DNA from: Stegostoma tigrinum
Taxonomy: Eukaryota
Length of the DNA stretch: 64,000 nucleotides
Reading direction: 5' to 3'
NCBI RefSeq assembly: GCF_030684315.1
Contig: NC_081364.1
Coordinates: 55,452,152-55,516,151, forward strand
Position 1 is the stretch's first letter. Each line of letters begins with the position of its first letter. The notes under the pieces were generated by a model. The model did no database searches, was not told where the DNA came from, and was given only the letters and a program-made list of their open reading frames with translations. This document shows, in pieces, positions 1-64,000 of this stretch. Both the position numbers and the translations under genes were made by a program.

Positions 1-203
1 CCCTACCTTTCCCACAGCCCATCCACCTAAACTGCACATCTTTGTGGACTGTGGGAGGTAAGCGGAGCACCCAGAAAAAGCTCATGCAGACACGGGAAGA
101 ATATACAAACTCCACACAAACAGCGCACAAACCCGACAGTGGAATTGAATTCGGGCCGTTGGCACTGTGAGGCAGCAGCGTTAACTGTGTCACTGTGCTG
201 AGA
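1..203 (-). mobile_element. HE1-type tRNA-derived SINE (5' part, cut by window edge)
   Basis: Reverse complement of CAGCACAGTGACACAGTTAACGCTGCTGCCTCACAGTGCC...TGTGGAGTTTG...CCCACAGTCCACAAAGATGTGCAG, shared with the other copies in the window. Confidence 0.8.
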
Positions 204-656
204 ATGCATATGATTTTCCAAGGACTTGATGTGAGTGATTGTTTAATAAAAACAACTACACTGATTTCCTAAGCCCTGCTCATTGCTGCATCGAACAGAC
301 AAAGTACCCCACATGTAAAAGTGCAAACACATATGCCAAGAAAAGGAATCCTTCAAATTATTTTTCCACTGAATGCAAAAGCTGGGCAAACTGAGCATCA
401 GAGGAAATCAGGACAAAAAAGACATATGTATTTATAAAATGATTCATAAGTGCCTCAGAGCAAAGTAAATGAAATGCTTTTCGAAGTCTACTGACTGTTG
501 TAATAGAGGAAATGCAGCAGTCAAACTGGGCAAAACAAATTCTTATCAAAAGCAATGGCTTAATGAACATATCATCCTTTTTGGCACCAATACTGAGGAA
601 CAAATATTAGCCATGACTGCTGTTTTTATAATTATTATAATTACTTTCTGGTAAGG

Positions 657-780
657 CTGAAGAAGGATCACTCGACTAAAATGTCAGCTTCCTTTTTCTC
701 CACAGATGCTGCCAGACCTGCTGGGTTTCTCAAGCAATTTTGATTTCTCTTTCAGATCTTCATTGTCTGCAGTTCTTTGT
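657..780 (+). mobile_element. Penelope-like element 3' end (older subfamily), degenerate hammerhead core
   Basis: CTGAAGAAGGATCACTCGACTAAAATGTCAG followed by ...cacagatgctgccagacctgctg... and a tail ending ctgcagttctttg. Confidence 0.6.
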
Positions 781-954
781 TTCATAATTATGTGTGTATC
801 TCTTCCTGACTGCAAGTAGTATGTTTTGCATGGAAAGAGGTGTGTCATTCTTATCATTGGAGTGCAGCAGTGCACTTTTATGAATTATCTTTCACTCAGT
901 CTCTGATTTATGATTTCCCATCTTTCATAGGCCTTTCATTTCCTAAATAGACTT

Positions 955-1290
955 TTTTTATTCATGGGATGTTGAGATCACTGGCTTGGCCATAATGTAT
1001 TACCCTTGAGAAAGAGGTGGTATGAAGCTTTGTGCGATCTCTGCAGTCCTTGGGTGTCGATAATGCTGTTAGGAAGTGAATTCCAGAACTTTCACTCAGA
1101 TATAGTGAAGTGACAGCAATGTATTTCCAAGTCAGGACCAAGTCAGTGACTTGAAGGGAACTTGGAAGTGCTGGTTTTCCAATCCATTTTTCCAATCCTC
1201 ATAGTTTTCTAGGTGCTAGAGATTCTGGTTTTGGAAGATGCAGTCAAAATGCATGCATGAGTTACAGCAGGATTTGAAGTGAGCATCTTG
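955..1290 (-). mobile_element. 3' fragment of LINE family B (CR1/L2-superfamily-like)
   Basis: Similar to 31450-31800 and 5005-5400 (cccttgagaa..ggtggtg, atttccaagtcaggat). Confidence 0.55.
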
Positions 1291-3034
1291 TAAAGCCAAG
1301 TCTTCATATCACGTCGCAAGGTTTGTTGCAGTTGAATGTCTAGGGCTGGCTCTCCGATGAACTTTGAAACTGCAGCAAGCTGAGAACTTCGGCTGCTTGA
1401 TGAATCGTAGTTTGTTATGGCATTTGGCTCTCAGTCAAGCCGATGGATCTGCTGGGTCCTGGGAAAATAAGATTGCAGTTCCTCAGGCCAGTTTCAATGA
1501 CATGACACTTCTGAGGCCTGCCCAGCCCGGTGTGGACAGGGGAGAACATCATACTTTATGCAATTGATGGTGGATATTGCATTGACTTTTGATTTTCCTT
1601 TCTGCCCCCCAATTAGCTACATTCCACATAGTCTTTTCTTTCCCCCATGTCTTCTAATCCCAGCTATATGTTCTTACACTACTCCTTTCTCCCTCATGCA
1701 TTTTTTGGCATTGTGGAGTCAGTAAACTCATTCTGAGATGCTCTTCATGATCACTTGCACAGTGGATCTGACACAGTCAATTCTCCATCATACTAGGCTC
1801 ATTAAACCACATCTGAAGTAACCTACCGGCAACAGCTGTCTGTGGTCGTTTCAAATGTGGTCATTTTAAACACGGTTACTAGGAGAGTCTGGCAGTTACT
1901 TGAGGCACTGTTTAGTTAAATAGAAATCAGATTGCTCATGGGATTCAGTGCTTAAGGAGCTGAAGCACTCACTTACGGTAAGGGCAAAACACTTGGCCTT
2001 TGTGTAAGTGAAAATATAAGAAGGAAAACCTGTTCCAGGAAACAATCTTTTGGGAAAGAAAAGTAGGAAGGAGGAGTGAAACTAATAAAGCATGGAAATT
2101 TCTATAAAGCCAAAGTTTATTGCTTGCTAACCAAGAAACCATTCTTTCTTATTTTATTATACCTCTATTAAAGCACACAGGTAATAAGATCCGAGATGGT
2201 TTGAATTTTTTTTTCTCTATGAACACAGATGTTCGCCTGTTCAGCATTTGCCAATATAGCGTACATTAAAGCCACAACTTTCTTTTCTCTAATTAGATGC
2301 AATGTTAAGTTTCTGCTGCTAACAGGATTTTAACTGTTTTTCTTCAAGGGAGTAGGAAGAAAATTGGTTTAAGATGGAATAGAAAGAAAGCCCAGCCACA
2401 ATCAATCTATTCATTAACCTCAGTCTACTCTGCTGCCAAATCTGTAGCCTTGGACCAATTGGGATGGGGTCCTTCCCCCTTAGACACACAGTACACAGAC
2501 CTTTTGTTCTGTAATCACACACCACTCCCATCCATCATACTGCGCAATACTCCCCTGCCCCCCACCATGAATTTATTAGTTCAATAAATAAGGCAGCTGC
2601 TTTAACAAAAAAACTGTTTCTTACCCTATATCGGCTTCTGTTTAATTTAACTGGCATGGGTAAATAAACCCAAGAGCTCTCACAAGAAGCAAGGATTGTC
2701 TGCCTGCAGAATCCCCCTGTTTTCCTCATGACTCAATATCTTTCATTGGTGTCTATACAAGGAAATCCAGGTCATTTGTTTCTGGCTGCTGACCTTTCAG
2801 TCCAGGTTTGAGGTGTCAGTAATGTCTTTATTTGTCTCTGCATACCTCGATTTCAAAAATCTGACTATTTAAGAACAAGGCTTCACAGATTCTGTAACCC
2901 AGGCCTGCAAAAAATAAATGCTGAAAGAATTGAGAAATACTAATATATTCACAACACTTACTGTAAAAAAGAAATTTTAAAATTCTGATATTAGCTATGA
3001 ATAAATTATTTGTATTATTACGTTATACTATTAT

Positions 3035-3230
3035 AATAGCAGGAATAGACCATCTGGCCCATTGACACTGCTCTGCCATTCAATAAGATTCTGGCTGATC
3101 TTTTTGTGAACTCAGCTTCACTTACCTTCCTGATCACCACAACCCTTAAATCCATTGCTTTTCTAATATTTATCTATCTTTGCCTTAAAAACATTCAACA
3201 AGGTAGCCTAAACTGTCCCATTGGGCAGGG
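3035..3230 (-). mobile_element. CR1-type LINE 3' fragment
   Basis: agcaggaatagaccatctggccc...ctgccattcaataagat...ccttaaaacattca is the reverse of the CR1 3' end seen at 15480-15660. Confidence 0.55.
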
Positions 3231-4269
3231 GTCTAGGTCCTCTATAGTCTGTTTAAGTGACAACTAGAAGTTGTGTGATAACATTTTTCAAAGTACCGGT
3301 GGGCTTACTTAAATTTAATAAAACTGTGCATTCGTTAAGTAACCATCTCTGGAATCTGTAGTGTTCTAAATGTACATGTAGCTTCTCAAAATTGAACCAT
3401 TCAATTACAACTATTATTTTTATCTTTAAAATCTCCCGTCCCAACATCAAAGTTGGCTTTCTTTGATAAATGGCCCTTTATAATTAATTTCTGCCACATG
3501 AGGTAAAAAGACTTAAGCAGATCACTATACAACCATGAACTACCACAGTACAAACTAAAACTGTGTTAGCCAAATTTAGCTATTCTGTTCATCAAGGCAA
3601 CTATAAAGATATTTGCTTGTGAGGTGTATTTCTGGAAAGGTGTGAGGTGTAAAATGAAGAGCGTAAAATGAAGAAATAGGAAAACTATGGAAATGAATGC
3701 TCAAATGACTGCTGTGTCCAGATTGGCATTTGATTCTTAAATACACCTGTAGGGTTGACAATGTCATTCAACCATCAGAGGCATCACAGTCATCCTCAGT
3801 CCTGTTCTTATTCTGCACGGACAGTGTTTGGTAAATTCTGTTTGATAGTTATCCTCTGTAGGATTGCTATCTGCTTTTCTCCTTTATTACGCAGACCATT
3901 GAGTCCTATATAAAATGTTCATTGCCATCTCAGCTGAGCTTGGCCAACCAAACACTATTTGCTCTGTCATTTCTGAGCTACATTCTGTTTTACTGGCCAA
4001 TCCACTCGCCGAACTGACTTAAATTATCTTCTGTGCTTGCAGTTTAAAATGAGCACTGCTGGTTAACTGCTTTTGCCACTGAATAATTGAATATTGTCTC
4101 TGCTGAGCACCCTTCCTCATACAGTCACATATGGCAGATATCCTGTTGGTGATTGAAGGTCACTCCTGAGTTTAAAAAAGGATCTTGTCCATTAGAGACA
4201 AGTGGAACAATGCCAACACATGAACACAATTCTCCCAAACAGCCTATATACTAGTGTTCACCATTGCTG

Positions 4270-4500
4270 CACACATTAGGCATGATATATCACCCCACAC
4301 ACACAGACACACACAAAGCGTTGTCACATAAACATGCATACACACAGACATATTCAATCACACAAACGTGCCCATTAATGTTCAAATTTACATGCTATCA
4401 TACACACAGAGATTCAATACACACGTTCATTGTCTACTTTCATGTAAACACTCATGTAAATCCATTCATGTAGAGACACATTCATAAATTCTTTTACACA
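4270..4500. repeat. Degenerate (CA)-rich low-complexity tract
   Basis: Repeated acacac/acacat units. Confidence 0.7.
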
Positions 4501-5004
4501 TAACTTAAACTTTCACAGTGTACTATTTGTAAATCTATTATTTTTCAGCAATGTCACTTCTTATTGTTCATCATGAATCACTGGTCCCAGCTCTTCACTG
4601 TACACTTGTATTACGTTGACATTTACAATCTGATTCCAGTAATCTTTATAAGGTGTGTATTGCAATTCCTGTGGTGTATGTGAGCGGATGGATGAATGAG
4701 TGGAGGAGTGGGTGAGTGGGTAAATGGATGTATGGAAGCAGGCTGCCAGGTCACATCTGGTGTGGATAGTGGCAGACTGGTTGGTGGCTGTGATCGGTTG
4801 TAGTGTTCAATTGAACAATGCTGTCTCATCTGAGACAAGTGCTTAAACTGTGCAACATTTCTAGGCCAGTACTGAGGTGAGTTTTGTGAATCTATGCTAA
4901 ACCTCAGTCAACACAATCAGTGTAGAAGACATTTGCACCATGACTCGGTGAGTGAAAGTAAGCCCAGAAGTTTAAACTTATTGGGCAATTGCAGTACAGG
5001 TGTT

Positions 5005-6075
5005 TTTTCTTCTTGGCTCATGGGCTGTGAGTATCGCTGGATAGACAAGCATTTTTTGCTTATCTCTAATTGCTCTGGTGTGGTGATCTGCTGCCTTCTT
5101 GCACTGCTGTAAGAGTTGTGTCCTTGGGGTAGAAGGAGCTGTTAGGGAATGAGAAACTGAACCAACAACAGTGAAAGACTGGCAGTATGCTTCCAGTTCA
5201 GGATAGTGTATGGCTTAGACAAGAACTTGCAAGTTTTGATTTTCCCCTGCATCTGCTGTTCTTTTCCTTCTATGCAGTGGAGGTGGGTTTGGAAGGTGTT
5301 GTCAAAGGTACTTTAAGGAGTTATGCAGCGTGTTTTAGTGATGGCACTTACAGCTGCCAATGTACATTTGTGTTGAAATTAAGGATTGTTAAAGGCGAGG
5401 GATAGTGTGCCAATCAAGTACTTTTATGATTTTGGATGGTGAGATACTTCATGAGTGTTGTTGATGCTGTCCCTGCCCAGGAGAATAGAGGGTGTTCCAT
5501 CACACTCTGGACTTTTGGATGGTAGACAGACTTGAGGACACAGGAGGTGAATTACTCACTACAGAATTCCTAACACTTGTTCAAGTCTGAGTATTTTCTG
5601 AAGAAGGGTCTAGGCCTGAAACGCCAGCCTTCCTGCTCCTCTGATGCTGCTTGGCCTGCTGTGTTCATCCAGCTCTGCGCCTCGTTATCTCAGATTCTCC
5701 AGCATCTGCAGTTCCTACTATCTCTGAAACTATTATATGGATGGTCTGGTTAATTTTCTGGTAATAGTAACACTGCAGATAGTTGATGGTCAGATGTTCA
5801 GCTCAGATGACTGATCTCCCACAACCACGATTATCTTTCTCTATGCCACATATGACTCCAACCAGCAAAAAGCATTTCCTATGATTCCCATTGACTCTTT
5901 TTTTCATCGGGTTTCATTGATGCCACACTTGGCCATATGCTGGTTTGATGTCAAGTGCATTCACTCTCACTTCATCTCTGCAGTTCATTTCCTTTTGTGT
6001 CCATGTCTGGACAAAGGCTGGAATGAAACCAAGAGCTGGTGACCCTGGTGGAACCCAAACTGAGCATTGAGGAAT
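5005..6075 (-). mobile_element. Degenerate LINE family B fragment, interrupted by a Penelope end
   Basis: Collinear similarity with 31450-32170 and 34420-34620 (attcccattgactc, atgccacact, gatgtcaag). Confidence 0.6.
5598..5724 (+). mobile_element. Penelope-like element 3' end with hammerhead-like core and tail
   Basis: CTGAAGAAGGGTCTAGGCCTGAAACGCCAG...gctgtgttcatccagct...gattctccagcatctgcagttcctactatctct. Confidence 0.8.
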
Positions 6076-6587
6076 GAATTAGAAACATTGAAAAACGTTT
6101 AAAAAATAAGAGCAGGAGTGAGTCAATCAGCCCTCTGAGCTTGCTCCATTATTCAACATGATCAAGGCTGATCATCCAACTCAGCTCTTTGATCCTGTTT
6201 TCTCCCCACACACTTCAATCCCTTTCGATTAGTAGTAATTCTGTTGAGCCACTGAAGACAGTGCCCTTGCCACTCTCTGTGCTGTTCAACACATAGGAAT
6301 GAAGATGGTGGGTCAAAATCAGCAGGTTGCTTCCTTGCCCATAACTGATCTGATGCCATGAGGCTTTGTTGGTTCTTGAATCAATGTTGGGGACTCCCAG
6401 GGCTATCCCTTCCCAGCCACATTCCACTTTGTCACCACCTCTGTTGTGTTTGTCTTGCCAGTGGAACAAGATGCAGCTCAGGGACAATCACATTAAGGGA
6501 CATTGTAAAGTATGATTCTGTTAGTATAATTATATCAGGCTCTTCCTTGATTAGCTGCTATATAGCTCTGCCAATTTTGGCACAAAC

Positions 6588-7282
6588 AGGAGTGCAGGTT
6601 CATAGTTCTTTGCAAGTGGAGCTGCAGGTGATAGGATCGTAACAATGGCATGTAGTGTGCTTGCCTTTATTGGTCAGTGCATTGAGTATAGGAGTTGGGA
6701 AGTCATGTTATGGCTGTACAGGGCATTGATTAGGCTATTTTTGGAGTACTGCATTCAATTCTGACCTCCCTGCTATAGGAAGGATGTTGTGAATTTTGAA
6801 AGAGTTCGGAAAAGGTTTTCAAAGATGTTGCCAGGGTTGGAGTGTTTGAACTGCAGGAGGAGGCTGAATGGGCTGGGACTATTTTCCCTGGACCGTCAAA
6901 GGCTGAGGGTGACATTATAGGGGTTTATAAAATCATGAGGGGCGTGGATATTGTGAATAGACAAGGTCTTTTCCCTGGGGTGGGGGAGTCCAAAGCTAGA
7001 GGGCACAGGTTTAAGGTGGGGGGGGTGGAGAAAGATTTAAAAGGGACCTAAGGGGCAACTTTTTTCACACAGAGGGTGGTGTTTGTATGGAATGAGCTGC
7101 TAGAGGAAGATAGATGCTCGTACAACGACAACATTTAAAAGGCATCCGGATGGGTATTTAAATAGGAAGGGGTTAGAGGGAAATTGGTCAAATGCTAGCA
7201 AATGAGGTCAAATCTATCTAGCATATCTGGTCGGCATGGACAAGCTTGGTCGAAAGGTCTCTGGTACATCTTTATGATTTTA
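6588..7282 (+). mobile_element. CR1/HER1-type LINE, 5'-truncated, degenerate RT C-terminus
   Basis: Motifs such as GDIIGVYKIMRGVD and RGHRFKV, and ttcacacagagggtggt (FTQRVV). Frameshifted. Confidence 0.85.
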
Positions 7283-7454
7283 TGACACTAAGCCCCCAGA
7301 TGTGAGTAAGGAGTGCTCTGCAGTATTAATCAGGTTATCTTTTCTGTCATCAGTTTTGGTGCCAAGATTGAAGCCAAACAGTTGGTCCCATTTCATTCCT
7401 TTATTTAAACTTTGTAGACATTGTATACAACACAGCAGATTGCTAAATACTTCA

Positions 7455-7735
7455 GAGGACAGTGAAATGTGAACCACATTGTTGTGGATCCGCAGTCACA
7501 TTTAGGCCAGTCTGGACAAGACTGGCAGACTTCCTTCCCAAAGGAACATGAGTGAACCAGAAGCGTTTTTATCAATAATTGACACTCGTGTTCTCCATCA
7601 GGATAGCTTCCAGTGAAAACTTTTTTCTCAATTCAAATTTTTTAATCTGCTATAGTTGGATTTGAATCCATGTACCTAGATCATTGGGGCTCCAGTTTAC
7701 TAGCCCAGTGAGACTATCACAGTTCCTCTGCATCC
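7455..7735 (-). mobile_element. tRNA-derived SINE family B (degenerate)
   Basis: Reverse-complement similarity to 57934-58285 (gagtcacatgtaggccag, agtgaaccag, ggatttgaa). Confidence 0.5.
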
Positions 7736-8254
7736 CTCATATGTGCCTGAACCAATTCAGGACAGAAACTTTCGGATTTCATTGGTGTGGACATTGGAAA
7801 ATTCAGACCACTCTAATCTACATGGTTTAATTTTGAGAATAGTTATCACTTGGACACTTTACTTTTTCTCTACCCTCCTGGTCCTGTCCCAACATGAAAT
7901 CCCATGTTTCTAAACACTTAAAATTGGACATTTTCCATAAGAAATTCAATGCACATTTCTTAAGGCTCCTCGAATCATACGCACAAAAATCAGTGTAATC
8001 AAATTGTCTTATAGATTGGAAGAGCTTTCAACAACTTGCTTCCTTTACCCCATATCCTCATCTGTTAACATTACATGTAAGTATTCATACTATGTGTGTT
8101 GGCTCAAGCATTTGCTGCATAATGAACACTGACTTATAGATGTGGTTGCCTTGTGGGGCTGTCCATTTTCTGATAGCTTAATTCAGCTTTAATCAGGACA
8201 CTCAAATTCAATGGTCCAAGTTGAACCAGTCTTTGTATATCATAACATTCCTCA

Positions 8255-9640
8255 GTAGACCGGTGAGCCTGACGTTGGTGGCGGGGAAACTGCTGGAGAA
8301 GATACTGAGGGATAGGGTCTATTTACATTTGGAAGAAAGTGGGCTTATTATTGATAGGCAGCATGGTTTTGTGCAGGGAAGGTCGTGTCTTACCAACTTG
8401 ATAGAATTCTTTGAGGTAATGACAAAGTTGATAGATGAGGGAAGGGCCATGGATGTCATATACATGGACTCCAGTAAGGCATTTGATAAGGTTCCCCATG
8501 GTAGGCTGATGGAGAAAGCGAAGTTGCATGGGGTCCAGGGTGTACTAGCTAGAGATAGAGAACTGGGTGGGCAACAGGAGACAGAGAATTGTAGTGGAAG
8601 GGAGTTTCTCAAAATGGAGAACTGTGACTGGTGGTGTTCCACAGGGATCTGTGTTGGGACCAACTGTTGTTTGTGATATGCATAAATGATCTGGAGGAAG
8701 GTATGGATGGTCTGATTAGCAAGTTTGCAATGACACTATGATTGGCAGAGTAACAGATAGTGAAGGAGACTGTCGGAGAATGCAGCAGAATATAGATAAA
8801 TTGGAGAGTTGGGCGGAGAAATGGCAGATGGAATTCAATCCAGGCAAATGCGAGGTGATGCATTTTGGAAGATCCCACTCAAGAGTGAACTATACGGTAA
8901 ATGGAAAAGCCCTGGGAAAAATTGATACACAGAGAAATCTGGGTGTTCAGATCCATAGTGTCCTGAAGGTGGCAATGCAGGTGGATAGAGTGGTCAAGAA
9001 GGGATGTGCCATGCTTTCATTCATCGGACGGGGTATTGAGTACAAGAGTCAGCGTGTCATGTTACAGTTGTATAGGGCTTTGGTTCAACCACATTTGGAA
9101 TACTGCGTACATTTCTGGTCGCCACATTACCAAAAGGATATGGATGCTTTGGAGATGGTGTAGAGGAGGTTCAACAGGATGTTGCCTGGTATGGAGGGCA
9201 CTAGCTATGAAGAGAGATTGAGTAGATTAGGATTATTTACCTTAGAAAGATAGAGGTTGAGTGGGGGCCTGATTGAGGTCTATAAAATCATGAGGGGTAT
9301 CTACAGGGTGGATAGCAAGAAGCTTTTTCTGAGGGTGGGGGACTCAATTACTAGCGGTCACGATTTTAAGATGAGAGGGGAAGAGTTCAGGGAGATATGT
9401 GTGGCAAGTTCCTTACGCAGAGGGTGGTGGGTGCCTGGAACGTGTTGCCAGCGGAGGTGGTAGAGGTGGGCACGATAGTGTCATTTAAGATGTATCTAGA
9501 CAGATACATGAATAGGCAGGGAGCAGAGGGACACGGATCCTTGGAAAATAGGCGACAGGATTAGATAGAGGATCTGGAACAGCACAGGTTTGGAGGGCCA
9601 AAGGGCCTGTTCCTGTGCTGTAATCTTCTTTGTTCTTTGT
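8255..9640 (+). mobile_element. CR1/HER1-type LINE ORF2 reverse-transcriptase remnant (5'-truncated, frameshifted)
   Basis: RPVSLT..GKLLEKI, QHGFVQGRSCLTNLIEFFE, DVIYMD.SKAFDKVPH, WQMEFNPGKCEVMHFG and LEYC..FWSPHY motifs; (ttctttg) tail. Confidence 0.95.
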
Positions 9641-10892
9641 CACTTGCTGAAATGAGACACTGTCATTGGCCTCATGTAATCTGAAATAACACAAGAGGAT
9701 AATTCAGACAGGTCCCCACTTCTGTCGCTGATCCAATGACATGCACCGACCAATGCATTTCTGTGGATGTCAGATATCAGTACTATTGTGCCTGCCTGTG
9801 TCATTGTCCAAGAATGAAGGATGTGGAATAAAGATTTAACTGTAACTTCACTCTAATAAAAGCTATTGAGCATGTGCTTAAGGAGTAATTTCATAATAAC
9901 ATCACATGATACTGAAACCCAAGTGTGCAGTGTTTCAGGCATGTTCTCACTTGCCATCTCTTGCATTTAATAAAGGGCTATTGATGTTCACTGGTACGGA
10001 TGTGGATGATGACCTTCTTTCAGCATTCTTGGTCTGTTCATACTATAAAGGGCTACCAGTTGGTGGGGTACTAGTTATTCAGTCCACCACTGAATCTTCA
10101 GAATGGATAGTGGGAAATCTGTAAGTATAAAAGAAAATTATAACTCAAGGTACAGCTTCCAGCAGCTTAATGGAATAGTGTGATCATAGACTGCAAGCTC
10201 CAGCGGTAGAGCAATACAATATCTATATGTACTCCGGGGAAAAAGTTAGGGAAAGATGGGAGCATTGAGCCATTTGACAATCCGCCTGACACTTCAACAG
10301 AAAGAACAGAATTTACGAGTAATACATTAAGATTGTCTGTATCTGTTGGCCTCAGCAAGTGTTAAGAAGGAAAAGGTAGTGTGCATTTTACATATTTGTA
10401 AAAATGATCCTCAGAAATTTGATTTGAAAAGATCCCCCTCTGGCCTCTGGCTACAAAACAAGTCCAGTTGATGGAAAATGGAACTCCCAAGGAGAGAAAT
10501 TGTGAGAAATAACTTATGGACTAACAGATCATTCACTAGACACAATACTATAAAAGTTGGCATTCCTATTGTCTAGCACAAGGGACAATTTTGATTGTGG
10601 GCCCTAAATTTTTCTGAAAAAGCATAAAAAAGTCAAGGATACCGGTGTCATTTGAAATTGCTGAGTTCTGAAAGTCTAAAGGAACAGTTTATTGAACACA
10701 TCAGATCTTGCTAGAAGGAAGAAAGCTAGCTGAATATATTTGAGGCAATGGTGTGCTTTTGCATATTGCACAGAGTCTGCATCACATGCACTTTCCATAA
10801 TTTGTACTAAATTATGAATGAAATTGAGGAAAAGCAGAATGCAGGACTAGGAAACATAGAAGACCAAACACAAAATTGTTGTGCTCTGAGTT

Positions 10893-10898
10893 TTTATT
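10893..10898 (-). terminator. Candidate distal polyadenylation signal of LMCD1
   Basis: AATAAA on minus with upstream TGTA and a clear GU-rich downstream element (TTTTGTGTTTGGTCTTCTATGTTT) ~20 nt later. Confidence 0.4.
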
Positions 10899-11530
10899 AA
10901 GTTTTCAAAAGGGTTAAATATCTACAAAAGTCTGCATTTAAATGTACCATTCACAGCTGCACCAACACAGACACGTAATCATTCACTTAAAAAGTATATC
11001 ATTGTTGCATGTAGAAGAAAAAAAGCGCAAAAATATCGGATAAATCTTCCTTTCCTTCTTTAATCCTCAGTGATAAACATGCTCTGGACAGACTGGGCTC
11101 ACCTCCTGCAGTGTACACTAGCAGCCCTTTGTCGAAGACTACAAGAAGGCCATGTGGTTAGACTCAAAATATTGAAGTCAGTTCATGGGGAACAACCCAT
11201 GAGTGGGGAAACTAACAGATGATGTGCAACACTGATTTTAGACCCATCTGATTTTACTCACCACTGGAGGCAGAAGTGTATAATGCTGGGAGGGCATTAA
11301 ACTAGTATTCTACTTGATCTCATGGGTTTCTTTGAGTTATTGTCTTAAAAAAAAATTCTTTTCCCTCCTTCCACGCATGTGATTCCATCTACTTGTTGCA
11401 CTCAGTAACATTGGGAGACATTACTGTGAACATGCAATGTATTAATACTCTGTCCATTAATCAAAAGAGAGGCATTAATTCATTTACTGTGAAGATTTTG
11501 TGCTTTTGATAAACTAATGTCCATCCTAGG

Positions 11531-12172
11531 TGTCATAATACTATTTCTTTTAGAGGTGAATTTTAGCCTGTTTTTTTATGAAGAAAGGTTGAGAGGCACA
11601 AAGCAGTCTGTTCCAAATCCAATAAACAACTTGCGAGGCCTTGATTATTCTTTTTTAAAGTTCGAATAATAGAAGCAACCTGACTGGGTGGGGTCAAACT
11701 CCCACCAGAACCAGTGTATTTTTTTTTAGTTTTAGCTTTCAGTAGCAGTTGCTGGGGACTTGAAGCTGGATGTGGAAGCTCTTATTCCTCTCTGTTACAG
11801 CTAAAAGCTGGGATTCTCTTCCTGCTGCTAGAATTGCATGTGAGACAATCTATTTTACTGGATTTCCTTTTGTCAAGTGTTTGTTTATGGGACATTACTA
11901 TACTTGAACAGTTAATTAGTAGTAATCAATATATATTATTTTGTTAAGCATTTCAACAAAGTTATAGTTAAGCCAATTTTCTTACTGCTTATTTTGTGTG
12001 TAATCTAATTATACTTCATGAATAAAGTATGTCTTGTTTCAAGCCTGGCAGTTTGACCGATTGAATTGCATTCAGAACACATCACCATATGCTTACCTTT
12101 AAAATAAGAAAATGTTAGGATCTAGACTATCTCCTTAATATATTTCGAGGGAGTCTGGTCTGGTCTGTTACA
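11531..12172. mobile_element. Probable solo LTR
   Basis: TG...CA termini (TGTCATA...TGTTACA), flanks CTAGG/CTAGA (4/5 TSD match), internal AATAAA at ~12021. Confidence 0.45.
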
Positions 12173-12234
12173 CTAGATCTCCAGATATGCACACAGAGAT
12201 TGCAAACATGTTACATCTGTACTGTATTGAACAT

Positions 12235-12240
12235 TTTATT
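12235..12240 (-). terminator. Candidate polyadenylation signal of LMCD1
   Basis: AATAAA on minus in U-rich context (upstream TTCTTGTAATATTTTG), followed by TGTTTG/TGTGTG. Confidence 0.35.
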
Positions 12241-13617
12241 CTCAACAAAATATTACAAGAAAATTTTTTAAAATGAGGTAACCCCAGCATCAATATTAAC
12301 ACAGGCACTGAACTAGCGTACAGATGCACATGGTTGGCATATAGCTTAAGCTATCAAAGAGGGTCTAGGGGGAAGAACTTTTGATACACAAGTTAATAAG
12401 TCATACAGGAATTAATGGACTTGGAAATTTTCATGTCAATTGCCCACCAGGCTCCACTTCAATGATGCTCACTGTTGGAAATCTGAATCCATAACTTTTG
12501 CAGTTTTGACTACAACTAAGAATCAAGGCATTTTTAATCATGAAAACTTAAAGTTATTCCAATGTAAAGCAATGAGATACTTTTACAAAAATAACAACAT
12601 AAAAAGACAGTAAATGCAACTTGTTTCTGTCTCTGTCTGAGAGTAACTGGTTTTGAAATAACATTGCATTGATAAACCATACAGCTGTTGACTTCAGGCA
12701 TTTCTTTCTCCCAAATCCCCTGCAATACATCTAAGAAAAGTGTCAGCTTATCTACTGCAAGAGAAATGTCATTGGGAGTATGCTGTATTAGCAGCTATGC
12801 AGTAAAATCTTAAAACAGGAACATTCTCAGCATGAGGACACCAAGATTGGTCTGTCTGTCATAAAAGAAATTCCAACAACAATGTAATTACCCAACAGCA
12901 CATTCAAAATTCAATCATTACGTCCTCTAGTGACTTTGTGCAATTTGTTCAAATCAAAGCTAAAAACTTAGTCTAGATCACCTCAGAGGCAGTAACTTTA
13001 AACTGACAGATATGTTGGTTGTTAAGGTTTTTCAGTGGCTCTGTAATCATTCCTTTCTGGGGCACAGCCTGTGGGTACAGGGCTCCATCCCAGTGTTTGG
13101 CTCATGAGATTACTTTGCTGGTACACTGAGAATGCCAAGGGGCTATCTGACTATGACGGGCATTGTAGCAGAATGTTACTTTTACTTTCATCCACAGACA
13201 GAGGTTACTGGGGATAGTGACGTGAGAATGTGAATCCTGGTTGATCTCCTCTTCAGTCAGGGGCACAGCAACACCCCTCCTCTTGCACGAGCTCAGCATT
13301 GTTATAAGCTTGGTCTATTCACTGTCACCACCAACTGAGGCAGTTGGGGATCTCCTGGGAAATTCTCAGGTTGTCTTTTTGCACAAGGGTGCTTGTTTAA
13401 TTTAAACTGCAAAATACAATGGGTTCAATTCCAAGTGCTGATATTTTGTTAGTGACCATCCAAAAGGATTTCACCTTTACAATAATACACAGCTGTATAC
13501 ATTCAATGCCAACAGCAGTTTAATTTTAGCTCAAAATCCCGCCACAGGAATGTCCATTCAGTAGATTCCAGATCAAATTTTCCATGAGCCATTTCATGCC
13601 ATGCCCTTAGGTTGCTT

Positions 13618-13623
13618 TTTATT
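13618..13623 (-). terminator. Candidate proximal polyadenylation signal of LMCD1
   Basis: AATAAA on the minus strand ~0.9 kb after the stop. Downstream GU-rich element is weak. Confidence 0.25.
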
Positions 13624-14524
13624 CTAAATATATAAACATTGAAAGAAATCTAGCAGAATCTCTCCACCATATTGCATAAATGGACTGTACAAATGTTTGT
13701 TATCCTCACCCAATATAAAATCTTGCAGTCTTAAATTGACAGGCTCTGAAGGGTTCTTTTTTAGGTCCTCATATCTGAATAATAAAAGACAGCCATAAGC
13801 CGGTGCTAAACACTTAACATCCAAATCTTTCATTTCCATTCTTAAGTGGAAGGGAACGGTAATCAATACTTTCCCAGAGATCAATTAGTCGAACAGGATT
13901 TCTGTTTATCGACACCCAGTGCATGCTTAATCCACACATACGCTTCCAATATTTTCTGTTATCTATCCGGCAGTGATCTACAACTGGATATCGTCACTTC
14001 TACAAATGTAAACCTACATCTAACAACTATTTATATAGAAGTATTTCTTTTTCAGCAGTCAGGGTGGGGTGGTAGCAGTGTTTTATGGACAAGGTGAATG
14101 CTGAGATTGAGCATTTTATATTAAAAATGGGTCATTTCTATGGATGGCAAAGTGTTTCACTCAGAGGGGCATTGCAAAAAATGAGCTAATAACACAAACC
14201 TCATCGCTGTCTCACAAATGAATATTGTAGCGATTTTAAAGAATACTTTACTCTTCCGTCTTTAAGTTCTATGTTTTGATTTATCTTTCTGCATTTTAAG
14301 ATGGCGCCAGAGCATGGCAACACTATATAACATGTTTCAAGGTATTCTGTAACAAAATACTTTGACAATAAATAAATCAAAGAATGCCCACTCTGTGGAA
14401 CTGCTTCCCTCATAGAAACTGGTTGCAATATCATAGTTAGATCTGCTTCCTATGCATTAGCTGACTAAACTTCCTTAGCTTTAATGCGTATTGTGCATGA
14501 AAACCATGTTCCAGGGAAAGACCA

Positions 14525-14686
14525 TCACATTTTCTTGGTGCTTTTGTAACAGGATATGCAGGAGAGCTTGGCCTGCTCCAGCTCAAAGGATTTTCCCAAC
14601 AGTGGCTGCTCACATTCCATGCAGCAGAAATGTTTCTTGTGCCATGTCAGTCCCCCGCTTTCTATGTAGTCTTCTGAGAAAATCAG
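14525..14686 (-). CDS. LMCD1: LMCD1 last coding exon (LIM2, LIFSEDYIESGGLTWHKKHFCCMECEQPLLGKSFELEQAKLSCISCYKSTKKM*)
   Basis: Inside ORF 14525..14710. tctctctattacag|CTG ATT TTC ... ATG TGA. Completes LIM2 (H-x2-H-x2-C-x2-C ... C-x2-C). Confidence 0.96.
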   Translation of the reverse strand: MIFSEDYIESGGLTWHKKHFCCMECEQPLLGKSFELEQAKLSCISCYKSTKKM

Positions 14687-15029
14687 CTGTAATAGAGAGA
14701 TCATGTTCAATACAGGATTTTATTTCCTCAAAGTAATTCTCATTCAGATCTCTGTCAGTCCCATTCCAGATACTTGTATAGCAATTGGGCCCATCACTTA
14801 AGTGGACTACATTCAAACATGCAACACACCAAAAGCACCCTGAGAAGCTTCTAGATTCTGGGCACAAATACTGGAGTACGACTTGAAGTCATGATCTTCT
14901 GACTCAGAATCAGACACAGATTACCAGCTCAGATAAACACATAATTCCATGACCAACAAATATAAAGAAAATGAAAAATGGTACCCATAATCCATTATCC
15001 CATTCCACAGATACACCCCACTGGGTTAT

Positions 15030-15320
15030 GATTAGATTAGATTCCCTACAATGTGGAAACAGGCCCTTCGGCCCAACAAGTCCACACTGCTCCATGCAGC
15101 ATCCCACCCAGGCCCATCACACTATAACCCACACACACCTGAACACTACGGGCAATTTAGCATGGCCAATCCACCTAGCCTGCACATCTTTGGACTGTGG
15201 GAGGAAACCGGAGCACCCAGAGGAAACCCACGCAGACATGGGGAGAATATGCAAACTCCACACAGATAGTCACCCAAAGCTGAAATTGAACCCGGGTCCC
15301 TGGCGCTGTGAGGCTGCAGC
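15030..15320 (-). mobile_element. HE1-type SINE, 5' end truncated
   Basis: (attag)n tail, then ggaaacaggcccttcggccc...ggccaatccacctagcctgcacatctttggactgtgggagg...tggcgctgtgaggc. Confidence 0.9.
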
Positions 15321-15660
15321 GGTGGACATTACAAGGTTGTTTCCGTTAGGCGGGGAGATGAGGGCCCGTGGACACAGCCTTAGAATTAGAGGGGGTCAAT
15401 TTAGAACAGAAACGAAGAGACATTTTCTTCAGCCAGAGAGTGATGGGCCTGTGGAATTCATTGCTATGGAGCGCAGTGGAGGCCGGGACATTAAATGTCT
15501 TCAAGGCAGAGATAAATAAATTCTTGATCTCACAAGGAATCAAGGGCTACGGGAAGAGTGCAGGGAAGTGGAGTTGAAATGTCCATCAGCCATGATTAAA
15601 TGGCAGAGTGGACTCGATGGGCTGAATGGCCTTACTTCCACTCCTATGTCTTCTGGTCTT
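15321..15660 (+). mobile_element. CR1-type LINE 3' fragment
   Basis: RGHSLRIRGGQFRTE..R.FFSQRV.GLWNSL motif and 3' UTR ...gctgaatggccttacttccactcctatgtctt. Confidence 0.9.
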
Positions 15661-16334
15661 AAAACATTGGCATCTAATAATGATCTCTGAAGATCACAAG
15701 GGGTCCTTTATAAATGAGAAATTTTATGCCAGACTGTAAATAGTAACTACAAATCACCCCACACTCAAGGCCATAAGGAGCAATGAAGTTGTGGGTCCTA
15801 TGGACTTCCTATCCTTATGTAAAAGGATTGCATGTGTAATAACGCCCCAATATGAGGTACAAGATGCATGTTCAAAGCAAATAAACAGAGTGTTACGTTG
15901 ACATCCCTACAACATACAAATTTAATCGAAATGCAACATCCTCCCCATTGTACGATATAAATGACGCATTAAAGATTGAGAATTTAATGAATTTAACATG
16001 ACAGCATATGGTCAATGGCCATTTAAACAAAATGTAGACTGCAACAGATTTTTCATTTTCAATCTTCACATTAAGGGTAGCAATGTCTTTTAAGTATATA
16101 AATAATTGTATTACTTTACATGATTATTATTTGGCAATCTCTTTATTATCTTAAACAATTTTTAATCAAATGATTGTCTATAACAATGTAAATAATTATA
16201 ATTAATTATTTTATTTCTATTATAATCACAACTTGGCATCTGCCATTATAATGATTTTTCAGTGAAGCAATTATCCATTTATCAATGTCGATCAGGCAGT
16301 GTGTTGAGCAAATAGAGTGGGGGAAAAAATTTCA

Positions 16335-17660
16335 ATAAAATGTGGAGCTGGAGGAGCACAGCAGGCCAGACAGCATCTGAGGAGCAGGAAAGTTGACAAT
16401 TTGGGTTGGGGTCCTTCATCAGGACAGTGGTGGGGGGGAAAGCTCAGAAATAAATAGAGAAAGGGGGTGTGGCTAGGGGAAGGTAGCTAGGATGGTGATA
16501 GGTGGATTCAGGTAGGGGGTAGTAGAGATTGGTGAATGAGAAGGTTGGGGCAGATAAGTGAGAAGGGAGATGGCCATGTTGTGTCAGGTCAGAGAGGGAG
16601 GGCTGGACATGAGTTGAGACTTGGGTTGGGGAGACTTCGAAGCTGGTGAACCCTATGGTGAGGCTATAAGCTCCTGAGGTGGAATATACAGTGTTGTTCC
16701 TCCAATTTACATGCGAGGGTGGAGAAGGCCCAGGATGGGCATGTTCAGGGAATAGGAAGAGGAGTTGAAATGGCTGGCAACCGGAAGGCAATGCTGATTG
16801 CAACATACGGGGTGCAGATGCTCCATGAGTCGGTCACCAAGTCTGCTCTTGATCTATCCGATATAGAGGAGACCACATTGGGAGCAACAGATGCAATAGA
16901 CTAGGTTGGAATGGATACAGGTGGATCTCTGTCGGATAGGGAATGGCTGTTTGGGGTCTTGGACAGAGGTGAGAAGGAAGGTGCAGGGGCAGTTTTAGCA
17001 CTGCCTGCAGGGAAAGGTGCAGGGTGTGGTTGTTAGGGAGTGTGGAACAGACAAGGGAGTCATAGAGTAGACGATCCCTACAGAAAGCAGATAGAATCAA
17101 AGAAGCCCCACAGTGTGGAAACAGGCTCTTTGGCCCAACACGTCCATACCGACACTTGAAGCATCCCACCCAGACCAGTCCCCCCATAACCCACCTAATC
17201 TACACATCCCTGAACACCACGGGCAATTTAGCATGGCCAATCCACCTAGCCTGCACATCTTTGGACTGTGGGAGGAAACCGGTACACCCGGAGAAAGCCC
17301 ACGCAGACACGGGGAGAATGTGCAAACTCCATACAGACAGTCGCTCGAGTGTGGAATCAATCTGGGTCCCTAGTGCTGTGAGGCAGCAGTGCTAACCACT
17401 GAGCCACCGTGCCGCATGATAGAGGTAGGGAAGGAAACATCTTTTTGGTGGTGGGGTCTGACTGCAGGTGGTGAAAATGGCACAGGCTGCCATGGGTGGG
17501 GGAGGGGGGGTTGTGGGGGTGGGGGGAGGGTCTGAGGGCAGAAATGCGGGAAGTGCAGGAGATGCAGTGAGGGCACTATCGATTATGGGAGTGGAGGAAT
17601 TACGGTCCTTGAAGTCCGAGGACATTTGGGATGTCCAGGAGTGGAATGCTTCATGGACCA
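16335..17660 (-). mobile_element. Penelope-like element fragment including degenerate GIY-YIG endonuclease, interrupted by a SINE
   Basis: Minus translation at ~16815-16908 reads NLVYCICCSQCGLLYIG*IKSRLGDRLMEHL (GIY-YIG pattern). The left end carries the pLTR/hammerhead-like segment (ccttcatcag). Confidence 0.8.
17096..17417 (-). mobile_element. Full-length HE1-type SINE with GATAGA target duplication
   Basis: Minus strand starts GCGGCACGGTGGCTCAGTGGTTAGCACTGCTGCCTCACAGC (A box). GATAGA at 17090-17095 and 17418-17423. Confidence 0.92.
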
Positions 17661-18081
17661 GGGGAACTACAATTCTTTGCTTTGCTCGTGGATTTATACA
17701 TCTCTGTCCAGCTTATAGTTTCTCCAAGTCTATTGGAAGTGCAGAAACATTGTGGAGCTGTAGCACAGTAATTTTATTTATGACTGGCTGTACTGTTGCA
17801 GCAGGAGCTCCAAGTGTAGGTAGCTGTCCTGTACATCGCCTTATTTTGCAAAATCCTGAGGAGCAGAATAAAGTTTACAGGAGACAATAACTGTTTCATT
17901 TGGACCCATCCAAAATAGTATCCCTACAGCAGTTGCAGCAGTCCACTTGTACAGTTTCATTTGCAGCAATAAACAAACATGAAAGAATATGTTGTGTGAC
18001 CAAATCTTTTCTTGGCAGGGGCATAGGAAAGTGATGCGCTTATGCCTTTCTAAATGCCACAGGCTTGCAAGACATCAAATA

Positions 18082-18216
18082 AAAACCAAAAGAACTGTGG
18101 ATGCTGTAAATCAGGAACAAAACCTGGAGTTTCTGGAAAAGCTCAGCAGTTCTTGGCAGCATCTGTGAAGAAAATAAATCAGAGTTAGCGTTTTGGGTCC
18201 GGTGACTCTTTCTCAC
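18082..18216 (-). mobile_element. Penelope-like 3' end (older subfamily) immediately downstream of the exon 5 donor
   Basis: agaactgtggatgctg...ctggaaaagctcagcag...gcagcatctgtg...agagttagcgttttgggtcc...gactctttctcac. Confidence 0.65.
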
Positions 18217-18241
18217 AATTGCCAATTGCAAAAAACCCTAC

Positions 18242-18457
18242 CTCATCACAGGCAGCACAGCGGTACTTCTCACTCTCACAGAAATGGCGACCACACAGGA
18301 GCTTGCCACACTTCCAGAAGTAGATAAGATCCACCAGGGGTTCTCTGCACCAGGTACACAAGAAGCATGCTGGGTGCCAAAGCCTGTCATACCCTGCTCG
18401 TTCCCCATACACCACGGGGCTCTCACTGCTGACTGGCTGCTTGCAAAGCTCACAATG
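18242..18457 (-). CDS. LMCD1: LMCD1 coding exon 5 (LIM1 and start of LIM2, HCELCKQ...[46 protein letters not shown])
   Basis: Inside ORF 18185..18637. tttgtttcag|CAT ... GAT GAG|gtaggg. 216 nt, phase 0-0. Complete LIM zinc-ligand spacing. Confidence 0.97.
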
Positions 18458-19404
18458 CTGAAACAAAGTACAGAAACCCAACTCATGAGTCACACAGCAA
18501 TAATAACTTAAATTAACACTTCCATCAACAGAGTTTAATAGCGAGGTATGAAAATGCCCTCGGCAAATCCTCAACGAAGTTCCCAACCACAGGAAGAAAG
18601 ACAGGATAGGAATCTTAATTGTGCCAGAGTCATACATCAGCTTCCTGACAGTGAGATCAAAGTTGGGTATTAAGTTCTCAGAACTTCAAAGGTTCAGTTT
18701 CCCAACAGCAAGCATGGGAAATGTTTTTGCAGGCATTTGGATATCACGCATGCTCAATGAAAGACCCATTCACCAGAATTAAGCTATCCTTCAAAATTAA
18801 GTTCTCTGTAAGTAATCAGTCCATGCCTTCTGATTCTTGGCTGCATATATGCAGTGTACCATCGGTGAGGTACTGTAACTGTTGGACTCTGAAGTGAGTA
18901 GCCATTGCTTTGTTCTTTGTGTGATGTGTATCTCAAAGGGGTGTTGATTGAGATCAGATATGGGCAATCAAAGGCAATTAGAGCATGGGGGCAGGCTAAG
19001 GGAAGCAGACTGAGGATGACAGGCATAGTGCCCAAGGGACATAGGGTGATCTCATTAAAAATGTGGTGTTCCTGTGGCTGGGCAAAGGAAGGACCTTCTT
19101 GACAGCGGAGGTGGTGGAGAACTGGTCCTAAAGAGTAGGGTAGGTGGTGTTCCCAGTGGGGTCCTTAGGATTAAATTGTGGATGATAGGAAGTGGTAAAG
19201 TAAGAATCATGTGGGCACCATCTGGACTATGCTAAGCAGCAGCTTAGGATGGATGATACTGCAGTGAATGCGATCTGACAGATTGACATATACATTCCCA
19301 GGCTACAACTCCATAAATAATGCCCAACATTCAATCCTATACATGGCAAGATACTCAGAGATGCTACTGCTATTGCACTGGACTTAATAAATGGTGCATC
19401 CACA

Positions 19405-20148
19405 GACCTTTACTCTATTATGCTAGGCATGGGCATAGTGTGTCAAGGCAAGAGAGGGATGAGGCTTCTAGATATCCCTCAGGTGCCCTTTTCTTGATGG
19501 GGTTCAAAGTTGGAAGAGACACATCAACAATGGAAGTTTTATTCCACCATACATGAAAGGTTCCCTGCCTCTCTAATTCCCCTCTTCCAGTGCCCCTAAC
19601 TGAGAGGGAATGGAATGCAATGACTGAAAGGCACAATAATATTGTAAAAGCTAGCCACATTATAAGAGGCAATATACTTGAATGCATTGTGATTAAACAT
19701 ATAGTTTCAAATGAAGTTTATATACATGTTCAGATGGCCTGTGCCACCATTGTGCTTTTATAATGTCTGAAGTTTTCTTTTCCCACCATTACACCCAGGT
19801 CATTTCTCAACATTCATAGCTGAGGTGAAGGCAAGTACTGACTGCTGTATCCTGTTAACCCAGATGACGTGAGCTGGTGTTCTCCGGTGAGCTGGGAGTT
19901 ACAGGGATCCAAGCCTGTTGATGCGTCTACTTTGGCCTAACCTGTGGGAGGCACTAGGGGCACTGGAAGAGGGGAATTAGAGAGGCAGGGAACCTTTCAT
20001 GTATGGTGGAATAAAACTTCCATTGTTGATGTGTCTCTTCCAACTTTGAACCCCATCAAGAAAAGGGCACCTGAGGGATATCTAGAAGCCTCATCCCTCT
20101 CTTGCCTTGACACACTATGCTCATGCCTAGCATAATAGAGTAAAGGTC
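19405..20148. repeat. 194-bp near-perfect inverted repeat (arms 19405-19598 and 19955-20148, 356-bp spacer)
   Basis: The arms are reverse complements with one mismatch by eye. The ORF track shows the same peptide on both strands (19418..19687- and 19944..20135+). Confidence 0.97.
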
Positions 20149-21648
20149 CAACTGCATATGCAGCAGCCGCTGTGTGTCTCTAAGGCGTTCTCTCCAAGAC
20201 CACCAAGTGCTCACATGTGATCTGTGGAACCTATGCTTGACGTTCTTCTGCTTGACTCTACATCTCTAACAAGTCCCTTACTGACACGTCTACAGGCATA
20301 GAATTTCTCCATCTTTAGCTTTGGGTTCAGCAGGAGCCTGTCTCCTCAGTTGTCACACCTTCCATCTCGCCTAATGCAAGGGGTAAATTTAAAATTAACT
20401 CCTGAACCATTGGTCAACTGAAACCCAAAGAGCTCTGAGTATGACGGTCAAGCTCACCGACCTGAATAGTAGTGATCTTCCCTGAAATATGTCTATCAAT
20501 ACCAATTTGGTGCAATATAGGGCTATTTCAAGAGGAAGTGCTTGTCCAGGCTGACTCTGACTTTGTTTACACTCTGGGGTGAAATTCCCAAAACCCACAG
20601 GATGTAGGCAGATACCAAATGTGGACCTATCCTCATGATTATGGAAAGTCTATGCAGGTGATCAATACCAATTTGGCAACATTCCCTGTGTGGGCAAACG
20701 GGGCCCAGCCAATAAATGGCAGTTGTGTGTTTGACTGAAGCATGTGTTTGCATTCTTCAGGGTTAAAGCATTAGAAAAATATACCCCCTTCAGGAATAAA
20801 TTAGTTAAAGCTTTACTCTATTAATTTACAACTACAGCAATGAAACTCAAACTGATTCCCTTTTCACATTTCCCAAACTGAGAGTGGCATATTGTTTTAT
20901 CTGTCTCGATTGTGAACAATGGAGTTTGTGAATCTCTGCTGCCCCACAGTCTATACTTCTTTTGTACATTTTACCTTTCACTCAGTTGCAGACAGCCGTG
21001 TTAATTACTCAAAGGTTAACAAAAAAGTGTTGGTTTTCCTAGCACTGCTTCTGTTGCAACCGTCATCAAGGGAGATGAGATTTACTTTATAAATGATTTA
21101 GATCTACAGGTGGCTTTCAGCTGCCTATGTGTTCCTCACTGTTTGCTGCCTGGATTTAGCTGTCTGTCAAAATGGCCACTGACTAGTGACAAAGGGAAGA
21201 CGCCAAAGGTGCAGGAGGGAGATGAGGAGAGAGCGAGAGACCAGGTGAAAATGAAAAACAGGTAAAACAGAGAACTGAAAAGTGGTGAAATACATGAATA
21301 GTTTAACTACTTTGGCTGTGAGAGAACTGTAGGGAAGCACGCAGAAAATTCCCAGCTCTTTAGCTAATATTACAAAGAGACAGTCAATGCTCACTGTAGG
21401 GCTGGACAGGGTTGAATATTGGACCTGTCTCAGCGAGAGGAGGGGCAGCACTAAAAAGATGAGAGACAAAAGTAGAATTAACTGGGCCAACAAATTTAGT
21501 AGGTCTGCACTTTGTGATGTTTCTCTGATAGTCTGTGGAATCAGGCATTCCAACCAAGAAACACAAGTGTTAAGATAAAAAGATTGTGAAAGGAGAATGG
21601 GGAGAAAGAAAGTGTCTTCAATACCTCACTTAATACTCTTTTTGTAAA

Positions 21649-21995
21649 GGGGAGGCAATGGTCTAGTGGTATTATCACTGGAGCATTAAATTAGAGACTC
21701 CGATAATGTCCTGGGGACCTGAGTTCATGTCTCACCACAGCATGTGGCAGAATGTGAACTCAATGGGTCGGGGGGCGGGGGGAGGGGGGGGGGGGGTGGA
21801 ATCTGGATTAAGAGTCTAATGATGACCATGAATTGACAGTCAGGGAAAATCCTTAAGGGAAGGCCAAGCCTACATCTGACTTCAGACCCACAGCAATGTG
21901 GGTGACACTTAAATTGCCCCCTGGGCAATTAGCGATGGGTAATAATAAATGCTAGCCTAGGCAGAAACACCCTCATACGAGGAATGAATAGAGGG
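21649..21995 (+). mobile_element. tRNA-derived SINE family B (3' end shared with LINE family B)
   Basis: gggaggcaatggtctagtggtattatcactgg (A-box-like)...gatggg..aataaatgct...gaatgaata. Similar to 41290 and 57934. Confidence 0.75.
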
Positions 21996-23284
21996 AAACA
22001 CAAAACAGGCATCAAATACTACTTGGTAAAGAGAAAACTGTTCCCCGCTACACATAAATATTACTACCAAAACGATAAAACCTTTCATCTATATTTTCTT
22101 TAACACCCCTCAGATACAATCAGTAATGAATGATTTCAACACCTCGAACATTAATGTATGTTCAGAATTGTATTAATGCTATAAAGTGGCAATAAAGCAG
22201 TCAAGAGATGGAAGAATCTTTGACTCAAAAGTATTATAAATGCATTTTCCCCACGGCCACTCCCACACTTTCCCTTGCACACAAACAAAAAAGCTTTCAG
22301 CGTGATCAAACTCATTAATCAAATCAAGACAGATCATTTCAATTTTCCAACTGTCCTGTTTGCACAGGCTCCACTGATTAAAAAAATGCATCAATTTCAG
22401 AAAGTGGCAACAGTTGGTATCCATTGAACTAGATCAAAGAGACAGAAACATCAAATGCCATTAACATATGGTGTTAATATTTAATTTTCAACGAACATGT
22501 GGTGTAACATCTGATATCAGGAGGATTTTAACAAGACAACATTCATAAGAAAATTAAACTGTCAGCGTCTCTTCCACCAGTAGGTGTACAATGCTCCAGT
22601 TACTCAGTAGGGCATGGTTACCATAAAGGAATCAACAATAGCTATCTTAACAGTGTTGAGGGCCTGACAATTTGTGGGTCCTGAGAACATTATTTCAGTC
22701 AGCGAAAAACACCAGGCACGATTATATCAGCTTTTCAGATGAGCAGCACCCTGTATGTTAGACTGTAGGATTCCTACTACTAAGGTAACCACAGTGTGAT
22801 AAGAGCTACAAGGAAACTCCTAGCTATGATACATCCAGCATCATTGGCCATCACAATCCCTTAAATAGCAAATGTGTACACAGCATCATGGTAATGATAC
22901 ATAATTGCTGTCCTTGTACAATCGTCATGCAATTCAGAAACAGACATCAGGCAAGATTGAGGAGTAAAATAATTAGATTAAATGTAGGACAGCAGAGGCT
23001 TATAACCGAAAGAGGTCATTGAGCCTATGCCTTTTCTTTGCTTGAACTCCCCCAATCTAACTGCCCCATTCTACCGCCTCCGTATCTTTCTTGCCTCCAA
23101 TGTTTATCTCAAAAGAATAAATCAGAGGTTGTCACAAAGGAATACATCAAGAACTTACGGTTTAGAATTCAGTAAAATGCTGCCCGACAAGGCCTTGAAA
23201 CTGAATTGCTGACCGCAGTGACAACAATATTCATCTTCAGATCATCTTAAGACACATATCAGAAGATATTTATGTACATATTTC

Positions 23285-23740
23285 CTTTTTTCTTGCATGG
23301 GTGCCACGTGTTGCTGGCTGGGCAAGCATTTATTGCACATCCCTAACTGCCTGGAAAGTTCTGAAGAAGGGTCACAGGACCTGAAATGTTAACTCTTGAC
23401 TTTTTTCTTCACAGCTGCTGCCAGACCTGCTGCGCTTTTCCAGCAACTTCTGTTTTTTGTTCCTAATTGCCCCATGATCTTTGTGGCTAGCTAGGACCAT
23501 TTCAATTAACCACATTGGTTTGGGCTAGGAATCACAAGGAGACCAGACCAGCTAAGGTTGGCTGATTTTCTTCCTGAATCGGCATTAGTGAACCAGCTGG
23601 ATATTTACGACAATTGCATTAGGCCAGATTTATTTGAAAAATTGGATTTGAATATCTGCCTTGGCTGGATTTGAACCCATGCCACCAAAGGATTAGCTTG
23701 GGTTTCACGAGCACAGTGGCAATACCATTGTGCCACTGCA
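23285..23740 (-). mobile_element. SINE family B (degenerate) containing a Penelope end
   Basis: gcatttattgcacatccctaactgcc...gaatcac...ccagaccag...agtgaaccag...ggatttgaaccc. Confidence 0.6.
23356..23461 (+). mobile_element. Penelope-like 3' end with hammerhead-like core (4-bp stem I)
   Basis: AGTT-CTGAAGA-A-GGGTC-ACAG-GACCT-GAAATGTT-AACT. Flanked by cctaactgcc/cctaattgcc duplication. Confidence 0.7.
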
Positions 23741-26700
23741 CTGCTCTATCATGTGCGTGTTCATACATGTGGGCATGGCAAGTGTTCTCGTTTCACCTTC
23801 TGGGAAAACCTAAAAGTTCAGAAGTATGGCTCAATCCTCAGATGTTTATCGTAAAATAAAAATTTATTCAGCTGTTGGACATTAAGAAGGCATTTGGAGA
23901 ATACATGAAGGTTTGGCACTCTGGCCCAAGCGAGTCCTGTAAAGTTTCCAGGAGCACAAAACTGAACCTTGCCCAGTTGGGCTCTGTCTGAAGAGAATTC
24001 CTGAAGGTGAAAAACACAAAGCAGAAGTAGCTCTGTCACACTGAGAAGATTAATTTGCGGAGATGAATTAAAAGTTTTACATCATAATCACGCGGGCTTA
24101 AGTGTGATTATGGAGATGGAAAGGCAGCAGTAACGACTTGCATGATTTCAAAGATCAGATAGAATAAAAAGGTCTGTGCTATGATTCTTGACTTCAGTAC
24201 AATAGGGATGTAGGGCGAATACTGCACTTAGATCCTAAAAGTCATAAGGGGTTACTAACTGTCAATGTGGCATTGATAAGAGAGTTGAGATTATAGTGGG
24301 ATAGTTAGAACAATGGCTTGTATTTTTATAACATGTTTGATGCACCGACTCATCATAAGAGTTATTAAACAATAGTTGGCCAAGCCACACATGTAGCTAT
24401 TAGGAGAAATCACTGAACGTTTGGCCAAAGGCACAGATGTTAAGAAGTCTCCTCAAAGGAGGAAGCAGAGATTGTGAAGCAGCAAATTTATGGGAGGAAA
24501 TTTGTAAGCCCAGAACCTTTGCAGCTGAAGTTTCATTCACCAGTGATGGGGTAATTAAAATTGAGGATGCCCAAAAAGGCTAAAATTGGAGAAGCCAAGC
24601 TATCTCGGAGGGCTGCACGCAGTTACAAAGGAAGGAAGGGATGAAGCTTCGGGGGGATTTGAAAACAAGGGTTGGCATTTGAAATGAGGTGTTCATTGGC
24701 CAGGGACCACTGTAGTGTAAGTGAGAACTGGGTTGATTGGAATGAGGTGTGGCTCAAGTTGAGACATTGGCAGCACAGCTTTGGATGACCTCAAGTTTAT
24801 GGGGGGTAAGAAATGTTTAGGGAATAGAAAAGGCAGAGTCCACGACTTCAACAGCAGTTAGGCTGAGGTGGTATGGAGTCAACTAACATTACTGACACAG
24901 AAATGGAAGGTCTCAGCAATGGTGTGACCGCAAGTGCATCATAGGATCAAAGATGACACTGAGGATGCACACAGTCTAGTTTTAGTCACAGACAGTTGTT
25001 AGGGTTGGGTGTATTGCCAGTAGTTGGGAATGGAGTTTGTGGTGGTGACCAAAGATGATGGATGTATTACTACTGTTACAGTTACACAGAATGTCATTTG
25101 TGACTTTAAAAAAAAAGCAGTTGAGGTTTTTCTGGCAAGGAGAGAAACTGATTGGAAGGATTCAAACGTGGAGTTCAGGGCAAGATGTATATGGATTTGA
25201 GGGAGACATCAAAGGATTTTGATCGGGAAAAGAAACTTGGAGATGGGATGGTGATGTACTTTGCAAAGATGGAAGGGATTAAAGTTGGGCATTTTAAGAA
25301 AGAGAGCAATCATAGCAAATTTGAAGGAGGGAACAATAGAACCTGAAGAGAGGAATCTGTCAACAGTCAGCTAACGTGGGATGCAGAAAAGGAAAGTGCA
25401 TGGTCAAGGCATCGGAGGGTGGGTCCCATTTCAAATACGAGTTTGGTTTGTGCATGTGGGGGAAATAGAAGTGAACCAGCAACCAGAGAAAAATGCAAGT
25501 TAAAGGCAAAACAATTAGGGAAGCCTGGCCCAGTTGGCCTGGGGAAGACAGCGAAGCAGCTGAGATGACTGTAAATCTGGTCTCAGCAAATATTAGCCCA
25601 TGTGCTCCTTATCATTGTTGAATTTAGAAACCCTGAAAATATGTACAAACTCAAACCATTTCAACATCAAATTCACTGTTCTCAGACACAGCCTGAATGC
25701 ATAAAGCATTTATATGCTTCTTGAATGTAGCATAATTCATGACTTTGGAGCTCAATAACTTTATACATGGGCTACTGTAATACACAGCAGTATTCTATAA
25801 ACTGTAACATGATAAATGGCCTGTCAATCTGCTTTGATGACGTTGGATGAGGAAAAAACACTGCCCAGCACAGCAAGAGAACACCACACTTTTCTTATAA
25901 GCTTTAACATTGAGTCTTAACAGCATTTTTTTCAGAAGCCCAACAAAGAATGGAGACTTGAAAACACAATGCACCCTCTGGTACTTCCTTGATGGTTTCA
26001 GATTATCAAGACCCAGAGTGGTGCTTTTACTATCTGGAATTAAAAAAAGGCCCATGCATTCCTTGGGGTTGGGTGTCGCATTGTTAGATAAGGGTGGCAA
26101 ACAGCACAATATAAAATCCTTAAACTTTTCTAAAGAGGCAAATATTAGAATATTGACTGTTTACAGTATTAAATGTGACCAGCTAGCCACCAGTCAAGGA
26201 TTGTAAATTCAACCATGGCCAGAAATGAATCTACACACTCTTTATTCTTTCCCTCCCCTCAACAAATATACTGGTTTCTATCTGAATTAACAGGCTTCCA
26301 AACATAATGCTACCTGCCTTCTGCTGCTTTCTAGTGCTGCTGTGACATGTGTCAGAAAAAGTCATCAGCTTGTGGCCCTCACTGTGCATCAGGCAGAATT
26401 TGGCTGAGATCTGATATACATTATCCAGCTCATAATTTGAACCAGTCCACATAACTAGTTTCAATTAGGATTGGGGCATCCGTGAACTCTCCTAATTATG
26501 GCCCACATTTTCACACATGGTCGCAATTTCCAACATAATAAGATTGCTAATCAATTCAGAATCTAAAATGAAAGGGTCTGTGAAGCAGGAAAGCCTCCAA
26601 ACATTAGGGAAAAGCTGAAGTATTACTTGAGGACAATACACTTAAATTTGAAATGGACGTTTCAAAATACTAGCTTCCAACTTCTGCAACTGGTTTTATT

Positions 26701-28407
26701 TTCCTAATTACTGCTGATGAATAGATTTCCCCTTTACTGTGCTGCAAGATGACATGCAGGTTGCCCACCCACGCTTGACCTCATCCAAATGGCAAAACTT
26801 GCATGAGAAAAATGCCTATCTTTTCTTCACAAATATATAAATGCAAAGGTAGTAAGCGACTCTTTTCAATGAACAAGAAAATAACATTTTCTGAATATAT
26901 TTGGTGGAAACCGTGACAAACCACGTGTTGGCAATTTGAAAACATGCTGGTATTTTCTCAGAGAACTGTGTATTTGAGGTTTGCTTAATGCACATTTTCA
27001 AAATCGTTTCACTTCCCCTCTTGCTAATTAACCTCATCATAAGGTAACTCTGTATATATGACTTTAATTAAGTCAGACTCTGGTAATTCCACTGTAATTA
27101 GTGGTTCAGGAAGGGCAAAGGTCGGAGTTCATGTTCGAAGGCTTTATCAGAAAGCACTTGAGATTAGCCAGGCTCTGTTTTGTAGCTGGACATTCTCAGA
27201 TTTTAATGTATTCCATTCATCATTATAAGTGCTTTCAAGTGGTTGTTTCAAGTTACAACTATATTGTCTCTAACTACAAAATTCAACTTCTCAGTGAATA
27301 ATAGATTTAGTTTTTTTACCTGTTTTTGTAGCCATGTCTGCTGTCCCAGGGGGGACAATCATATTGTGATAAATGGATTTAGAAGCCGAGCATACAGTAA
27401 CATAAAAGATTACATTGCTGGGCTTATTGGTGCACTTTGTCACTCTGATATCCCTGAACTGTAACACTACTGTTGGCAGTAATTGAGGGGTAATCTCAAT
27501 AATCTAAGACCTGCTGAGATTTGGCAGTATTTTGCTTTTCTTTCAGCAGTCCAGCATCTGATTTTCATAGTGAAAGGCATTTGTGACACAAGAGACAACC
27601 TTTTCTCAGCTCTATAGTTATCCGCCGAACATCCCTATTGATCCCCCTCATTCAATCTCATAGTAACGAAGGTGACATTTCACCAGCAATATGTCATTTG
27701 TCAGAAATTGGGTGGAATCTGATAGGGGCCTAAACTATGTGGGCTCTAAGAGGAATCTCAGACAATCACATGAGAAGTTTGAGCAATAGTTAAAGGAGGA
27801 CAGTTTGAGTCTTAGTGGCAGGCAGATGCAGAAGCATAGATACGGTGAGTGTGATTAGCGTAAGTAAAGATGTGGCACTTGCCCTGGCAAAATGGAGAAT
27901 GTCACTTACGCTATTACATTGTTCCAGATGCCTGAGACTGCATTGCGTGGCAATCTCTCATACTAGGCTAATAGGACCTTATGTCATGGCCTCTTCTGCA
28001 TGGGGATAGCTGGTGACTCTCTTCGGCACCATGCCATCTACCAGGACCTTCAGTACCCTGTCCACAACATGAGACACCAATTTCCCATTGCCTGCCATGC
28101 ATGGGGAATATGTCCCAAACTGTGCAGGATAGTTCTGGACTGACAGTGCTTGTCTACAGGGTACAGCAGTCTTTTAAAGATGGCATTGATGCCAGGATGC
28201 TGGCCCATTCTAGCAGGGGTGGGTTGTTCCGGGTACAGCATGTGGTAGAATCACACTAGCATTGGCTAAACCTTGGAGGTTGGTAGATACTTAATTCAGA
28301 CAGTTTGGATAAATAGCAACACTCAGTAGGTCTGAAGGAGTGAAACCTTCGATGAAACTTGATGAAATAGATGTTTAGCTAATAAAAAGGGAAGATTCAG
28401 TCCATGA

Positions 28408-28527
28408 GAGACAAAGAAACTGCAGATGTTGGAATCCAAGGTAGACAACAGGAAGCTGGAAGAATACAGCAGGCCAAGCAGTATCTGGAGGAAAGGTGTA
28501 GTCAATATTTCACGTGTTACCCTTCTT
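28408..28527 (-). mobile_element. Penelope-like 3' end (degenerate)
   Basis: aactgcagatgttggaatccaag...agctggaagaatacagcaggccaagcag...cccttcttc. Confidence 0.65.
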
Positions 28528-29882
28528 CGTCCATTGTTCATTGATGCATACACTCCCTTGGACAACCTGCAAGTAGGCTGTTCCTCTGCATCTGGTTATT
28601 CTATGATGTCAAACCAAGGCACAACTGGCTGCTGGTGGAAGCTTAACTTGAGGTTTCACAGAGGAAGGAGGAAACCTTGGGAGCTGGATTAGCTAAGAGC
28701 TTTGTGGAGTTGAGGTATCAAAAAGTCCTGGAACTGAAGTAAGTGGATAGAGTTCACATACAGATCAATCAAGGTCAGACTGAATATGGACAGTGGCCAA
28801 ACAACAAACTCCTGTTCATGTCTGTAGGAGAGAGGGGCTGAAGAGATAATTAAACAGAATCTGATAAAAATCAAATCATTTAACTTCTTTTTCTTCAATA
28901 GTTCATACAAAATAGTCATTAAAAGAAAGAACAATATGGGCCTCTGTTTTCCACCTTTCATAAGACTTACAATTAAGCTGTACCAACTATACCTTTCAAA
29001 TCAGGCACTCTGGGCAAGTAGGAGCTTGTTCAAAACCATCACACTGGCACTTTTTATAATTTATAGTACTAGGTCTAGTAGTAGAAGGAACCCTTTATTA
29101 TAGCTAGCGCAGAAATTTATGTACATTCAAAAAACTTCAAAAAATTGAAAATAAAATGCAAGTACAAAGGAGTATCATAAGACAATGGAGGTGATGTAAA
29201 GACTAAAATTTTCCTCTGGTCTTGAGCCAGGGTGAACTGTAACGGCATCAAAGGTCAGCCCAGTTACATTAAAAGTTAAAGAAGGCAGAATGACAAATAT
29301 TAAAGATTGGTGAAAGTTGCTTTGTCCTGATCTCTTTTCCTTTCCTTTTTCTTCAATGACTAAATAAATGTATATGATAAAGCATGCTGCTTGTCAATCA
29401 CTAAATCTAGCCTACTGAAGGGGTGAAAGAGAGACACACATACAAAGATGATGAACTCTGTTTTCATTTGATACTTACAGTGAGCTGCATCAAGTTTCAA
29501 TTCCTGACACTGATTATTGCAGGAATTGGTGGGAAAGATAAAAAAAAAACAGAAACACTGAAAGAAGAAGAAAGCTAAAAAAAAAAGCAATAAATAGATA
29601 GAGAATGAAAGAAAGAAAGGACTGTTAAAAAACATTGAACTCTTTCATGAGAGCGCATAAAATCTAAGTGCCAAGTAGTTGTGCTGAAATACGCAATCAT
29701 TCTCAAAGAGCAACAAGAATTTTTCCTAATGTGTACCTTGGAATAATTGGTTTCACATGTGCCAAAAGAAGCTTTTTTTTTGAAAAAAAAAGTTTAACAA
29801 CACACATGAAAGCTAAATGGATCCACAAGTATCTTATTTCTTTCATACCTTAATTTGAAGCCAAATTTCACTAATTACTCAC

Positions 29883-30257
29883 ATATTCATTTCTCTCTTG
29901 GGCCTCTGGTGGCGTTCCATTGGTTGATGCAGGACCATCCCGAGGGTCCCCTTTTGCTGTCTTGCCATTGCTAAATTGTCCCGCGGCTTCATTTTTCTGC
30001 TTTGGGTTAGCTTTTTCTTTGGCACTCCCCACCTGGCCTGGCAGTGCCACTTCTCCAACTCCTAGTGACTCATTCTTGTACTTCCTGACAAACTCCTCCA
30101 TGCTCTTCACCTCACTCTCCGACAAAGCGTGGCATTGGAAAGGGTCCTGGTCATAGACTGGCAGCTGCCTCATCAGTTGCTTACGGCGATAGTAGGCCCC
30201 TTCTGTGCCAGCAATTGGCTGCATTTCCTTTGGAATAAGTTCCATATAATGAATTGC
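29883..30257 (-). CDS. LMCD1: LMCD1 coding exon 4 (PET domain and linker, [39 protein letters not shown]...ERNEY)
   Basis: Inside ORF 29871..30368. Long (CT)-rich tract then ttgccag|GCA ... GAA TAT|gtgagt. 375 nt, phase 0-0. PET motif [28 protein letters not shown]. Confidence 0.97.
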
Positions 30258-31449
30258 CTGGCAAGCAGAGAGAGAGAAAAAGACAGAGAGACAAAGGGAG
30301 AAGTGGAAGAAAAAATGATTTGTGAAGTGTAATAACAAACATACGGCTTTAATTCCTGTCAAGTTCAAGCCAGACTTTCATTATAATTTATAATAATAAC
30401 AACATAACTTGTGCAGAGAGAAGATATTAATTTCATTCACTTCAAACTGAAAAATATAAAGCTCCTTATGCTTTACAAATATTTTCTTTCATATTGTAAA
30501 GTTTTACTATAAATGGTAATAAATTATTGCCAATGGTGGTGCATGTATATTACTCATTCTGAAGCATTAATGGAATCCTACAAATATTGTGTTGTTTGGA
30601 CCATTTCTCTGCTGGTTACACTGTCCACTTTTATTAAATTTAAAATCAGTTCTTATTAAAGCATTGTTATTCAGTTATCACACCAGGTTTATTCTCCAGA
30701 ACATCACACAGATTAAATTTCTTCCTCTTGAAGACAGTTCTGGAATGCTTTACATGCAATTAGAAGTTCAATGATAAAAAAACAGATTTTACAAGATAAT
30801 TCTTATTATCATTTTGAACAGACATTGTTTTGGCACCAACCAACACTAGACTGGATACACATGGGCTGCATAAGATTTCAAGGAGGAGTAGAGTAACTGG
30901 GCAGGAATTTACTGGTAAAACATCAGGAAATATTTTCTTGGCTGCTGTCCATGCATGTCAAATGGATAGATAAATAACTCAAGTAGAATTCTCACTCCTC
31001 CACTCACACTTCAGCTTCCTTGGGAAAGTGGGGTGGGATGTGGCGGGAGAGTAGTGGCTGAGGTACAGCTTTCTATTCTTCTTGCACCTTCTATTCTGCA
31101 TCTAGATTTCCGAACGTAACAGCATACCCTTCCCAAGTTGCTGGAGTTCATCTCATGGTTAGTGATTGCCTGGGTGTTTGACTAAGTTGGCATTGACACC
31201 TAATTAGTAATGGAGACCACAGACTGAGTATTCTAACCATAGTGAACCACGCCACAGATTCCCCATGTCAGCTGCATTGCTCTGCTGGCACAGCATAGGA
31301 AGTACTCTTCACACTCCTAGTCTGGATGTTTTGTACTCTTTTGCAGAATACTGCCCCAGGTGTGGGCAGACTATAGTTGCACAAAACACTCAGTCATCAT
31401 CCTCAGCCCACCAACCAACTGTACACTGAAATCAACACCTGTACTCTTT

Positions 31450-32172
31450 TTTTTGTTCAGTCCTGGGTATGGCTAGACATCATTTATCACCCATCCCTAG
31501 TTGCCCTTGAGAAGATGGTGGTGAACTACCTCCTTAAACTGCTGCAGACCATGTGCTGCAGGTAGACCTGCAATGCCTTTAGAGAGGGAATTCTCGGATT
31601 TTGACCTGGTGACACTGAAAGAACGATGATATATTTCCAAGTCAGGATATCGAGTGGCTTGGAAGGGTACTTGCAGGTGATGGAGTTCCCATGTATCTGC
31701 TGCCCTTGTCCTTACAGACGAAAGTGATCATGGGTTTGGAAGGTGACATCTAAGGATCTTCAAAGAATTTCTGCAGTGCATCTTGTAGATGGTACATACT
31801 GTTGCTACTGAGCATCGCTGGTGGAGGGAGTGGCTGCTTGTGGAAATGGCACCAAACAAGTGGCTGGCATTGTCTTAGATGATGTCAAGCTTCTTGAGTG
31901 TTGTTGGAGTTGCATATATCCAGGTAAATGGGGAGCATTCCACCACATCCCTGAGTTGTGCTCTGTCAATGGTGGACAGGCTTTGGGGAATCCGGAGGTG
32001 AGTTAATCGCCACAGTATTCCCAGTCTCTGACCTGCTCTGGTATTCGTGTGGCCGGTCCAGTTGGGTTTCTGGTCAATGGTAAACCCCAGGATGTTGACA
32101 GTGGGGGATTCAGTGATGGTGTTACCATTGAATGTCAAGTAGCAGTGGTTAGATTGTCTCTTATTGGAGATG
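31450..32172 (-). mobile_element. LINE family B, 3' part (left of Gypsy insertion)
   Basis: Minus ORF 31875..32201 has ESPTVNILGFTIDQK.NW..H...RAGQRLGILWRL (LINE RT C-terminus); poly-T tail at ~31447. Confidence 0.85.
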
Positions 32173-34418
32173 GGCTCTAAGGGAGCTGGATCTTTCCACA
32201 TGTAAATTAAGGGTGACTTGGTGATGGGATACCAGCCTCTGCCGAGTTATTTCAGTGGCACAAGAGCAAAGTTCCTGAAGAAATTCACTCGCAACAAGCA
32301 TTTCTGGCATCATGCCATTACCAGGAAAAATGTGTGTTCCAGGCACCCCAAGTGACCTGCCTGGGCCAGTGAGTCAACAAGACCAGTTTCACCCATTGGG
32401 TGATAAAATGAGGGCGATCAAAGGTGCCCTGGTTCCCATGTCTCTACTAGAGCTTAGGACTTTCTTTAGGCTGGTGAATTATTATGGAAAGTTCATCCAT
32501 CAACTCCCAAAAAGGGCCTAACTAGGAAATGATCGCATAGCCAAGCCAATCCATAGCTTTCAGGGAAGTGAAGAAAAAGCTATCATCCTGTAAGCTGTTG
32601 GCACACCATTATCCCAAGCGAGATCTGGTATTGACATGCGAGGTCTCCCCATACAGCACTGGGATAGTATTAGGTCATAGGTGGCCCATTGGGGTGAAAC
32701 GCCCAATAGCGTATGCATCTAGGGCTTAGGCTAATGCACAGCATAAGTATGCCCAGACAGAGAAGGAAGGTTTAATGGTCATATCTGGAGTCAGGATGTT
32801 CCACCAATGCCTTTACAGACATAAATCTGTTATAACAGTAGAAAACAGGGCCCTGCCTGATCTGTTTAAAGAGGTTGAGGTGGTGCCACCCATAACATCA
32901 GGCCAAAGTATTAGAGCCCATTTGCTGCCTAAGGGCGTATAATTACAGGTTGGAACACATTCCAGGAGGCTAAGTAGTGAATGTAGAAATACTGAGCCAC
33001 CTCCCACTGGCAGATACACCACTGGTGGTATTACCACAGAATGACCTCATAACGTTTTTAAATTTTTCTGGACACGCTTCCAGTCACAGATGTCAATATC
33101 AGACTTTGGATGCAGAAAGATCTGTTCATGGCAAAACTGAAACAGCTGGTAGTGATGGGAGAAACCAAAGGGCCATCACAACCAGAACTGAAACCATTTT
33201 GAACCCATGGAGACCAGATCACAGCGGTGGACAACATATTATTATGGGGAGGAAGAGGGATTGTTTCAAGCAAACACTGCCGCCAGATACTGACTGAACT
33301 CCACCAGGGTCGTCCGAAATGAAGATGTCAACAAGAAGTTACGTCTGATGGCCAAGATTGGCTGCAGATGTAGCCGTGTTATTGGGACAGTGCCCAGAGT
33401 GCCAACAAGGGCAAAAATTACCACCTAAAGCTCCCCAACATTTGTTGCAATAGCCGGGTAAACCCTGGGCTCAGTTACTTGTTGGCTATGTAGGTTTTTC
33501 CATGGGCTCAGTGTTTTTAGTCATTTGTGGATACTCACTCAAAGTGGCTGGACGTGTACAAAGTTCCTTCATCAAACACAAGGACAACAATAGAAAAGCC
33601 GCGAGCATCTTTTGCAATGAACAGACTCCCAGAAGTGTTGGTCATAGGTAACAGACCATTGTTTACCCCAAGGGAATTTGAGTATTTCCCAAAGTTGAAA
33701 GGCATTCAACATATCAATACAGCTCCATACCATCTATCATCCAATGGCCTAGTAGATAAACCATTTGAATGCAGGCTTAAACAAACAGCTACAGTGTCAC
33801 GAGATATTGACTGTCCCAGTTCATATTTGATTCCAGGGCCACCCCTCATGCAACTACAGGGATAGCTCCAGCAGTGACACTATTGGAGAGAAGGCTTCAT
33901 ACCTCATTGGAGTAAAACATGCCCAGCTTGTCCGGGCAAATGGAAAGGTTCTCCCTCTCCATCAAGCACTGAAGAGACCTCGGAATCTGAGATGAACACT
34001 GTGGATGTCACTGCCTTATGAAGAGGATGAACTTATTCCAAGATGCTCAAGCGAGCGACTGTATGTTAAATACTGCTGGATTCAAGGCACAGTTAGAGGA
34101 ACCTGGTCCAGTTCTAGAACACCCCAGAAGGAGCTCCAAGATAAAGAACTGACCTATGTCCTCAGACTCAGAGGAGGTGGGATGTAGCAACTGTAGCAAA
34201 GTCAGCTAGGTGGACATCACAGGCTATGAGTTGTCTGATTGGGGCTGTTAATCTGGTTCAATCAAGGAGAGCTGGTTGGCAGATATAAACAGGAGTTTCA
34301 AGGGTTCTGTTCACTCTGAGAGTTGGCTCTGAGGGAGCTAGATTAATGTCAAGGGCTTACCTTTTATTTAGACGTGGAATCTTGGGGACAGGATACCGGT
34401 CTCAGTGAAGGTATTTCA
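32173..34418 (+). mobile_element. Gypsy/Ty3 LTR retrotransposon relic (partial 5' LTR 32173-32254, degenerate RT-end/RNase H/integrase, PPT, 3' LTR 34183-34418)
   Basis: ELRTFFRLVNYYGKFI (RT thumb), RNase H-like gcgtatgcatctagg / tatgcccagacagagaaggaa, integrase DTHSKWLDV...PEVLV..N.P.FT..EF...HINTAPYH.SSNGLV. Purine tract GAGGAGGTGGGA before TG. Both LTRs end ggatacc.g.ctc....tatttCA. Confidence 0.9.
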
Positions 34419-35040
34419 ACAACCATCTTCCTCTGCGCCAGATATGACTCCAACGCAGTGAAGAGTTTTCCCCCAATACCTATTGATTCCAGTTTTGCTA
34501 GGGCTCCACACTTGGTCCAATACAGTCTTGATGTCACCTCACCTCTGGAATTCAGCTCTTTCGTCCATGTTTGAACCAGAAGCTGATTGACCCTGGCAGA
34601 TGCCAAATTGGGTGTCACTAAGCAGGCTATTGCTAAGGGTGTGCTGCTTGATAGCAGTATTGATGATACCTTCCATCACTTTACTGATGATTGAGAGTTG
34701 ACTGCTAGGGCGGTAATTGGCTGTGTTGGAGTTGTTCCAATTTTTTGTGAATAGAACATAACTGGGCAATTTTCCACATCATTGGGTAGATGCCAATGTT
34801 GTAACTGTACTGGAAAAGCTTGGCTACGGGCTTTGTAAGTCCTGGAGCACAGGTTTTCAGTGCTGTTGTTGGAATGCTGTCAAGGCCCATAGCCTTTGCA
34901 GTATTCAGGGCCTCAAACAGTTTCTTGATATCACCTGGAGTGAGTTGAATTGGCTGAAGACTGGCATCTGTGGTGCTGGCAACAACTGGAGGAGGCTGAG
35001 ATAGTTCATCCACATGGCATTTCTGGCTGCCATGATGGTT
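34419..35040 (-). mobile_element. LINE family B, RT portion (right of Gypsy insertion)
   Basis: KAMGLDSIPTTALKTCAPGLTKPVAKLFQYSYNIGIYPMMWKIAQ, ANYRP.S.LSIISKVMEGII, LLSDTQFG. Confidence 0.9.
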
Positions 35041-35707
35041 GCCCTTCCCAGAATCCCACATTATGAAGGCAAGAATGCTGAACGCGATTGACCACATTGA
35101 AGCCAACCTGGGCATACTGCTCTTTGAGGACTTTCAGAATCCATTGAATACGAGACTCAAATCAGGCAAACCCTTCTTGTATCTCTGTGATGCTTTGAAT
35201 TGTATAGATTTTGATGAGAAAGACGAATGGCGTGGTGTGTGATCTGACAGTAGGGTCTTTAGGGTTTGAACTCCCTCGAAAAGTGATCCACATGCAACAG
35301 GATCAGCACTCTGTGCAATGACATTCCACCTGCTCCAAATGAAACTCAAAGAGAGCACAGCAAGCAGCAATGACCAGCCTAACCACATTGCAAATGCATC
35401 TGGCCACAAAAATATGTACTGTGTAAAGACTGGCTTGTACCTAAAATCGTAACGGTGCAAGATGCCATACTTGAAATGATGACAAAATCAGAAAAAGTTC
35501 AAAATCCACTCCTTTTCCCAGGACTCGCTAAGGAGTAACAGAAGGAAAACAATTACAAAGTTTCAGTAAGCCTGCAGATCCTGTTGGGGACCGACGCTCA
35601 TATTACAGAGACTAACCTTAAATGGGTCTGAGCCATGTAGGTAAGGGAGCTCCCAGATTTGGAAAAGACTGATAAACTTTAGCCTGAGCAATGGTACCTG
35701 CATTACA

Positions 35708-35915
35708 GAAACACAGAAATTGCTGGGAAAACTCAGTAGGTCTGACAACATCTTTGGAGAGAAAGCAGAGTTAATGTTTTAAGTCCAGTTGACCCAATTT
35801 CAAACCTGGATCCAATCTGCTTTCTCTCCACAGATGCTGCCAAACCTGCTCAGTTTTCCTCGCAATTTTTGTTTACGTTTCTGATTTCCAGCATCCACAG
35901 TTCTTTGTGGGTTTT
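35708..35915. mobile_element. Palindromic Penelope-derived short insertion (older subfamily)
   Basis: Left arm aaattgctgggaaaactcagtaggtctgacaacatctttggagagaaagcaga pairs with right arm tctgctttctctccacagatgctgccaaacctgctcagttttcctcgcaattt. Tail on the right only. Confidence 0.75.
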
Positions 35916-36624
35916 TTTTAAAACCTGAACTACATCCAGTTTCAACCATATATTTTCCAGAAAGTTTTATAAGGTAGCAAATATAAGCTGAAAACCCAAA
36001 TGCATTTCCTCCGTTCTGCCACAGTGGGGACATACTTCCGAAAACACCAAGTTAGTACGAAAACAAGCCAAGGATGAAGCTGGAAACCACAAGTATGAAA
36101 TCATCCAGTCCTAGTTGATTACATCCATAAACTATTACCCAAATATGGGCATTTCTTTGCATCATGCATCCAAAAATGACGAAAACCAGAGACTTTGTAA
36201 ATAACGTGTGTCATTTATTACCAGTCAGTTTACAGCACATTCAGACAACTGCTGACAGAGGACAGAAGATTAAATGCTCACTGTTGCTAAATTAAAGATG
36301 TGATAATGATTGGGAATATCCCAAAGCATGTTCATATTCTGGCCAGAAGCTTTCTGACATCTTGCACTGAAACAACAGCATAATTGTGGCATAATGTAAA
36401 TTGCCTGCATTAAAGAACAGGGCAATTTGGGCAGGAATGATTTGCACCCATTTTCAACCTCAACTTCATGATCTTGAGCTTTTGCATTAATTGCTTGAAC
36501 CTTCTGTCAACTTTTCTCGGCTGCTCATTAAAACAGCTTCCTCGTTACCCGTGCAAGAGTGCAGTTTCACACAAATTGTCTGAATTTATGCAATTTTGAA
36601 GGGCTGTACACTTACCCACATCCA

Positions 36625-36930
36625 TGGAGAGATCAATGACAGGGGACAGGTTTAAAGTAACTAATAAAACAGCAAAAGTGAGGGAAAAGTTTCATGCAGC
36701 AAGTGGTCAGGATCTGGAATGCACTGGCTAAGAGCGTCGTGCGAGCAGGCAGTTTCGATAGAGGTAGTCAAAAACGAATTAGGTGGCTATTTGAAAAAAA
36801 GGCAATGGATAAAGTTATGGGCAGCAGGAAGGAGAACATCGCTAAGGGACAAGCACATATGGAGAGTCAGTATAAACGAAGTAGGCTGAATGGTCTCCAT
36901 TGTGTTGCAACAGTTCTGGGATTCTGATTC
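36625..36930 (+). mobile_element. Degenerate CR1-type 3' fragment
   Basis: RGQVFK / QQVVRIWNAL motifs and aggctgaatggtctcc 3' end. Confidence 0.6.
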
Positions 36931-37166
36931 ATCAATTCTAAATGCAAAGTATAATTTATGGTATGTTGTGCAGTTCTTATTCAGGCATTTTTTTTGGTAG
37001 AAGTTTTCTCATTGTGATCCAAAATAACTTGCCTGTATGCTTCTGGGATCATACTGATTTGTGTGCAAAATTGAAAAACTTCCCAACAATCTACTTTCTT
37101 CTGGGTGGATTGGGACTGATAAAACTGAGGTTTAAAGAGTCTCTGAAGTAGTCTTAAGCTATAGTG

Positions 37167-37363
37167 AGGTAGTAGGAACTGCCGATGCTGGAGTCTGAGA
37201 TAATATGGTGTGGAGCTGGAGGAACACAGCAGGCCAAGCAGCATCACAGCAGCAGGAAAGCTGACGTTTCATAAATGTCTGAAGATGGGTCCCGAAACGT
37301 CAGCTTTCCTGTTCCTCTGATGTTGCCTGGCCTGCTGTGTTCCTCCAGCTCTACACCTTGTTA
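37167..37363. mobile_element. Palindromic Penelope-derived short insertion
   Basis: Tail on the left, arms meet at a reduced core CTGAAGATGGGTCCCGAAACGTC (37279-37301). Degenerate 15-bp TSD tcttaagctatagtg / tcttatgcaacaatg. Confidence 0.85.
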
Positions 37364-37959
37364 TCTTATGCAACAATGTTAGTTTATTCTCAGCTCAAGA
37401 CAATGCCTTGGTCAAGGAGTTGACGCTCACACTGAATGGCGGCTCAGAAGAGCTAGCCTCTAAATAGCTAACTGCCACTAAAATACCTGATCGTTCTCAC
37501 TGAAGAGGCTGCAGAATATTTTGGTGGCTAGCACTTCCAACTACTGTCCTCAGCCAACAACAAGCAGCTCTTTAGGAGTGAAGACAGTGTTGATGTAAAT
37601 TCCAAGCAGTTCATTTATGGGTTCCTCATTTCATCTTCTCCTGCTGCTGGATCTGTAATGAGGATCTCTGAATCACATTGGTGGGACATTTAATTAAGGC
37701 TTCATCAACACTTGAGCAATTTTTATTCTGGAAATTCTCCACAGCCCCTACCTAATAATAAGCAACTGCTGTGCTATCCTATGCCACGGAATTCATTGGG
37801 AGTATGAGTAAAGGAAATCATGATAGGGATTCCCCGGACAGTCAATCAAAGGAGGACATGAGACAAAACAGAGAAGCACCATGTGTCATTGGAAGCCAAT
37901 GGATAGCAAGGGTCATGCAAGGACATACACTACACTGGCCAAACAGAATCTCTACACAT

Positions 37960-38390
37960 GTGGATTCCTCAATAGCTTAGCAAAAGAAAGAAAAATTCCA
38001 ACAAATGGTTAACTAGGAGTGTTAAAGATAGCATCAAATTTAAAGAAAAAGCAAATTATTGTACAAAGGCAGGTGACAGGTCAGAAGATTGGACAGATAT
38101 ATAAAACAAAACAAAGAATGACCAAGAAATTAATAAAGAGGGGAAAAATTAGAGTGTGATGGAAAGCTAATCAGAAATATAAAAACAGATAGTAAGAGTT
38201 CTATAAATATTTAAAGAGCTAACAAAGTGAGCATTGGCCTATTAGAAAGACTGGCTGGAGAATTAATAATGGGAAATAAGGATTGATTAGGTCTTTTGCA
38301 TCAGTCTTCATGATAGAGTACTCAGAAACTTGGTCAGCATGGATGCATTGGACCGAAGGGTCTGTTTCTGTGCTGTATGACTCTATGACT
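37960..38390 (+). mobile_element. Degenerate CR1-type fragments (A-rich ORF2 middle plus 3' tail)
   Basis: ataaaaacagatagtaagagtt, gaattaataatgggaaataag, tttgcatcagtcttca, then ggaccgaagggtctgtttctgtgctgtatgactctatgact tail. Confidence 0.6.
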
Positions 38391-41289
38391 CAGGATCTCA
38401 TAACGTAGTGATGTGGCACAATGCAGACAGCTGGTTAAACAAAACAACAAGTATGTTGCATTGACTTCTTTCCATTTGCTATGGTTGTCAACGAATGTCA
38501 AGTGTGCACTAGATAATATCAAGTGCGAGACACACACATTGCAAAGCAATGTCAACAAACTTTACCCTTGTTCGTGAGCCATTTCACCATCCTACATTGT
38601 ACAAAGCCCATACACATGGCTGCTGAGGCAATTTGTTATTAATCTGTACTGTATACAAAGAAATGCTGGAGCTTAAATGAGGAAGAAACACAACTGTGTA
38701 AGGCTGTAAATAAACATCAGGTCAGCCAACATTTGCTGAAGGGTCCCATTTGAACTTTAAACTTTCTCTTTTATGCCAGGGATGAGAACATAATTAGCTA
38801 ATATTACAGAAGGAAGATCAATGCTCTACATCTTCCCATTTTTCCTGCATACACGGACACAGAGCCAGGGACATGATAGTCATAACAGACGGGATGTAGA
38901 TCTTACTAGAATTCTTCAAAATATAGATTATAGGGCCAGCAAGAAATGATTTATAGCTCCTAGTAGTCTGAACTAATAATGAAAACATGTGCAAGCAATT
39001 CTCCACAGGCCAAGAACAGGAATGAAAATCTCTTCACACTATCCCCACACAGTATTTAGTTTAATTTGCTTGGCTGAAGAAAAGTCAAACTTCTAGTTTG
39101 TTTTTGTTTGAAACGTGCCAGTATTCTACACCCGTCCTCTTGAAGATATGAATCCAGGAATACCAGATGCTTGTTGCAGAGGCATCTTTTATGCATGAGT
39201 TTTAACAGCAAGTAGCAGCAGGTTAGTTAAATCTGCTGTTCATCACAGCATGGTTGATCCTTTCCACACTCAAACTCTGCACTCTAGCACCGTCACTTAA
39301 ATAGCGATGAGGAGTAAAATCCCTGATCTGAACTTAATGGGTAGCGAGAAATACAACAACACTGTTGCTACTCCTGCTATGATCAGCACAACCAACACTA
39401 CTTCTCTTTCAGGAACATTAATGAATCTTCTGTGGCATGACGAGTTCAAATCGCATGCCGTATTCCAGCAACAGGAATGTCAAAACACAGAACACAATGA
39501 CATCGTCCTCTCAGATGGAGCAGTTTCTGAACTGGGCGTTAGGTCCTTTTAAATGAAGTAATTTTAATTCTCATCAATCTGTAGTTACATTAGAGGCTAA
39601 TTCCTGTTCCCAGGGAGGCTCACAGACTTGTAAATATCCAGTTTCCAAAATGACCACCTTTCTGCCTATGTTCTGACTTTTTGAAAAACATTCAGAGACG
39701 AGGGGGCTGATTCCATTTTTCTGTAAGAAACCAGAATAAGTTGCTAATATACACAGGAAAGGGATAAAGAACAGAACATTTGAAATGGATTTGGAGATCG
39801 AAATAGACAAGTTCTGACCATGAGACAAACTGTGTTGTTAAATTTTGTAAGCGATGTGTCTTTTAAGAAATGACACGGCCAATTGGATTAGGAAACTTGA
39901 TAGTCTTGCAAGGTCTAAAATGTACCACTTTGAAATAAATAGAAAACATTGAATGGGTTGGCCGCTTTGAACGTGTGCATATAGATGCTTGTAAAATACA
40001 TTGTGCACCTTGCTACCCCATCTCCTGGTTTACAAGGGGGCAGTGGAGGCATCAGATGACCTATCATTCCCAGGACTAATGAGACCCTTTTGTGACCATT
40101 AAATATTTTTATTGGTTGAAGGTGGAGCCCTGACCAGTTCTATTAAGTGGACTGTGTGTCCCAGGTTGGACGGTTGGGAACAATGTTTGATTTAGGGGTT
40201 TTCCTGTGATCATCAGAGGCACACACCATATACCTGCCCAAAAAAACATTATATACTCTCATTTAACTGTATCCTAGCTGGTCTCACCAGATTGCTCCCA
40301 CACCCAACATTTATATCTTCTTCATTGGGGCTTGTCTCCAAGCCAGATTATGCTACTACCCAAAACTTATCTTCAGATGATCTCTGCAACCTTTTTCAGT
40401 GGCTACCTGTGGACCCGATTAAGGCCACTGGTTGAAGTTGATGCTACGGATAGGAACGTCCTTCCAGTTAGGGGTAGAAGTCTCAGTCTGAGTCAATTAA
40501 TGACCAATCGAGCGTTAAATGTCAGAGACTGGGGTCAGGGGTGAGTTCATGTTATGGGGTGTCAGGGAGAGGAGATGGCAGGGAATATGGCGCCATTTAA
40601 AATCCAGCCCCGTGACCTGCAATTGCTGCAGCTAAGTGGATCGTTCCCAGTAGATGGTGGCATGTTAGTTAGCCAGTATATTTCTTTTTGTTGACTCAAG
40701 GGATGGGGGCATTACTGGCCCAGCCAGCAATTATTGTTGCATAGATTTGTAAATTAAGCAACTGGTTGCTTTTCTGAAAGGAAAGGGTTAATTCTGAGAA
40801 TAAAAAGTGATCAGTGTCAAATCTAGAGGTGCCTGCATGAACTAGGTTGGAGTGGGAACTGGTAAGATGAAAATTAATAAATAATCTGAAAACATTGGTG
40901 TTATTTGTCAGCTGTAATTATCAGGTCATTTGCACAGTACTCTCCAGGAGTAAAAAAGAGCAAATTCTCATTGATTATTGACACAATCTTCTGCAATTTC
41001 CCAGTCGCACTGGTAGTAGGGTCATCAAGACTGACGAAATGCAGTTATTGGAGGCTTCATCACATGGCTTTCTCCCTCTGAGCTCCTGCTTCAGTAGTCC
41101 ATCACATTTATCCTCACTTACTGCAGCTTTTGAAAAGTGTTTCCCATTACCAAATTGAAAGATTCTTGACTGTCCATCAAGTGGCCTTTTTCCACATCTT
41201 TCAATACTTTTGCAATTTGTCAACAGAAATGTCAGAAGAAAATGTAAAAAAACTTTTTCAAAAATGCAATCCTTCAAGTTCTCGACACA

Positions 41290-41610
41290 GAGAGGTGATG
41301 GTCTAGTGGTATTATCGTTAGACCCTTAAGCCATATACTCAGCTAACAGCTGGGTTCAAATCCTGCCACGGCAGATGGTGGAATCTGGATCTGATAAAAA
41401 TTTGGAATTAAGATTCAAATGGTAATTATGAATCGATTGTTGGTAAATACCATCTGGTTCACCTTTGTCCTTTAGGAAAGAAAACTGCCATTCTTGTCTG
41501 GCCTACATGTGAGACCAGACCCATAGCAACATGCTTGACTCTTCAAAACCTGATGGGCAATAAATGCTGCCAAGCCAGTGGCACTCATCCTAAGAAATAA
41601 TAAAAGAAAA
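41290..41610 (+). mobile_element. SINE family B
   Basis: gaggtgatggtctagtggtattatc...gggttcaaatcc (B box)...gatgggcaataaatgctg. Confidence 0.8.
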
Positions 41611-41987
41611 TTCCACATTGATCCTAGAGACTAGGCAACACTGCACTTTTAATAATTCTCAAGGAAATGTCATTGTGCATATCTTCTTCCTATCTAACCT
41701 CCCTTGGGAAATCTCGTTGCTTCTTATGAAATAAAATATCGTCTTATGCTTGGGCATCTGGGATAGTGAACCAGAAAATGAACCATCAAGGATGTTAGAG
41801 TTCACACAGGAAATAGCTTGAGATGTTAGCTTGTATATATTTTTTTAAACTTTTAAAGAAAATAAAACCATACAACACTATGACGGACAAGCATTCTTGG
41901 TCAAGCTAAATATTAAAATTATTTATATTTAAAGACAATACAGAGAAATGCAGATCAGGTAACAATAAACTACTTAACATTCACAGA

Positions 41988-43110
41988 GATAATGGGAACT
42001 GCAGATGCTGGAGAATCCAAGATAATAAAATGTGAGGCTGGATGAACACAGCAGACCAAGCAGCATCTCAGGAGCACAAAAGCTGATGTTTTGGGCCTAG
42101 ACCCTTCTTCAGAGAGGGGGATGGGGTGAGGGTTCTGGAATAAATACGGAGAGAGGGGGAGGCAGACTGAAGATGGAGAGAAAAGAAGATAGGTGGAGAG
42201 GAGAGTATAGGTGGGGAGGTAGGGAGGGGATAGGTCAGTCCAGGGAAGACGGACAGGTCAAGGAGGCGGGATGAGGTTAGTAGGTAGGAAATAGAGGTGC
42301 GGCTTGAGGTGGGAGGAAGGGATGGGTGAGAGGAAGAACAGGTAAGAGAGGCGGAGACAGGCTGGGCTGGTTTTGGGATGCGGCGGGGGAAGGGGAGATT
42401 TTGAAGCTTGTGAAGTCCATATTGATACCATTGGGCTGCAGGGTTCCCAAGCGGAATATGAGTTGCTGTTCCTGCAACCTTCGGGTAGCATTGTTGTGGC
42501 ATTGCTGGAGGCGAACCATATAACTCCTCTTCCCATTCTTTAGGCGACATGCCCATCATGGGCCTCCTGCAGTGCCACAATGATGCCACCCGAAGGTTGC
42601 AGGAACAGCAACTCATATTCCGCTTGGGAACCCTGTAGCCCAATGGTATCAATGTGGACTTCACAAGCTTCAAAATCTCCCCTTCCCGCACCGCATCCCA
42701 AAACCAGCCCAGTTCGTCCCCTCCCCCCACTGCATCACACAACCAGCCCAGCTCGTCACCTCCCCCCAGTGCATCCCAAAACCAGCCCAGCCTGTCTCGG
42801 CCTCCCTAACCTGTTCTTCCTCTCACCCATCCCTTCCTCCCACCTCAAGCTGCACCTCCATCTCCTACCTACTAACCTCATCCCACCTCCTTGACCTGTC
42901 CGTCTTCCCTGGACTGACCTATCTCCTCTCTACCTCCCCACCTGTACTCTCCTCTCCGTCTTCGGTCCGCCTCCACCTCTCTCCCTATTTATTCCAGAAC
43001 CCTCTCCCCATCCCCCTCTCTGATGAAGGGTCTGGGCCCGAAATGTCAGCTTTTGTGCTTCTGAGATGCTGCTTCGCCTGCTGTGTTCATCCAGCTTCAC
43101 ACTTTGTTAT
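41988..43110. mobile_element. Penelope-like element, inverted (tail-out) double 3' end with GIY-YIG C-terminus and two hammerhead-like cores
   Basis: Two opposed arms meet near 42512. Each encodes ...QCHN.ATRRLQEQQLIFRLGTL(Q/*)PNGIN.DFTSFKISP. 15-bp TSD cttaacattcacaga (41973-41987) / cttaaccttcacaga (43111-43125). Confidence 0.93.
42693..42790 (+). repeat. 39-bp minisatellite (~2.5 copies) within Penelope arm
   Basis: gcatc(c/a)ca(a/c)aaccagcccag units start at 42693, 42732 and 42771. Confidence 0.85.
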
Positions 43111-45669
43111 CTTAACCTTCACAGATACAAGATTAGGGTCCAATTTCATAAATCATTATGAGATTCCAAGAGTCGATTTATCAGAATTCTTTACAAATAT
43201 GGTTTTAATTTGTTAAGACACTGGCCATGTCACAGCATCCTCCAGTTAATAATACTTTTGAAGTGGAGTCCACGTTATAAAGTAGGAAACACCACCAATT
43301 TGGACACAACTAAATCCCACAGACTTCAAATGATAATGGCAGAAGATCTGTATTTGTGACTCTGATTGAGGGACAAATATTGATCAGAAATCACCCTTCA
43401 TTGAAATAGCACCATCAAAACTTTTACATCCACCTGAGGGCAGCCAGGGCCTTAGTTCAACATCTGAAAGATGACAAGAGTGTCCTGCACTGCTGTGATG
43501 GCCACAATCTTTATGCTGAAGTCCTGGGATCTTATGGTTCAGAGGGAGAGTCTACCAACCTAATTACCATTATTTAAGTTTAGGATACAGTTCTGATCTC
43601 TAAGTATCATGGAGTTCTGACTCACTGAGGGAATGTGGACTAAAACATTTGCCCTGCATACAAGCTTTCGAACTGACCAAAAGCTATTTCACATTTTGTG
43701 AGGAGGCCTAAAAGGAAACTGCTTGAAAATCGAATTGTAGCCAAAAGCTGCAATTGGCCGGCAGCAATGACTATGTCCCCCAGATAGAGAATCCTCGAAA
43801 GGGAAAAACCATCACAAACAAACGATTAGGAGTGCTCGCTTGCTTTCTTTGGCACACACAGCATAAGAATTATCCATGTTTTGAGTCGACAGGACTGTGC
43901 ATGATCATTTAGAGTGGGAGGCCTGTCATACACCAAGCCTCACTTGCATCTCGGCAAGGTATTGTTTGGTTACAATGATCAGGGTGTACCTGTGAAACTG
44001 AAGTATAATGTTTTGCATGCGTTCGCAGCCATCAGCTGATCCACAGTCAAAGGTTTTTGTTGAGATAGGGGGCATGCTGATTACCGGCCATTGCTCAGTT
44101 TATCGTAGGTTGCGGTAGGCCTAGAGGGGTTTTGAGTGAGTGTGAGCCCTCTCTAAACAATCTGCTGCTATGATCACATTGCTCGCTCTTCAGGGGTGGT
44201 CCTGTTTATTTCATAGCTGCTCTCTCAATATCCAGAGGTTACTTTAACTATTCAGTCCCTCATTAACAGGGCTGGGAGCTGTGACTCTCCCCTAACTTGA
44301 ACAAGAGCTCACAAGAGCTCATCGGATTTCAAACCAGTTAAATTTGCACTCCAAGCAGCAGTGTTAAGTTGCCTGGGAGGTTCTGACAATGGAGTTCATT
44401 TGAAAGTCTCTGTTGTGTTGCTTGGCTTAGATGAGTTTAAAAAAATCTGTTTCCTATAATCTGAAACAAGACAGATTGTCAGGGTGGTTACATAAGGTTC
44501 ATGCTGATACTGACAAAAGACTTACTTTACTGTGCACTTTGATCATTTGATACATTGAGGATACGCAGCCCCTTCCGAAGGTTATTAATCAGGCTAAATG
44601 AAATGCAAGTACCACTGCAGCGATCCTGCTAATTCTTGTAACAAGCACAGTTATCACTGCAGAAATACGTAAAAGGCCAATCACCAAGAGATTCATGGTG
44701 GCTGCTCAGTTTCTGATGTTTTGAAAGGGTCAAGGGAAGCTGCAGGAAAACTTCCACCAATTAGACTTCAAATGCATCTCTCCCGCGGTGAAGGGAAGTG
44801 AAAGCAGGCCAACTTCACACGATCACACACCTCACGGTTCAAACCGTTACAAGGTGAGCTGTGAAGCTGCTCTAATGGCTGGGAGGGCAAGGTTAGTAAT
44901 GCTCAAAACAATCATGAATGTTCTGAGATGCTTCTTTGTGGATCTTGTGCTTTAAACTATAGCTTGTAAAAGGTTTTTGTAAAATCAATGATCTTAATAC
45001 TGTCCCAGTTCAGGAAGAAATCCTCAGGCATCTCAACATAAAGTGATAATTTATGGCTTGTGGCATTATCAAAACATTTCTACTAGACTAGACAAATGTT
45101 TTGGATTGTATGGCATTTATCAGCAGAGGTCAGAAAACCACACATCTTACTAGTGCATTGTTAGCTTATTTCACCCAGAAGAAGTGGTTGAACCAGTTCA
45201 GACAGCCTCAAAATCCCTTGAGCGAAAGGACATAAACTGGGGGTTCATTTCTAATTGGTGTTCTTTGAGCTCTCCTGCTAAGTAAAATTATAGACATTAA
45301 AAAAAGAACGTGGATTGAATAATAGGAACTGCAGCAGAGAGTTTGATAGCACCTTTCAAGCCCATGACTTTCATCATCTAAAAGGATAAAGCAGATAAAT
45401 GGAAACACCACTGCCTGCGAGCTTCCTCTAAGACATACACTATCCTGATTTATAACAATGTTGCTGTTTCTTCACTGTTGCTGGATCAAAATTCTGGTTA
45501 CCCTTTCCCAACAGCACTGGAAGGAGTTCAAGATGGCAGATCACCACACTACGTTTTGTCGAACAAATATGATAGGCAGAAGCTGTTTGCCTTGCCAACA
45601 GCATCCACACCTCAGGTATATATATATATATTCAAAAATCAAGTCCTGGTCAGTCTGAATCTCAATTAC

Positions 45670-45965
45670 CGAGCACAGTGGCTCAGTGATTAGCATTGCT
45701 GCCTCATAGCGCCAGGACCTGGGGTTTGATTCCAGCCTTGGACAACTGTCTGTGTGGAGTTTGCACATTGTCCCTGAGTCTGGTCGGGTTTCCTCCCCCA
45801 GTCCAAAGATGTGCAGGTTAGGCCATACTAAATTGCCCTAAGTGTTCAGGGACATGTAGCTTAGGTGGGTTATAGGGGGATGAGTCTGGGTGGGATGCTC
45901 CAAGCGTTGGTGTGGGCTTGTTGGGCTGAAGGGACTGTCTCCACACTGTAGGGATTCAGTGATGC
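45670..45965 (+). mobile_element. HE1-type SINE
   Basis: gcacagtggctcagtgattagcattgctgcctcatagcgccaggacc...tgtgtggagtttgcacatt...cacactgtagggattc. Confidence 0.9.
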
Positions 45966-46436
45966 ATAAATTCATGTTGGAAGTCAATCAGTCCTAGGTG
46001 TTCCCTACCTAGGTTTCTCACTCTCAAGCTGAACGCTAATTTCTAAAACATCATGATCACTATTTTTCAGGGGATTTTTTTTACTCTGAGATCATTTATT
46101 AAGCCTCCCTTATTACACATTACCAGATTTAAAGAAGATGAAAAAATCCTTAGGGAATGCAAAAACATGATGTCTGTCTCCTCTGTTTTGCAATTGCAAA
46201 GTCAGTAACACAAAGGTGAAATTATTGACCTATGCTGTAAGTGGTATTGACACTGCTGCTTTGTTCTAGCATTGGGGCTGGCACCAAGGTTTGTGAACCA
46301 AAAGGGACTCAACTGTTAACAAGTTGCTACTGGGCTCATGGAAATGAGACTGCTGTGGATGACAAGGGCCACATCCCAACTAAAAATGACAGTTGGAACC
46401 TGATTAGCTGAACAGCTTGTGGGTATAAGCAATATT

Positions 46437-46959
46437 AGAACATAGAACATAGAACATAGAACAGTACAGCACAGAACAGGCCCTTCAGCCCACAATGTTG
46501 TGCCGACCATTGATCCTCATGGATGCACCCTCAAATTTCTGTGACCATATGCATGTCCAGCAGTCTCTTAAATGACCCCAATGACCTTGCTTCCACAACT
46601 GCTGCTGGCAACGCATTCCATGCTCTCACAACTCTCTGCGTAAAGAACCTGCCTCTGACATCCCCTCTATACTTTCCACCAACCAGCTTAAAACTATGAC
46701 CCCTCGTGCTAGCCATTTCTGCCCTGGGAAATAGTCTCTGGCTATCGACTCTATCTATGCCTCTCATTATCTTGTATACCTCAATTAGGTCCCCTCTCCT
46801 CCTCCTTTTCTCCAATGAAAAGAGACCGAGCTCAGTCAACCTCTCTTCATAAGATAAGCCCTCCAGTCCAGGCAGCATCCTGGTAAACCTCCTCTGAACC
46901 CTCTCCAAAGCATCCACATCTTTCCTATAATAGGGCGCCCAGAACTGGACGCAGTATTC
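46437..46959 (-). mobile_element. Young 5'-truncated CR1/HER1-type LINE with (TTCTATG)n tail and CAATATT TSD
   Basis: Uninterrupted 143-aa ORF EYCVQFWAPYYRKDVDALERVQRRFTRMLPGL...FTQRVVRAWNALP. CAATATT at 46430-46436 and 46960-46966. Confidence 0.95.
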
Positions 46960-47429
46960 CAATATTGTCAGAAGCTTCTGGACCTCTGGAAGGAAGTAAA
47001 AGGAACCAGAAAAGCTTTAGAAGGGCAAGTCCTGGAAAACAAAAGAATCTCTTAGAAAACCCTGTGGACAGAGGCCATTGAACTGTTTCCCATGGTTTTT
47101 CTCTCCATCCATAACACCAAACCTTTTTTGGCTGTATGTGCCTGTCTGCATGTCCACATAAGGGAAGTTCCATAAGGGAGTTAGAGTTTTAACAAGTCTA
47201 CGTCAACAGTTTACAGATTGTTTTTATCTGTAGCTAGAACTTATTTATTTGTATTAAATAGTAATTCTTCTAAGTATAGAAACCTGGTCTGTGTTTCCTG
47301 TTCGCCTCAGTTTAAGCAGATAGGTAATTTGGTATTTTTGTGTACTTTGCTACAATCTATTCACTTTTGAGAACACTTTGTTAATAGTGGGGCGTGATTT
47401 CCAGTGGACTATCTCAGTGAGGCAAGGTA

Positions 47430-48380
47430 TTTCACAATGACAGGTGTCAACCCAACTGTCTCCTTCTCTTTTTGAGTAAAGGAATTATAATGGCAGTTTC
47501 CAGTCTTCCAGCACTTTTCCAAAATCTAAGGATTCTTGAAGGATTACTATCAGTTCATCCATTATCTCTGCAGTTAGTTTCTTTACTAATCTGGGAAGCA
47601 TCCCATCAGGTACAGGGACTTATCAGCTTTTATCCTTTACTAGTTTTTTTTCTCTCTGGTAATAGCTGCTATATTAATTTCCTCTCCCACTCTTGATTAT
47701 TTGGTACTTTCAGATTACAATTAGATGTCTTTTATCATCAAGGCTGATGCAATATTTTTGTTCAACTTCACTTCCAACCCCTAGTTCCGTACTGTTATTA
47801 TTTACCCAGCTTCATTCTCTAAGTGATTCATGATCACTTTTACAATTCTCTTCCTTTTTATATATTTAAAATAAGCTCTTGCTACCTGTCCTGAAATCAG
47901 TTGCAAGTTTACCCTCAAAGTTAATTTTTGCTGTTTTTGGTTAAGTTTTGTTGGCTTTCAAACTTTCCCAATGCTATGGTTTATCCCTAATCTTTGCCAT
48001 GTTGTATAATGTTTTTCTTACTATTCTGTCCTTAACTTCTCTGGTCACTTATGGTTGGTTAATCCCCTTCCTAGAATCTTTCTTCCTCATTGGCATATTT
48101 ATTTGTTGTATGTCATGAATATTTTTGTAAACATCTGCCATTGTTCCTCAACTATCTTTGTTGCTACACTCCTGACCCAGCCAACTCTAGCCATATTTGC
48201 CCCTGCTTCTTTGTAATAACCCTTATTTATGTTTACTACAGTTGTTTCCTACCAAAGTTTCTCAGTCTCAATCCAAATGCTAACTTCTACCATGTTATGA
48301 TCACTGCTTTTGAGGGGACCTTGCACTGAGATAACTTATTAAACTTCCCTAATTATATCTTACTAGATTCAAACGAGACC
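47430..48380 (-). mobile_element. Old degenerate CR1-type LINE fragment
   Basis: T-rich reverse of A-rich ORF2 (ccaactgtc..ttttgagtaaagga, catcaggtacagggactt, tgatcactgc). Confidence 0.5.
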
Positions 48381-48519
48381 TGAATATCCTTTGGGAATAC
48401 AAAAAAAAATGTGATGTCTGTCTTATGTTTTGCAATTGCAATTGGTGTGAGGCACAGAAAAATCTGTCTGATCAATTAAGGCAAGGCAAATAAACAAACA
48501 AATAGTATCAAAATACAAT

Positions 48520-48706
48520 AGTTCTTGGAAGTCTGAAATAAAAATACAGAAAATGGGAAAAACTGAGCAGATCTGGCAGTATGTATGTGGAGACAAACAG
48601 AGTTAATATTGCGAGTCCAGGTGACTTCTTTAGGAGAAAAATCATATCAGACTTGAAATATTAACTCTGTTTCTCTTTCTACAGATACTGCCAGACCTGT
48701 GGAGTT
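48520..48706. mobile_element. Palindromic Penelope-derived short insertion (older subfamily)
   Basis: tctggcagtatgtatgtggagacaaacagagttaatatt ... aatattaactctgtttctctttctacagatactgccagacc inverted arms. Confidence 0.7.
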
Positions 48707-50421
48707 CAATCAAGCAAAACTGAATACTGTCTAATCTAAAAAAGATCACAGTGCTCAAAGGTTAATGCTCAAGTATATGCCAATAAGTTAAACAAGAAAA
48801 CAATTCAGCCAAAAGATATAATGCACTTGAATAATGCAATTATGCAATGGTGCTGTCACTAATAGTTCAATCTCATGGCTATGTAACCATTGAACGTTTA
48901 GTCAGGCATTACATTTTTGGACTAAAGAATCATGACTGCCTTAGGTGAGACGGAGCACTGAAACAGGAAGTTTGTAGTTCTAATATCCCAAAGGAAATCA
49001 TTCTAATATTATTAGGCAACGTGGTTCACAACCACACCTCCCCAGTGATAGAAATAATTGACAAACACTTGCAGCAGAAAAACGGTTCCCAGCAAATATA
49101 TATGTTGCTCAACTGAATGCCAGTGTGACCTTCAACAGTCCAAAAGTCAGGATCAATTATCATTCCATAAACAGTGCACTGATTTCATTCAGAGTTTAAC
49201 TATTGATGTTTAATGACTGTTATAACTACCTGCTGTTCACTACAACCTCAAACATGTACTGATGCTTTATTATTGAATTCTGCCTGCTAAGACTCTGTCA
49301 TAGAAGTAGTATGGAACATAAGGAGGCTATTTGTCACCCATCAAGTTTGATTTGGCTCTTCTTCAGAACAATTTAGTTAGTTCATTTTCTTTCTTTATAG
49401 ATCCTTGACTTTTCTCCCTCGAGTATTCATCCAATCTACAGTTGAAGGGTACTAGCTGGCAACGCTCTCCAAATCCTACCTACTCATTGCATAAAATATT
49501 GATTTTTCCTCCTGCCGCTTATAGTTCTTGCGAACCATCTTAAATTCATGCCCTTTGACTATTAATTTCTCAGTCATGGAAAACAGTTTCTTTAGATTTA
49601 GTCCCTCTTCATTATGTTAAATACCTCTATGAAAGCTTGCCTTGATCATCTCCACTTGAAGGAAAACAATTCTAACTAGACCAGTCTATCCCATCCCAAA
49701 TACCTGAACCAGAAATAAATTTCCCCTTCCTCCCCCTCCAAAGCCATCATGTCCTTCCTAAAGTGTTGTGCTCAGAATTATGCATAATATTCCAGCTTGA
49801 ATATCTGACAGTGAGCTTGTTCTAGCAGCCTCTGGTTTAGCTGTGCTGGCTACCTGGGAAGGTATTACCTTAGTCACAATATCTCCAATTTTAAAGTATG
49901 AAGCTTGTGCTCCATGAAATTAACCCAAAGATGTTGAATCCAATAGCATCACTGTGACATAGTCATCAAAAAGGATCTTATTTTCCTTTTTTAGATCTCC
50001 AATTTCCCTGTTCAAAAGAACAAGTTAAAACTGGGAACCATTGCGAAGGAGACCAAAACTGAAAGTGTGAAAAAAAGCCTCATTTTATGTGCATTCAAAC
50101 AGAGTTAATGCTCAGTTCCATATCAAATTAGTTTTTCATGAAAAGAAATGCATCTTGATAGCAGACACAAGGTGATGCAACCATTTGTATAGTAATGGCG
50201 TGCATGGATATGGGGAGAAACCAGAAGATTGGCACCAGATAGTTGAGCTGATGCAGGCACGATGGGCCAAATAGCCTCCTTCTACAGAGTAATAATTGTG
50301 TGTGTGCGCTACCAAAACCATCCTGTTCTCAGTTACTCTAGAAAAGTTAAAAGAGCTGCTGCCCTTCTTGTTGCATAACAGATCAAAATCTTACATTTAA
50401 ACTGAACAGCTGACACACCAT

Positions 50422-50520
50422 GAGATAGCAAGGGCTGCAGATGCTGGAATCAGAACAACACAGTATGGAGCTGGAGGAAGACAGCAGGTCAAGCAGCATC
50501 AGAGGAGCAGGAAAGTTGAC
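50422..50520 (-). mobile_element. Penelope-like 3' tail fragment
   Basis: ctgcagatgctggaatc...ggagctggaggaagacagcaggtcaagcagcatcagaggagcaggaaagttgac. Confidence 0.7.
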
Positions 50521-51754
50521 ACACCGTGTTCATTACTGCAGCATCCAGTCCACTTTCTCCAAAACGTATGCAGCCTTAAATTTAAGTTTCAACATTCAAT
50601 TGCAAATAATTAATTACACCAGTGATGTCAAGTAATTTACATAGCTCAGTTCTCAGCTGTTATCAACTGTTCTCTTCCCTTTTCAGCCTCCCTCTCCCAA
50701 ACTTTGCAGCTATCCCCTTCTTGGCCGCACCTTTCAGCTTCAAACGTAGGGCCATCCCTGACTTAACAATTCATTAAGCTAATCTGTTCTCCATACCTAA
50801 GCTATAGAATGATTGCAGATGATCTAGCAATGGACAAGCAGCTCAACCCAAACTGTGCTAACCCAAGCAAAAAGAGTAAAGACCTGTGGGACCCATGCCT
50901 GATTTTCCACTTTCTGCACCAAGGTTTCTGGGTCAGTTCACAAGAACTACAAGTGGCTGAGTCTAGGAAAGGAACTTGGAACCATTAGGTTTGGATGTGT
51001 CCACTATACATACTCTTCAATATTCAGGTACAATCATGCTTGGTTCTGAGAACATTTCCTCACACACAGTTGAATCCCTGCATTTGAATACCTGCTCTCA
51101 CCTCGTTTTAATAACTTAACATCAAGAGTACTATGAACTGAGCTGAGTTTTGGGTTCAAGTCACACTCCAAGACAAAGCCGACTCTCCACTTTAATAGTG
51201 ACTGACGGGTTGCTGCGCTGTTGGAAGTGCCTGTGTTCTCAGACAGAATTAAATATCCCACAATGCCATTTTGAAGTGGAGAGTTATCATGTTATGCTCT
51301 CAATATTTATATATATTCGCAACATTCCTCATTCAATAAGAACATATTATTTTGTCATTGTTATTGTGCTGTTTGTGTAATGCTTGCTTTGTGTAAATTG
51401 TCTGTCCTGCTTCCCATTTGAAAACAGTTACCACTAGTTTATCAGCTATAAAATTTCCTGAGGTTGTGCAAGTCACTATATAAATGCAAAACTTTTTCAT
51501 ATTCTAGATTTTCACTTCCTCTGTATTCTTCTCCAGCTCCAGAATCTTCTGAAGTATCCATGCTCATCTATTGGTAGCTTTGAGCACATCTCCAACTTTA
51601 TTAGCTCCAACACTAACAGCTATGCCTTCTGTTGCCTAAAACCAAGCTCTGGAATATCCTGCCAACACTTCTCCAAGCTATCTCTTTTGCTCATATCAAC
51701 TAAAATCCTCTTCTGGGGTTTTTGAGATTATTCTTTGCTTTACAGTACTCCTGA

Positions 51755-51955
51755 AAATCCATTGCTGATTGTCGGAAAAAAACCCATCTGGCTCACTACT
51801 GTCCTCTAGGGAAGGAAACTGCCATCCTTACCTGGTCTGGCCTACATGTAACTCCAAACCCACAGCAATTTGGATATTTCATAACTGCCCTCTGGGAAAT
51901 TAGGGATGGACAATAAATGCTAGCCAGACACCCTCAGCCCGTAAATGAATAAAAA
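51755..51955 (+). mobile_element. SINE family B, 3' half
   Basis: acccatctggctcact...agggaaggaaactgccatccttacctggtctggcctacatgt...gggatggacaataaatgct. Confidence 0.75.
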
Positions 51956-52284
51956 ACAAAAGAAACGCTATGAATGCTTCATTCTATTAAAAGGTGCTTT
52001 ATAAACGCAAGTTGCTGTTTATGAACATTTATGGCTTGCAAAACAATACTCGTGATTTGTATGAAAGCCACAGCATACAGATTTAGGTAAAAGAAAACAG
52101 GTATTATACACTGATTTTTTTAATGTAAATTTAGCTAGTTGCTTCACACTTACAAAATAATTCCCTTTTCTTGCATTTTGTTTACCCTCCTTCCCATAAG
52201 AGACTATTATTATAGTGTCCTAATACTTTTGGTAAGGCAAGCTTGTGAAAACACATGTCAGCTCTCCTGAGTGAATCAGCTTAC

Positions 52285-52540
52285 CAGTTTCTGGGTCAGA
52301 CCTGGTGGGGCCCACTCATATGTGACTGTGTCAAAAGTTGGATCTTTCTTTGTTACATTGGGATTGGTAATAATCATTCTGTTCCTCTTATAAATGCGGA
52401 CTCCATCTCCTCCCTTCACCCGCGCAGTCAGATTGGAATAGTTGGAGTCAGCCAAAAGACGGCCGATTTTCCGATCATCCTCAGCATCAGAGTGCAGGCT
52501 GTGATCCTCTTGGTTGCATTTGCATGACTTGCATATCTTC
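52285..52540 (-). CDS. LMCD1: LMCD1 coding exon 3 ([85 protein letters not shown]; Cys-rich region into PET domain)
   Basis: ttttgatgcag|G AAG ATA ... AAA CTG|gtaagc. 256 nt, phase 2 to 0, completing the R codon from exon 2. The LMCD1-specific string [18 protein letters not shown] distinguishes it from TES/PRICKLE. Confidence 0.97.
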
Positions 52541-52735
52541 CTGCATCAAAAGCAAGCAAAGTAACATTAGATAGAGTTCATCTGTCTATACAGGAATGAC
52601 CATTATCTGGTGGAATCAGTCAGGTTCCAGAATTCAAAGTATCATTGCTTATTTGAGCCTTAGCACATCTGATGAAAAACCTGCACTTTGTGGAAGTCCC
52701 CGTCTGTATTTTGAAACACAAACTGTAGAGAAGTG

Positions 52736-53081
52736 AGATAATAAAGTGTGAAGCTGGATGAACACAGCAGGCCAAGCAGCATCTCAGGAGCACAAAAGCT
52801 GACGTTTCGGGCCTAGATCCTTCATCAGAGAGGGGGATGGGGAGAGGGTTCTGGAATAAATAGGGAGAGAGGGGGAGGGCGACTGAAGATAGAGAGAAAA
52901 ATCCGCCTCCCCCTCTCTCCCTATTTATTCCAGAACTCTCTCCCCATCCCCCCTCTCTGATGAAGGGTCTAGGCCCGAAACGTCAGCTTTTGTGCTCCTG
53001 AGATGTTGCTTGGCCTGCTGTGTTCATCCAGCTCCACAATTTGTTATGTCAGATTATCCAGCATCTGTAGTTCCCATTACC
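52736..53081. mobile_element. Palindromic Penelope-derived insertion with two hammerhead cores and perfect 14-bp TSD
   Basis: ACTGTAGAGAAGTG at 52722-52735 and 53082-53095; arms ~150 bp; tail on the right only. Confidence 0.95.
52957..52984 (+). ncRNA. Minimal type-I hammerhead ribozyme core (Penelope pLTR type)
   Basis: CUGAUGA-A-GGGU(CUAG)GCCC-GAAA-CGUC: both conserved boxes, stem II, palindromic ACGU stem III and GUC cleavage triplet. Stem I is only 2 bp (CU/AG). A mirror copy lies on the minus strand at 52801-52828. Confidence 0.65.
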
Positions 53082-54071
53082 ACTGTAGAGAAGTGCTTTA
53101 GTATCTGTATCACAAGTCACTATCTAATGGGACTGGGTGGTGCAACATCCAAGAACATAATCTTAGTAACATCTGGGGAGTCAACTGTAGTTCAGGCTAT
53201 TGAAATGAGCAATGAGATATTTCCCTCCCGCTTGATATGCAGAGTCACAAGTTAAACAAGAATTGGCACATGCTTTATCCACTGTGCTGTAGGAAAGAGC
53301 CTACAAAGGAAGCCTATGAAAGGAAAGATAAAACCTTCTTTTATAATTAGGCAAGAAATGGTGTCATTCGTCTGTTAACACCGCCGAGGCTCAAGAACAG
53401 AAAGTTCGAGCACTGCATTGTTGTATGTTCTGTATAGGGCACACACCTGAAGTTACAACTGAAAGCAACAATTGTATCGACACAGGGTCAGACTTGCATT
53501 GTGCCTCTGCGTGACTGTTATGTGCATGCTGTTCAATGCATCCACAGATATGAGAAAATGAGAAGGCTATATAATAGAAATAGAGAGCCCTTTTCTAACA
53601 TCACCCTCAGCACCATGGTCGAATTGGCAGTTTTCTTCTCTCTCCTCGTTTCAAGGTGGAACTCTCTTCTAAACTTGCCTGGTGGCTCTATTGGTGGCAC
53701 TGTATCCTCCCGACCGAATTACTGACAGGGACTGGTTACTTTCCAGTTTCATTTTACACTCTTCATTTCCAAATCCAAATCAATGGTTTCTCCTCTCACC
53801 CATCCTCAAACCTAGTGCCCCGGTCCTCACCAATCTGAAGCTGCAACTCTTGTTTCTCACCTCCCTCCAAGCTCATTCTAGATCAGCCTCACACACCTTC
53901 CCATTACCAGTTCCGTCTCCCCTTACCTGATCCCCGCTATGAAGGACTCTAGCCACTGCATACTGTTGGTTAGCATTACAAATTTTGGGAGGAATACTTT
54001 GGCAGGTTCTGGAACTACATTAGACCCTAATAACCCACAGATGAGACAGCAATATGAGAACAAGAGGACAT

Positions 54072-54213
54072 AAGATAACAAAGCGTGGAGCTGGATGAAC
54101 ACAACAGGCCAAGCAGCCTCTCAGGAGCACAAAAGCTGACATTTTGGGCCTAGACCCTTCATCAGAGTCTTTGTTATCTTGGATTCTCCAGCATCTGCAA
54201 TTCCCATTATCTC
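54072..54213. mobile_element. Short inverted Penelope-derived insertion
   Basis: Minus pLTR to ccttcatcagag, then plus-strand tail. Imperfect TSD tgagaac-aagagg (54055-54067) / tgagaactaagagg (54214-54227). Confidence 0.85.
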
Positions 54214-54623
54214 TGAGAACTAAGAGGGCTCAGGCAGGGAATGAAGGGTGGATGAGAAAACCAACTACAGCACAGAGGGCATTCAAGCAAGGGGCAGCAT
54301 AAAGAAATGCAGTTGCAGAAGAGGATGGTGAAATTTGGGGGTTAGACATTCCTGTCCGCAGCCAAGAACAGCAATCCTGAAGGATGTGTTGCCTGTCAGG
54401 TGACAGGGATACAGCCACTTCTCCACAGTGAGAGAGAAGCATGCAGTGGAAGGGGAAGTGTTCCATTTGCTGTGGCCCATATGGACATTTTATTACATGC
54501 GTGGGGCTAAACAAAGCGGGTTGCCCGTGGGCTGAGCAGCAAAGGGCTAAATTAAAAAGCAGAATGCGAATGGCTAACAGAATCTGAATAACTACTCAAG
54601 TCACAAGACTGTTGGCATGGAGT

Positions 54624-54739
54624 GATAATGGGAACTGTAGATGCTGGAGAATCCAAGATAATAAAATGTGAGGCTGGATGAACACAGCAGGCCCAGGAGC
54701 TCCTGAGATGCTGTGTTCATCCAGCCTCACATTTTATTA
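54624..54739. mobile_element. 116-bp palindromic Penelope-derived insertion, core deleted, perfect 14-bp TSD
   Basis: TGTTGGCATGGAGT at 54610-54623 and 54740-54753. Perfect arms ataataaaatgtgaggctggatgaacacagca / tgctgtgttcatccagcctcacattttattat. Confidence 0.93.
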
Positions 54740-55339
54740 TGTTGGCATGGAGTAATTCGGATCAGAATGCTGAATACATGACTCAGACTGGTGTGGAAGA
54801 AATGGGTTTCTATTCATGAGGGACACTGACACACTACTAGGGAAAGGGGGAGCTATACTCCTGGGTTATCCTTCACCTGACCATGCTAGGGCCAGATAAA
54901 TCATATAGCTTAAGCTATACAGCAGGTTTGCAACAAAATAGTGAGTGCGGACGTAGTGAGGAAGGTACCTATGAAGGGAGCCTTGAAAAGTTCAAGGTAA
55001 AGAATAAGGCAACAATAAACAGAAGTGATGAAGGTAATGATAAACACGGTGTAGGAAGAAGAGACAAGTGTGTAAACATAAGACAGGACCAAAGAAGGAA
55101 AATCTTGCAGCATTGATTAGACCACCTCTGGAGTACAGTCGGTTTGGCTGTAAATCGGTAGTTCCGTTCTTATGCAATCTCATATTATAAGAAAAATCGT
55201 AAAACAGCCACACCATTTAAACTAATGGGACTGGACGCATGTTATAGGCAATACAGGCAAGGAAAGTTGGCGTTCTAAATTCTTCAATCATGTTAAAGCC
55301 AATTCACATTGAAGAAACACGCGTTATATCAGAATCGAC

Positions 55340-55875
55340 AGTATTGTGCACAGAACCGGCCTTATTACCTCAGTAGAGATGGAGTTGCATTGGAAGTGGT
55401 TCAGACAAAGTTCACTAGGCTCATTCTCGGGATAAAGAAGTTGTTTCAGGTGGAAAGGTTAAGCAGGTCGGGGCTAAACTCACTGGGATTTAAAAGACTG
55501 AGGGTCAATTTTATTCGAACAAAGATTCTAAGCGGACTGGACACAGTTCATGCTGAGTAGATATTGCCTTTACTGGGGGAATTTAGAACTATGGGACAAT
55601 CTAAAAAATAAGGGGTTGCCCATTTTAAACAGAGATGAAAAGGAATTTCTTCTCTTGGAGGTCAATTAGTTTTGGATTTCTCTTCATCAGTGAGCAGTGA
55701 AGACTGGGTCATTGTGTATGTTCAAAGCTGAATAAGGCAGATTTTTGACTGACAAGGCAGTTAAGGGTTATGACAGGCAGGCAGAAAAATGTAGGAAGGC
55801 CTAAATCAGATCAGCCAAGATTTTATTCAATGATGGAACAGTCTAGATGGGCCAAATGGTCTAACCCTGCAGTTG
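55340..55875 (+). mobile_element. CR1-type LINE 3' fragment
   Basis: ALEVVQTKFTRLI.G...ERLSR.GL.SL...RLR motif and CR1 3' UTR. Confidence 0.8.
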
Positions 55876-57279
55876 TTTCTAACAAACTTTAAATCCTTGC
55901 TAGAATTTAATACAGTCCATCTGAACGAAATACACACATTAAAGTGAAGGGAAAGAGGAAGAAATCTTCATTTTAATCCCTGTAGCAAATCAAATCCAAA
56001 CAGTCTGATAGGTCATTCACCCTACATTAAGTAAATAACTAAATACATTTTAAATCATGTTTCCGAAGTTAAATTTGAAGCTGAAATATGAATTTGTTTT
56101 GATCTTTACTCAGCTACAATTGTGTTGGCGCTGGACTGTTTCGATAATGTCAGTTTAAAATCAAATTTGGCAGGAAGACAACAAGAAAGAAACAAGCTTT
56201 ATCTCAGCACCAAATTTGTAATTTCGTTTCAAGACAGATCACAGGAAGGTTAAATTGAGAAATTTAAAATTGTCACACTAGTGCAGTACGGGCACAAAGA
56301 TGATATAGGGACAGACAGTGTTGAGGAAGTGGGGAGGCTATGTCTTTGACATCCAGATTGGCTACAGGTTGGGCCCGACATACTAAAACGTGCCAGAGTC
56401 TCACTGATAAGTCACAAATAGCTTGGTTCTCATCTGTGAGCCCTACAGCCTATTGCAAGTTAAAATCTTGGGCTTATGAAACACTGCTATGTTTAAAAAG
56501 TGTTCATGACATTGGCCATCACTGGTAAGGCCATCATTTATTGCCCATCCCCAACTGCCCTTCTGAAGGTGTTGGTGAGTTGGCTGTTTGAGTCTGTGTG
56601 ATGCAGATAGACATGCAATACTGTTAGGAAGGGAATTTCAGGATTTTTACCCGACAACAATGTAAGAGCAGTAGGGATGGTGTGTGACTTGAAGAATTTG
56701 ACAATCATTTTCCCCGAACAGAGTTAAGCACGAAGCATTTTAATTGACTGTTCCAGTCTCCACCTAGCATGACTCATCCATGGAGTGAGAAATAACGTTA
56801 ATATAATGTCTGAATTACTAAGTTTCATGACTAAACAGATTCCTGTTCTGTCTGTCTGACATTTCTTTCTCTCAATACCCGACTGATGTCTCCCATATAA
56901 GTAAACAAGCCTTCATCCACACAGGTCATTAAGATCCTTAGAGACCAATATTTTAAGTGTTCAAAATCATCCATTTCAGGGAAAAAAAAAGTTAAGCATT
57001 GATGTAGGGAATTTACAGACTATTTAAAAGTCCCAATGCAATTGAACCAACATTTTTGGGATGTGACTCTCGTCTCTTTGTGAATTTAACACTCAAAAAC
57101 ACTGAAATAACTATTTCCTTGAGAAAGGAAGAGGTCACATTTTAAAATTCCTCTGTAATTACATAATTTAATGCATTTATAAGAATTTATGAAGTCCATG
57201 CGCGCAAGTTGGTCTATATCTATGTGTATCTGTACGTGTCCAGATCCTGCACCAGCTACTCATATGAAATTAGAACAGT

Positions 57280-57545
57280 GCACAGTGGCATGGTAGCTCA
57301 GTGGTTATCCTGTTGCCTCGCAATGCCAGGGACCTGGGAGTGATTCCAGCCTCAGGCAACTGTCTGTGTGGAGTTTGCACATTCTCCCCTTGTCTATATG
57401 GGTTTCCTCAAGGTGGACTGGCCATGCTAAATTGTTCATAGTGTCCAGGGATGTGCAGGCTGGGGGAGTTAGCCACGGGGGAAGGTGGCTCTTTGGTGCA
57501 TCGATTGATCAAATAGCCTGCTTGCACACAGTAGGGATTCTAAGG
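57280..57545 (+). mobile_element. HE1-type SINE (internally deleted)
   Basis: ggcatggtagctcagtggttatcc...ccagggacc...tgtgtggagtttgcacattctcccc...cacagtagggattct. Confidence 0.8.
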
Positions 57546-57933
57546 CTTTTAAAAAATGAGCATTTGGGGATAAAACAGGAACCAGAGTAGACTACTGAGT
57601 TCCTTGAACCAGTTGAACTATTCAGTTAGTTCATGGGAAGTCTGCATCTCAACTCCATTTACCTGTTCATACCTTTACCTAATAAACAGTTGTCAATCAC
57701 AAGACACAGCTTACAACTGACCCAGCAACAGCTGCAGAGAGAATTGCACAATTCCATTAAGTTTTGTGGAAAGGAGTGTCCTGATTTCAGTCCAAATGGC
57801 TTAATTCCATATTTTAAGAGTATGATACTGGGTTCCGGGGACTGTCAGCTTAGGAAAATGCACTTCTGTATTGAGGCTGTTGAATCCTTTTATAATTTTA
57901 AAGTCTACAATTAACTCAGCCTCAACTTCCCTA

Positions 57934-58285
57934 GGGGAGGTAATGGCCTAGTGGTATTATCACTGGACTGTTAACCCAGAGACCTGGTTAATATTCCAGG
58001 GACCCACGTTCAAATCCTGTCACAGCTGATGGTAGAATTTGAGTTCAATAAATATCTGGAGTTAAGAATCTAACGATGACTATGAATCCATTGTCAATTG
58101 TCAGGGAAAAAGCCCACCTGGTTCACTGATCCCATTAGGGAAGGAAACTGCCATCCTTACCTAGTCTTGACTACATGTGACTCCAGACAGCAGTGTGGTT
58201 AACTCTGAATTGGTCTCTAAGCAATAGGGATGGGCAATAAATGTTGCCTAGCCAGCAATGTCCTCATGTCATTCATGAATTAAGA
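57934..58285 (+). mobile_element. SINE family B, near full length
   Basis: gggaggtaatggcctagtggtattatcactggac...gttcaaatcc...gggatgggcaataaatg...catgaat. Confidence 0.8.
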
Positions 58286-58534
58286 GGGGGGGAAACCCTT
58301 AAAGCTAAGTGGAATACAAGCCAAGCTGACCTGTTTGCTGAACCCTTCAAGCAATGACACTCGTCTGGTGAAACTTCACTTTTTACACTTTTCAAATCCA
58401 ACTTCAAAATCAATGCCCGATTTTGTTTTCATGCCCAAAGCAGTGCTTCACATGGTATACGGTATTTTCACTTTGAAATATTTCAAAGAGTTCTCAGGTA
58501 AATTGTGGGCCATTATCTGACACCTACACTTGCA

Positions 58535-58860
58535 AAATCATAGAATCTCTACAGTGTGGAAGCAGACCATTCCCCCATTGTGTCCACGCCGACCCTCTGA
58601 TGAGCATCCCTCACAGACCCACCCCTTGCCTTAACCATTTATTTCCCATGGCCAACTCATCCAGCCTGCACATCCCTGGTCACTAACACTCTGGGAAATT
58701 TAGCGTGGCCAATCCACCTAGCCTACACATCTTTGGACTATGGGAGGAAACAGGAGCATCCAAAGGAGAATGTGCAAACTTCATACTCATGGTTTGAAAT
58801 TAAACCCAGGTCCCTGGCGCTGTGAGGCAGCAATGCTAACCACTGAGCCATCATGCTCCC
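58535..58860 (-). mobile_element. HE1-type SINE
   Basis: atcatagaatctctacagtgtgg...ggccaatccacctagcc...ccctggcgctgtgaggcagcaatgctaaccactgagcca. Confidence 0.85.
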
Positions 58861-60374
58861 ATAAAATTAATAAAAGAACTTCTCAAAATCTTAATGGTTT
58901 TGACTGTTTTGGTACTGAACATCAAGATTTACTTACTTGCTATTGACCAAAACAGGGGGTGGGATCTTATCAGCCCGAGTGATAGGGACATTGGCGAGAA
59001 AGTGGGAAAGTTGTGTGACAGCCAGCGAGGAGTTTGTTAACATTGAGAACAAAATCTTCCATTTCCCAATGTTCTTCAATTTTGCTCAATCTTCTTCCTT
59101 CCTTAAGTGAATTTTTTTCAAAATTTATTCACAAATTCATCACCATCTCTGTCGGATTTGCTCTAAGTTTAATACACGCTCAACAATAGGCAGCTGATTC
59201 TGAACAAACTTTGTGTAACACTTCACCAGTTGACAAGGTAAATTAAGAAAACGCTCCGATCTTTCAATGTGCTCCAACAGAAGTGCACTTCTGCATTCAT
59301 GAAAACTGGAAAAACAGATCCTGCAGAGTCTACTAGCAAGATACAAGGGAGATGTTTGTCACTGTCTCCCAGTGACAACACTGATTGCACATTGGATGAG
59401 TAGGTGTTCGCAGCCATGGAATACAAAACTGGAAGAGAGGGTTAGAAAGAACAAGCCAGGGGAAGACTGTGAAGACAAATTTGGTAGGCAGAGAGTGCAG
59501 TGGGGAACGTTGGCAGGAGACAAGGTGACATCCCATTCACGGGAATGAGTTATGGGTAACTTTGGTGGGCATGTGAAAAGCACTTCCAGACTTTGTGGTT
59601 GGAAAGCATGACAGAAGATTCCAGAAGCTCATGCTGTTCTTTAATTCCTGGTGCTCACAAACCTCAGGGAATTCAGACAGTTGACATAAAATTTATAATG
59701 GAAATTAAATCCATGACACAAATAATTACATCACCTCATTGAAACGCACTGGAGGCATTAGGAAAAAAAAGCAAAGTCAGGAGTTTGGGTATAAAACTTT
59801 GTGACATTTTACCGTCCCACCCAATCCAAATTCCAGCCATTAAAACCCACTCTTCCTATCTTATCTCTGCCTTCTTCCATTATCATTTAAAATGTGATCG
59901 ATAAAGTCTCAACAGTGCAACGTGAGAATTGAATTATCGAACAAATCAAACATGCTGGATTCTCTCTTGGAATGCAACACCTTTGTACAAGCTCGGTGCA
60001 GTGCTTTGAAAGAATCCCACAAGAACTGGGCAAAAATGCTCTAATATATTCAATGAAAATAATTCATATCTGTATTCATGATTTGAGATGGAGTTTGACA
60101 GTTTATGGCACCTCTGTAGGAACAGACTGGAAGTAGTTTCACACACCATGGCTGTAGTCAAGACACTCACAGCAGAGTGACAGAATCATGTTCCATTTAG
60201 GGATAAAACAAAAGCAAGTTTATATTTTGTAAAATTAGAATTATTGCTAAGTAGGTGTCTTCCCTCTTGGCACTAAAGGCCATATAAATTTCCGGTACGC
60301 TGCTATGTTTCTGAGCGGCACCCACTTACATGTAGCAGATAATTTCCTGAAACAATGTTCAAGCAAGCATCAAA

Positions 60375-60475
60375 CACAAACCATAACAGAAACTGCTGGA
60401 AAAACTCAGCAGTTCTGGCAGCATCTGTGGAGAGAAAACAGAAGTAATGTTTTGAGTGCAGAGACCCTTCTTTCA
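60375..60475 (-). mobile_element. Penelope-like 3' end (older subfamily)
   Basis: acagaaactgctggaaaaactcagcagttctggcagcatctgtggagagaaaacagaagtaatgttttgagt..gacccttctttc. Confidence 0.65.
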
Positions 60476-60970
60476 AACAAGCATCCTTTCATGGAATTTC
60501 TGGAATTCACTACCTGAAAGGCTGTGGAAGATAGATTCAACAGTAATTTTCAGAAGGACATTAGCATACAGGATTACATAGGATACATGGAATGGAACCA
60601 GGCCATTTGTTACAACTGGACTAGAGTAGTGTTTATGCTCTATTCAAATCTCTTCCCACTATTCCTCATCAAAATCTACCACTGTAGCCAGGTATTCCCT
60701 TCTCCCTCATTTATCTAGTTTCCTCTTAAATGCATTTGTAATATTTGCTTAAAACATATGTCACAATAGATTCACATGTGCACCACTCATTGTGCAAAAG
60801 AGGATTCTTATGAGAATTCCTAGTTGGATTTCTTGGTGACTCGAAATTGAAATAAATTCCAGGCTGTAGGGTAAAACTGTCAATCAATAGGTCAACCAGC
60901 GCAGGCACCAAGACCTGAATGGCCTCCAACTGTGCTATGAAAGGCTACTATTAGTAGAGGAGCCACTTAC

Positions 60971-61056
60971 CTCCAAGGATGTGGCTCAAATGCTTTGCAC
61001 ATTCCTCGGCATCCCAAACAGGGAGCTCCCTTTCCGGTTTGATAAAGAATGGACAT
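60971..61056 (-). CDS. LMCD1: LMCD1 coding exon 2 (MSILYQTGKGAPCLGCRGMCKAFEPHPW-R, start of Cys-rich region)
   Basis: Not in the ORF track; read by hand. Minus strand: polypyrimidine tract ttctttctcttttag|ATG ... TGG AG|gtaagt. 86 nt, ends in phase 2. Resembles human exon 2 [30 protein letters not shown] (recalled). Confidence 0.93.
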
Positions 61057-63644
61057 CTAAAAGAGAAAGAAATACAAGAATGAGGAAAAAATTCAGCCCA
61101 TCAAGCTCAATTAGTCCACAAAATGCATATAACCTTTTCCACTGTACATTCTGTCCGACATCTTGAGAAAAACTTCTATAAAACGGCTTCATGATGGTTG
61201 AAGATCAATTGGCAAACTCCTGAATATTTTTCCAGCTTTGTCAATATTCCTACATTTCAGCTGTGCAAAATCTTATTTTAATTTTGTAATGATGCAAAGG
61301 AGGCCAAGACTGTGCCAGGCCTTTGAAAGGTCAGTCCAATTAAATCACTGCCCTTTCCCCATAATATTCAACCATTGATGAAGAAGCAGTGGAGTACAGA
61401 AAACAGACTTACTAGGACCAGATCATACAGACCTTTCATTGAACTCAACTTCAGAGAATATATATTATCTACAAGTAGTAAAGATTCTGAAAAGTCCAGG
61501 ATAGTAACATGGAAAGTGTTTGATGAATTGTGCTGACAATTATGTATGCGTATTCTTCATTTCTTACCACTGATCCAATCATGTTTTCCCAAATTAGAAG
61601 TAGTCTTGAAATTCCTGAGTCTGCTAATCTATAGTCAAATCCATATTTGCATCAACATCCTAGTTGGGACAAAAGCTTGTTTATTACTTTCAATAAATAC
61701 CACATACCTACTGAAATTCAACTCTGTTCCTCGTGTTATGATCTAGATTTTTTTTTCAGTCAATGGAACTTCAATTCCTGCCATTAAAGATGGCAGGTAC
61801 AATTGGTGAGTTCAACAAGGCATTAATAAATCCACGCCTAAATAGACCACATTCAGTTCCACATATGATACCAAAGCATCACTGTTTCACTTGGGCCACC
61901 TACAATTTCTGAGCATTGTACCTTAGATCATTAGTTGATTGTGGCATTTTCACTAATGAGGTTGCGACCCCTTGAAAATTCAATTAGGACAAGTTTTTCC
62001 ATGTGATACCATCAAGACAGTTCACCCACATCTCCGACTGAATTGTTCAAGAATGTTTGAAAAGGATTGGTGCTTACACTTTTCTGATATTTATTCTATA
62101 CCTGTATTTTTTCTATACATAGACAAGCTCAGATTCAGAGAAGTGTGGACATTTATTAAAAACTGCAAACACATTAGATCATAAGCGAAGAGTCACTTTC
62201 TCTATCAGAGAACAATACAAACTGGAATATTTCAGACTAACTCATGAATTGTCAAAGATAGCTCAAATACTTCAGGCAAACTGTCAAGTGTGAAATTTCC
62301 ATGTCTGTCCATATGTATCCTGATGTCCAGTATGGCTACAACCATTGGTATTGCTGTGTGTGATTTATGAAAATGTATCGGTTTGACAGGTTGTGCCTTC
62401 AGTAAAAAGATGCAGTGAAGGGGACTGGAAAACATCCTCAATATCAGCACAAATCACTGCTATTCATTGCTCCCTGATTATCCAGGAAATATCTGAGCAA
62501 TACAGTTCCAGGTTTAATCTCAATTTGTACCAAGATAAAGAGCATTAGGCATGATAGTAGCAGGGGATTTCCAATCTAATTGTGGAAACATAATTAACAA
62601 GGCTCCTAAGGCTGATGGATGTTAGTAATTCATGTTGGCAGGGATATGTCTGGCGATGCTACAATTGACTGTAATTCAAACATTTCCATTGTAAAACAGA
62701 CCTAATATTCGCCAAACATGATCACCCAAACAACGTCAACTTGTATAAAAATATCAGAGGGTGAGAGGCTTCACATGGAACTATTCCCAAGTAGTGTGCC
62801 AAAACTTCATGGAAGACAGAGAAAAAGAATGCCCACATACGGTAAGCATGGTTTAAATTTGGATGAAACCTCCTCCTATTTTGCCTCACAAATTTCACTA
62901 AACATAACACTCTTGGAAGGCCATTTATCACTGGCAATGAGTTTTACTCCCTACACCTGTCACACTTGCGTCATTTGGAATTTATCAACATTGCAGCAGC
63001 TTGCAGGCAGCTTTGAACTTTGCCCTCTAAATGAGAGTGAAGCATCACAGGTCTTTCACTCTATGACATTAAAATGAACTGAGGATGGTGTTTTGCAGGG
63101 AACCAAATTGGGGCTAGATTCAAACCCAGAATCAGCAGTGATGGGTCAACATCTTAATCCAGAGTCACCAAGTCAAAGTTGTCTGCACAATTAACTTGCA
63201 CTCATTGTTTTGCCTCATAGTGAGGAGATATGACTCTTACTGAGCAAATTAAAGCTGCAACACGCAGCTACGTGTTCACTAAACTGCAACCAACAGTGTG
63301 TCAGGCTTACAGGCAGAGCAGCCTATAGGCCCATGCGAAACAAAGATTTAGGCCACTGTGTAGTTGTCTTTTCTGGAGGTCTTTGTATCGGCATAACAAT
63401 ACAGGCTGATTAACCCCCTTCAATACTCTAAAATTTTGATGGTTCTATGTGGTCAGTGTCACACAAGCAGGCAGACAAACCATGATTCTAGATGAACAGT
63501 TCCATATATTACATCATAATCCAACTACATAAACACCCCCCCTCCCAATTAACATTGCTAGAACATCTGAAGACATATTTGATATTAATCAAAACTAAAT
63601 CACTACTTAACTGGATAGACGATACCCCCAACTACTGTTTAATT

Positions 63645-63995
63645 AGTGGCTCAGTGGTTAGCACTGCTGCCTCACAGCGCCATGGAGCCAGGTTCAATTC
63701 CAGCCTTGGGTGACTGACTCTAGTTTGCATGTTCTCCCCGTGTCTGCATGGGTTTGTTCCACGTGCTCCAGTTTCCTCCCACACTCTAAAGATGTGCAGG
63801 TTAGGTGGATTTGGCCACGCTAAATTGTCCACAGTGTCCATAGATTTGCAGGCTAAGTGGAATGGTAAAAGTAGGGTTGTCGTTTTAAGGGTAGGGGGCT
63901 GAGTTTGGATGAAATGCTCTTCAGAGAATTGATGCAGTCTTGATGGGCCAAATGGACTCTTTCTGTACTGTAGGCGTCTTTCTACATCTTCTATT
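63645..63995 (+). mobile_element. HE1-type SINE
   Basis: gtggctcagtggttagcactgctgcctcacagcgcc...ggttcaattcc...aaagatgtgcaggttaggtggat...gatgggccaaatgga...ttctat. Confidence 0.9.
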
Positions 63996-64000
63996 GTACC

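Follow-up and report, generated by a model that had tools for sequence, protein, structure and literature searches.

An inverted, 5′-truncated copy and a tail of 30-40 bp at one end are typical of Penelope-like elements (PLEs), and the origin of their tandem and inverted structures has been called undefined (PMC8557442). A PLE protein has been shown to cut and extend both strands; it starts at two internal sites, one on either side of the tail, and a dimeric form is predicted; the later steps of insertion were left unvalidated in the available text (PMC11167929). Minimal hammerheads are weakly active, even as dimers (PMC4209133), and cleavage by a PLE hammerhead has been reported only with the element's protein present (PMC11167929). 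Neptune and Nematis are recognised by a CX2-5CxxC linker, which Penelope/Poseidon lack (PMC8557442). PLE expansion has been described in whale-shark introns (bioRxiv 10.1101/443036).

The window analysed here, a 64-kb stretch of shark DNA, contains five insertions (A-E) that are copies of one common repeat, as determined by comparison within the window (Table 1). The original prediction that the five share one architecture holds for the two opposed arms and for the extension (tail) of 32-34 nt on a single arm (5/5). The arms are joined head-to-head, and the junction position differs in each insertion. B departs from the predicted architecture in being barely palindromic, with a true palindrome of ~12 bp, its tail-bearing arm holding so little of the repeat.

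Table 1. Coordinates of the insertions, their duplications, related copies and host exons in the window.
Feature	Position	Strand	Remarks
A	52736-53081		arms in the rows below
A, tail-less arm	52736..52900	-	3′ UTR stub; hammerhead 52801-52828, one stem II mismatch
A, tail-bearing arm	52902..53081	+	tail 53048-53081
A, fully consensus minimal hammerhead core	52957..52984	+	sole such core among 10 arms; antisense to host transcript
A, duplication	52722..52735 (left); 53082..53095 (right)	+	14/14 identical
B	54072-54213		two-armed, tail on right
B, tail-less arm	54072..54167	-	begins 2 nt upstream of hammerhead core; G12 mutated
B, tail-bearing arm	54169..54213	+	tail plus only ~9-12 nt of repeat
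B, degenerate duplication	54055..54067 (left); 54214-54227 (right)	+	13-14 nt, one indel
C	54624..54739	.	tail on left; equal arms; loopless 12-nt palindrome at centre (54694-54705)
C, duplication	54610..54623 (left); 54740-54753 (right)	+	14/14 identical
D	37167..37365	.	older subfamily; tail on left; junction near 37271; 5-nt deletion in stem II
E	41988-43110		largest of the five insertions; carries GIY-YIG coding sequence
E, tail-bearing arm	41988..42511	-	GIY-YIG C-terminal codons, pyrimidine-rich 3′ UTR, mutated hammerhead, tail
E, tail-less arm	42511..43110	+	51 nt longer at 5′ end than partner; GIY-YIG codons 42519-42695, one stop
E, duplication	41973..41987 (left); 43111-43125 (right)	+	14/15, one mismatch
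F	5594..5725	+	single arm, hammerhead edge to tail end
G	16333..17654	-	longer, older related copy; thumb remnant, Cys linker, GIY-YIG
K	35706..35915	.	two-armed, one-tailed, second related family; weak duplication (p 0.046)
L	48520..48706	.	two-armed, second family
Second, older family, related hammerhead and tail	656-790, 18075-18216, 23352-23466, 27507-27559, 35706-35915, 48520-48706, 60384-60476		
Host LIM-domain exon	18242..18457	-	Pfam LIM, E 1.4e-10
Host PET-domain exon	29883..30257	-	Pfam PET, E 2.6e-29
Host exon, start of PET domain	52285..52540	-	Pfam PET, E 6e-05; AG/GT ends
Upstream host exon	60971..61056	-	in phase with 52540 acceptor

The predicted target-site duplications of 14-15 bp were recovered as quoted for A, C and E (p 0.0002-0.0004 against ~5000 random window pairs) and in degenerate form for B, where the duplication sits 4 nt off the left end (p 0.001) and was absent from the original list. 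D has no detectable flanking duplication (p 0.21 against random window pairs). Seven further loci, K among them, show no clear duplication; the value for copy I (p 0.007) comes from a match that overlaps its own end. In another duplication test, N alone among seven single or old loci lies above the 99th percentile.

The arms of E encode the C-terminus of a GIY-YIG domain. A protein search with the 55-residue stretch of E gave 30 proteins among 32 candidates, the two named ones being whale-shark LOC125484857 (P0002; 87%) and zebra-shark LOC125456532 (P0003; 85%). Other named relatives come from bamboo shark and rays, with 61-62% for the best. P0002 matches Pfam RVT_1 (E 9e-05) and GIY-YIG (E 9e-05), and gives 0 matches in a PDB sequence search at E 0.1; P0003 has a Pfam GIY-YIG match plus a YIDD motif. 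Specifically, the whale- and zebra-shark relatives contain the RT catalytic motif, the thumb, a CX4CX2C linker and GIY-YIG. The CX4CX2C RT-EN linker is found in P0002 and, in a broken version, in copy G, while a CCHH motif with two Cys inside GIY-YIG is shared by copy G and all aligned relatives spanning the region. Because the Cys linker is present and Penelope/Poseidon lack it, the element is, judged from its sequence, a Neptune/Nematis-type PLE, its clade being assigned by linker motif, not by RT phylogeny. The predicted shark Penelope lineage is thus upheld in its PLE origin and its link to RT and GIY-YIG, but not as Penelope in the strict sense.

Over its last 80 residues, P0003 reads on through the 3′ UTR and hammerhead of these insertions, with 80% over 82 positions. 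The translated hammerhead region at the end of P0003 connects the terminal repeat with an RT+EN ORF of a shark, and provides the link to a PLE ORF on which the original prediction had been made to depend. The window itself holds only fragments of PLE coding sequence, with no full-length pLTR-ORF-pLTR copy in its 64 kb; Pfam searches with these fragments gave no match for either E stretch and GIY-YIG at E 0.17 for G. Two frames are open through repeat and tail (41989-42096 and 41988-42149, both on the minus strand), one of them containing an ATG, which is the pattern to be expected of an ORF start within the repeat. A search for the peptide so expected found 0/6 candidates at E up to 1 with one frame, and two protein matches, both to unrelated repetitive proteins, with the other.

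Two ray gene models, P0033 (kinase-domain isoform) and P0081 (chitinase-domain isoform), which bear host-gene names, contain long PLE protein stretches, which represent either annotation read-through or exonisation. A 39-bp repeat is present 2.9 times at 42678-42791 in the tail-less arm of E and as one unit in the partner arm; extra 39-bp units apparently also occur in the zebra-shark protein.

Profiles built from the window's own copies, which therefore match by construction, identify 23 arms in 16 loci, belonging to at least two related families and covering 4211 bp (6.6% of the window). Two loci of the second family are among the seven two-armed loci. Copy G is broken by stops and frameshifts and is split at ~17095-17416 by a SINE-like insert, putatively HE1; the insert has a possible 6-nt duplication, and sequence resembling it lies near 14953-15519, 45541-45837 and 57297-57590. 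LINE-type RT fragments (Pfam RVT_1 at 8182-8676) and an integrase-core fragment, which matches Pfam rve at E 3e-04, below the cut-off, are located at 8182-9163, 46531-47016 and 33521-33865. A further inverted repeat at 19405-20148, with 194-nt arms of 99.5% identity and a 356-nt spacer, shows no duplication and no similarity to PLE; it could be local sequence recently duplicated in inverted orientation, a different element or an artefact of the assembly.

The short copies could belong to a non-autonomous family, in which the RNA transcribed from its own loci, a short hairpin or a short hammerhead plus tail, would serve as the unit for copying in trans. Non-autonomous derivatives of PLEs are on record (PMC8557442; bioRxiv 10.64898/2026.07.22.740005), and 10 of the 15 arms that reach the hammerhead core lie near one 5′ end. 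However, no two of the seven two-armed loci in this one window share a junction (0/7), their lengths range from 116 to 1123 nt, and the 23 arms include no direct tandem hammerhead repeats, all 16 loci being opposed or single arms. Moreover, two diverged families have the short 5′ end in common, a recurrence better explained by a template feature than by one master. We consider a non-autonomous family improbable, and the retrozyme-like version put forward in the original prediction is not supported, because retrozymes are direct tandem repeats and the arms here are opposed and of variable length, with E coding. MITEs and L1-style twin-priming, as usually defined, were rejected on account of the overlapping, asymmetric arms and the one-sided tail.

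The differing junctions and the opposed repeats indicate truncation products that arose per insertion, in agreement with the predicted severely truncated inversion products. The five insertions are very probably truncated 3′ ends of a PLE. We propose, with a probability of roughly 0.7, that each insertion is one abortive retrotransposition by a shark Neptune/Nematis-type PLE. The enzyme would cut the target with a stagger of 14-15 nt, and reverse transcription would be primed from both DNA ends, one priming at the outer and the other at the inner of two internal start sites bounding the tail. Both cDNAs would stop early and then be joined head-to-head, giving in order a duplication, a tail-less arm, a tail-bearing arm and a duplication; priming at a tail site near the RNA 5′ end would yield arms of 125 nt. 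Such copies would be dead on arrival and would add hairpins to host introns, their hammerheads probably being inactive there. The two-priming step itself is, by analogy, reasonably probable, its in vitro basis being a Poseidon-clade element, not a Neptune/Nematis one.

The 5′ ends of the arms, numbered from the first base of the core (tail-less/tail-bearing), are at -68 or beyond/-54 in A, -2/+82 in B, +37/+37 in C, about -1/+20 in D and -509/-458 in E. In 5/7 two-armed loci the tail-less arm exceeds its partner in length (A, B, D and E, with K judged by eye); C is tied, and L shows the opposite, with a longer tail-bearing arm. This asymmetry speaks against self-priming, in which one cDNA or antisense template would fold back and copy itself into the second arm, because fold-back of a tail-primed cDNA predicts a longer tail-bearing arm. 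Self-priming from palindromes at inverted junctions has been proposed (PMC3846280), and C, with its loopless central palindrome and the same variants in both arms, is possibly a fold-back product. The junctions of A, B, D and E have no palindrome by eye, and the arms of E differ at sites common to another insertion, C. Fold-back is therefore an unlikely origin for the set as a whole.

Specifically, among 7 young arms compared over 30 columns, the tail arm of E equals both C arms at 4 variable sites, at 3 of which its own partner has another base; the argument involves 3-4 sites, one of which is homoplastic among older copies. The arms of A also differ from each other, and the A tail arm resembles the older D and F copies. 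Gene conversion could be the source of the pattern in E. Arm distances within insertions (10/148, 38/472) and between insertions (11/148 to 20/180) are alike and decide nothing. The palindromes could instead have formed after insertion, when a second copy landed beside an earlier one or when longer inverted insertions lost sequence by deletion; differing arm variants would then follow from two separate events. Consistent with later change, C has staggered deletions of 11 and 12 nt, read by eye, and the E arms are unlike each other in a 78-nt repeat block and a 20-nt gap. Against this, both arms of A, B, C and E sit within one duplication, no internal duplication is seen, and exactly one arm is tailed in each of the five, which makes a post-insertion origin very improbable.

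The 15 arms reaching the hammerhead core comprise 10 that end 0-13 nt upstream of it and 5 that run on, in a count with boundaries set by eye that leaves out the 8/23 arms stopping short of the core. Upstream flanks of the 10 arms are at or near background, both mutually and versus the 3′ UTR, partner arms aside: the highest score among them is otherwise 12, versus a 99th percentile of 11 and scores of 17-50 for the five run-on arms. In the older families these 5′ ends are apparent ones, except in copy O, which starts 26 nt from a host splice donor and so cannot extend further. If truncation were memoryless, with a mean of 50-200 nt, a cluster of 10/15 arms of this kind would have a probability of 7e-4 to 4e-9.

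All five long arms, that of the diverged copy G included, have TATTTATT at a distance of 34-35 nt on the upstream side of the core. TATTTAT is able to act as a TATA box, and such a TATA-like motif would, from its position, put the transcript start 0-13 nt upstream of the hammerhead. On the other strand TATTTATT reads AATAAA, and only 5/15 of its matches in the window fall within these elements, the other 10 being elsewhere. The promoter of D. virilis Penelope is TATA-less (PMC2377424). A stall at the hammerhead or at the C-rich tract would explain the 5′ peak equally well. Together, the 5′ end cluster, the longer tail-less arm and the differing arm variants suggest, in a small sample of sequences, two priming events on two templates. 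We regard as doubtful the fuller version of dual priming, in which a dimer would prime on two templates and the 125-nt arms would be complete transcript 5′ ends, made from the tail site near an RNA start just upstream of the hammerhead and ~30 nt below the TATA-like box.

The core of the repeat has the marks of minimal PLE hammerheads, namely the extra base after A9 and the ACGU palindrome. The core quoted in the original prediction, CUGAUGA-A-GGGUCUAGGCCC-GAAACGUC, is exact in 1/10 arms (52957-52984, +); 6/10 arms span it, and 5 of these 6 are altered. C has no hammerhead, both of its arms ending ~37 nt downstream of the core's first base. Stem I of the 52957 hammerhead is 2 bp, and the forced hammerhead fold has -15.2 kcal/mol versus -26.0 kcal/mol unconstrained, a cost of 11 kcal/mol. 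In the hammerhead stems 82% of 77 cells are paired, versus at most 58% when slid; covariation in stems I and II is not above shuffles (306/500 reach the observed value). A scan of Rfam at E up to 5 gave 45 matches, none of them to a hammerhead family, the best matches being microRNA models below their cut-offs. A cofold of two copies gives a stable duplex without the hammerhead dimer fold. The right arm of K (35814) and copy I (50521) start, by eye, within a few bases of the predicted cleavage site; these arms are possibly copies of cleaved RNA.

Four minus-strand exons with AG/GT ends, three of them with Pfam PET or LIM, belong to a host PET-LIM gene, presumably LMCD1. The phase of exon 60971..61056 with the 52540 acceptor places A, B and C inside one intron, and the PET exon 29883..30257 places D and E in the next. 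The predicted intronic position of the insertions is thus supported by flanking minus-strand PET-LIM exons. Folded in the host orientation, the RNA of A reaches -282 kcal/mol (0/100 shuffles as low). Long dsRNA stems, also predicted for the host pre-mRNA, are present in A, C, D and E, where the longest helices are 28-72 bp, but not in B, where the longest is 11. The predicted ribozyme cores in host pre-mRNA fare worse, since the host is transcribed from the minus strand, the perfect core is antisense to it, and the only intact catalytic core on the host strand, in the tail-less arm of A, is paired inside a 147-pair hairpin. Active hammerhead cleavage of host RNA is unlikely according to these models, given the short stem I, the fold cost, covariation no higher than in shuffles, the absence of a hammerhead match in Rfam, the published low activity and the reported cleavage only in the presence of the element's protein. 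Hairpin A, 346 nt long, is separated by 196 nt from the host splice acceptor downstream of it (52540-52736) and carries AAUAAA on the host strand.

The insertions are structurally ordinary PLE debris, and their value lies in the clues they give to the insertion mechanism. At the density seen here (16 loci in 64 kb), thousands of two-armed events could be available in a single shark genome. If the two-template reading is true, shark genomes are densely packed with fossil traces of how PLEs insert, and genome-wide arm variants and 5′ ends would test how PLEs build inverted, tailed insertions. Short inverted stubs of this kind are easily mistaken for MITEs or microRNA hairpins; they also burden introns with long dsRNA.

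The inverted truncated copy, the one-sided tail and the minimal hammerhead are published PLE traits. The 5′ end cluster at the hammerhead, the longer tail-less arm and the differing arm variants are apparently new: the literature covered by our search, outside which most subscription papers fall, contained neither these structures in sharks nor two-template arms nor a 5′ peak at the hammerhead, and the killifish Neptune paper contains none of six structural terms (PMC12602865).

Metazoan PLE minimal hammerheads have, like the shark repeat, an extra base between positions 9 and 10.1, a G10.1-C11.1 pair and ACGU for helix III; their stem I is 4-5 bp, versus 2 bp in the shark and in D. virilis, and the accessible part of that paper gives no shark example (PMC4209133). 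Opposed pairs of minimal hammerheads, 100-700 bp apart, occur in Schistosoma (PMC4209133; likewise PMC8969392, PMC6765202). Non-LTR retrozymes are also PLE-derived, hammerhead-bearing and present in a chondrichthyan, but consist of direct tandem units each with a hammerhead, whereas the shark insertions are opposed and partly coding (bioRxiv 10.64898/2026.07.22.740005).

The Anolis Poseidon element PAc has the same GAAACGUC minimal core and a very short stem I, and its distance from core to start site, 117-124 nt as counted on the printed template, compares with 121-125 nt from core to tail end in the shark; PAc belongs to another clade, and inverted insertions and 5′ end positions are unexplained in the available text (PMC11167929). 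Adineta vaga Pen2/Pen2a and D. virilis Penelope share with the shark insertions the unequal inverted repeats, the duplication and the head-to-head junction, and have tails of 31 nt or 34-37 nt, versus 32-34 nt in the shark (PMC3846280, PMC2377424). Duplications are 8-10 bp in A. vaga versus 13-15 in the shark insertions (PMC3846280), and D. virilis Penelope differs in being a Penelope/Poseidon element without the Cys linker and with a TATA-less internal promoter (PMC8557442, PMC2377424). EN+ Neptune/Nematis PLEs are alike in the C-terminal GIY-YIG with two Cys in the motif, the CX2-5CxxC linker, the 5′ truncation, the inverted 5′-truncated copy, the tail and the hammerhead in the terminal repeat (PMC8557442). 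In contrast to these elements, both arms of the shark insertions are stubs, with no full ORF between them.
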